DNA of 64,000 bases, taken from the NCBI GenBank assembly GCA_016748015.1, contig JAAOMT010000460.1, forward strand, positions 26,820 through 90,819, written 5' to 3'. This DNA comes from Geosiphon pyriformis uo1. Lineage: Eukaryota; Fungi; Glomeromycota. The notes under the pieces are model-generated. The model worked only from the letters and a program-made list of their open reading frames with translations, was not told the DNA's origin and did no database searches. Below, piece after piece: positions 1 to 64,000 of this stretch. Every line of letters begins with the position of its first letter. Position 1 is the first letter of the stretch. A program made the translations under genes and the position numbers.

Positions 1-244
1 CTTTCTCAAATTTTTTTCTTGATTGATTATTTTAGAACTATTCATTCAGGTTTCGATTTGAATTAGTTAATATTTTATGTACATCAATTTTCAAAACTAT
101 AACTAAAAAGCAAATTAATCATTGTTCGTCATTATTAGTTATATGAGAATCTAATTAATAATAGTTAAAAAGATGATTAATTGCTTCCAAATTCAAAATT
201 TCCGTTTAAAATCGATCATAATTATTTCATACGTTCAAAAAATG

Positions 245-245
<1 letters not shown>

Positions 246-340
<95 letters not shown>

Positions 341-356
341 TTTAGTTAGTTAGTTA
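246..356. repeat. (TTAG)n tetranucleotide microsatellite
   Basis: Near-perfect run of ttag units seen directly. Confidence 0.95.
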
Positions 357-942
357 TTTAATTTTTTTTCTGTCCTAACGGTGAAAAAATTTTTTATTCC
401 CATTTTTAGTAATTTTCCTTACATTGAGAAAGGTTAATTGACTTGAAATTTTATGACTAAATTTCGGAGTGCATGAAAGGTTTCAATTTTTATTAATTCA
501 AAATATTTGAAATCATTTTCAACCGTTTCACCCGGTTAGGAAGATGAAAAAATGAAAAAAGGGGATCAGAGATTTGAAAATTAATTACATAATTTTTTAA
601 TTAATGAAATATGTTTTTATTATTATTAAACGAAACAATATTTTTGACTTCAAATAATAAAAACTTCATTATTATTATAAGGGACTTTTAATTTTACAAC
701 TTTCTCATAGATTGCTTGAACGCTTTTGATGTCAATTTATCGTAAAAACTATAAACAAAATTTCCAATATCTGATTGTAAACTTTGATACGCTTCAAATA
801 TTGGAAACAATCAAGACTTATTATTCATCATAGTAATTGGTACAACATTGCTTTAATTTTTTTTTTATTAAACAATAAATTAATAAAATTTAGTTTAGGA
901 TACAAATCCAAAATAAATAATTTCACGCTTAAAAATTGATTC

Positions 943-943
<1 letters not shown>

Positions 944-1008
<65 letters not shown>
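944..1008. repeat. (ATT)n microsatellite
   Basis: Perfect tat/att run; similar runs occur near 5215, 6604, 7925, 8890, 10250 and 12160. Confidence 0.95.
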
Positions 1009-1010
<2 letters not shown>

Positions 1011-1897
1011 CTAGAGTTGATGATAATAGAATTGCTTTCGAACAATTTTATTCCTAACCTCGCTATCAAATAGTTTTTCCAATTCAAACCAAGTCCTCAA
1101 GGTGAATTGATATGAACTTGAAATTTCTTGCGATCCGAAATCACCCCGCGATGATCAATGATAGGTGGTTAGGGTTAGGGAATTAATAGATAAAAAACAA
1201 AATCCAGAAGAGCTATTCATGAGGAATAGTATTATATAAGAATAGTAAACAATTTATTTTCATGGTGTACAATCGGGACTTTTTTAAACAGAATAAAGTT
1301 CCCATATGGTTTAGTTTCGTTTGTAAAATACAAGATTTTTCTATAAATAATCAATCTTATATTATATTAGGTTAGTAGAAAAATTTGAGAATAATGAATA
1401 TTAAAAAAAAAAAAATTTTTTTGGGATGAAAATGAAATCTAAATGTCCACATTTGGAATAAAGTGTAACCAAAGCGTAAATCAACAAAGATGCAAGTTCT
1501 TGAATGGAATTGGGAAGTAGCAATTAAGCAGCGGCCAATTGGTTTTAATTTTTCACTTCATTAAACGAATATTTGATAAGAGTTTATGTACAATTTTTAG
1601 ATTTTTTTTATTAAAACATTCACAATTAAGAATTTTACCAAATAACAGATTCAATGAGTAAAAAAAGTTAGTCAATATTATTTTTTTAAAAAAAAAAAAT
1701 GTATACCATTACCATGACTGTTTTTTTTTTTAACAATAAAAAATTTCTCATTGAAAATTTCCTTATATATCTCAAGCGAATCGGGTATGCTTTCCTAATT
1801 TTAGAGAAAAGGTTTAAGTTAAAATTCCTAAAAATGGTTTATAAGGGTTTAATGATGAAGTCATCTATCTTGATTCTTGAGAAATGAGAATCATATG

Positions 1898-1953
1898 AAC
1901 AACAACAACAATAACAACAACAGCAACAACAACAACAACAACAGCGGCAACAA

Positions 1954-1995
<42 letters not shown>

Positions 1996-2040
1996 CGACA
2001 ACAAAAACAACAACAGCAACGGCAATAATAATAACAACAT
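1898..2040. repeat. (AAC)n compound microsatellite
   Basis: aac/agc/aat run; explains the poly-Asn ORF 1877-2068. Confidence 0.9.
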
Positions 2041-3143
2041 TAATTCAATCATTCATGTCCCTTATTAATCATATCAATTAAAATTTTTTCGATAGATGGA
2101 TAAATTGTAGATTCATAATTGATTAAATATATGTCACACAGTTTATAAAAAAATATTAATAGAAAAGTCTAGAGACCAAGTTTTTACTAATTATAATTCT
2201 CAATTTTTCCTCCATTTAATGAATCTTGAGATTTCGAACAATTCGGGAAAAAAATATTAAGCTGATATTTTTTTACATAATCAAAATTTGGTCCGAATCT
2301 TTTTTTACAAATCGAGTAACGCCACCAACGTGTCTAAATAATGATTTTTTTTCTGATTTTCGCCTTTAATAATAATTCAATTACCTGACTGAATCAAATT
2401 TCAAAAGATCAAAGATTAAATGATTTATAAAATATATTAAAATCATTAAAAGGCTCTAGGACCTTCTAAAAGTTTCTGAAATAGTCTAACGTGAATTGAT
2501 ATCTTTTGAAATCAATCTTAATTTTATGCGGAACAAAATCTGTGATTATAAATAATTTCGGAGTTACAAATTTTAAAGAAAATAATTATCTGATTTTGGT
2601 TCTGCGGCACGTGAATCTATTCTATTCCTTTGGATCAAACCGAATATCCTATAAGCGAAAATCTTTACCAATAAAGTTCTTCTAGAAGGACACAGGACAT
2701 AGACAAAGACACGGACACAAACATGAAACCGTATTATAGCATGCGATATGATTAGCTAGAATTCTAATCAATAAAAAAATAAAAATAAAATCAAAAAAAA
2801 AGGTTCAAATTATTTTATAATACCTAAGCTCTTGAGACTTCCCTTTTCAGACTTTTAAAAATGGATTATCGATGATATTCTTTGAATTCACGATTTATTA
2901 TGATGCAATGATTTTCAGAAAATTCAGAATTTAGTGAGTCTAGAACTTGACCCAACCGGACCGACTCATTTAAAACCAATAGTATGTATGAATTGAATGA
3001 TTTTCTAAATATACGTACATGGGAAATCTTGGCACTGGTTTGCAAAAAAAAAAAAAAATTGAAAATTGAAATACCGATTTCAAGCTTAGTATAGATAGTA
3101 AAATTAAATTTTAAAATATTCGACCGAGAATTGTCGTTTTTCA

Positions 3144-3297
3144 TTGTTATTGTTGTTATTTTTATTGTTATTTCTATTGTTATTGTTATTGTTATTTCTA
3201 TTGTTATTGTTATTGTTATTGTTATTGTTGTTATTTTGGTTGTTGTTGTTTGGGTGGTTGTTATTTTAGTTGTGGTTGTGGTTGTGGTTGTGGCTGT
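3144..3297. repeat. Degenerate (TTG/TTA/GTG)n simple repeat
   Basis: attgtt and gtggtt units; explains the Ile/Val ORF 3131-3316. Confidence 0.85.
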
Positions 3298-4190
3298 TGA
3301 AATAAGAATAAAATAGAAACTGATTTTATCTAGATTCTATTCTAAATTTCTGAATTTCTGAATTTTTTTTCAACTATCCATTTTAGATTTCATCTGCATG
3401 AAAAGAAAAGGAGAAATTTTTTTTAGGAAATTCTTTATTTAAAAAAAATAAAACTAGATTTCCCTTTTCTATACAACCACCCCTGATACCAAAAAACTTT
3501 GGGCAAATCGAATTGTTAAACCGGGAATTCAAGGATCATTCGGACCTTCTTTGAACTTTATTTTTTTTATGGGTTCGTTTGTGTAACAGGGGTCTAAAAA
3601 AACATTTATTCTTTTTTTTTTTTTTTTTACTTTAAAGCGATCACAACTGATATCTAGGATAACTGTTAATATTTAATAAGGTTCTAGACTTTCCCAAATA
3701 TCATGGATCCACTTACTTGTTTATAAACTAATTTTTCTAAATTGCTAATTTTTCGATTAAAGGAAAGAATTCAAATTCTTTTCATAATAAAAGATTACTT
3801 TCCATTCATCCTTGCTCTTTTGAATGATGATTGATTACTTCCATTCTTGGTCTTTTGAATGTATTTGATGTTACAAACTACAGTAGATTGGACTGCAAAG
3901 CTTTCCAATGTTTTTTTTTGTTTTTTTTTTGTTTTTTTTTTTTTTTTTTTTTTTTAATTTGCAAAATGTAAATTGAATGTTTACCTCAAGATAAAATCTT
4001 ACCCATTCAAGAGAACAGAGACTTTTGGACTTTTTTTTTAAAGATTAATATTCTCGTCAGGCTTTGCTCATTAATATGCACCTATTTTATTTTTAAAAAT
4101 TTCAACTGTCGTGTTACTATTACGAATATCTAGAATTCTCTTTCAAAATCCAAGCGGAAAAAACAAACTTGAAAGAAATAAATTTTTTTT

Positions 4191-4958
4191 NNNNNNNNNN
4201 NNNNNNNNNNNNNNNNNNNNNNNNNNNNNNNNNNNNNNNNNNNNNNNNNNNNNNNNNNNNNNNNNNNNNNNNNNNNNNNNNNNNNNNNNNNNNNNNNNNN
4301 NNNNNNNNNNNNNNNNNNNNNNNNNNNNNNNNNNNNNNNNNNNNNNNNNNNNNNNNNNNNNNNNNNNNNNNNNNNNNNNNNNNNNNNNNNNNNNNNNNNN
4401 NNNNNNNNNNNNNNNNNNNNNNNNNNNNNNNNNNNNNNNNNNNNNNNNNNNNNNNNNNNNNNNNNNNNNNNNNNNNNNNNNNNNNNNNNNNNNNNNNNNN
4501 NNNNNNNNNNNNNNNNNNNNNNNNNNNNNNNNNNNNNNNNNNNNNNNNNNNNNNNNNNNNNNNNNNNNNNNNNNNNNNNNNNNNNNNNNNNNNNNNNNNN
4601 NNNNNNNNNNNNNNNNNNNNNNNNNNNNNNNNNNNNNNNNNNNNNNNNNNNNNNNNNNNNNNNNNNNNNNNNNNNNNNNNNNNNNNNNNNNNNNNNNNNN
4701 NNNNNNNNNNNNNNNNNNNNNNNNNNNNNNNNNNNNNNNNNNNNNNNNNNNNNNNNNNNNNNNNNNNNNNNNNNNNNNNNNNNNNNNNNNNNNNNNNNNN
4801 NNNNNNNNNNNNNNNNNNNNNNNNNNNNNNNNNNNNNNNNNNNNNNNNNNNNNNNNNNNNNNNNNNNNNNNNNNNNNNNNNNNNNNNNNNNNNNNNNNNN
4901 NNNNNNNNNNNNNNNNNNNNNNNNNNNNNNNNNNNNNNNNNNNNNNNNNNNNNNNNNN
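4191..4958. other. Assembly gap (N run)
   Basis: Run of n characters. Confidence 1.
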
Positions 4959-5212
4959 TATTAATGTAAATTTTGAAGATACTAATTTATTATCTTTGAG
5001 AATTTCCGAGATTTCTGTAAAGAATACTATTTTAAAACTCAAAAAAGGTTAGAAGAAAAAATAATGACAATTAATAGTTGATAAAAAAAAACCGTTTCGA
5101 AATATCAAAGATAGTTATCTTTATCTTTCTTCATCATAGGAAAGCCTAGAAAAAGATGTTGAAAATTTAAGAATTAGGTTGTTTAAAAATAAAAATAATA
5201 AAAATAAAATAA

Positions 5213-5271
<59 letters not shown>

Positions 5272-5608
5272 TTATTATTATTTTATTATTTATCATCGTC
5301 AACATTATCATTATCATTATCATCAAACATATTCAAACTTTTATTTTGGCCATTTGTTTAAGGGTGAAGGATTTTGATCTAAACTTTTTTGTTTCATAAA
5401 ACAAAAAATATACATTTCAATTTGTAAGTAAAAATTTCATGAGTTACCACATTTTATCATAAAATTTGATGATTTGATTGATTTTAGTTATTCGATCAAT
5501 GCTGATATGTTATCGTAAAAAGTAAAATGAAATTTTCAATATATTGAACTCATATTGGAAAAGATTTTTCAAATTACATGCATATAATCATGACACATGA
5601 TTGAGAAC

Positions 5609-5628
5609 NNNNNNNNNNNNNNNNNNNN
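5609..5628. other. Assembly gap (N run) next to a long poly-A tract
   Basis: 20 n characters followed by an A tract to about 5708. Confidence 1.
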
Positions 5629-5664
5629 AAAAAAAAAAAATAAAAAAAAAAAAAAAAAAAAAAA

Positions 5665-5710
<46 letters not shown>

Positions 5711-6603
5711 CAAAATTTATATTTGATAAGAATTGATGATTTTTTTAAAAATAAAATTTTTTTAATAAAATTTTTGAGTAAAAGTAACTTTAAAAAATGA
5801 TCAGGAATTGATTGTTTTATTTTATTTTATTTTCGATAAAAAATATATATTTTTTGAAAATTCATCAACATACTCAAGAATATATTTTGTCAAATATCGA
5901 ATGAATGAATGAATGAATGAATATATGACATGTGCACGGAACTTTTTACTTAAAAAAGACACAATATACATGTATCATAATTAAATATATATATATTTAT
6001 ATTATAAAAATATTTGATTCTTTTTTCAGGAATTTTTATTTTGAATTTCAATTCCAGTTTCAAATAGGCTTACCATTTTTATCTCACACACATATAAAGA
6101 GAATCGACTTTTAATTCATAATAAAATGCCAAAATATTTTTCGATCAAAAATCAAAATGTTTCCAAATCAAATAACAAATAACAAATATTTGAATATGAT
6201 TTATTTATTTTTTGAAAAATTTCTAAACTCCCCAAATGAATAAAAATTCTATTCCTCGAATCGACTTGTGATCGATTGATTTTGTAACAATCAAAATATA
6301 TTTGTCTTTCTCCACCTTTTTATTACTGAAACAAATTTAAAGTTAAAGTTTTCTCACCTCCTAAAAATATCTTCAAACACAAACATAATCACCTCATATC
6401 ACGTCTTTTAATATATATATATATATTTTGCCAAAAAGTAACCCCAGAATTTTTGTAGAACAGAAGATTTTTAAAGAAAAATAATAAAAAAAACATGATA
6501 CACCTTTTTCTTGTGGGGGAAGGAGGGGTCGGGGTTAGCATTAGAATTTGTTGATGATAACTAAATTCCGAATATATATGTTCAAAATTTTCCATTTCCT
6601 TTA

Positions 6604-6666
<63 letters not shown>

Positions 6667-6752
6667 CATCCCATTTATCCATCCATTCATCCATCCATTC
6701 ATCCATCCATCCATCCATCCATCCATCCATCCATCCATTCATCCATTCATCC
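6604..6752. repeat. (ATT)n followed by (ATCC)n microsatellite
   Basis: Seen directly; explains ORFs 6389-6778 and 6548-6763. Confidence 0.9.
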
Positions 6753-7924
6753 ACAGAGTATAAGCATGAATTAGGCAATCAAAATTAGATGTTCTTTGAG
6801 AATCGATTACACACGGAGTTTTACGGAAAATAATTATATATTTGTGATTAAAGAAATTGTTATTGAAATATTGACCTTAGCACATGAACTTTAGTCTTTT
6901 AATGTTTTAGTTTTTATTCTTATCTCTTGGCGTTATACTAACCCCGATTATTAAGGTAAAAGAAATTCCAGACTGTTCCTTGTCAAAACGGTCAATTACA
7001 AATTTTTTTTAAAACTACGTTATTATGCTTCATTCTCTTCGATAAGGTTCATTTTGTCATTGCGCCAAACATAAATAATCAAACCATGAATATTTACACT
7101 GTCCAGTTGAGGAAAAACAAAAAAACAAATATTGATGATGTTAAGAAATTTTTATACACTACCGATCAAAAAATAAATAAATAAATAAATAAATATTGGA
7201 ATTTCTTTCCCTGTGAAGATTATCAGCTGATATGGTATCTATCAGCGGAGGAGAAAATCTCTGCCTCTTATGATAAACTGGGTGAACCACGAGAGAAACA
7301 TGAGCATTCAAGAAATTTCTGGGATTTCAAATATTGGTCGAAAGAGAGAAAGATTCTACATGATTTTCTCTTCCGTTTAGAATCATAATCACAATTACAA
7401 AATCAATCCTCATAATATTAGATGGTTTCATGATAATAATAAAAAATGATGACTTTGAATATACATACATACATACATACATACATACATTTATTTCTTG
7501 AAAATTTTTTTAAGGTTTTATTTTGAAATTTTTTAATGCCAACTATTATGAAAACTGTCTTTCAACTTTCTTTAAACTTTCTTTAAAAAAGTCCCGATTT
7601 CCGAGAAACTTTATTAATTTTCCGCATCATGAATCGCTTTTTGGGTTTCCTGATTTAGCCATGACTATTTGTTAACGTAAGTTTTTAATGTGTTAATTCG
7701 AAAATCAATTATCCAAAAAAAATTTCCACGTATTCGAAATCTCGATTTCATAGATAATTTGACATTAAAGTTTTAAATCATGTGTATCTGCATGATAAAT
7801 GAAAATTAGCAATTTGATAATTGTGTGATTTATTATTATGGTAATGATAAATTCCCATGAGATTTTAAAAATATACATGTAAAATAAATTCCTAAATAGG
7901 ATTCAACATACATACCTGTTTCCC

Positions 7925-7976
<52 letters not shown>

Positions 7977-8938
7977 TCATTTATATTCATTTTAAACTAG
8001 GTTCATTGATCAATTACCAATCGAACCGTAAGCATGGTTCGAAAAATTACCATCACTAGAAATAAAAAATAATAAAGTCTTTTTTAATTTTCAGTTTGCA
8101 CACACACTTTTTTTTTTTTTCTTTTTTGAAAATTCTAAATTACCAAAAAAAATTTAGTTCACTTTTTTTTTTAAAATTTAATATTTTTTTCTTCTCACAC
8201 ATAACTTTAATCTAATTTAAACCATTCACAACATTCCTTATAAGGATGTTAAATTTCATCATCATGATCATATTGATTCAAATTTCTCAGAAAAGTTTTT
8301 GATTAATTAAATTAAAACTTTATCACAAAAAAAAATTTCAAATTTTTCATTTCAAACCTTTTTATTATTGTTACGATTATTAAAAAATATAAATAATTAT
8401 GAACTTTTATGGGACCGAATATGAAATATATGTTTAATGGTTCACCATAAAAAAAGTTTTGAATTTGAAATGAAAATAAAAATTATCCGTCATATGACAA
8501 ATTTTCAAAAACTAAAATATTAAAATTTATAAATTAAATAAAGATTCAAGATAAACCATTTAAAGTTTTAATGATATCTTATGGTCTTTATGAATGAATT
8601 TTAAGTTAGCTAAATTTTTTAAGATTTACTTATTTTTAATTTTGTACTTTTATTTAGATCGTGAAAAAATTATCGAGTTAAAAAAAATTGTACCAATATT
8701 TTTTTCTAAATAACTAATGATTTGAAAATTCTTCTTAATTCTTCCTAATTTAATCTAAAATAGTGATTAAAAATTTAGAGAATTTACGTGATATAAGTTT
8801 AGGTAAAATTCTGGAACGTAGTAGTTTTTTCAATATTATTACGTATAATTCAATTTCGAATGATAATAATTTAATTATATGAGAAAATTATTATTATTAT
8901 TGTTATTGTTTTTGTTGTTGTTGTTGTTGTTGTTGTTA

Positions 8939-8982
<44 letters not shown>

Positions 8983-10251
8983 ATTATTATTATTATTATT
9001 ACTATTATTTATTAAATTATTGTAAAGAATTCGAAAGAATGTTTTATCATTCATTTATTTAAATTTGTCAGGCTTACATGAATTAAATCATTTTATTTCT
9101 GATGAAATCAATTTTCTGATAGGTTCTCTATGCAAGCCAACCTTCTTTTTTAATGCAGTAATTCCATTACAAATGATCTGTATCACAAAATATCTCTTTA
9201 TATATTTATTTTCCTTCATTATTGTTGCTGATATTGTTCCTCTTGTTTAGGCTTTCAAAATAGAGAAATTTTCGGTAGCTATACATAACCCAACGTCTAG
9301 CGTTTGGGGAAGCTTTCTGCATAATAAATTTGGTCCTTTACTTGAATGATTATCATGATGTCGACAATCAAAAAGGATATCAAATATCTAGTTATTCAAG
9401 CTTGCCTGTATAGGATGGAAACGAAGTCCGAGTGTGGTTGATTATGGATTAGCACTTGATTTTAAGATCCTATTGAAAATCTTTTTATGTTTAGTTCAAA
9501 AGTTTTTTTGTTTGGATTATCAAAAAATATATTTAGAAATTTTTAATTAAAATATATATTTAATGATTTATTTTTTTAGGAAGGCTGTTCTTCGAGAATC
9601 ATCATTTTTGGTAAAACAATTAGTCTATTTGAGAAAGTAATAAAATCTGAAGTTAAATTTAGGATATTTTAAATCCTAATTCTAGAAAACTTTGACTTAT
9701 TCCATAAACCTTTAATTTTTTGTAAAATTGCCCACTATTTAAAGACCAAATTAACTTATTTTTCAAAATCTAAGAATAGAAAGTATTCAATTTTTGATAG
9801 TTCGAAATATTTCTACAAAAAAAAAATTATCAAGGAATTCTAAAAAGCAACAAAAAAATTTTTTCCTTGTTCTTTTTCTCCTAGGACTATCAATCATTTT
9901 TTAAGTAAAGGATGACTACTATTTAAAGTTTTAATACGTCAATATTTCATATTTGGCTAGAAATTAATATCATCATGGGTAATTTCTTTCCAAATTTAAG
10001 TAAAAAACTTTTTTTAACTTATATACGAATATTGGTAATTGTTTTATCCTGTCAATTCTTTCAGGTAAGAATATATTTTGTCCTTAGTCAGGTTTTTTTG
10101 AGAGAAGAAATCCATAAATATTTTTAAAGAGCTTTTATTAATGCACATCAAAATTGGTTTAAAAAAAATGAAATTTTTGACTCATTTTGTAATTATTTAG
10201 GTATCACAAAATTACATTTTGATATTTTGTGGGTCATAGTTTACATAATTA

Positions 10252-10304
<53 letters not shown>

Positions 10305-11283
10305 CAAAACTCATTTCATCACATTTTCAATCATGTTCAACAAACTTTCACTAAAAGTATTTCAAAAAAAAATAATAATTAAATATTCCAAACTTTCTTA
10401 ATTTTCAATTTCAAAATGTCAATCTTAATTAATCGTATAAAATATTTTAATTTAATTTAATTAATTATATAATACAATTAAAACCTTCTAAACTTCTAAA
10501 TTACATTGTATTTTCGATTTTTAGAAAATTAAAAGAGTTTCATTCATCCAAATATAAAATAACGATATCAAAAAAAAAAAAAAAAGTTATTCAAATCTAA
10601 ATATATATTTCGATAGTTGTTATTAAAAAATTAATGTCATTTTAAAAATAATTTATAATAAAAAAAAATGTTGACCATGTCATTAAAATTTTATTTATCT
10701 TTTATTTATTTATTTATTTATTTATTCATTCATTCATTCATTTCCTATCCTATCCTATCCTACAGAACTTTAATCAATTTCCCCATAAGTGATGGAAACT
10801 TATTTTTCCTTTGAATCGTTCGTCTTCCTAACGAAAAAATTTTAAGGCTATTCATATTGAGACTCAATTCAAAATAAACAATTGTTTTTTTTTTTAATAT
10901 CATTTGCTATTTCAATAATAATGAATGAAACCCAAATCATTTATTAATAGAATTCTGAGACTATTTCATTATTATTTTGATTAAAGATAAATAAATTTTT
11001 AATAAATTTTTTATTACTCTTGCTGAAAATAAAATCTTTTAAATCACCATTTCGATCTTTCTTAAATCAATTTTTTTTTAAATGGGCTTTGTTTTACTTA
11101 AAAAAGTTAAATAATGATACTTATGGAAAAATAAAGTTTCATGGCATTGACAATCAATTTCTATATAAAAATTATCAATATTTTTTGTCTTAATTTCATT
11201 CTATTTACTGACTACGATTTTTATGTGGCAAAGAACAAAGGACAGCTCAAAAAGGAAGATCAGTAACCGATTAATCGATTACA

Positions 11284-11982
11284 ATGTTTATAATTGAAAA
11301 TCTTGCCTGTTTTATAATAAGAAAAAACAAAATTTTCTCCCTAATGAACATAATCTCAGAGCTACCACTCAAGATTTCTCAGGTCATCGAAGAGAACGGT
11401 GGCCTCCATCAAATCCTATTAAAATGTATCGAGAAATTTATGAAAGATCATTTAATGTGGAAGTGTAACCTTTTTAAAACAATCAAAGCTTCCGCCAAAA
11501 CTAATCCATTTGATTACGCTCATATACTCGCCTTCTGTTACCACAACGCTTTTGGCACTCGTCTCGACAGACACGCGGCCTTTGAGTGGTACGGATGTTC
11601 GGCTGAACTTGGAAATTCTTTCGGCCAATACATGATTGCATGGTCTTTTGAATATTCCTATACCGTAGAAAAAAATCTACCATTTGCATTTGATTGGTAC
11701 CTAAAATCAGCATCGAAAGATAACAAACTTGCCATTAAAAAACTTGGCCAAATATTCAGCCCTCATTATTTTCAAATCTGTGGGAGGAAAAAAGAATTCG
11801 GCTTCTTTGAGAAAACGGCTGAATTTGGAAATAAAATTTCAATGAGAAACATGGCAAAATGTTTTGAGTCAGGGCTGGGTACAAATAAGGATATTCATAA
11901 GGCTATATTGTCCTATAGAGCTGCCATGAAAAATGGTGACCTTATGGCAAGAGATTACTTATACTCTTTATTGGCAATTTAG
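11284..11982 (+). CDS. Sel1-like repeat (SLR/HCP-like) protein, single exon
   Basis: Intact 232-aa ORF with Sel1 consensus units (LAFCYHNAFGT..D...AFEWY..SAE.GN; IAWSFEY...VEKNL..AFDWY.KSA; MAKCFESGLGT.KD..KAI..Y..A...G). Higher GC and CpG retained. The start could be 11344. Confidence 0.88.
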   Translation: MFIIENLACFIIRKNKIFSLMNIISELPLKISQVIEENGGLHQILLKCIEKFMKDHLMWKCNLFKTIKASAKTNPFDYAHILAFCYHNAFGTRLDRHAAFEWYGCSAELGNSFGQYMIAWSFEYSYTVEKNLPFAFDWYLKSASKDNKLAIKKLGQIFSPHYFQICGRKKEFGFFEKTAEFGNKISMRNMAKCFESGLGTNKDIHKAILSYRAAMKNGDLMARDYLYSLLAI

Positions 11983-12187
11983 AGTATGAATTTTCATGAT
12001 TAAAAAAAGATTTTTGATTTAGATGGGATTTTTTAATCCTTTTTCTCATCAAAAAAAGATTGCACCCAAATTTCGTTTCTTGATATCTCCGATACGGCAT
12101 GATTTTTAATGGCAAGAGACTTTTATTTCTTATAAATCCATTCTTTCTCAAAAGAGTCTGATTATTATAATTATAATTATAATTATA

Positions 12188-12226
<39 letters not shown>

Positions 12227-13382
12227 CCCTTGCTTCCCAGTTTTTCAAGAGAATTTTGTTATATCAAAAATTATCTTTTTTCACATATATGAGAAAGTTT
12301 TGAGTTAGGATTCCGAAAAATTAAGCTCTGGGAAATGAAAAGAGAAAGGATAATGCTCCTATCTATCTACTCGTTCATGAACCCAATAATCATTGTAAGC
12401 GTAAAGAATCTTTTTAATACAAAATGAGAATTTAATGAAAGTAATATTATGAGATGTATATTATTAATCTATAAGATTATGCTTGACTTAGTTATAATGA
12501 AGAAATGTCAAATTGAATTTTAATCTTTTAACTAAATTATTAAAAATTACATTTTTATTTTAAAACATGACAAAAATTATCTACATTATATATATTTTTG
12601 AAAAATAAATATTATTTATGCTATTAATTATGCTATATGATATATACATGTTTCATAATAAATGTAAATTATACATTTTCTACATGTAATTAACTAATTA
12701 GATTTATATCAAAACTACTTTAAGTTAAATATTTTAAATGAGTTATCTGTTTTTATTTTTAAATATATATTCATTTTAAACTTTTTTATTTTATTTTGTC
12801 TTTCATACATATATTTTTAGATTTTGTTATCTTATTAACATATTTTGTTACAGAAACAATTATATTAATTACAATTAATAATATTTTTTATATTAAATTT
12901 ATTAATAAATACTAATATTTAAACAAAATTAATATAATTGTTTATTCTTACAACTAGTATTAATTTGCTTAAAAAACTAAAAAATAATAATTTATTTTTA
13001 TATGTTTTAATTTCTTATTTAATTACTTTATAAAATATCAAAAATATTCTGAAAATTTTTATAATATTTATTCTTTTTTTTCTAAATAAAACAGATTTAT
13101 TAAAATATTAATATATAGAATTTTTAAAATAATATTAAGAAATTTATAAAATTAATTATTTCTTTTAAACAAATATTTAAGTAATTTATTATTATTTTTA
13201 TATTATTTACAAATTAACAGATTAATAAAATATTTTAACTATATATTATGTAAAACTTTAATATTAATAAACAATAAAAACAAACAAAAATTAGATATAT
13301 TTATATTTTCTGTATTATTATTTATTAAACAATAAAAAAAACATTGTTTAATTTACTTTATACTCTTTGTTTTCTTAATTTT

Positions 13383-15539
13383 ATGACCATGATCAGAGCA
13401 AAGAGTAAAAAAGCTGCACCAGATATCTGTCCTGAAATATCTAATAAAATTTCAACCAGAGGAGCTCTCTTTGTTGTAGAAGCAACTAGGCAAAACGTTT
13501 TAAAAGCCTTCTTTTTACCCAGTAATCGTGATAAGCTGCCTTTGGTAGCCATTGAAGCAACTTCCTCATCTTTGGCTGGTTTTTCACCAGTCAAAGTTCC
13601 CTCAAAGAAACACACTTGGGTTAATTCCAGTGTTGCCTTCACCCCAACCAAAAGCCCAAAAGTTTTTAATAATAGACCAGTAAATAAGCTGGTTTTCCCC
13701 TCCATAGATTCAATACTTGGTGCTGCTAGCACCACCTCTTCAAAAAAAATGGTCAAAAAGACCAAAAGTTCAGAAAAGTGGGAGCAGTTGCTTGTCTTTG
13801 CTATTGTTATACTGAACCCCTTTGTGGTTTCCAATGAGATCTTAGATGAGATCTCCATAGCATCATCTAGCACGTCATCTAAGATAGACCAAGATCAACT
13901 ACTGGCTGTATTGCCAAATGTGGTATCTTCCAGCAGATCATCACCAGTTTTAGAAGCAAAACAATCTCTTTCTGTTGGGTTACCTGTTTTTGGGAACTGG
14001 GCTGATCAAATAGAAACTGAATTATCTCCTCCTCTAGTTTCTGGTGCTATTTCTGGTGGTGCTTGGGAAACTATTACTAGTCATCAAAAATTTGCTAGAT
14101 GAATAGCCTCTACTCTGGTGTCTGGTGCTACTTTTAAGATCAAATTGGCTCATATTAAGGCTGTTTTTCAGTCTGTACATGGTTTTTTGGGTGCTAAATC
14201 TGTTTCAAAAGACAATGTAAAGCTTTTCTGTGTGGAGTTTGCTTCTCAACAGTTTTTGGAAGCTGTATTTCTGGTTGAGCTTACAAGTTCTGTTCACTTG
14301 GCCACTTTTAAAATTGTCAAGTCTTTGGTGGTTTCTGAATCTGGTTCCTCTCCTGCCACTGTTGTACTGCATGATATACCTTTGGGTATGTCAACTGCTG
14401 ATATTAAGATGGCTCTTGGTGTATTTGGTAAAGTTGCCCATGTTGTGCTGAAGCCTGCTGGTGTTTGGCAGTACATGGTTGTTTACTTTAAGGAATTAGA
14501 TGCTGCTACTGCTGCTCTCAATCATTGGTTGATTCTGGTGGACAAAGATAGTGTTAGAATCCTTCCAGTTATTAATCAGAATAAGGTCATTCTGTTTCAT
14601 AATAGGTTCAAGGCCAAGTTGGTCAATCTTCTTTCTGGCTGCACAGCTTTTGAAATTAGTGATATGATTTCTTGAGTTGGTGGGCAGACATGCTTCATTC
14701 CTTGGTTTTCTGATTCTGGTCATCATTCCTGGTTTGCTTTGGTTATATTTGACTCTCAAGACGATTTGGATTCTACTGTGATCAAGACTAGTACTCTAAG
14801 AAAATGCTGTATCTGGTAAGAAACTCCTGGCTGCTGGCACTGCTTTAGATGTCAAGAAGTAGGCCATCTGGCTGCAGATTGTAAGGTTTCTCTGCCTCTC
14901 TCTCCTAAGGCCCCCAAGATGTTTAATACATGTTTTGTAAGTGGTGTTTCTTATGCAAAAGCTTCTGTTCCTCTAAATGTTTCTGGATTTTCTTTTTTGG
15001 TGGCTTCTGATCTGCTAGCTTCTCCGCTTGCTGCATCCTTTGTTGCTCCTGTTACTGACTCTACTGTTGAGCTTAGATTGAATTCTATGGAAAAACAGAT
15101 TTTGGATTTGACTGCTTTGGTTAAGTCTGTCATTGAGCCAATTGGTTCTTTAGTTATGTTGGTTACTACTCTTTTGAATGATAATGCAGTTAAGGCTCTA
15201 AAGATTGAGAAAGATCTTCTGACTATGTGTAATGTCTCCAAGGGCTTTGCTGATCTTTTGGTTGGTGTGTCTAAGGATTTTGCCAGTCTTAAGGCTGAAG
15301 TGGAGTTTGGTAATCTTAATGATAATGATGTTGGTGCTGTCAAGACTTCTCTATTGAGCAATAACACAATTGACAATGCAGTTGTCTTGTGGCAAATATG
15401 TGGTCCTAAAATTAAAGGTAGCAGTGAAAAAACTAGATTGTTTTTTAGTAAGTTTATTTTTGATTCTAGAAATTTGAATGGTGTTATTAAGAGATTTGGT
15501 GAGCTGGGTTTTCTTCCGGCTTTTTTTAATTCAGCTTAG
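13383..15539 (+). pseudogene. LINE ORF1/Gag-like nucleic-acid-binding protein (about 718 codons, 3 premature stops, no frameshift)
   Basis: Track ORFs 13344, 14118 and 14919 share one frame. RRM-like segments, a CCHC knuckle CFRCQEVGHLAADC (about 14841-14882) and a C-terminal coiled-coil-like region. Stops at 14100, 14673 and about 14817. Confidence 0.8.
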
Positions 15540-15582
15540 TTGGTGCTTTGACTAACTCGGGTGGTTGGTCACATGTAGAAAG

Positions 15583-15649
15583 AGTGTGAAACACATCTAA
15601 TTTGTAATCCTATAGTGGCGCAGTGTATTAGATAGTGTTTGGGCACACT
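15583..15649 (+). other. Predicted 3'-UTR RNA stem-loop of ORF1-only element copy 1
   Basis: agtgtg/cacact, aaacac/gtgttt and atctaat/attagat pair, with a 1-nt and a GGG bulge. Confidence 0.65.
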
Positions 15650-17754
15650 TTGTTAAAACATTAATAAAAAAAATAAAAAAAAATTTACTTTATTTAAATT
15701 AGTATATAAAAAAAATATTGCTACTTATAAAATTAAAAATACTTATATATTCAATAAAGTTAATTATCAAAAAAATTTTAGTTGTTTTTTTAAAAAAAAC
15801 TTATCAGCTTATAAAAACTAAAAAAAAAATAATAAATAATAGTTATTAATATTATACAATTATAAAAACAACAAAGAAAATATAATAATTGTTTACTTAA
15901 CTAACTTGTTAAATTTAAGATAAAAACAAAATATTATTATATTATAATAAAGCTAAAAAACAATAAAATAAAAAATTTAATCTCAATTAAAATAATTTAT
16001 TTTATATCTAAAAAATATTTAAAAACAAAATTTATAAATTATAATTAAAAAACAAAATACTATAAAAAATCAGCATATAAAAATTAATTAAAATTTTATT
16101 ACATATATTAATTATTAAAAATACAAATATTTTAATTTAAAACACAAATCTTATTAATTAGATTCACAAAATTTCAAACTAATTATTATAATTAAATATA
16201 ATTTTTATTATAAAAATTAAACTAAAAAATCTAAAATATATAAATATTAAACAAATTATTTAAAAAAATAAAAATATTATTATTATAAATATTTTAAAAG
16301 AATTTTTAATTTTTGCAATAATTATTTAAAGTTATATAGAAATTAAATACAAAATTTAAAAATAATAATCAATAGAATAGAAATCTTTTATAAAATTATA
16401 AATTAAAAAAAAACAAAAGTTTAATTAAAACTACTTTTTTTTAATTTTATTAAATAATATTTAAAAGACCAATAAATTACTTATAAAATAGTTAAAAATT
16501 TAAACAAAGTCTTAAACAACTTACAAACTAAATTTAAACTTAACAATATTACTTTAAAAATATTAAATTATAAAAAAAAAGTTTTTCTAATATTTATTGT
16601 TTCTATAAAATTAATAAAATATATAAATATTATACTCAAATTGAAACAACTAATTATTTAATAAAAAAATATTATAACAAATTAAACAATTTATAAAAAA
16701 GAATAATTTGTTTTTATATTATAATACAACTTATTATTAACTATATTTAACAATAAATATTTTAAATTATTAATAATATTAAAAAAATAATTAATCTTTA
16801 ATTTAAAAAACTGCAAAGAATAATTATTAAAACAATTATTAAACATTATACAAATTTGGTAAATTTAGAAAGATTTTTCAAAAACTTATTTTTTAAAAAA
16901 AAGAATATTATTATTCAAAAAAAATATAATTAATATATATTAATACAAAATAATATAAAATAATTAGCAATAATGCAAAATAATTAATAATATAAAAATA
17001 GCAAAAATATTAAGCTTTTAAAAATTATTTTGTATAATTAAATATATATATACATATAAATAATCTTAGTTTTAAAAAAAAGTATTTTCAATTATTATTT
17101 ATTTTTAAAATTCAAAATTCAATTAGAATAACCGAATCTAATTGTATTTTTATTTTTTAAAACATTAATTAAAATATTATTACCAAAAATCTATAAATTA
17201 AATTTTGTATTTTTATTTTTAAAAATTTATTTTTTTTGTTTTATTTAAATGCCAAATACAATTAACATAATTATATTATTAAATAACTTAAATCAATATA
17301 ATTAATAAAATATTAATTATTTTATTTTATTTTTTATTTTTTATTTTTAAAATTTTGTTTAATCTAAAAAATCTATACTTATAATTTAATAATAAAACAA
17401 ATAGATTGATTTTTATAATCATATAATTTAATTAATATAAATATAAATTATTTATTATAATAAAGTAATTTAATAACATAATAGCTTAATAAAAAATAGA
17501 GTATATTATAAGATTAATTTTATTAAAGATTATTAATTATAATTAAGTAGTTTTAAGAAAAACTGTAATTTTAAACAAACTACAAGATTATATAATTTTA
17601 CAAAATATAAGAATATAATAAATATTTAAAATCAAGTAAGAAAATATTTACAAAACAAATATTTTCTAATTATTAATTAAATATAAAAAAATATTAAATT
17701 AAAAATATTAAAGCCAAAATTTTTAAATCAAAAACTCTTTGTTTCCTTAATTTT

Positions 17755-19874
17755 ATAACCACAATTAAAGCAAGAAGTAAAAAAGCTATACCTGATATCT
17801 TTTTTGAGATATCTAATAAAATTTCAATCAGAGGAGCTCTCTCTGTAGTAGAAACAACTAGGCAGAATGTTTTAAAAGTTTTTTCTTTACTTAATAATCA
17901 TAAAAAGCTGTTTTTGGTAACTATTGAAACAACTTCCTCATCTTTGGCTGGTTTTTTATCAGTTAAAATTTCTTCAAAAAGACACACTTGAATTAGTTCC
18001 AATATTGTCTCCACCCCAACTAAGAACCCAAAAGTTTTTAATAATAGATTAGTTAACAAGCTGATCTTTTTTTCCATAGCTTTAACACTAGATGCTGCTG
18101 GCATCTTTTCTTCAAAAAAATGGTCAAAAAAACCAAAAGTTTAGAAAAATGAGAGCAGTTACTTGCCTTTGCTATTGTTACACTGAACCCATTTGTGATT
18201 CCAAATGAGATTTCAGATAAGATCTCTGTTGTATTATTTAACACATCATCTAAGATAGACCAAGATCAACCACTGGCTGTATTACCAAATATGGTGTCTT
18301 CTGACAAATCATTGTTGGTTTTAGAAGCAAAGTAATCATCTCTTGTAATGTTACCTGTTCTTGAAAACTAGACTGACCAAATGGAAACTGAATTATCTTC
18401 TCCTCTGGTTTCTGGTGCTGTTGCTAGTGGTGCTTGAGAAAACATTACTAATTATCAAAGATTTGCTGGGTGAGTGGTCTCCATTCTGGTGTTTGATGCT
18501 ATTTTTAAGTTCAAACTGGCTTATGTTAAGTCTGTTTTTCAGTTTGTGCATGGTTTTTTGAATGCAAAGTTAATGTCAAAAGACAATGTAAAGCTTTTTT
18601 GTATGGAGTTTGCTTCTTAAGTGTTTTTGGAAGCTGCATTTCTAGTTGAGCTTACAAGTTTTGTTCATTTGGCCACTCTTAAAATTGCTAAATCTTTGGT
18701 GGTTTCTGAGTCTAATTCTTTTTCTGCTGCTGTTATATTGCATAATATGCCTTTGGGTGTTTCTGCTGCAAACATTAAGTCAGCTCTTGGTGTCTTTGAT
18801 AAAATTTCTTGCATTTAATTGAAACTGGCTGGTATTTAGCAATATGTTGTTGTTTATTTTAAAACTTTGGATGCTACCACATTTGTCCTTAATCACTGGT
18901 CAGTTTTGGTGAACAAAAATAGTGTTCAGATTCTCCTCTTTATGAATTAACAGAAAACAATTGTGTTTTGTAATAGGTTTAAGACCAAGTTGGTCAATCT
19001 TTTTTTGGCTGCACTGCTTTTGAGATTAGCAATATGATTTCTTAAGTTGGTGGTCAAACATGTTTCATCTCTCATTTTCCTAAGTCTGGTTGTTATTTTT
19101 GGTTTGCTCTGGTTATATTTGGTTCTCAAGTTGATTTGGATGCTACAGTACTAAAGACTAGTACACTAAGAAAATGCTGTATCTAGTAAGAAACTCCTGG
19201 TTGTCAGCATTGTTTTTGGTATTAAAAGATGGACCACTTGACTGTAAACTGCAAAGTTGTTCTATCTTCTTTTTCTAAGACTCCCAAGGTGTTTAAACCA
19301 CATTTTGTTGGTTCTTTGTCTTATGCAAAAGCATCTGTTTCTTTTGTTTTTTCTGAGTTTTCTCTTTTGGTGGCTTTTGTTTCTCCTGTGACAGTTGAGA
19401 ATTCTTTGGTGTCTTTTCAACTGGCATCTTTGGAGTCTGATTTGGCCAAGCTTTTTGTTTTGATTGATTCTATTATTAAGCCTATTGGCTCTATGGTCAA
19501 AGTTTTTAAACAATTTGTTAATAGTAATCTTGTGTTTAGCAGTAAGCTTGGAAACAAAGTTAATAAGCTTATAGTGCATTTGAGTGTTTTTAGCAAATCT
19601 GTTAGTAAGTTAAAGAGAGATAATAGCATTAAAAACCAAGTGTGACATAGAAAATATTAATTTGTCTGGTAATTCTAATGTTCCAGTTGGAATAAGTAAT
19701 GAGGTGTTTGGTAAGTTAATAGCACTATGAGAATTTGAATCTCTTAAGATTAAGTCTAGTTCTTTGAAAACAGCTGAATGGCTTGTTGGATTGGTTCTTA
19801 GTAGTCTTATTTTGTTTAATATTATTCAAAAGATGTCTACCTTGGACAAGTTTTTTTGTAAATTAACAACATAG
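17755..19874 (+). pseudogene. ORF1/Gag-like protein remnant of copy 2
   Basis: Homologous to copy 1 (TTIKARSKKA..., ELTSFVHLATLKIAKSLVVSES, decayed CCHC). ATG has become ATA; many stops and small indels. The C-terminus diverges from copy 1. Confidence 0.75.
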
Positions 19875-19919
19875 TATAGCCTGAATTGGTTTGAATAGCT
19901 GGTTACATGTAGTAAGCAC

Positions 19920-19984
19920 ATGAACCAAATTTAGCTCTGGACCACTTAGTTTGGTCCTAATTTCTAAATTGTGGTTGGGCCATA
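19920..19984 (+). other. Predicted 3'-UTR stem-loop of copy 2
   Basis: aacca/tggtt, aatttag/ctaaatt and inner ggacca/tggtcc pair, with the same bulge pattern as copy 1. Confidence 0.6.
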
Positions 19985-22449
19985 CTCATTAAATTTATAA
20001 TAAAAAAAAAACAACAAAAATTAAAAACTTTAATATTATTATTATTAAATATAATACACTAATAAATAACAAAAAAAAATAGTATTATATAACAATAAAA
20101 ATAATAAAAAAGTAATTAAACTTTAATAAATGAAATATACAAAATCAATCTTATAAATATTTTAATTGCTATTCTTTTTAATAAGCAATAAAAAATTTTG
20201 AAAATAATAAATAATCTGTATTATTAACAAAAAATAATACTTTTAAAATTAAATATTAAATATTAATTGTAATTTTCAGTAAACATTTATTCAATATACT
20301 TTATAAAAACTAATAATTATACAAATTAAGAAAAAAAAAGAAAAAAAAATTTTATATTATTGTATTAATCTTTATTTTAAATAAATTTAATCTAAATATA
20401 AATAAATTTTTATAACTTTAAAAAATTCTGTTTACATATTATTAAAAAAATATTAATAATTATATTAATAAATAAATAAAAATAAAATAAAATAAATAAA
20501 TAAATAAATAAATAATTATATTAATAATTATTTCTAAAAATAATATAATTAATTAATAATATTAATAATTAATATATATAGCTAATTATAATTAAGTAAA
20601 TACATAAAACTAAAAAGTAAAAATTTTATTTATAATATTATTTTTCCAAAAAAATTGAGTTTTAACAAAGATATAAAAATCTGTTACAATATTAATTTTG
20701 AATTCAAAAGATTAAATTTTTATATAAATTTTTTGGCTTTTTTGCAATAATCAAAATTTTTAAAATATCTAAATATATAATATTTATGATTTTTATCTAA
20801 ATTTATAATATACAAGTTGTTTTTCATCTATTTATAAACAAAAAATTTTTTATTATTTTTTAAATATATTAAAAAATATATTTTTTTTAACAATTATATA
20901 ATTAAATATATACTTTTTTATTTTGCTGTTAATTTTTTGTTTTTTTATAACAGTTTTTTATAAATTAATAACAAAGTATATTCTAATATTATTTTTAATT
21001 ATTATTTGTTTTTTAATAGTAAACAAAATATTTAAATAGTTTTTTATTTAATATTTATAAATAATAAGAAAAATGTTTTGTATATTTTAATTAAAAAAAT
21101 ATTTTTTTATACTAATTAAAAATATGTTTAATTTGGAATTAAAATAACTTTATTTATAACTGTTTTAGTATTATTAATAAATATTATAAGTATTATAACA
21201 ATTAATAATTATTTGGGTTTTTTATAATATTTTTTAATTTATATATTATAAATAAATTAATTATTAAATATTATTTTATCTTATAAATATAAAATTTATG
21301 GTGAATACTTTGTTAATTATAAATATATTTTTTTAATAACTTAAAAATTTAATTAATATTTAAGAACTAAGTTATTAATATTTAAAAAAAGTGTTTTTTA
21401 AGTTTTTTTTAAATGTTTTTATCTTTTTATAAGCAATTATTTATGTTTTTATCAAAAAGTTTAATATTGTTTTAAGCTTTTATTGTAAAATATTTTTATA
21501 ATTAAGTTGAATTATTTTTTTAAATACAGTCTTAATATTGGTTACAATAAAAAATATTGTTATTTGTTTATATAAGTAAAAAAATTTATAATTAATTATA
21601 TTATAATTTATTATTTAATAAACAAAAAATACAAAAAGCAAAACTTTTTTTATAAATTTATTTTTTTATTGGTTTTTGTTAAAATTTTGTAAAGTATTTA
21701 ATTAAAATATTCTAATTTATTAGTTTAAAAATAATAAAAAAAGAAGTATTTATAATATACTTCAAGTTTTTTTTATTAATAAGTTAATAAAAGTTTTTTT
21801 TTATTTAAAAGTAGTTTTTGCTAATATTTATTTTTATATATGATTTTTTGTAAATAAAATTGGTAATTGAAATAATTTTTTAATTAGATATTGTTTTGAC
21901 TTTTATTTATTTTATTAGGTAATTTGTTGTTATAATATATTAATTTTTATTAAAAATTTATTAATATTAATTTTAATTCTGTTAAAAAATTAACTAATAA
22001 ATATTAAGTAAATATTTTTTTTATTAACAAATATTAATAATATTTTGCTAATGTCTTTTGAATTGTTTTTGTTTTTTCGAAATGTTCTGTTAAAAAATTA
22101 GTGTATATATTATATATTATAATTTTTTTTCTTAAATTAGATAACTTTTTAAAATTAATTAGAATCTTTTTGGTTTCTTTAATATAATTAGTTTTGTTAA
22201 ATTAAGTTTTTATTTGATTGTTTTTATAAATGTTTTTTTTTGTTATTAATTATATTTTGGCAGATATTATTTTTTATTTAAAAATTTAATAAATATTGAA
22301 TAGTTTCTAAGTTTATTATTATATTTAGATTAAAAAAATTTAAATTAAATTAATTAGTTATTACTAATTTGTTTTTTATTAGATAACTAATTAAAATAAA
22401 ATATTTGTATTTTAATTGCTTATTTTGTAATACTTAATATTATAATTGT

Positions 22450-22950
22450 ATTTATTTAAGTATATAATTTAATAAATAATCAAAATATTTATTTTAAGTT
22501 TTTAAATATATAATTATATTATAAAATATATAAAAATAAATTTTTAATGTTTTGATTTAAATATTTTGTTTATTAATCTTTGAAAAGTAGATAAAATATT
22601 TTTTAATCTAAAAAACATTATAATAAACTTATAAGTTTTATACTTTGTAATAAAAACAATTTTTTTTGTTAGTAAAATTTATTTTTATTTGTTAAAATCT
22701 AGTAGTTAAATTAATTATTGTAAAATAAACTGAATTTTTAAATTTATTATAAGTGTTGTTAACTTTTAAAAATAAATATATATTTATTTAGTAATTGTAT
22801 TTAATTAAAAATAATTAATACAAAATTATAAAGTTTTTTTTTTCTTAAATATCACAATAATTAAAAATGATTATTTGTTTTTAGTTTTTATATAAATCTA
22901 AGCTTTTTTATGTAGTTTTTTTTTTAATAAATTTATCATTTTGATAATTA
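22450..22950 (-). pseudogene. Extremely decayed Ty3/Gypsy reverse transcriptase relic (element E; surrounding ~20.6-23.5 kb probably belongs to it)
   Basis: Minus strand reads MFFRLKNILSTFQRLI (about 22571-22618; consensus MPFGLKNAPSTFQRLM) and FTIINLTTRF*QIKIN (consensus FTTIDLASGFWQI). Confidence 0.65.
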
Positions 22951-24460
22951 ATTAATAAAATTTTAGATAAATAAATTAAACATTTTTAAGTTTGATCACA
23001 TGTTAAATGAAATTTTTTGACCAAAATGTTTTTTTTAATATTAATTTTTTGGTTTTTTTGCTGGATTTTTTTTGCTTAACTATTAATAATTAAATGTTTT
23101 TTGTATAGTTTTAATTTTTTTATTAAAAATTAAACTTATTAGTTTTTAATCTTTAAAAAAAGTTAAATATAATTTGAAAAATAAAAAAAATAATTGTATT
23201 AATATTAAACATAAAAACTATGTTATTAATAATTCTATTTTGCTTTCTTTTTTAAATATTTTTCTAAGAATATTATAATTAATAAATAAGTTTTCTATTA
23301 ACTATTAAATTTTTGCTGTTTGTTTATATATTATTTAATGATTTTTTATTACTGTTAAAAGTAATAAAAATTAGTTTGACTTTTTTTTAAAATGCTTAAA
23401 ATTATTAAAATTATTATTGTTGTTATTTTGTTGTTATTTTGCTATTATTGTTATTACTATTAAATTATTTTTAAAAACACTATTTAATATTAGCATTTAT
23501 TTATAATAAGTTTTATTTTATTACAAATAAAAAATTCACAAAAATTATTGTGTAATCTTTAATTTTAATATTTTTATATCAGTTTTAATACATATTTTAT
23601 TGATTTAGATAAAAATAGCTTTAATAATTTTTAAGTTTTTTTTAACTTTATAAATATTAGTTATAAGTCTAATTAATTACTCAAATATTTTATTTACAAA
23701 TTTATATATATATTTAAATTTTTACTTATATAAAATATTTATATTTACACTTAAATTAAGATCAAAAAAACAAGTTAAAACATTATTAATAATATTATAA
23801 AAACTTAATTTTTTAATAAAACTATTAATAAAAACCAAAATAATATTCAAATCAGTTTTTTTAAATTAAATTAATTTTTTTTTGGCTTAAAATTTAATTT
23901 ATTATTTATAATTATACAATATTTACAATATTTAAAAGTTTAATAAACTTTTTTATATTAAATAAAACTATATTAATATTATTAATATAAAAACCAGTAT
24001 TTAATATGTTTTATATTTTTAAAGCTTTTAAATTATTAAAAAAAACCAAATATATAAAAATCTTTTTAATTTAATATTAAATTTTAATTTTAATTTTTTA
24101 GTAATTTTAGATATTAATTGTTTTAACTTAAAAAACTTTAATAATAACTTATTTAAAATACAATTAAATTTGTAAAACAAATTTTAGTAATAACCCGTTC
24201 TTTTCGTAATTTGCCTTATGTCAATATTAAATATTTTATTAGCTAATAAACACAAAATATTCTTAATAAATTTATATTGTATTCAATTTTTTAGTTATTT
24301 TTAACTTATTAAATACATTAATTATAGCAATAACTTTTAACAGAAATAAATTTCTAAAATAATTTATTTAATATTTTTAATATTTTTAATTTTTAATTTT
24401 CATTAATTTTTGTTTATTTGTTTATATAAAAAATTTAAATATTTAATAAATAAGAATCAA

Positions 24461-25356
24461 TATTATTAGAAGTCTTTGGTCTTTTTTTCTGAATGTTATT
24501 ATTATTGGTTTGCTATTAATTTTTAATTATTAAAAGCTAATCAATCTTTGATAACTGAATTTATTTTTAAATTATTTTCTATAATTTGAATCATTAAACT
24601 TATAAGTAAAATAGCCAATTTTATGCCAGTTATTTATATAGTTACTTTACAATAAAAATCAACTTTTTTCCAGAAATTGTTTGTCTAAAAACTCACTAAA
24701 ATATGCAGTTATTTTGCTGTAAAAATCAACTTTTTTATAGAAATTTTGTTTGTAGACTATTCTAATATATATAGTAAAAAAATATAAAAATAAAATAAAA
24801 TTTTTGTTTAAGAAAATTGTTTTCTGTTCAAGTTTAAAGTTATTAATAGGTTACTAAAATTAGTAGTTAATTAATTTCAAAACATTAGTTAAAATTTTAA
24901 GGAATTTCAATTCGTAACTAATTAAAACAAATTATGTTTTTTTTTTGAAGTATTTAATCTTTATTGATTTGTATTAAAAAACTTGTTTTAAGAGTAATAA
25001 TTCTAAAATAAGATATATTTTTTCAAAAAAAAAGCTCTTTTTTTATACAACTTATTATAATACTAGTCTTTAAACTTGTATTTTTTTTTTGTTATTATTT
25101 TAATATATTAAAAATACATTTTAGTAAACTATAAATTGTTTTTACAAACTATGAATTATTTTGTGAAATTTTACAAATTTTGGTAAATTCTTAAATGTTA
25201 TAAAGTTCAATATATTATATAATTTAATTATTATATTTGTGTATTATACAAATTAAATTATTAATTAAATAATAATATTTGATAATTTGATTAAATAATA
25301 ATAAAAATTATAAGAATAATTTTATGTTAATTAATAATTAAATTTTATTGAAAATA
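24461..25356 (-). repeat. 3' LTR of element C
   Basis: Aligns to the B LTR at 41670-42643 and to 53505-54185. The right boundary is approximate. Confidence 0.8.
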
Positions 25357-28300
25357 TAATTTTTTTTCAAGACTAAGCTCTGTTAAAGTTTAAGTACTAT
25401 TTGTAATATCTAAATAATAATCTAGTATTATTAAAGTAATTTAGTCTGAAAATTATTAAAATTTTAGTTATATGAACTTATTAATATATTGTATCTTTAT
25501 TGGTTAAAATATTGAACTTTATAAGACATTTTTGCAAGTATTAAATAGGTATGAAGTCTAAAAACTATTCTGAGTTTGTAATATGTATTTGTTAATTCAG
25601 TTGTTATCTTAAATTTATGGTGTATTTGTTTTTATATAACTTTGAGAGTAAAATTAATTGTTTTAAGTTTTAGTTTTTATTAATGCAGTATTTTTTTAAT
25701 TTGCAAATATTAATAAATAGTAATATATTTACTGTTTTTATTAAAACACAGTTGAAGTTTTTGTTGTATTGTGACATTTAGAAAAATATTAATAGAAATA
25801 AGGTTTTTTTTAAAGCTTGCTTTAAAAGTTTTGGTAAGTAACTTTTAGAATAACTTTTTGTGTTTTATAAAAATAAAAATTTGATAATTATTTATTACTG
25901 AAACTTAGTTTTTTTCTGACTGTAATTGATTTTATTTTCATTAATTGTTATAGATAGGTCAAAAAGTGGTTTCAAAGTTAACATTAATTTTTGGGCTAAT
26001 TGTTAAATATTTCAGAAAATAAGTATTATAAAGTTTAAATATAAAAATAATAAAAGTTGATAAAAACAAAAGAATAAAATAAAATTATTTTTGGTATATA
26101 AATTTTTATATATTTTTTGGTTTAAATATTTTTTAATAGTTATTTTACAATTTTATTTAACATTTTTGTGTTTATTTTAAAGGAAATACTAATATAAAAA
26201 TAATTTAAATGTTCAGATTTGATTTTTATTCTATTATAACTATTGGTTTTAAGTTTTGAAGAATATTTTTAAAGTTAATTAAAAGAGAATATATATTAAT
26301 TTGTAAAATTAATGATTTTGGATTGGTTCTAGAATGATAATATTTTAATTAATTTCTATATACAACTTTTGCTAATATTTTGTTATTAAATCTTAACTTT
26401 TATAATCTATTTTCTAGGATTTCATAAATATAAAATAATCTATCTTATTTGTAATTAAATTTTCTATTCTATTGTTTTTCAGCTTTAATTCTGTATAAAA
26501 AAACTTTATTTTTAATTTTAAATTTTTTAGTAATAAGTAGTAATCTGTTATTGTGCTGTTTTTTTTGTTGTGCTTAAAAGTGTTTAATATAGTAACTGTA
26601 TTTTATTATTTTTTTTAGCATGTTAAAAAGAATATAGACTTTTTATTTAAGTGTTTTTTGAAAGTTTTTTTCTGTAATTGGTTACAAATATGTTTCCATA
26701 ATAAAATTTATTGATAATCTTGCTATTTTTTTATAAGATAAGTTAAATAGTATGTGTTTTATTGTATTTTAGTGTTCTATATATTAATAATACTGATAAA
26801 ATAAATATATCTTATTTCTGTTTAAAGTCAGTTGAAACTTTAGTTAATAATTCACATAGTGTTTAGTTAAATTATTCAATTAACTTATTTGTTTATAAGT
26901 AATAAGGTAATAATAATAATTATTTGACATTAAATTATTTACAAATTTTTTGTATTAAATTGTTTACAAAATGTGTTTTTTGATTAAATAAAAGTTTACT
27001 TAAGCATTTATGTTTATAAATAATGTTTTTGTAGATAAAATTTGCTACTAACTTTACATCTGTTTTTTAAATAACTTTAACTTTAAACCATTTAGTAAGA
27101 TAATCTATTGTTATTATAATGTAATGGTTTTTTTGAATTGTAATAGATAGTAATTTAATTAAATTGATATCAATTTTGTCAAAAAATTGTTCTAATTTGA
27201 TTGAATTTAAAGGTTTTGTAAGGTAAGTTTCTTTTTTTTTTTTACAACTATTACATAATTCTACATATTGTTGTTTAAGTGTTCTTTAAATTGTATTATT
27301 TTTTCCTAAATATATTGATAATAAGTCTGTATACATGTTGTAAAAAATAGTTTTTTTCTTGTTTTTTTGTATTACTTTAGGTAAATTGGTTGGATTTCTA
27401 TGATTCAATAAAATTTTTTGTTGTAATATAAGAAATATTGTTTAAATTGGTGTTGTAATTGGTTTTTTTACTTAAAGATTAATTTTATAATATAATAAAA
27501 ATTTCTAAATAGTTTTTGATATTGTTATAGTTTTTAATATCTATTGTTTGTTAATTGTTATTGTTAAATTAGTGAGTTATTAATTTTAATTCTAATTTTG
27601 CTTTATTCTTAAAAAACTATTTACATTGGTATGTAATTTTTTTGGTTTATAGTAAATAATATACTTATAATTAGCTAGAAAATCAGTCCATTAAAATTGT
27701 TTTGTACTAAGTTCTGAATTTTTTTTGTTGAATTATTTGAAACCGATATTGTTAGTAATAATATCAAATTTTTTTCTTTTTTATAGATACTGTTAAAAGT
27801 ATTTAAAAGCTTAAATAATAACTATTGGTTTTAATTTAATAGATTTATATTTTATTTCTTTGGATTTAAAAATTCTACTGGTATAAATAATAACTTGTTT
27901 ATTGCTATTTTTATCTAATTATAATAAAATACTACTAAATACTATATAAAAAGCATTAATGGCTAATTAAAACTGTTTATTAAAATTAGAATAGGTAAAA
28001 ATTAAAGCTGTTGTCAGTTTTTTTTTAGAGTATTAAAAGTCTATTGATATTTAATATTTTTGTTGATTAAATAATTGAATGATTTGGCAATTTTCGAAAA
28101 TTTTTTAATAAATTTTTAATAGTAAAAAGCTAATCCAATAAATTTTTTTAATTTAGTGGTATTTTGGAAAATTTTAAAATTTTTTATAGTATTAATTATT
28201 TTTGGATTGAGTTGAACTTTATCTTTGCTAATAAAAAAAGTTATAAAATATTGATAATTCAGCAATAATTTTGACTGTATCTGTTGCGGTCTGCTCTCAA

Positions 28301-28802
28301 TCTTGGACTTCAAAAAACTCACCATAAAAGAAGAATAAATAACATGTTTAAAAAAAAATAAGCTTGTTTTTTTGAAGTGGTATTTCTCAATGTTTAACTT
28401 TAATTCTGTTTTTTATAATTATTGAAAAACTTTTTATAAGTAAATAAAATAAGCTTCAAAAATTAAAAAGTAAATATTAGTATTATTCAAATAAACAATT
28501 ACTAATTGTTATAGAAGCTTTTTGTATACAATATTTATAAGTTATTAAAATATTGCTGCTGTATTGCAAAGTCTAAAGTTAAAAAAAACTTGGCTATTTT
28601 TAAGACATTTAGTATGTTGTTAATTCTTGGAAGAGAATAATTTTTTTTAATTATTATATTATTGAGTTAACAATAATTAACATAAAATCTGATTTTCCCA
28701 TTTTTTTTTGACTAAAACTACTAATAAGACCTAAAAACTTTTTAATAGTTAAATAAAACTATTATTAAGTATTTATTGAACTTTTTTTTGATAAATTGGT
28801 GG

Positions 28803-29634
28803 TATTACTCATAAAAAAGAAACAAATATAGGAAAATAGTAGATCAATAGAAAAATAGTATTTAGCACGTGAGCACATTGCTTAGCAATATAGAGCAATA
28901 TTAGAAAATTAGGGCACATTGTTTAGTAATGTGAGCATTGCTCAAAAAATCATAACACATTGCTCAAGAATGTAAGTGATCTCATAAAACATTAATTATA
29001 TATATAGCAATAACATTAGAAGTAGAGAAATGAGAATTCTCTCATTAAAGACCTCTTAGTTTAGATTTTATCTAAGCAACTTTCCATTCACAAATATTAA
29101 TAAATAATTATTCACCATTTCAATCCACTCTTCACTATCAACACTTCATGTTGATAGCAATTGATATTTAACCACACTGAAACAATAGCTCTTGATCATG
29201 GCTATAGATGGATACTAACTTGCACATTGTCTTGGCTCATTTTTTTATTTTCTTTTATTTTTCTTTTCTTGATTTTATTGTTGTATATTAACTGATTAAG
29301 GATTAAAACACTGAGTAATTGACGTTATGAATAGCCTGGTAAAAAACCCAGAAATAAGAATAAAATTATATATATATTAATAGATAGCTTACCAGAAAGA
29401 CACAACTGTCAAAATAAACTGGCCACCAAGTTGAAAACAGAAATTGGGAACACCACACACCAACCAACTACTTCATCATCGAATCTCTGTTCATTATACA
29501 AAAGACTCTCAATCAAACTCTTCAGATAAAAACAATATACCAATATTACCACCATCATCCATCAGAATAAAGAACTGAGCACCAGATTATGGATTTGTTA
29601 TTTGATTTGAGACCCCAAATAATCATCTATAACA
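28803..29634 (+). repeat. 5' LTR of element A (832 bp)
   Basis: Begins tattac (decayed TGTTAC) and ends ataaca; matches 47881-48794. Confidence 0.92.
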
Positions 29635-29636
29635 TT

Positions 29637-29653
29637 TGGTGCTTCTTGTAAGG
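29637..29653 (+). promoter_or_regulatory. Primer-binding site of A (TGGTGCTTCTTG...)
   Basis: TGG-starting motif 2 nt after the LTR. The cognate tRNA was not identified. Confidence 0.8.
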
Positions 29654-29676
29654 TATAATCCTACAGAGAACTAAAA

Positions 29677-31750
29677 GTGGCAGAATCAGAAATCATAGGG
29701 ACAAACCATTTAGGATTTGCCAAATCTTTATTTCAACAGTACAGCCAACAATTAAGCTTAACCAACAACTATTATTCAGCAGAATCCACTTTCAACTTTT
29801 ACATCAATGAAAAGATCACAGACTGCCTAGGAGGAACAGTTAATATTGAATTAGCAAGAGAAAACTTTTATAAAGAATTATTTCAACATACCAGTTTACC
29901 AAGAAACTACAGTTTTGTACCAATCATCAGGGAAATTAATCAAACCATTGAAAAGTATACCTAACAACAATTCCCCATTACCTACTCAGACAAAGGCAAA
30001 GAAAAATTGCAAATTCCAGCAGTAACACTAAAACAAATACAACCACCTAATTAGAAAAAAACCCGAATTAAATCACTCACCAATCCATCATACCATTATA
30101 TACCAAGAAGCACCATCAACATCTTATCAACAGGTGTATTCACATTACACGTAACATTAACATTTAGCCGACTCCCATTCCAAAGTAAACAAAAGAAAGC
30201 AGAGTTATTAGGAACTTACAGCAATTATTTTGAAGGATTTAAATCATGATTACCAACGCCATCAGGATTCCAATCACTACCACTTCAACCAGATTTCAGA
30301 AACACAAGTCCTTAGAAAATAATAGAATCAGAAGAAGAAGAAGAAGAAGAAAAAGAATCTGAAGATCAAGAATTTACTTACCAAAACCTGATCACGGAAA
30401 ACTCAGAATTTGGAACCCCGAATCTTCAAACTCAGCAAACTTCAAATTTAGAAAATCCGAAAATTGAAACTCTGAATTTTCAAACACAGCCCAATCAGAA
30501 CGCTCAAAATCCCGACTTTAATAATCAACAACACTTACCTCCAGTAATCGTGATCAATCCACCATTAGCTCCACCAAATGCCCAAGAGCAACAACAGCCA
30601 CAACCACTACTTCAACAACAAATTCAGCAGCAACCACAACCCAACTTAGATCCAATGGCATATGCACCAATAGCCAAACTCGAAAAATTCACCAGTGAAG
30701 AAAACAATGCCCAAGTATGGCTAAATAATGTGGAGAAAGCCATTGCAACTAATGGATAGAATAATGCCAGAGTCATGCAAGCCATCCCATATTTTCTCCA
30801 AGATACTGCCAATTCCTGGTATCAAAGCCTAGTCAACAAATCCCAAGATTTTAATGCATTTAAAATTGAGTTTTTAAGATATTTCAACAACAATAACAGC
30901 ATTAACAGACTAGCAAACATCTTCACTACTATCAAACAAGAAGAAAATAAAGCAGTCACTACTTACTTAGGATGCTTCCACAGGAATCTGCATCAGATTC
31001 AAGCCATTGATGCCAATTATTTTATAGTGGCCTAGATCCTGAATCAGTTTATTTGTGGAATATGCAGTAGTATTCTGCAACACATATGTCCAATGCATCC
31101 TGTCAATTTGCAAGCAGCCGTTACAAGCACCAGAGATTTTAAAGCAACTGAATTAGAAATCAACTATGCCCAAGCCATTAATCTAGTAATGAATGAATCA
31201 TCTGAATTAGATTCCAAATTGAAACAATTTAGTGATTCCATCAATCAGAAATTAAAGGGATACTTAGCTAACAATTGCACAATTTATCAACCACCACAAC
31301 AATGCAATAATTTCAGAAATGCAAATTATTTCCAGAATCAGTTGCATCCATCATCATTGACCAATCAACAGTGGCAACAGGAAACATGTGTTTGCCACTA
31401 TTGTGGTAAACAAAGACACCTACAAATCAATTGCCACCAACACTTAAATCACCAACAATTGGAAAATCAATATCGAAACTCTGATCACCAGTTTCAAATT
31501 CCAAATAACCCACCAAACTTAGAGCCATATCATCAGAATTACTTACCTATAACACAGCAGCCACCTTATCAACCACCAGTATATCAAATGCCAATTTATC
31601 AACCAATGACACTGGCAATTTATCAGCCACAGCCACAACCCATTTATTTACCACAGCCTCAGATAATATATCAGCCCCAACAAATTCAAACACCACCACA
31701 GAACTTACCACAAAATAAAACTCAAAGGCTGAGATTGACCCAACAAAGCT
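29677..31750 (+). pseudogene. Element A Gag: Met-free N-terminal extension, capsid (MAYAPIAKLEKF...), CCHC knuckle, Q/P-rich tail
   Basis: ORFs 29677, 30550, 30775 and 31093 share one frame. CHYCGKQRHLQINC knuckle. First in-frame ATG at 30655. Confidence 0.85.
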
Positions 31751-32959
31751 TGTAACTATATAAAGCAACTGGCATGGAATTGGCCATTCCACTTATAAGC
31801 CCAACAGTTCAAATTATAGGAGATAATTTAAAGATAAATTCAATTACTAGAGGTCCAACTACTTCCTAGAAACGTGAATTCACAGCAAATCAACATTAAC
31901 AACATTCAAGAAAAGAGACCAAAAACCTCCAGTAACAACAATGATATGTAGATTGTTGTGGTATAGTGTAAGAATTATACATGGTGGTGCTGGTGGATAT
32001 TGATTCTTCTTTCTTCTCTTTTCCTTTTTCTTTTGACTTTTCTTCCCATTCCCAAGCTGGTTCTTCTAATTTATAGTTGGTTTCCCAGTTTTAGTTGGCA
32101 TTCTAGGTAAATTCTTTTTTCTACTTTCCTTTGCTATTGTCATCTCACAAAGGTACTGACAGCAGCTCATTGTGTTCTGTGTTGGCCCAGAAAACTTGGT
32201 AGGCTTCCCAGGTAAGTTTTTTCTCTTCTTCCTTAAATTCGATGAGTGGTGTTGTCAAATTAGTGGTCTTGAAATGGCCACACATGGCTGGTACATGTGT
32301 GTGTCAACTATTTTGGCTCAGTTGGAGCTCCTGCATTGTTCAGTCTAATATGGCGTTGGTTTTAGATAACCAATCATTCTCTACTAATGCCTGATATTGG
32401 GTTGCTTTTATCACTAGAACTTTGATGGGAATGATGATGCCATTGACTTCAAAAAGGAAGTCATCAATCTCACCAATAGGAGTTTTGGTTGCTTCATCAG
32501 CAGTTATGATCCTGGCACTGGCAGCATGATCAACTTGGTGACCTAATTGGTCCATGAGTTGTTTTGTAATGATGCTGCCAGCTAATCCACTGTTTAAAAT
32601 CAGTTTAATGAAGTGACCATTAACTTTGGCATCAATGTACATGACAGTAATAGGTTTTTTTTCTAGAACAGCTCTACTAAATAACGGCATGGTTGATGAT
32701 TCTTCAAGTTCAAATGGGAAGATGGTATTCAGAGATTCATTCTTAGTAATAGTAGCTGGCGGAATGTTGCTGGTAAGTGTTGGGTGTTGGTTGGTTTTTG
32801 GGTTATTGGGTTGAGCGTTTTTTGGGGTGACCAGTAGACTTAAATAGTTTTGAGAATTCAGATTTTGGGCATACCTGGTGCCCGAATTCCATTGTCAAGA
32901 TTTTGTTGGTTGTGTAGAAGAACTGGGGATCAGTTGGTAAACTACCATTGACAATCTCC
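31751..32959. other. 1209-bp inversion containing the distal 187 bp of B's 3' LTR and A's protease region
   Basis: 31751-31937 is the reverse complement of about 41670-41856. Re-inverting restores both the B LTR (gttac[a/g]|ttgtag) and the A frame (QQS-WRLSMVV). Confidence 0.9.
31942..32959 (-). pseudogene. Element A aspartic protease region (inverted relative to A)
   Basis: IKLILNSGLAGSII (decayed DSG motif) and YQALVENDWL flap/C-terminal motif in ORF 32340-32690. Confidence 0.85.
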
Positions 32960-33744
32960 TTGTAGTAAATGTCAACTCTTTCCCAGGAATTGCTTATCTG
33001 GAAGCTCACTAAAAATATGTAGTTACTTTGCTATGAAAGTCAACTCTTCTACAGGAATCTTGTCTGTAGGCTACTCTAATAATTGTAATAAGAAAAAATA
33101 AATAAAAGAAATATAAAGAAAATTGAACTCTGTTAAGGGAAATGTTTTCTATCCAGGCCTGGAGTCACTAACAGTTTTACTGAAATTGGTAGCTAATCAA
33201 TTTCAAAATGTTAGTTGGGTTTTGGGAATTTTTCAAGTGCAATAATTAAAGAATGTGGTTTTTCAAATTATTTGATATTTATTTCTTTTTGTGTGTGTAG
33301 AAATAGTTCTAAGTAATAAATCTAAAGTAAGATACATTTTCTCGAAGAGGGAAGCTTTTCTTTTATACAACTTGTTATAAAACTATTCTATGAACTTGAA
33401 TTTTGCTATTTTCTACAATTTTGTTGAACTAAAGATACATTTCAGCAAACTATAAGTTATTTCTGCAAACTATTAGATATTTTGAACTATCAATTATTTT
33501 AGCAAATTTCTACAAATTTGGGCAAACTTTTTGAATGTTACATAGTTCGGAGTATTGCATGATTGATCATTGCAATTAGATTACATTTATGTTATATGCA
33601 AATTGAGTTATTAATTAAATGATAATTTCAGACATTTTGCTAATGTAATAAGTGATAATTTGAATGATAATATATGCTAATTAATAATAGAAATTATAAA
33701 GATAATTTTATGCTAAATAATATCTCTAATTTTGTCTGGTAATA
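32960..33744 (-). repeat. 3' LTR of element B (non-inverted part)
   Basis: Matches about 41857-42643, with differences that are almost all transitions. Confidence 0.92.
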
Positions 33745-34432
33745 TAACCTCCCCCTCAAGACTGAGCTCCGTCAAAGTCCAAGTACTGTCTGTTATTTCC
33801 AAATAATAATCCAAAATTATTGAAGAAATTTGGTCTGAAAATTGTTGAAATTTCAGTTTTGTGAGCTTTCCAATGTATTGAATCTTCAAAGATTGTAAAA
33901 TTGGGTTTTGTAGGACGTTTTCACAGATGTGAAATAGGTCATAAAGTCTAAGAGCAGCTCTTAATTTATAGCAGCTGTTTGTAGATCCAGCTGTTATCTT
34001 GAATTTGTTGTGGAGTTGTTTTTGAATAGCTTTTTTTGTGAGATTTGCTGCTATAAGCTCCAGTTTTTGTTTGTGAAGTGTTTTTCTAATGTAGAAATAT
34101 CTATATATTGGGGGATATTTGCTGTTTTCTTCATTAAGACACAGTTGAAGTTTTTGTTGAATAGTAGTATTTGGCGGAATACTAATAGGGGTGAACAATA
34201 AGTTTTCCCTTAAAGCAAGCTTTAAAAGTTCTGGTAAATAAATTCCAAAATAACTTTTTGTGTTCTTTCTATAAGAGTAATACTTTCATGAATTTGGAGT
34301 TAGATTTGTAACTACTTCTGTTTGGGTATAATTAATATGTTTTCCAGTGATAGTAATAGATAATTCAGATATTGTTTTTAAAGCTAACATTAATTTTTGA
34401 GATAACTGTTGAATATTTTGAGGAATAGTCAT
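33713..34432 (-). pseudogene. Element B ORF3, uncharacterised accessory protein (about 239 aa, one internal TGA)
   Basis: ATG at 34432 (MTIPQNIQQLSQKLMLAL) is in frame with track ORF 33713-34198. It reads through the PPT into the LTR and is homologous to A ORF3. Confidence 0.75.
33745..33760 (-). promoter_or_regulatory. Polypurine tract of B
   Basis: Minus strand reads cttgagggggaggtta immediately before the LTR. Confidence 0.85.
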
Positions 34433-34575
34433 TATAATGAAATTGGAAAAATAAAATTGAAATTATTTTTGGTATGTGAGTTTTTATGTTATTTTTGTTT
34501 TTTAGTGTGCTTTGTTTTGTTTTTGTTGTGACATTTTTTCTAAATTATAAGGGAATAACTATATTAAAATTAAAA

Positions 34576-35961
34576 TTAAGTGTTCAAGTTGAGGGGTTGT
34601 TCAATAACAATTATTGGTTCTAAGTTTCAGGGAATATCTTCGGAATTGATTAAAGGAGAATGTGTACTAATTTGTGGAATTAATGGTTCAGGATTGTTTC
34701 TGGAATTATAGTGTTTCAAACGATCTTCATGTACAACTTTTGCTAGGATTTTGTTATTAAGTCTTAGCTTGTATAATCCATTGCCTAGAACTTTATGAAT
34801 AAAAAATGGCCCATCCCATTTATTTTTGAATTTTCCACTCCATTGTTTTTTAGCTTTAGTTCTGTGTAAGAGAACTTTGTTTCCAACTTTAAATTCATTG
34901 GTGATTAAAGGCAATTTGTTGTCATGCTGTTTTTTTTGTTGAGCTTGGAAGTGTTCAATATGAGTGGCTGCTATTTGTTGTTTTCCTTCCAACGTGTTAA
35001 GCAGAGTGTAGGCTCTTTGTTGAAATGTTTTCTGGAAATTGTTTTTATCAATTGGTTGTGCTGGGTATGTTTCCACTGTGAAACTAATTGGTAATATTGC
35101 TGTCTTTCCATAAGTTAAATCAAATGGTGTGTGTTTTATGATATTTTGTTTTAGTGTTCTGTATGCTAGTAACACTGATGGAATAAAGATATCCCATTCT
35201 TGCTCAAAATTGGTTGAGACTTTGGTTAATGATTCACACAATGTTCTGTTAAAACATTCTACAAGTCCGTTTGTCTGTGGATGATAGGGTGAAGACAGAG
35301 GTCTTTTGACATTGAATTGTTCACAGATTTCTTGAATTAAATTGTTTACAAAATGTGTTCCTTGATTGGATAAAAGTTTGATTGGGCATCCGTGTCTACA
35401 GATAATGTCTTCATAGATGAAATTTGCTACTGATTTTGTATTTGCTCGTTGAATGGCTCTGGCTTTAGGCCATTTAGTGAGATAGTCTATGACTACTGCA
35501 ATATAACAGTTTTCTTGGTTTGTAATAGGTAGTGGTCTGACTAAATCAATACCAACTTGGTCAAAAGGCTGTCCAACTTTGATTGGGTTTAAAGATTCTG
35601 TAGGGTGAGTTCCTCCTCTTCTTTGACAACTATCACAAGATTTAACATATTCATGAATGTTTTTTCTTATTCAAGGCCAAAAGTAATATTCTAGTGTTCT
35701 CTGAGTAGTGCTGTCTTTTCCTAGATGTGCTGATGAAAAGTCCAAGTGCATGTTGTATAAAATAGTTTCTTTTTTATGTTTTTGTATTAATTTGAGTGGA
35801 CTGTCTGGGTTTCTGAAGTTTTGATAATAAATAATGTTGTTGTGTAAGAAGTATTGTTTGGCTTGTTGTTGTAACTGACGTTTTTTATCTGAGAACCAAT
35901 CTGTTGGAATTGTTAATGTCTCCAGATATTGTTTAAAATTGTTGTAGTTTTCGGGATTCAT
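34576..35961 (-). pseudogene. Element B integrase, separate ORF (461 codons)
   Basis: Own ATG (MNPENYNN). HHCC region (MHLDFSSAHLG...CDSC), IDLV, DQGTHF, NGLVE, GPF motif, C-terminal LEPIIVIE. No chromodomain is seen. Confidence 0.88.
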
Positions 35962-36010
35962 TGTTTGTTGTTTTGTTGCTGTTAATTCAAATGGGTGTTG
36001 GTTCTGTTTT

Positions 36011-39000
36011 CTAATCTTGTTTCATTCTTGAGAAACAATCAACATTGGTGTGGAGTTTTTCTGGTTTGTGGTGTACAATGTATCAATAGTTGGCTAAAAA
36101 TCTTGTCCATCAGATTTGTTTTGTATTCAGTTGGGTGTTTTTGTTCTGAAGCCTTTTGAGTCCAATATTATCAGTAATAATATCAAATTTTTTAGGCCTG
36201 AGATAAAGATTGAAGTGGTGTAGGGCCCAAATTACGGCTGCTGTTTCTAGTTCTGTGGCAGAGTAGTTTTTCTCAGCTGGTTTTAATGTTCTGCTAGTAT
36301 AAGCGATTACTTGCTCATTTCCATTGTCATCTAATTGTGATAAGATGACACCAAAGACAGTATAAGAAGCGTCTGTAGCTAGTTGAAATCAGTTATTGAA
36401 GTCTGAATAGGCTAGAATTGGAGCTGTTGTCAGCTTTTTCTTGAGAATTTCAAAAGTTTTTTGGTGTTCTTCCATTCATTTGTATTTGATGTTTTTAGTA
36501 ATAAGTGGGTTAAAGGGTTTTGCAATTTCTGAGAATTCTTTGATGAATTTTTGGTAATAGAAAGCTAATCCAATAAATCCTCTCAATTCTGTGGTATTTT
36601 GTGGAGTTTTAAAGTTTTTGACAGTGCTAATTTTTCCAGGGTCTGGTTTAATTCCATCTTTGCTCATAATGTGGCCAAAAAAAGCCAAACTCGTTTTTCC
36701 GAAGTAGCATTTTTCGATGTTCAGTTTCAATCCTGCTTTTTGTAATCATTGAAAAACTTTTCGCAGGTGTTTTAAGTGTAATTCAAAAGATGGTGAATAA
36801 ACATCAGTATCATTGAGATAGACAACTACTGATTTTCAAAGGAGGTCTTTGTAAACAACATCTATGAGTCTTTGGAATGTTGCTGGTGCATTGCATAATC
36901 TGAAAGGCATTATGTTAAACTCGTAATTTCCTCTTTAAGTGGTGAATGCTGTTTTGGGGTGATCTTTGGGATCCATGGCAACTTGCCAGTATTCACTCTC
37001 TAAATCTAATGTTGAAAAGTATTTGGACTTTTCAAGGGCATCCAACATGTCATCAATTCGGGGAAGAGAGTAGGCATCTCCAATGGTAATGCTGTTGAGT
37101 TGTCAATAATCAACACAAAATAGTATCTTTCCATTTTTCTTTTTAACTAGGATCACAGGTGAGGCCCATGGACTCATTGATGATTAAATAAGCCCATTGT
37201 TAAGCATCCATTGTATTTCTTCTTGGATAAATTGGTGGCTTTCTGGAGCAACTCAGTAGGCTTGTTGTCGCCTTGGTTTGGCATCTCCTGTATAGATTTG
37301 GTGTTGAACCAAATTGGTTCTTCCTAAATCATTGTTGTTTTTGGCAAATATATCAGCAAATTCTGCAATTAGCTCTTTGAGCTGGTTCTGTTGTTGTGGT
37401 TCAAGTTGTTCTATGTTGATTCGAGATAGTTTTTCTATGACAACATGGTAGTTTTTAGAGCTGGGGTTTGGGTTGATTTTTGGTAATGAATGTTCAAAAA
37501 TTTCCAAGAAATTGGGAACTGTTTGGGGTAGTTCTTGTTGAAAAATGTTACTGTGAATGACTCCAATTTCTAAGTTATTTAATAAAACTATGGGATAATT
37601 GTTGGGATTGTAAAAAGTAACTCGGACTTTCTTTGTTCCTTCTGGAATATAAATGTTTGGGATCGAGATATTATGTTTCAAGCAGACTTGTTCATTAGAT
37701 TCAAAAATTTGTTGTGTGGTTGTTGGCTTTGAGCAGGTGTAGATTTCCGGATGTTCCCCAAAGGGTAAAATAGTAATTGGTTGTGGAAGTCATAGAATCT
37801 GGTGAGATTCATTTTGTTCATTAAGAGCTATGTTTACTGGAACTGTGAATCATCCAGTTGAACCAAAACCATTGGTTCCTTTTTCACTTTTTCCCAATTG
37901 TTTTCTTTGACTGACTAATTGTAAACCCAAAATGTTGATTAAGGGTAAATAAATAGCTTGAGCAATTTTTTCAACATGTTTAATCTGAAAAGGTTTATTG
38001 GTTTCATTTTGTAACATAATTGTAATGTCTTCTGTATATCCCACATCTATGATTCCTCCTCTAACATTAATTTCTTTGCTTGCCAATAATGATTGTGAAG
38101 CGATTTGGACTATTGCTCCTAATAAGATTTTGAGGGCAATTTTAAGATTGATTTTTGTGAGTAATTTAGATTTAAGAGTAAGGGTATCTTTTCCTGGATA
38201 TCTTAGATTGTATCCAGCATTAATTTCGTGGGCTTTTTCAGGCTTTATTCTTTGTCCATTGTTGTTGAAGTATTTGAGTTGTGAAGCAGGCTGATTTTTG
38301 ATGAGATAAATGGGTGTGGCTTCTATTTTTTCTGTTGCTTCAGGTTTTCTGAATTCAATTTCATATTCATCACTTTCACTGGGCAAAGGAATGCTAAGAG
38401 CATAGCATTCAGGACACCATTGTTCATCACAAAGCATTATGCATTCCTCACATAATTTAATGTTCATTTGCCCTAGCTATTGAGCTTGAGCTTCTTTGGT
38501 CAGGTAGGTGTAACTGGCAATTTGGTGATATACTTCTACTTCATTTTTGTAGTTGTATCCAGCAATTTCAAAGATGTATGCAATGTATTCTGATTCTTTC
38601 ATTTGACAAACATTTTCTTGAGTGGCTCCGTTGATTAAAGCCATTGCTAAATCGAAAATCATTTTGGCATCATGAGAGTAATGGTACAGTTTGTTGAAGG
38701 CACTATTGTAAGCAGCATCAAAAGATGTTCCTCTTTTGACTTTTTCTGAAATTGATAAAGCATATTGGCAGGTTTGATCGCAGACTCCTCTTCTCATTGT
38801 TACATCAATCTAATTGTATTCTTCTGGTAGCATATTTTCACAAGTCAAACAAGAGGTGTTGTCCCATTTTCTATTTTTTTTTATTAGGTGGCCCCATTGT
38901 TTTCTGTGACAAGCCTTGCAGTAATAACAAGTATGATTTTCATATTCTTCTTCAGATGAAATGCAGGCTTCCATTGATGAAAGTTTTTTGTGGCAATCTT

Positions 39001-41623
39001 TGCATTTGAGTGGAATGTAAGGGCGTTGTTTTTGTGGTTCTGGCTTTGAGTAAGAGATATTCCATCCAGGGGTTTCAGGTTTAGAGTGTGGAGTAAAATG
39101 TTCTTGTTCAGTTTTATTGGCCCAATTGGACATTGATCCAAGAGCCATGAATGTTTCGATTATTGGTTTTTCTTCTTCTGGTTCGAATTCAAAAGCTGGG
39201 GCTTTTTCGGAGTGTTTGTTAAATATACCACAAGTGGCAAGTACTTGGGCATGTTGTCCTTGGTAAGAGATTTGTAGTTCTTGGGTTTCTCAGTCTAATT
39301 TTGAATTGGCTTTTTGAAGCCAGTCATTTCCGACAAGAGCTTGATACTAAGGAGCATCCATTACAAGAACTTTGACTGAAATGGTAATTCCATCAAGAGT
39401 GAATGGAAAATTGTCAATTTCTCTTACTGGAGTCTTTTTTATGCCATCAGCAGTGACAATGATTGTCTGAGCTGATCAGTCAACATTTCTCTTTAACTGT
39501 TGCATCAACTGGTAAGTAATAATACTTCCAGTGGATCCACTGTCTAGGATTAAGCGAATTGTTTTTCCTTCAACTTCAGCTTTAGTATACATAGCTGTGA
39601 TTGCTTTCTGTTCATTTGCAGCAATATTGCTGAGTAAAAATAGTGATTCATTGGCTTTGAACTCGAAAGGAAAGATATCAGAAAGATTGGCATTTTCAGC
39701 AATTCTGGCTGGTAGAATAGTGGTGTGGTTATGAGAAAAATTTTGTTGTTGTGCTGCAGCTCTACCTTCCGAGAGTACAGTATGGTAAAAATTTTGTTCT
39801 TCTGACATTGTTAAATAATTGGGTTGAGTGTGATAGTGGTTGGGTTTCAGTTGAGTGGAATTTTGGGAAACCAATTGGTTGTTTGAACTGATTCTATTGT
39901 TGTTTACTTGGTATCAGTTTTGTGATGTGAATTGATTTTGTGTAATCAATTTTCGAGCAAGTACCTGATAATATTGTGTGGATGATTGTTGGTATTGCTG
40001 TTGAATTGGCTGTGGGGCAGGCTGATAATAGTTATTTTGGTATTGGAGTCTTGGTGGATAGTAAGCTGGGGGTGGTGGTTAATAATAAAATTGCTGTGGT
40101 GGAGGATAACATTGATTATTTCTCTGTTGTTGGTCTCATTGCAATTTTCTACAATTGCATTTCTAGTGTCCTGGAATTTCACAATAATGACAATTTTGGA
40201 TTTGGTTGTTGGATGGTGGTCCGAAGTTGTTTTGATTGCATCATTGTGAGGGTTGGTATCTTTGTGGTTGTTGTGATTGTTGTGGCTGCTGTTGTTGCTG
40301 TTGGTTGGTAAAGTAATTTTCAACTTTCTTGGTTAATTGGTCAATCTTTTCTTCAGCTGCTGAGCTGGTTTTTCTAATAACCAGGTTAACAAATTTGGTA
40401 CAGTTGGCTTCTTCTATGGCTATTTCATAGTTTTTCACCTGTTGAATAGCAGTGGCTAAATTTTCTGGTGCATGTGAGTGAACTTTTTTGATGAGTTTGT
40501 CTTTTAGTCCAGCAATGAATTAATCCAAGATTTGTGCATTGGAGTAGTATTCATTGGTTTCCAATTGGTGAATCCTTCTAAGCAGTTTGTTGAATTTCTC
40601 AAGATAGGTCATAACTAATTCACTTGGTTCTTGCTTGATATTTTGGAACTGATTTCGAAGAGTAATAGAAGTGTTATTGTTAGTGAACTGTTCTAGAAAA
40701 GCAGTTTTGAATGCTTCTCAGTGTTCTGGTGGGACTTCCAAGTTTTCAAACCATTCACCAGCTGTTCCTTGTAAGAAATATGGGATTGTTTTTAACATTC
40801 TGGCAGCATTCCAACCATTTGCATCTCCTGCTTTAGAGACTTTGTCAAGCCATTTTTGAAGACTGGTTTCACTGTTTTTTTCTGTGAACTCAGGAATTTT
40901 TGCGATATATGTAGAGACCATTTCTTCTTCATTTTCAATGTCTTCTGTTTCTAATTCTGCTTTAGTTTCTTCATTTTCCAAGCTTTCTGAATGATTACTT
41001 TCGTTTTCCTGTAAGTAATTAAGAAGGTTGGTGCTAGTTGATATTGGTTCTTGTTGTTAAATAAAGCTTTTAGGTAACTGAAAATCTTTTATTCTTGAAA
41101 ATTGAATAAGAGGTGAGCTTGGTGTTTGTGGTTGAGCAAGTAAAGCTGGAAATAGTGTGATTGAGAGTGGTAATTTAAAGCTGGTTCCTTGTTCTGGAGT
41201 TTGTAAATGTTTGGCAGTAGTTTTAGGTGTATTGGAAGTAGTTTTGAGTTTTTGTTTCTTTTTTTCTTTTCCTTCTTCTGTTTCCAATTCAAAACCAAGA
41301 GAAAATTTCTGTTCTACTGAGTAATTCTCTTCACAATACTGAATGATATTGAAGTTGAGTTCTTGGAAGTATGTTTCAAGTGTTTGACTGTTAAAATCCT
41401 GAATGTTTAGATGAGAGTGATATACTAAGCTTTTATATAAGTTGTGTCTAACTTCTGAAATATTGTAGTCTTCAAAAAGATAATTGTTGATACAATTTTC
41501 AATGTATTGGTAAAGTGTTTTCTTGAATGTTTCAATTCCATTTAAAATGTTAAATTTCTGCTTACAGTGGGTGTAGATTGACTGATAATACTCTAGAGTT
41601 CTTGAATCTGTTTGAGTCACCAC
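36011..41623 (-). pseudogene. Element B Gag-PR-Cys-rich-dUTPase-RT-RNaseH polyprotein (single frame, nonsense-disrupted)
   Basis: ORFs ending at 41668, 40981, 40438, 39874, 39148, 38797, 38467, 37681 and 36730 share one frame. Motifs: ILDSGSTGS (PR), GGIIDVGY and GFGSTG (dUTPase), [14 protein letters not shown] and YLND (RT), TDAS (RH). Ends FSRMKQD*. Confidence 0.9.
37850..38270 (-). pseudogene. Trimeric-type dUTPase domain in B pol
   Basis: AGYNL (motif I), SQSLL (decayed II), GGIIDVGYTE (III), KIAQAI (IV), KGTNGFGSTG (V). Confidence 0.88.
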
Positions 41624-41650
41624 TTTTGAAGTTGTTGTTACTGTGTTATT

Positions 41651-41667
41651 TTCGTGGAAGAGCACCA
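41651..41667 (-). promoter_or_regulatory. Primer-binding site of B (TGGTGCTCTTCC...)
   Basis: TGG-starting motif 2 nt inside the 5' LTR boundary. The tRNA was not identified. Confidence 0.75.
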
Positions 41668-41669
41668 AA

Positions 41670-42643
41670 TGTTACCGGAGGTTTTTGGTCTCTTTTCTCG
41701 AATGTTGTTAATGTTGATTTGCTGTGAATTCACGTTTCCAGGAAGTAGTTGGACCTCCAGTAACTGAATTTATCTTCAAATTATCTCTTATAATTTGAAC
41801 TGCTGGGCTTATGAGTGGAATGGCCAATTTCATGCCAGTTGCTTTATATAGTTACGTTGTAGTAAATGTCAACTCTTTCTCAGAAATTGCTCATCTGGAA
41901 GCTCACTAAAAATGTGTAGTTACTTTGCTGTAAAAGTCAACTCTTCTACAAGAATCTCGTCTGTAGGCTACCCTAATGATTGTAATAAGAAAAAAAAATA
42001 AAAGAAATGTAAAGAAAATTGAATTCTGTTAAAGGAAACATTTTCTATCCAGGCCTGAAGTTACTAACAGTTTTACTGAAATTGGTAGCTAATCAATTTC
42101 AAAATGTTAATTGGGTTTTGGGGATTTTTCAAGTGCAATAATTAAAGAATGTGGTTTTTCAAATTATTTGATATTTATTTCTTTTTGTGTATGTAGGAAT
42201 GGTTCTAAGTAATAAATCTAAAGTAAGATACATTTTCTCGAAGAGGGAAGCTTTTCTTTTATACAACTTGTCATAACACTATTCTATGAACTTGAACTTT
42301 GCTATTTTCTACAATTTTGTTGAACTAAAGATACATTTTGGCAAACTACAAGTTATTTCTGTGAACTATTAGATATTTTGGTAAACTATCAATTATTTTG
42401 GCAAATTTCTACAAATTTCGGTGAACTTTTTGAATGTTATATAGTTTGGGGTATTGCATGATTGATCATCACAATTAGGTTATATTTATGTTATATGCAA
42501 ATTGGATTATTAATTAAATGATAATTTCAGACATTTTGCTAATGTAATAAGTAATAATTTGAACAATAATATATGCTAATTAATTATAGGAATTATAAAG
42601 ATAATTTTATGCTAAATAATATCTCTAATTTCATCTGGTAACA
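41670..42643 (-). repeat. 5' LTR of element B (974 bp)
   Basis: TGTTACC...GGTAACA inverted termini; matches the 3' LTR. Confidence 0.93.
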
Positions 42644-42647
42644 TTGT

Positions 42648-45600
42648 CCAAAACTGGTGTGTGTCAATTGCGGCAAGAAATTGTTATCAATGGGCACATG
42701 CTGTGGCAATAATAAAGAATACCAAATAGTAACCAAATTTTACTATCATGTGTGTATCATAAAACACTTTGGAAGATCAAAACAAGTAGGAAAATGGGAT
42801 AATAAACCATGCTTGGCTTGTGGAGAAACTTTTCTGGACAAAGGAATGTGAAATAATATTTCTGGGCAAGAAAAAACGTGCAACAAATCATGTCAATACA
42901 TGATTCTCATAAGTGACTGGGTGAGAAAAGAAACACCCATAGACATTGCCTAGAGACAAGCCGTCAAATGTCTGGATGAGTGCCCACATGACAATGATGA
43001 AATCTGGTAAATAGCACTCACTAAAATTGAAGGAGTGACCCCAAAAGAAATAAAAACAATAAAAAATAATCTACCTGAACCTATAAAACTTGACTGGAAC
43101 CCAGAACCAGTCATAAATCTCCTAGATCCAAAACAATTCCACAAACATTATCAAGAGCTAGCACCTACCAGAGAAGAACAAGAGCAACATTTGGAGCAGT
43201 TGAATACTCAGTTATGTCAACATTGCTTAATTCTCTGTGACTTTCAATATTGTAATGAGTGTGATCTTATTTACAATCCACTACCATGCATGATCTACAT
43301 GATCCCAAAAGAAGAACCAATCAACAGCTGCACATTGGAATTGGAATCAGTTTTCAATCTCAATTCAAACTCCAACAATGATGATAACAAAAACACCAGT
43401 TCCAGCTCTGTACAATATGGCAACAAAAATATCAATGATTCAGACTTTGATTCAAATCCTGAAATATACATTGCACTTTTTGATCTCTCTAAGAAGCAGG
43501 AACTCAAATGGTATAATAATAATAATGAAGATATCATGCCAGAACATACATATAATACTGATGTAGAGTTTGATCTAAGATATCCAGAAAAAGAAGCCAT
43601 CAAATTGGAACCAAATTTGTGCACATATATTGATTTCAAAATAGCTTTGGAAATTCTAACAACAACCATAGTTCAATTAGCATTTAAGAGTAGTTTAGCA
43701 AAAAAAGGAATCAACATCAGAGGAGGAATAATTGATGTGGAATACATAAGAAATATTATCGCTATGTTACAAAATGACTCAAAAAAGACCTATATTATAA
43801 AGCCAAATGAAAAGATAGCATAGGCAATATTCTTACTTCTGGTAAAAATAGCTCAGTTAGTTCCAGTGGGAAGGAGAGAAGAATTAGGTATAACTGCAAG
43901 AAGAATACAGAGATTTGGATCAATGGGTAGAATAGACATACCAGTCAATATGATAGAAAAAGAAATTGTTGACAAAAAAGAAATTATCTCAACTCATCAA
44001 TTAATTTCTATTCCACTATATGATCAGTATATGTTAGCCATAAAAAAGGAAATAAAGAATCAAGCTCAATTGTTTGAAACAGAAGCCACAATTTGTGAAT
44101 CAGGAGAAATTAGACTCACTAATCTTTACATATTAGCCAAAAGCCCCAAAAACATCAAAATTCCCATCTATAATGCAACTGAAAAGATCATCAAAATACC
44201 AAAGAGAACTATCATTGAATATTTAACCATTCAAGTTAAGGATCAACCACCAAACCACATTCCAGATTTTCCACAGCTTTGTAAATATGTAGACATTATA
44301 TTACAAACTATCTACGGACGAAATGAATGTTATCCACTCCAAACTGAACAATTGGAACAGATAAACATAGAGAATCTAGACTCACTCCAACAGATGCAAC
44401 TAAAGATATTACTCAACAATTTTAATGACATCTTTGCAAGTGAAAATGAATTCAGCTGCACCAACATCATTTAGCATTAGATCAAAACTGGAGATGTGAT
44501 GCCAATTAAACAAAAAACATACAGAGTACCACCAACTAGCCATGAGATTATTTGTTAAAAAATTAACCAAATGCTTAACAATGGGCTAATTCAGCCATCA
44601 ATGAGTCCATGGTTATTACCAGTGGTACTGGTCTGTAAAAAAAATGGAAAAATCCGTTTTTGTGTAGACTACTGAAAACTGAATAGAGTAACAAAAGGTA
44701 ATAGCTATTCAACTCCAAAAATCCAAGAACTATTTGATGCTTTTGAAGAGAATAAATGGTTCTCAATACTGGATTTAAATAGTGGTTACTGACAAGTAGC
44801 CATGGATCCAGCTAACAAAAAAAAAATAGTATTCACCACAAGAAAAAGAAATTTTGAGTTTGAAGTCATGCCATTTGGCTTGATAAATGCTCCAGCAACA
44901 TTTCAACAGTTCATGGAAATTGTCTATACTGGATTACTATGGAAATCAGTAGTTGTATACTTGGATAACATCAATGTGTTCTCAAAAACATTCGATGATC
45001 ATCTGCATCATCTCCAACAAGTGTTTGAAAGATTAAAAAGAGCTGGATTAAAGCTAAATGCGAACAAATGTTTCTTTGAAAAAACTGAATTCAAGTTTTT
45101 GGGACATGTGGTGAGCAAAGATGGAATCAAAACAGATCCAGACAAGATTGAGATTGTTAAAAACTTTCCAGTACCAAATAATCTCACAGAATTGAGAGCA
45201 TTCTTAGGATTTGCCAGATACTACTACTGCTTTATCAAAGACTTTTCCAAAATAGCTTAACCACTACACCAACTCCAAACAAAGAATGTAAAGTACAAAT
45301 GGACAGAAATCCAACAAGAAGTTTTTGACATATTAAGAAAAAAGCTTATTCAAGCTTCAGTATTAATGTATCCAGACCATAGCAAACCATTCATAATTAC
45401 CACTAATGCATCAGGCCAAGCATTGAGAGCAGTACTTTTACAGAAAGAACCTAATAGAAGAGAGCATCCAGTAGCTTATGCCAGTAGAAGTTTAAATCCA
45501 GCTGAGAAGAATTATGGAACTCCAGCACTAGAACACTTAGCTATCTATTGGGCTGTCATTAAATGGAAAAAATACTTAAGCCAAAAGTTTGAAGTATATA

Positions 45601-45761
45601 CTAATCACAAAGGATTGACTTTAATTCAAAAACAAAAATTTAGAGACAATTGCCATGTCAGATAGAAAATAGAACTTTCACTATTCAATTATACAGTACA
45701 TTATAAAAAAGAAAAAGACAATAGAAATGCTGATGGATTATTACAAATGAGACAAATCTAA
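42648..45761 (+). pseudogene. Element A pol continuation: Cys-rich domain, dUTPase, RT, RNase H
   Basis: ORFs 42657, 43035, 43866, 44802 and 45366 share one frame. Motifs: GGIIDVEY and RFGSMG, MPFGLINAPATFQQ, YLDN, TNASG, PVAYASR. Ends ADGLLQMRQI*. Confidence 0.9.
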
Positions 45762-45791
45762 AAACATTTCAACCCAAAAATATAACAAAAA

Positions 45792-47174
45792 ATGAACACA
45801 CAAAAATACCAACAACTCCAGCATTATATAAATACTCAATCATTTAAGGAGAAATTATCTCAAAAAGAACAAAACAACATAAAACAGCAATCAAAATATT
45901 TTATCAATCATCAAAATATACTTTACTGGAAAAACAGAAGAAATCCAGACCAACCAATCAGAGTAATTACAGAATCAGAAAAAGAAACAATATTGTTTAA
46001 CATACACTCAGATCCAACAGCAAGACATTTTCATAAAGAAGCAACCATAGAAAGAACCAGAAAAAGATATTATTGGCCATCAATGTATTCAGACATCATT
46101 CAGTATGTTCAAAACTGTAATGCTTGTCAAAGAAGAAGAAGAACAAAACCCAGTAAACTATTGAGACCAATTAAAGTAAGACAACCATTCAACTATATTA
46201 GAATTGACTTAGTAGGACCATTAACAATCACCAGTAGAGGCAACAGATATATTGCAGTAGCTATGGACTATCTCACAAAATGGCCAAAAGCAAAAGCCAT
46301 TCAAAGAGCAGATGCAGAATCCATTGCCGAATTCATCCATCAAGATTTGATATGTCAACACAGATGTCCAAAAAAATTACTATTAGATCAAGGAACTTAT
46401 TTTGTGAATAGAACATTAACAAAATTAAGTCAGAGATTTGGAATAAAAAGACCATTATTATTATCATATCATCTACAAACTAATGGACTAGTTAAAAGAT
46501 TCAATAAAACATTGTGTGAAGCAATTACCAAACTCAGTCAAAAAAACCAAAATGAATGAGATTTGTTTATACTATCAATATTATTTGCTTATTGGACAAT
46601 GAAACAAGATACTACACAAGCAACACTATTTGAATTGGTATATGGTAGAACAGCAATATTACCAGTTGAGATAGAGGTCAACACATATCCAACTGAACCA
46701 ATAACAGAAACTAATTTCCAAGAAACATTGTTAAAAAGAACATATAAATTAATGAAAACACTAGAAAGCAAATGACAAAAAGCAGCTGATAACATCCAAA
46801 AGTCTCAGAAGAAGCAAAAAAAATGACATAATAACCAATTACCAGATAAACCAGTTGAATTTAAGATTGGAGACAAAGTATTTCTACATTGTACCAAAGC
46901 AAAAAAACAATGGAGTGGAAAATTTGACCCCAAATAGGATGGACCATTTCACATAAAAGAAATTTTTAGAAATAAAGCTTATAAATTAAGATGGGACAAC
47001 AAAATCTTAGCCAAAACAGCACATGATAATCGACTGAAACAATATCACCAGATAGCATCACCATCTACCAATAACATTCCACAACTAAGAGTACAAAGAA
47101 TACTAATTCAACCAAATAAGATTCCATGAGATCTGGAACCAATCATAGTTATTGAACCAAACACATCAAATTGA
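45792..47174 (+). pseudogene. Element A integrase, separate ORF (460 codons)
   Basis: Own ATG (MNTQKYQQ). HSDPTARH...CNAC, IDLVGP, DQGTYF, NGLVKRFN, DGPF, C-terminal LEPIIVIE. Confidence 0.88.
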
Positions 47175-47229
47175 ACAACCAAAAAAGTATATAAAGACAC
47201 AGGACATATGACAAAAACAACCAAGAAAA

Positions 47230-47865
47230 ATGGAAATACCAGATTATATCCACACTATAACTCAACAATTGTTCCAGGCCTTAAGTAAACAACAATTGGA
47301 CATGGAAATTGTTATTAGCAACCAAATAATTTGCTATCGAAACATCCAAAGAAAGACAAAAAATACACCATATCAGCAACCACCAAAGAATGATAAAAAA
47401 TGGTCAAATAACATAATAGAAAAAATAAAAAACACTTTTGGGAAAATACCTATTATGGCACCAACAAAAGAACTTACAAAAGAGAATTGGAAGCAATAGA
47501 CAGAACAACTTCCAATATCATACTGTTACTATCAGTTAGGTCGAAAGTTGAATATTCAAGAATTGTATATTGACAAATCCAAGAGAGTATTTAACCAAAA
47601 CATAATACAGCAAATTGAAAAATTTATTGGTAAAAAGATGAACTTGACACTACATGTGAGAACAATTTATCGACTACACAACATATTTCAGAACTATCCA
47701 GAAATACTGTTACACTTGGACATGAAAACTATAACTATTAACCAATAGGAAAGAATAAACAATGTACAAGTAGAAGACATGAAAAATAAAGTCGAACAAA
47801 CAATACTAGAAAAAAAAGTATTAGAGCTAATTCAGAATAAAGATTTCAACAGAGCTCAATATTAA
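47230..47865 (+). pseudogene. Element A ORF3, uncharacterised accessory protein (about 211 aa, two internal TAG)
   Basis: ORFs 47230 and 47548 share a frame that continues to FNRAQY* at 47863-47865; homologous to B ORF3. Confidence 0.75.
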
Positions 47866-47880
47866 AAAAAGAGGAGATAA
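47864..47880 (+). promoter_or_regulatory. Polypurine tract of A
   Basis: aaaaaaagaggagataa directly before the 3' LTR. Confidence 0.8.
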
Positions 47881-48794
47881 TATTACTCATAAAAAGGAAA
47901 CAGATATAGGAAAATAGTAGACCAATAGGAAAATAGTATTTAGCATGTAAGCACATTGCTTAGCAATGTGAAGCAATGTCAGAAATTATGGCACATTGCT
48001 CAGCAATGTGGAACAATATTAGAAATCATGGCACATTGCTCAGCAATATGGAGTGATGTTAGAAAATTAGTGCACATTGTTCAACAATGTGAGCATTGCT
48101 CAAGAAATCATAACACATTGCTTAGGAATGTGAACAATCTTGTAGAACATCAATTATGTATATATAGTGGTAATATTAGAAATAAAGAAATGAGAATCCT
48201 TTCATTAGAGACCTCTCAGTTTAGATTTTATCAAAGCAACTTTCCATTCACAAATATTAATAAATAATTATTCATCATTTCAATCCACTCTCCATTATCA
48301 ACACTTTATGTTGATAGCAATTGATACTTAACCATACTGGAACAATAGCTCTTAATTATGGCTATTGATGGATACTAACTTGCACATTGCCTTGGCTCAT
48401 TTTTTTATTTTCTTTTATTTTTCTTTTCTTGATTTTATTGTTGTATACTAATTGATTAAGGATTAAAGCACTAAGTAATTGATGTCACAGATAGCCTGGT
48501 AAAAGACCCAAAAATAAGAGTAAAATTATATATATATTAATAGATAGCTTACTAGAAGGGCACAACTGTCAGAATAAACTGGCCACCAAGCTGAAGACAA
48601 AAATTGGGAACACCATGCACTAACCAACTACTTTATCATTGAATCTTTGTCCATTATACAAAGAACTCTCAATCAAACCCTTTAGATAAAGACAATATAC
48701 TAATATTACCACTATTATTTATCAAAATAAAGAACTGAACACCAGGTTACGGATTTGTTATTTGATTTAAGACCCCAAATAATCATCTGTAATA
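47881..48794 (+). repeat. 3' LTR of element A (914 bp)
   Basis: Matches the 5' LTR and carries two extra 40-bp units. Confidence 0.92.
47951..48132. repeat. 40-bp tandem array with a 19-bp palindrome CACATTGCT-N-AGCAATGTG in the A LTR
   Basis: Units start at 47951, 47991, 48031 and 48072 (partial). Confidence 0.9.
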
Positions 48795-49117
48795 GTGACT
48801 AGCAAGTAGAACTTAGTAAACTTATTAGTATTTTAATAAAACATTTCCTATGTAAATTTAATGCTACATAATATTGGTTTTTCTAAGATTGTTGTTATTT
48901 TTAGTAAATATATTAACATATTCCATAATAAATTGTTTTAGTTGTTTTTATTGTTAAAGTTTTAAGAGATTTATGTTGATTTAAGAAAGTTTTTCTTTAA
49001 TTGAATAGTAATTTTCAGTATTGGGAATAATATTTGAGTTTGGAAGAAAGATATATTTTATAATTTTTATAAAATTAGAAACAATTTAAGAGATTTTATT
49101 TTGAAAAATATTATTAT

Positions 49118-49788
49118 TGTTATAAGTTAAAATAACAAGCTAACAAATAGCAAAAGAAAACAAAATTATAAAATAATAAATATATATGATCAGTCTTATA
49201 AAAATTACAGTTATAAATCTTTTCTGAAAATTTAAAAGTAAAAAAATAGTCTGTAATTGTTAACAAAATAATACTACTGCTATTATTCTATATTTCAACT
49301 TGGCAATTTTTAGAATCAATAATAAGTATTGTTATGCTTTTTAATTATTTCTTTATTTAATAAATTATAAAAGCAAACAATTGCTTTTTTAACTAATTTT
49401 TAATAATACAAATTAAAAAAAAAAATATATATAATTGCCAACAAGTAATTTTTTATCTTAAAATATTTAAATATTTGAAGATAAGAAAAAAAGAATAAAC
49501 AATATGAAAGAAAATAATTAATAGAGAATTTTATTTTGTTACTTTAATCATGTTTTTTATAGCTAAAAACTCATTATATATATAGTTGTTAAAAATAATT
49601 AACAATCAAATCAGCAATTAAGTTAATGATTAAGTTATAATTAAGTTAATGATCAGATTATTAATCAAATTAACAATTATATTATTAATTAAGTCAATAA
49701 TTACTATCTAAAATAGAGTGGCTAATTATATAATATTAATAGCTAATATATATAATAACTAATAAAACTATAAATTTTAACTATAACA
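49118..49788. mobile_element. Solo LTR (671 bp) of another family, inserted in element C
   Basis: TGTTATA...TATAACA termini and 4-bp TSD ttat/ctat. The flanks rejoin colinear with B at about 37545-37560. Internal ~12-bp tandem units at about 49600-49700. Confidence 0.8.
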
Positions 49789-52700
49789 CTATGTATAATT
49801 TTGATTTTAAGTCTATTTAATAAAATAATTGAGTAATTATTAAAATTGTAAAATGTAACTTGAAACTTTTTATTCTTTTTGGAATATAAATATTTGAGAT
49901 CAAAATTTTATGTTTTAAGCAGATTTGTTTATTTAATTTAAAAATTTACTGTATAGTAGTTGGTTTTGAACACATATATATTTTGTGATATTTTTTAAAA
50001 AGATGAAATAATAATTAGTTGAAAAAATCAAAAATTTGGTAAAATTTATTCTATATATTAAAAACTATATTGACTAAAACTGTAAATTATCTAATTGAAC
50101 CAAACTTTTGAGTTTTTTTGTTACTTTTGTTTAATTGTTTTCTTTAATTGACTAATTGTAAATTTAAAATATGAATTAAGGATAGATAAATATCTTAGAC
50201 AACTTTTTAGCATGTTTAATTTTAAAGAATTTGTCTATTTTATTTTATAATATGATCATAATATTTTCAGTATATTTTATATCTATAACTTTTTTTTTAA
50301 TATTAATTCCTTTGATTGCCAATAATAATTGTAATATAATTTGTATTATTGCTTTTAGTAGAATTTTGAAAGCAATTTTAAGATTGATTTTAGTTAAAAA
50401 TTTTGGTTGGAAAACCAAAGTATTTTTTTCTGAATACTATAAGTCATATTTAGCATTAATGTTATGGATTTTTTCTGGCTTAATTTCTTAATTATTGTTA
50501 TTAAAGTATTTAAGTTGCAATATTGGTTGATTTTTTATTAAATAAATTAATGTTGTTGGTAAATTTTTTTCTAATTTAGGTTTTCTAAATTTGATTTTGT
50601 ATTTATTGTTTTTAATAGATAATAGTATACTAAAAACATAGTATTCTAGATATTATTAGTTATTATATGACATGACATATTTTTTACATAATTAAATATT
50701 TATTGATTCTAATTGTTAAATTTAAATTTTTTTAAAGAAATAGATATAACTGACAATTTAATAATACTTTTTTACTTTACTTTTATAGTTATATTCAATA
50801 ATTTTGAAGATATATTTAATATATTTAATTTTTTTATTTGATAAATATTTTTCTAAGTAGTTTTGTTGATTAAAACCATAGTAAAATCATATATTATTTT
50901 AGTATTATGTAAATAATAATAGAGTTTGTTGAAAGCATTAATATATGCTGCATTAAAAAGTGTTTTTCTTTTAACTTTTTTGAAAATTAACAAAGCATAT
51001 TAACAAATTTAAATGCACACTTTTTTTTTCATTGCAATATTAATCTAGTTGTATTTCTTTAGCAGTAATTTTCTACATATAAATCAGTATGTGTTGTCTT
51101 ATTTTTTATTTTATTTTAGGCTGCCAAATTATTCACTGGAATTTTTTTAAATTATTTGTTAAATATTTTACAAATAGCAGATACTTGGATGTATTGTTTT
51201 TAGTATAAGATTTTGAGTTTTTAGTATTATTTTTTGGGTTTTTGGGTTTCCAATCTAAATCTATATTGGCTTTAAAAAGCCAATTATTTTCAATAAAAGC
51301 TTGGTATTAAGATGTATTTATAACTAAAATTTTTACTTGAATGGTGATTTTATTAATTGTAAAGAAAAAGTTATCAATTTTTTTAACTGGTGTTTTTTTT
51401 ATGCTATTGGCTGTAATAATAACAGTTTGAGTTGATTAGTTAACATTTTGTTAAAGTTGTTGTATTAATTGGCAGTTAATAATACTTTTAGCTAATTTAT
51501 TATTCAAGATTAAGCAGATTTGTTTTTTTTTTACTTTAACTTTAATGTATATAACAGTGATTGCTTTTTGTTTTGTAATTGCTGTATTACTAAGTAAGAA
51601 TAATAATTTATTTGCTTAAAATTTGAAAGAAAAAATATAAAAAAAATTGGTATTTTTAACAATCTTTGCTAATAGAATTGTGTAATTGTTGTTAGAAAAG
51701 TTTTGTTTTATTGTTGCAATTTCATTTTTAAAAAGTACAGTATTCTAAAAATTCTGTTCTTTGAATATTATTAAATAGCTAAGTTGAATGTAAAAATAAT
51801 TGGGTTTTGTTATAATAAATTTTGAAAAATTAGTTAGTAGTTAGTATTAACTCTGTTGTTGCTTGAAAATTAATTTTGCTGTATTTTTTTAGCAAGTACT
51901 TAGTATTGTTAAACAAACAATAACTGTTAATACTATTGTTGAATTGGTTGTAAAACAAACTAATAATAGTTGTTTTAATATTAAAATCTTGATGAATAAT
52001 AAACTAGTAGTAATAGTTAATAATAAGTCTATTAAAATTAAGAATAATGTTAATTATTTCTTTGTTGTTGATCTTATTATAACTTTTAACAATCTTATTT
52101 TTAATGTTCTAAAATTTTACAATAATATGAGTTTTGAGATTAATATTTTTGTTGCTGCTGTTATTAATTTGTAAAATAGTTTTTGACTTTTTTAGTTAAT
52201 TAGGTGATTTTTTTTAGCTGCTAAACTGGTTTTTCTAATTGCTAAGTTAACAAATTTGGTATAATTGGCCTTTTTTATGACTATTTTATAGGTTTTTACA
52301 TGTTAAATAGCTGTGTTAAATCTTCAAAAACATGTATACAGACTTTTTTAATTAGTTTATTCTTGAGTTTAGCATAAATTAGTTCAAAATTTAAGCATTA
52401 AAGTAATATTTATTGGTTAATTTTTCTAAGTAGATTATAATAAATTTAAAAGATTCTTGTTTTATGTTTTTAAACTGATTTCAAAGTGTAATTAAAATAT
52501 TATTGTTGGTAAACTGTTTTAAAAAAGCATTTTTTGAATGTTTGTCAGTTTTTAAAAAATTTATTTAAGTTTTTAAACCATTTTTTTGCTGTTTTTTGAA
52601 AGTATGAAATTGCTTTAAGTATTTTTGCTATATTTTATCCATTTACATCTTTTGTTTTTGAGACTTTATCAAGCTATTCTTAAGAACTGATAGTAATATT

Positions 52701-53504
52701 TTCTTCTGTAAATTCTGAAATTTTTGTAATATATACAGTTTTTATTTTTTTATTTTTATTTTTATTGGTTTTTTTTTAGTAAATTCAAAATATTTCTTTA
52801 TCATTTAAGTTTTAGAATGATTATTTTGGTTTTTAGCTAAGTAATTAAGAAGATTAGCACTAGTAAATATAAGTTTTGGCTATTAAGTAGAATTTTTAAG
52901 TAAGGTAAAATCTTCTGGTCTTAAGAAATAAATAAATAAAAAATTTGATATTTGTAGTTATCTAAATAAAATAAAAAATAATATAATTGAAAATAGTAAT
53001 TTGATACTTGTTTTTTTTTAGATGTTTGTAAGTATTCGGCAGTTATTTTTGGTGTATTGTGTATAATTCAGTTAATTTGTGAAGTTTTTTTTATTTGTTT
53101 TTTTTTATTACTATTTTTTGCTTTCAATTTTAAGTCAAAAAAGAATTTTATTTTACTGAATATTTTTTTTATAATACTAGATGATATTAAAATTAAGTTT
53201 TTGAAAATAGATATTAAGAGTCTTGCTATTATAATCTTCAATGTTTACACCAAAATAGTATAACAAGTTTTTGTAAAGATTGTATTTGACTTTTAAAATA
53301 TTATAGTCTCCAAAAAAATAGTTGTTGATATAATTTTTAATGTATTGGTAGTGTTTTTTTGAAGATTTTAATCCTGTCTTGAATATTAAATTTCTGTTAC
53401 AATGTATATAAATTGACTAATAATACTTTAAAGTAGTTGTATCTGCTAAAGTCGCTATTTTGAAGTTTGTTGTTGTTGTATTTTTTCTGTAAAAAAGCAC
53501 CAAA

Positions 53505-54185
53505 TATTACTGGAGATCTTTGGTCTTTTTTTTGAATGTTATTGTTATTGTTTTGCTGTTAATTTTAATTATTAGAAGCTAGTAAACCTCTAATAACTAA
53601 ATTTATCTTCAAATTATCTTTTATAATTTGAACTATTAAGACTTATAAGTAAAATAGCCAATTTTATACTAGTTATTTGTATAATTATTTTATAGTAAAA
53701 GTCAACTATTTCTTAGAAATTGCTTATTTAAAAGCTTACTAAAATGTGTAATTACTTTGCTATAAAAGTTAACTTTTCTATAGAAATTTCATCTGTAAAC
53801 TACCCTAATGTATATAGTAAAAAAATAAAATAAAATAAAAAAAAATGTAAAAAAAATAGAATTTTTGTTTAAGAAAATTGTCTTCTGTTCAAGCCTGAAG
53901 TTATTAATAAATTACTGAAATTGATAGTTAATTAAATTTCAAAACATTAGTTGAAATTTTAGAAAATTTCAATTCGTAACTAATTAAAACAAATTATGTT
54001 TTTTTTGAAGTATTTAATGCTTTATTAATTTGTACTAAAAGGCTTGTTCTAAGAAAGATAATTCTAAGATAAAATGTATTTTTTCGAAAAAAAAAGCTCT
54101 TTTTTTATACAACCTGTTATAATACTAGTTTTTGAATTTGCATTTTTTTTTGCTATTATTTTAATAAATTAAAAATATATTTTGG
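53505..54185 (-). repeat. 5' LTR of element C, interrupted by D
   Basis: Matches 24461 to about 25125, then similarity stops abruptly. Confidence 0.8.
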
Positions 54186-57100
54186 TATTATAAGGTATTT
54201 TTTTGGTGGTTATACTATGATTAATTTTTATAGCTTTTTAGATTAAATAATAATATAAAAAATTATCTAATTTTAATATGGGAATAAATATATTAGTCTC
54301 AATTAGTGCTAATTTTAATTTTATACTGGATTTCTATTTAATAGATTACTATTATTTTTTATTTAAAAATTTGAAGATTAGCTTAATGAATTTTCTCTAA
54401 TTTCTAGCAAATATTGAATAATTTTTTCTAATAAGTGTTTTTTTTATTTGATTTAATGTTTTTGTGTAATATTTTTATTAAAATTGCTGTTGGTAACTGA
54501 TACTATATTAGTTTTTCAAGGAAAATTTCTGTTATATTTCTATACTTCTAATTATGTCTTTCTTTGAGACTCCTACAGATATTTTTTTTATATTGTATTA
54601 ATACCAAATATTTGAATTTCTTTGCTTATAATAAAATAGTATTTTATTCTTAATAAATTAAAAAATAAATAAAATAAAAAGTAGAATTTAACAAAATTAA
54701 TATTTGTAAAATAATTTTGATCAAAGATTATTTTTTTCGAAATATAGAAAACTCATTTTAGATTTTTAAATTGACTGTTAATTTTGGTCAAAATATTATT
54801 ATGAATAGTTTTTAGATAATTTTATGTAATTAATATCCTTTTAATGTGTTTTCAATTTTGTCAAGCTTGGATTTTGTTTATGTTTTGTTGGTATATTAAT
54901 GTTTTTACTGTTATTTTTATTAATAAAAAAGTGATAACAAAAAAAAGGTAATAACTTTTTAAGTTGTTCATAAGAAATTGAATATAAAAAAATATCTCTA
55001 ATTTTATTGATTTTAGTATTAATAAATATTATAATATAAAGCTTAAAAGACATACTTTCCAGCTTTTTTTGGAATTATAATCTAAAGTTTTTATTTTTAT
55101 TTTATTTTTTTTGTTTAATTAACTTCTTTTTATTCTTTATTATTCTTTGTCTGTCTTTTTTTAATTAGAAAACTATTATATATATACATATTTTGAGTTA
55201 TATATGATTATGTCTATTCTAATTAATTAGTAAATAATTGTTAGCTATTAAGTCTTCAGTTTGACTGTAAGTACTTCTTGACTTACTTGTTTATAATTAC
55301 ATTAAATTGGATGTATTTGTGTATATTTTGTATATTATTATGTATATATTATGTTTTCTAATTTTATTTATTAATTTGTGCTATTTATACTGTTATTTAA
55401 TAATTAATTAATATATTATAATATTATTATTTCTTAATTTTTGTTAATTTTTATTGAATAAAATTATTTTTTTTTTAAATTAAGCTCTGTTAAAATCAAT
55501 GTGTATTTTTTCAATATTGATATTTAACATAAAAATCTGCATATTTATTTAAACTATTTATTCTTATAAGTCTTAGAATTTATTGTTAATAAGTTTTTTA
55601 ATTCTATTAAAAGTGAGTATATTTATTTTGTTTGTTAATAATACTTCTAAACAGTGTTAAAACAGCATATAAAGTTAGTATATTATCCTAAAATAGTGCT
55701 TAGAATTGCTTTTTCTAGTTAGTTCTTTGAACTTTTAGAGTTTTGTTTTGTTGAATTTTTTGCTGTTTTTCCAATTATAAATTGTTTGAAAATTTAATTG
55801 TATGATTATTATAAAGTACATATGGCAAAGAAAAACAATTAAGTTTTTTTTTTTTTAAGTATTGTACTTTTTAAAAGCTGAAATTTTTTTATAATTTTAT
55901 TAATTGATATATTAATGCTTTTTTATTTCTTGTAATAAGACCTAAAATGATTTATATTTAATTTGTTTTCTTGTATGACTAGATTTTTTTTTTTATATAA
56001 TATTTTAAAATTATTAAGAGTAATTTCTAATGAAAAATCATTTTTTTGTAGTAGCTAAAATAAAAGTTGAAAAGTATTTATAATATTTTTAAGTATATTT
56101 ATAATAAAATAAATAAATAAATAACTTAAATAAATTATTTTTATATATAAAAATTAAAAAAATTCTTTAATAATTTAATGTTTTTGATTTTTTTAACTAT
56201 TTTTAAGATTGGTTTAATTCTTTTTTAAATATTAATGATAATATCTAAATATGATTGATTAAATTAATTGTCTTTTAAGTAATGTTTGATGATTACTAAT
56301 GGCTTTAAATTTTATAAAATTTGATCAGAAAACACAATTAGTATATATGTTCTTAATTTGGATATTAACAGATCAAATAATTGTTGTTAATTGTAAATTT
56401 TTAATTAGTTATCATGTACAATTTTCTTTAAAATTTTTTTACTTAAATATAATTTATATTCTTTATTATTTAAGACATTATAGACATAGAAAAATCTATT
56501 TTATTTGTTGTCAAATTTTTTGTTTTTTTGTTTTTTTGTTTTTGTTTAGTGTAATAAAACTTTGTTTTTTATTTGTAAATAATAAGTTGTTTTGGAAATT
56601 TGCTATTATGTCAAACTTTTTATTGTTTTTGAAAATACTTAATATTATTAGTTATATATTAGTAATTGTTTTTTAGTTTTTTTAACAGTTTGTACACTTA
56701 TTTTTTAATAGCTTTTTGTAAGTTGTTCTTGTTTATTAATTCTATTAAATAGGTATTTATTATTAGTTCTATAAATAATATAACATTTTTTTTACATGCT
56801 AATTTGAATAATATAAATTTTGTAATATAATTTTTTAATATTCAATATGTCAATAAAATTGAAGAAATAAATAAATTTTATTCTTGTTCTATTTTATTGT
56901 TTATTTTTGCTAGTAATTTACATAATATTCTATTAAAATATTCTACTAATTTATTTGTTTATGAATAGTATAGTAACAAAAAAAGTTGTTTTATATTAAA
57001 ATATTGGCTAATTTTAGTAAAAAAATTATTTAAAAAGTAAGTTTTTTGATCTAAAAATAGCTCTTTTGAATAGCCATGTTTACAAATTAAATTTTTATAT

Positions 57101-59922
57101 ACAAAGTCAACAACTAATATAGTATTTGTGGTTTTAATGGCTCTTGTTTCTGGTTATTTTATTAAGTAGTTCATGATAACTGTAATATATTGATTTTTTT
57201 TGATAGTAATAGTTAGTAATTCTATTAAATCAATTCTTACTTTATTAAATAGTTCTATTTTAAAAAGTTATAAAAGTTTGGTTATTCTTAATTTTTTTTT
57301 TGACATATATTACAATTGTAAATGTATTAAATAATATTAATATGTATTTTTGGCTAATAATACAGACTAGTTGTCTATTGAATTATGGTTTTTTTGTAAT
57401 ATCTTGTATTTGAATCCAAATATATATTATACTTTTTTAGTTTTAATAATCATTCAAAGTAAATTATATTGATAATATTTATATAGTATATTGTTTTTAA
57501 TCAGATAGTATTTAGCTTATTTTTAGATTTTTGTTTGTTTTTTCAATAATAATTTTATTGATAATTAGAAAGTTATAAGATACTATATTAAATTTTGATG
57601 TGTTTTAGTGTTTATTTTGATTAAATAGTAAGTGGTTTTTGGTAATTATATGTATTTTATTTATAATAGACAATTTGTATCAATATTTTTGGTTTTTTTT
57701 TATAAATAATATTATCAATATAAGATTGTAATAAAATAACTCATCTAATATAATATTTTTTTAATAAGTTTTTGTTTATAAGCCAAATAAGTTTTTTGTA
57801 ATCTGTAATAATATTAAAAAAGTTATGTAGTAAATATTATTTGAAATATTTTATAATTTATACAATTATAAGATATTCTATTTTATAAGCAGCATAGTTT
57901 TTTGGCTATGCTTAAGCTTCTACTAATATATACAATTATGTGTTTTTTTTTATTCTATTGTAACAAAATAACATTTAGATCTATTTTAAAAACATTAATT
58001 ATAAGTATAAATTTCTGGTAAAGTTAAAATATACCAAGATTAAAACTTTAATAAGTCTTTGCTTTAGGTAATTAAATACTTATTTTTGTTTTTTATTTTA
58101 TTTTTATTTTGTATTTTTAATTAATAATTGATTTAGATATTAAATTATTGTTAAAAAGTTTTTATAAACTTTCAGTAGTATAAAGCAAGTCTTAATAATT
58201 CTTAAAGTTCAATTAAATTTTGAGAGCAAAAAAAATTTTTAATCTTTTCAATTTTCACAAGATCAGATTTTATTCTATTCTTTTCAATAATATGTCTTAG
58301 AAAAACAAGTTGTGATTTTCTAAAAAAGCATTTTTTAGGATTAAGTTTTAGTTTAGCAGCCCAAAGTTTTTCAAAAACTTGTTATAAATATTTAAGATGC
58401 TTTTCAAATATTAACAAAAACACATTTGTATTATTTAGACAAACCACTATGAATTTTTACAAAATTCTAAAATAGATGAAATTCATTAGCTGTTAAAATA
58501 TTATGAAAGCATTAGTTAATTTAAATAACATTACATTAAATTTATAATTGCTATTTTGAATTGTAAAAATAGTTTTTTTTTAGTTATTAAGATTTATGGC
58601 TACTTGCTAATATTTATTAGCAAAATTTAGAGTTAAAAACCATTTAGATTTTCTTAGAATATTCAAAATTTTATTAATTCATAATAAAGAGTAAATATTT
58701 TTTTAACAATATTATTAAGTTTTTTATAATTAATATAGAATTAAATTTTTCTATTTTTTTTCTATATTAAGATAACTGATAAAAATTATAAGCTTATAGA
58801 AGATTATATAAATCTATTTTCTAATATTTAATCAACTTTTTCTTTTATAAAATTATACTTGAACAATAATACTTAATAAATAAATTGCTTAATAAGTAAT
58901 ATATCTTCTATATAAATCTAATAATAAACCAAGTTGGTTCAATCAAACTTATTTTTTGTGGCAAAAATATTTGAATATTTTAAAATAAGTGCTTTTAATT
59001 GTCTTTATTGTAAAATAATTCAGTGATCAAAGATTAAGCTTAATTAATTTTTCATTAATTATTTGGTAACATTCAGTACTTGGTCTTAATGGAATTGATT
59101 TAGTTTTACAATATAGCACCAACTAAGAAAAGTCAAAAATTTCTTAGAGTTTATATTGATTAGTAATATTTATGTTCAAGTATCCTAGAATTATATTCTT
59201 AGATAAGTATATAGTTTCTTAAATAAGTTGTGAATAAATATTTCTATTGCAAATAATTATAGTATAATATATATAAATTAATAAAACTAATTAGAAATTA
59301 TTTACAAAGAAGAACATGTGGCTTAAATAAAAGATTTTTTTTGTTATTTTTTTATATATATTAAATAAATATATTTTAAATAGTAGAATTGTAATTATTT
59401 TATTAATTCAAATTATTTCTCGGTTTTTTTGTATTGTTTTTATATAGTTAATAAATAAATTAACTATTTCCATAAAACCAAGATCTTGAATTTTGTATTT
59501 GGTTTTTTCTAGCTTATTTTAAGTTTCAATAGTAATTAATCTAGTAATTTAAAGTAAAAATAAAAAAATTGCTTGTGTAATTTTATTTAATTCAATCACA
59601 TATAATTAATTTGATTTATTATATAATAAAACTATAAAAATTTTTATGTATTTAGAGTCCATAATTTCTTTTTAATATTAATTTTTTTCTTGGCTAAATT
59701 AGATTAAAAAATTATTTATACTATGGCTCCAGTTGGTATTTTAAATGCTATTTTTAGGTTAATTATAATAATAATAAATAGTTTTAACATTAGTGTTTAG
59801 TTTTTAAAATATTAAAAATTAAATTCAGCATTAATTAGATATGCTCACTCTGGAAAAATTCTTTGATTGTCATCAATAAAATATTTGATATTCAATTTTT
59901 GTTAAAAATTGATAGGAATATA
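54186..59922 (-). mobile_element. Ty3/Gypsy element D (third family, heavily decayed; 3' LTR to dUTPase)
   Basis: Putative LTR 54186 to about 55463, followed by a decayed PPT and the GAGCT motif. IN and RH boundary at about 57615-57648, RT relics at about 58200-58800, dUTPase relic (IFPE*AYLINAEF, LKIAFKIPTGAIV) at about 59650-59900. Confidence 0.7.
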
Positions 59923-61800
59923 CAGTGAACTCTTTTTATAATTACACTTTTTGGTCAACACATTTGTGATGACTATAGAAAGATGGGACTATAAAAAATA
60001 ATTAATATTTTATCACATAATCTATATATCACATGATTTATATATTACATGCATAATATAATAACCAATTATATATATTTTATTTAAAAAAGCTATCTAT
60101 TTGTAACTGTTTTTTTTCTTCTTGAACTTTGAGAACAGTATTATAAATTAATGTTTTCAAAGTTTTAAAAAAGTCTGAATCAACTTTTTTACTATACTGT
60201 TCTTCACAATAGTGCAATGTATCTTCAAGTGCAGTTTTATCTTGATGTATAGATAGTAAAAACAAAAGTTCATCTTTATCTTCACTTTCTAAATTTTTAT
60301 TTGCATTAGAATTTCCACTATACTTGTTGTTAATAAGATCCACAATTTTATTCTCTGAAACATAAGTGAATAATGGTTTAAACTTGTCAATATTAATAAA
60401 GTCTATTGCCAATAGCTTGTTAATATTAACATGCTTAATAAGAACTTGTACTTCTTGTAGAAGTTCTTGTTTAATATCTAATAGATGGGCTGGCATTTGA
60501 CTATTATTCAGAATTCCCATATAATGCCAACAGTTTTGAATTGTAGTTGTTGTTACCACTGATCACGCATTAATTAGAAAGTTAACCACATCTTTTTAAT
60601 GTTACTGTTGATATTAGAATCTTGCCATTATACTGATTAATAAGATGGAAAAGAAACAATTTTTGGTATTGTGCCTTAAAGAATGCAATAATTTCTGCAT
60701 TTAATAGTTGCAAATAGGATGTTGTATTGGATAGTAGGTATCTAATCATAATATTAGATAATACAGAAGGTTTTCTACCATAGAAACCAGTATTATCAAG
60801 CAATAGCAAAATTTTTTTTTTCTTGTGATGTATTTTTTCATTTAATAAATTAAGCCATTTACTAAAAATATCAGTTTGCATCTATGCTTTTGTATTGTAA
60901 TAATAAGTAATTGGAAGTGCATTCATATTAATATTGCAAAAACATCATGGCTTTGTGGCTTTGCTAATAATTAAAAGTTGCAACTTAATGCTGCCTGTTG
61001 CATTACAAGCAAAAAGTATGGTAATTCAATTTTTATCATGCTTAGTACCAGAAGTAGATCTTGTTGTCAAAGTTGCATTTAGTGGCATTCTAAAGAATAA
61101 TGCTGTTTCATTGGCATTGTAAACATCATTTAGATTATATTTGCTAATAATTTTATGCAGTTTCTCTTATTCTTCTGGTAAAATTTCCAAGGGAGCACTG
61201 TTTGTTTTGTTATGCATCTTAATGTGGTGCAAATTATGACGTTTTTTGAACTTTTCTAACCAATCATCTGATGCTTTAAAGTTATTTTCTTTTAGAAACT
61301 TTTCAGCAAACTTGAGAGCTTTTATTTGTAAAATTTTTCCAGTAAGAATGCAGTTGGTAGCTAGTGCTTCAAGCATTTATTCTCTCAGTGCATTATTTAT
61401 TTTTGGAAACATCTCTTTCCTGTCCTTTGTCAATTGACCAAAGTTGCCAGATATATTTTTTTCAATCCATTGGTCTGATTTTGCGAGTATCTTTATTACA
61501 GTAGAACAGTCAATCTTTAGATTAAATATTTCAATAAGTCTATTTGCTAAGTAGTCAGGATGTTCTAGTTTGTACTGGCAGAGAGCTTTTTTAGTCTCCA
61601 AGGAGATTGCTGCTTGCTTTTGGTTTATGTTTTTTGGCATGTTAATAAGAACACACTTTTTATTATATTTTGCTTTTATAATGTGTTAATATATCTGTTA
61701 TGTCTCAAATGTCATTTTGTCTTATATCTAATTAGACATGTAAGATGTTTCATGTCATATGAGATGCCTCAGATTATAAAAAATGGCCAAATTATAAAAA
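59923..61800 (-). mobile_element. pogo/Tigger-type (Tc1-mariner superfamily) DNA transposon inserted in D; second TIR not found
   Basis: TA|CAGTGAACTC terminus at 59921-59932, subterminal (g)act/attataaaaa repeats at both sides, and a transposase ORF. Confidence 0.8.
60080..61640 (-). pseudogene. CENP-B/Tigger-like transposase (HTH + DDE_1)
   Basis: FKASDDWLEKFKKRHNL (CENP-B HTH), YNANETALF (DETGLF), LLLDNTG (DNA.SH) and TTSYLQLLNAEII (LQP.D.GII); several stops. Confidence 0.88.
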
Positions 61801-63020
61801 TAAAAGTTTTAATCCAACTGTAGAATTTTAAGTACAAATAACAGATTCTTAGTAAAAAGAAACCTAATTTCAATAATGCATCTATAACACTTTTTGCCTC
61901 TTACCTCCAACTAATGATCAATAATGAAGGCTGTCAATTTGATCCTCTGTATACTTGTATAATTACGTAGAAGATAGCACAATGTCATGTTGTCAAGCCT
62001 CCCAAACACAGCAACACCTATATTAATTGGAATATTGATATAAAATACTTTGCACAATGTCAGAGATATCAGAGTAAAAATCAACTGCAGTTTTTTAAAA
62101 AATGTCCTAATCATTATAAGTCATAAAATTTGATATGTAATATATATAGGCATGCAATGGCTTCCAAATTAATATGGCCATATGTTGTTTCTAAGAAAAA
62201 TTCATCTGTTGAAAGTTACTTAGAATGGGCCCAAAATAAAACAGATCCCATGTTTAGATTAAAGTATGAACAAGTCTTTTTTTATTTACAAGCAATTATT
62301 AACTTTTGCATTGGAGTTTGTTTCAATAGGTTTTCATTAAAACTTATGGCTAGACAAATGTTTGCACCAATTTGGTTTACTCGGCACCATCTTATTTACC
62401 AATTAATTGAAATTGCTGATGAAGAATAATAGTTATAATTGAAGCCTAAAGTTTGCAAGCTGATTCAAGAAAGAATTGTAATTTCTTGATCTAAATTTTC
62501 AAATCAACATCAAAGCCATGATGCAATACTTGAAAAATTTAACAAAACACTCAAATCATTAATTTTTTCTACACCTTTACAATGGCATTGGGAAATTGCA
62601 GTGCATAACTGTATCAAATTTGAGAGATTGTGTACTAATCTCTTTAATGTCATCAAATATTCTAAAAGTGAAATATACAGGTCTTGTACACGTCCTAGCT
62701 TTATTACTAAATTAAATCAATTTCGAGTTCAGATAAGAAAAACACAGTTTGTAAATCCAAATGTTTTTAATCATATTTTTCATGATATTGGCCATGAATG
62801 AATATTAAGCAAAGAAATGAAAAAATTCAGTAAAATTACACAAATGAAAAGAATAGACTTTTTTAAAGCAAGACAAATTAAGAAAACATTGTTAAGTACT
62901 TGGAAACCAATTTCAGTAACAAATGAAGAAGCAGATTATCAAAAAATATAAATCTGTTAATAAAATCACAACTATTATCTATTATTAACTCTTTAATACC
63001 TCTTTTAAGTGATCATGTTT
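61801..63020 (+). pseudogene. Fragment of an uncharacterised repetitive protein, possibly transposase-like
   Basis: Mostly one frame: NWNIDIKYFAQCQ...ICNIYRHAMA...YLQAIINF...HHLIYQLIE...NQHQSHDAILEKFNKTLK, with transition-type stops. The family assignment is tentative. Confidence 0.45.
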
Positions 63021-63431
63021 TCAAAGCTTATCAAGTTAATCATGTGACAGCCTAATAAATATCTTTTAAGAAGTTAGAAATATATTGTATTGTGTACAGT
63101 TTTGTTTATGTTAGATTGGGTACATTATCATTTATAATTGGTATTTTTAAAACATAATATGTTGATTCTAGGTCCGAATCTCCATTCTGCATGATTATGT
63201 TTGGATTATGAAAAACATTCAACACAGATTTATTTGCCCCAAAAAAGGTGATTTTTAATATATCTTTAAAACTATCAGTCAAACTTTTGCTTGCTAATAC
63301 TAAATATTGGTTGAATAATGAATATGATTGCTAGTATGGAGCTCTTTTTTAATTGTGGATACCAAAGTTGGTGTAAAAATGTATTTATTAGATATATATC
63401 AGAATTTTTATGTTCTGAGTTTTATTACTGA

Positions 63432-63932
63432 TCACATTTCTCTTCCTAAGAAAAGGTAAATTTGAACTCTGTTTCTAGTTAATTTGCTTGAGCAATGTCC
63501 CATTAACAAACTTGTTCCCAGAAGATCCCATTGGGCCATTATTCTTATTTGTAGGTCTGTTAATTTCTTCTCCCAATACAGAAAAAAAATGATCTTGTTA
63601 GCCAAAGTTTGATCTAAAGTAACTTTATTAATATTCGCAGCAACAGTCTCCAAAGCACTACCAGTCTCTGAAGTACCACCAATCTTCAAAGCACTAAGAG
63701 CAATAGTACTGTACTATATGTCAACTATTATTAAAACTTTCATAATACCCACAAACAACAAACTAAATATAATAGTTTCATTATTGTCTTCTAATGATGG
63801 TGGTGGCTTATAAAGAAAAAGAGTAATTGAATATTGTAATATTTCAGAAATTTTGTTTAGTGTTCTACAATTGTTTCCAGAAACTTCTCTAATTTTTTTT
63901 ATTATCATAAAAAGAATAATTTCTATTGACAA
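63432..63932 (-). pseudogene. Hypothetical protein fragment
   Basis: Track ORFs 63714-63932 and 63432-63689 are in the same frame, separated by one stop. No family recognised. Confidence 0.3.
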
Positions 63933-64000
63933 ATCGAGAAATTTTCCTAATTATACATGTCTAATTAAATATAAGATAACATCTAATGTTCATATCTAAT

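Follow-up and report, generated by a model that had tools for sequence, protein, structure and literature searches.

A putative GUG-started, methionine-free extension of Gag in two Ty3/gypsy families of Geosiphon pyriformis

Two families of Ty3/gypsy elements of the fungus Geosiphon pyriformis, here called A and B, carry between the PBS and the capsid-coding part of gag a long open extension that opens with a conserved GTG codon and has no in-frame ATG up to the capsid start. Translation of gag is probably initiated at this GUG, and leaky scanning would let one RNA encode two forms of Gag, long and short. Use of the GUG, the leak and the two proteins are inferred from sequence comparison among the many decayed copies of both families.

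Organization and decay of the elements

The window, a stretch of 64,000 nucleotides of Geosiphon DNA, holds one copy each of A and B as nested, decayed Ty3/gypsy elements, B on the minus strand sitting inside A on the plus strand (Table 1). Both have paired LTRs with the PBS after the 5' LTR, as in Ty3/gypsy elements (Metaviridae). Protease, dUTPase and integrase were detected (protease and integrase by Pfam; the dUTPase of element A at 43011-43820), and integrase is last in pol. A stretch of element B recognised by eye in the translation, from its motifs, is taken to be its RT/RNase H. The Gag fold is marked by PF03732 and PF19259 on the close relatives P0003 and P0006 and on many matches, and it is these Pfam families on close relatives together with the order of protease, dUTPase and integrase that assign the elements to Ty3/gypsy. 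A tRNA gene search of the 64-kb window found none to name the PBS primer. A TATA-like run lies near 29357 in the 5' LTR of A, and the 5' LTR of B has a TATA, TATATAAA, at 41850 and an ATG at 41833 on the minus strand.

Table 1. Features of elements A and B and of copy C in the window
Feature	Position	Strand	Remarks
Element A 5' LTR	28800..29634 (start approximate)	+	89% identity to 47881-48792 (3' LTR); TAACA end, then PBS
Element A PBS (TGG...)	29637..29650	+	directly after LTR end
Candidate GUG start of A, AAA-GTG-G	29677..29679	+	Val in 71 of 90 gene models
Predicted N-terminal four-helix domain of A, ~103 aa	29677..29985	+	stop at codon 96 in the window copy
Linker of A	29986..30654	+	basic patch, S/T-P motifs, acidic run, Q/P-rich end; 3 stops in the window copy
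Capsid-start ATG and Gag CA/NC of A	30655..31751	+	cut by inversion at ~31752; PF03732/PF19259 on relatives
Remainder of element A: dUTPase, RT region, integrase, 3' LTR	43011..48794	+	
Element A 3' LTR	about 47879-48794	+	89% identical to A 5' LTR
Element B 5' LTR	41670..42644	-	93% identity to 32960-33745 plus inverted piece 31752-31937
Element B PBS (TGG at 41667)	41654..41667	-	
Candidate GUG start of B, AAA-GTG-G	41621..41623	-	Val in 98 of 112 gene models
Predicted N-terminal four-helix domain of B, 104 aa	41312..41623	-	model pLDDT 84.9, pTM 0.78
Linker of B	40922..41311	-	basic patch, S/T-P motifs, acidic end; 1 stop in the window copy
Capsid-start ATG (40921), Gag, protease, dUTPase, RT/RNase H, integrase of B	34627..40921	-	
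Element B 3' LTR	33745-32960	-	its end inverted, at 31752-31937
Copy C, third B-family copy, heavily decayed	52150..54200	-	ATA at the GTG position, near 53457

The pol region of element B (37253-39600, minus strand) codes in order for a protease, a Cys/His-rich stretch of ~300 aa, the dUTPase, a further stretch with weak likeness to a protease (Pfam Spuma_A9PTase, E 1.9e-5) and RT, and Gag through RNase H are in one frame in the window copy. A 1.2-kb inversion (31752-32960) flips the end of the B 3' LTR and the protease region of A, so that the A protease is now found on the minus strand at 32340-32891. The U3 of the A LTRs has 40-nt tandem repeats (28873-29000; 47951-48138) whose copy number differs between the two LTRs, and that of B a 20-nt repeat at 42335-42405.

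Both window copies are dead, their extensions having four (A) and one (B) in-frame stops, which the original prediction had missed; the other two frames of the same segments have 20 and 16 stops in A and 8 and 21 in B. Differences within LTR pairs are nearly all transitions (82/86, and 48/51 in the U3 part of B). Zones of 9-22% GC at 16000-18000, 20000-28200 and 49800-58000 are copies of the same elements with extreme C>T/G>A decay. Such AT-rich copies lie beside others that are mildly decayed, a pattern compatible with a RIP-like process or with prolonged decay by methylation. The window also has, at 13329-15539 (plus strand), a long interrupted reading frame containing a CCHC zinc knuckle. 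It is possibly ORF1 of a non-LTR element, and a second copy, decayed, lies at 17734-19379. A fragment of a Sel1-repeat protein (Pfam PF08238) is at 11275-11982 (plus strand). Named protein matches are all Geosiphon pyriformis gene models, among the best 120 of 362 and in 120 of 120 for the extensions and in 73 of 73 for the capsid start. Hundreds of Geosiphon "hypothetical proteins" are dead copies of the elements with spurious first exons, and the ATG frame of the B LTR (41833-41675, minus strand; 31774-31932, plus strand) serves as first exon in many automated gene models.

The extension and its N-terminal domain

The original prediction located the motif AAA-GTG-G just after the PBS in both elements, followed by a methionine-free frame ending exactly at the capsid. 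Each of these points held: the motif is at 29677 (plus strand) and 41623 (minus strand), 40-44 nt from the PBS (TGG at 29637 and 41667), and the frame runs from the GTG for 326 codons in A and 234 in B to its first ATG, which is the capsid start (30655 and 40921). Several in-frame Met codons would have spoken against a non-AUG start, and the extensions of six subfamily references (226-320 columns) have no majority Met. The length from the first valine (V1) to the capsid Met is 226, 239 or 244 aa in the B subfamilies and about 310-320 aa in A, always in frame.

Differences between the B and C copies that are not attributable to decay fall on the three codon positions of the extension in the proportion 26/22/44 (p 0.011), compared to 10/7/21 in the capsid and 20/20/24 in the LTR control; among contigs aligned to A, 5/6 non-decay differences are at third positions. 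The extension of both families is thus read, from its pattern of change, as a real conserved coding sequence. Pooled p-values in these families are too small since subfamilies share sites.

It is highly improbable, and largely refuted, that the extension forms a leader, untranslated or vestigial, and that Gag starts at the capsid AUG. Its length kept in frame in both elements, its few stops, the third-position bias, the in-frame length differences between subfamilies and a predicted fold conserved at 23% identity all argue against such a leader. It would agree with the in-frame stops of the window copies and with the finding of no homologue of the extension outside Geosiphon gene models among the best 150 of 193 profile matches, and the scarcity of ATG described below would follow from a long AUG-free leader by itself.

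The first ~100 residues of A and B align, as had been noticed from the translations (BLASTP, 29% over 63 aa, E 4e-5). Profile-profile comparison covers 93 columns at 23% identity with a probability of 40% (E 3e-4), whereas 30 controls with shuffled columns reached no more than 3.1% and the reversed profile 0.3%; tblastx with masking did not report the homology of the A and B domains. These alignments suggest that the domain is weakly homologous between the two families. AlphaFold2 gives four helices for the B domain from a mixed alignment with the GTG read as M (scores in Table 1) and four helices for the A domain from an A-only alignment (pLDDT 85.4, pTM 0.77; two of five models poor), at matching places in the separate models. 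Both domains are predicted to be the same four-helix bundle.

No credible match to the domain was found in Pfam, PDB sequences or the ESM Atlas, nor by Foldseek on PDB and BFVD at E<=0.001. VIA-align gave none at Z>=8, its best hits (Z 7.2 and 6.8) being unrelated helical chains, and retroviral matrix structures are absent among the matches listed. The full Gag hits generic Gag clusters in the ESM Atlas with values under 0.9. A profile search of 1.84 billion representatives gave 193 matches, the best 150 of which comprise 45 already named Geosiphon proteins and 105 new ones; 104 of the latter fit family A or B and one is a repeat artefact. No relatives with DNA were found in the viral contigs or prokaryote genomes scanned, and two metagenome loci considered as relatives were rejected as unrelated bacterial genes.

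The domain is net acidic (charge -2 to -6) and its residue 2 is A, V or T. After it, A and B alike have a KGK-type basic patch, S/T-P motifs and a tail that is acidic or Q/P-rich. No membrane or signal segment was found in the extension, where the highest 19-residue hydropathy in six natural copies is 0.67-1.55, none of these maxima lying near the amino terminus.

Codon 1 and the two putative starts of gag

Beside the valine majorities of Table 1, position 1, in the gene models that allowed it to be placed, is Met in 15 and Leu in 4 of family A, and Met in 10, Leu in 3 and Ile in 1 of family B. Most of the evidence on the families, these counts included, stems from automated annotation, whose models lean towards open frames and may include false introns; gene finders also favour ATG starts. 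The Leu cases sit on predicted splice joints. In ungapped copies Met is found in 11/68 (A) and 10/104 (B), close to the median share of G>A-type change at other sites (14.5% and 9%, respectively). Decay of V1 went 21 times to Met and once to Ile, against 57 changes to Ile and none to Met at the seven other Val sites of the domain, which shows that V1 alone is GTG. On a tree of 68 copies, built quickly, weakly resolved and covering family A only, the 11 Met rows need 11 changes, a number as low in 500/500 shuffles. Since Met occurs at about the background rate of G>A decay and is scattered on the A tree, the comparison of copies indicates that GTG is the source state of codon 1. Met reaches its highest share after Asn (5 M, 8 V), probably because AAC-GTG forms a CpG. 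Copy C has at this position ATA, the product of a double G>A change.

The argument that a G>A bias makes descent of the GTG from ATG implausible is borne out by the family majority of Val/GTG, and a consensus ATG, which would have contradicted a GUG start, was not found at this position. The GTG as a decayed ATG, a variant of the leader explanation above and equally improbable, was rejected given the Val majority at position 1 and the G>A direction of decay. Contigs aligned to the window list no variant at 29677, but known variable sites within ~25 nt of alignment beginnings are also unlisted there; just upstream of 29673 the window A copy differs from the other copies.

V1 is preceded by K, N or T according to subfamily, and as all their codons begin with A the -3 base stays A; the codon after V1 begins with G (+4 G). 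Initiation at GUG with A at -3 and G at +4, a context favourable to non-AUG starts, has precedents, as have leaky scanning across about 895 nt and Gag extensions begun at non-AUG codons (PMC3542737). No stimulatory hairpin after the GUG is significant relative to shuffles (z -0.9 and +0.8). Upstream of V1 the frame varies: 72, 4 and 9 copies of A fall in the three classes and 17 are unclassed, of 102, and B has two frames in gene models and the third in the window copy, the classes being taken from gene-model peptides in which false introns could hide. Read-through from an LTR AUG across the PBS was rejected because of stops and of this variable frame.

Initiation at the AUG of an LTR exon that is joined to an AG immediately ahead of the GTG, so that splicing removes the PBS, is unlikely. 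The usual start site lies 25-35 nt from the TATA. The ATG of the B LTR, 17 nt past the start of TATATAAA, begins an open frame of ~53 codons that lasts until the LTR ends, and a GT-AG intron connects it in frame to the extension in a dozen or so B gene models (e.g. P0026, P0035, P0041, P0087). Families A and B both have a CAG ahead of the GTG. The putative B leader intron measures only 35 nt, however, and the ATG is closer to the TATA than the usual start site. Both window B LTRs have a TAA in the ATG frame, and the joint is out of frame in the window's B subfamily. The A LTRs share no ATG after 29208, later ATGs differing between the two, and the CAG-to-GTG frame varies in A copies as given above. 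Splicing leaves the fixed GTG with its -3 A unexplained. A spliced upstream exon, named in the original prediction as evidence that would overturn it, thus fails in family A and in the window's B subfamily; the dozen gene models would accommodate it in other B copies.

The position of the GTG close to the PBS, where retroelement RNAs hold structure, could also mean that the codon is kept for RNA structure, packaging or priming and that another near-cognate codon or a non-scanning route starts the extension. The murine leukaemia virus (MLV) CUG lies itself within a stem-loop (PMC5120145) and several near-cognate codons are used by fungal cpc-1 (PMC5487733). This explanation is very unlikely: in A as in B frame and sequence are conserved from the GTG onwards, the nucleotides directly preceding it are variable apart from the -3 A, and RNA around the GTG folds no better than shuffles.

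The extensions are poor in ATG in all frames, with 3 in 978 nt of A against 102 in 5088 nt downstream (p 2e-5) and 3 in 702 nt of B against 124 in 6423 nt (p 0.002), or ~3-4 per kb against ~20 per kb, with no depletion of antisense CAT. Under a dinucleotide-preserving null the scarcity is weaker (p 0.022 for A, 0.083 for B), and the ATG depletion is part of a wider depletion of TG, CTG being low too. Positions that could give rise to an out-of-frame ATG are less frequent in the extension (23/1651 columns) than in the capsid (57/1218), and those of the extension decay like CpG (33% vs 15%; 20% vs 15% in the capsid). Such decay, of NAC and not NAT, implies that the source codons mostly avoided ATG. 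The original prediction had likewise seen CpG decay in the few out-of-frame ATGs of A; a few potential sites, such as D-G at codon 29 of B3 (6/77), depart from this pattern. The ATG at 40974 occurs in the window B copy alone (99% of the aligned depth differs).

At the capsid start Met is kept in 187/226 copies, the remainder having mostly Ile, and its distance to the first capsid motif varies by subfamily. It is fairly unlikely that only long Gag is made from genomic RNA via the GUG, the capsid Met being a processing boundary or the start of a short protein from a separate internal transcript as for Ty1 p22. The weak -3 base (C) at the capsid AUG of A favours such an arrangement, and in Ty1 an internal RNA does encode a shortened Gag that is inhibitory (PMC5408680). 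It leaves unexplained why out-of-frame AUGs are scarce across the extension and back right at the capsid AUG, and the varying distance from the capsid Met to the first capsid motif is expected for a start, not for a structural residue.

With the GUG start and leaky scanning, ribosomes would in part initiate at the conserved GUG, in strong context, and produce long Gag, as well as Gag-Pol, which is in frame in copy B. Those passing the GUG would cross 700-980 nt poor in AUG and start at the AUG of the capsid boundary, yielding a minimal CA-NC Gag. The most speculative step is that short Gag builds the particle and a minority of long Gag adds a targeting function. That the basic patch might act as a nuclear import signal is a guess, made because it follows the domain.

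Relation to known systems and significance

Among the closest known systems is MLV glyco-Gag, where an upstream in-frame CUG and leaky scanning lead to an extended Gag beside the AUG-started one (PMC3542737 and PMC5120145); the Geosiphon elements would share the non-AUG start upstream and in frame with a downstream AUG for Gag. Glyco-Gag has a CUG and 88 additional aa with a signal/membrane anchor, follows the secretory route and belongs to an enveloped retrovirus, whereas the extension of a fungal retrotransposon has a putative GUG, 226-326 aa and a soluble predicted four-helix domain. The analogy drawn originally thus extends to the mechanism of the start and stops at the membrane: a membrane-anchored glyco-Gag function was rejected for want of a hydrophobic or signal segment. 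PEG10, a mammalian gene derived from Ty3/gypsy, has a CUG-started form 34 aa longer (PMC2800197), but it is a domesticated single-copy gene while A and B are multi-copy mobile elements that add a whole domain. As the defining details of glyco-Gag and PEG10 are lacking, the extension is a member of neither.

The retroviral MA domain is helical. The A/B domain would likewise be a small helical domain N-terminal to CA, the position of MA (PMC6525542); it differs from MA in having no Gly2 for myristoylation, in being net acidic and in the location of the basic patch after the domain. The long and short Gag forms proposed here from one gag gene recall Ty1 p22/p18, but in Ty1, a member of the Ty1/copia lineage, the short form is the C-terminal half of Gag, made from an internal RNA with AUG starts, and full Gag is AUG-started (PMC5408680). 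Neurospora cpc-1 offers a fungal example of a long conserved open extension from non-AUG codons, as the putative start would be here; it is a host transcription factor using several near-cognate codons and tied to uORF control (PMC5487733).

Among the papers listed in a search of the open literature there was no non-AUG Gag extension in a mobile LTR retrotransposon, no GUG-started retrotransposon Gag and no description of these elements. Ambispora and other Glomeromycotina have undergone comparable expansions of LTR elements (PMC11952901), and families A and B could already be named in TE libraries in the supplements of that paper. We tentatively propose that the GUG start and the AUG-free leader of 700-980 nt dose long Gag, with a helical domain of new fold, into particles of minimal AUG-started Gag, a strategy reached independently of gammaretroviral glyco-Gag, and that long Gag may target the particle (e.g. 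to the nucleus) or counter host silencing. Non-AUG extensions of Gag have been described for one retrovirus and one domesticated gene. If true, the proposal extends the strategy to Metaviridae, brings in an unannotated helical domain at the matrix position and shows that AUG-based annotation misreads such elements.
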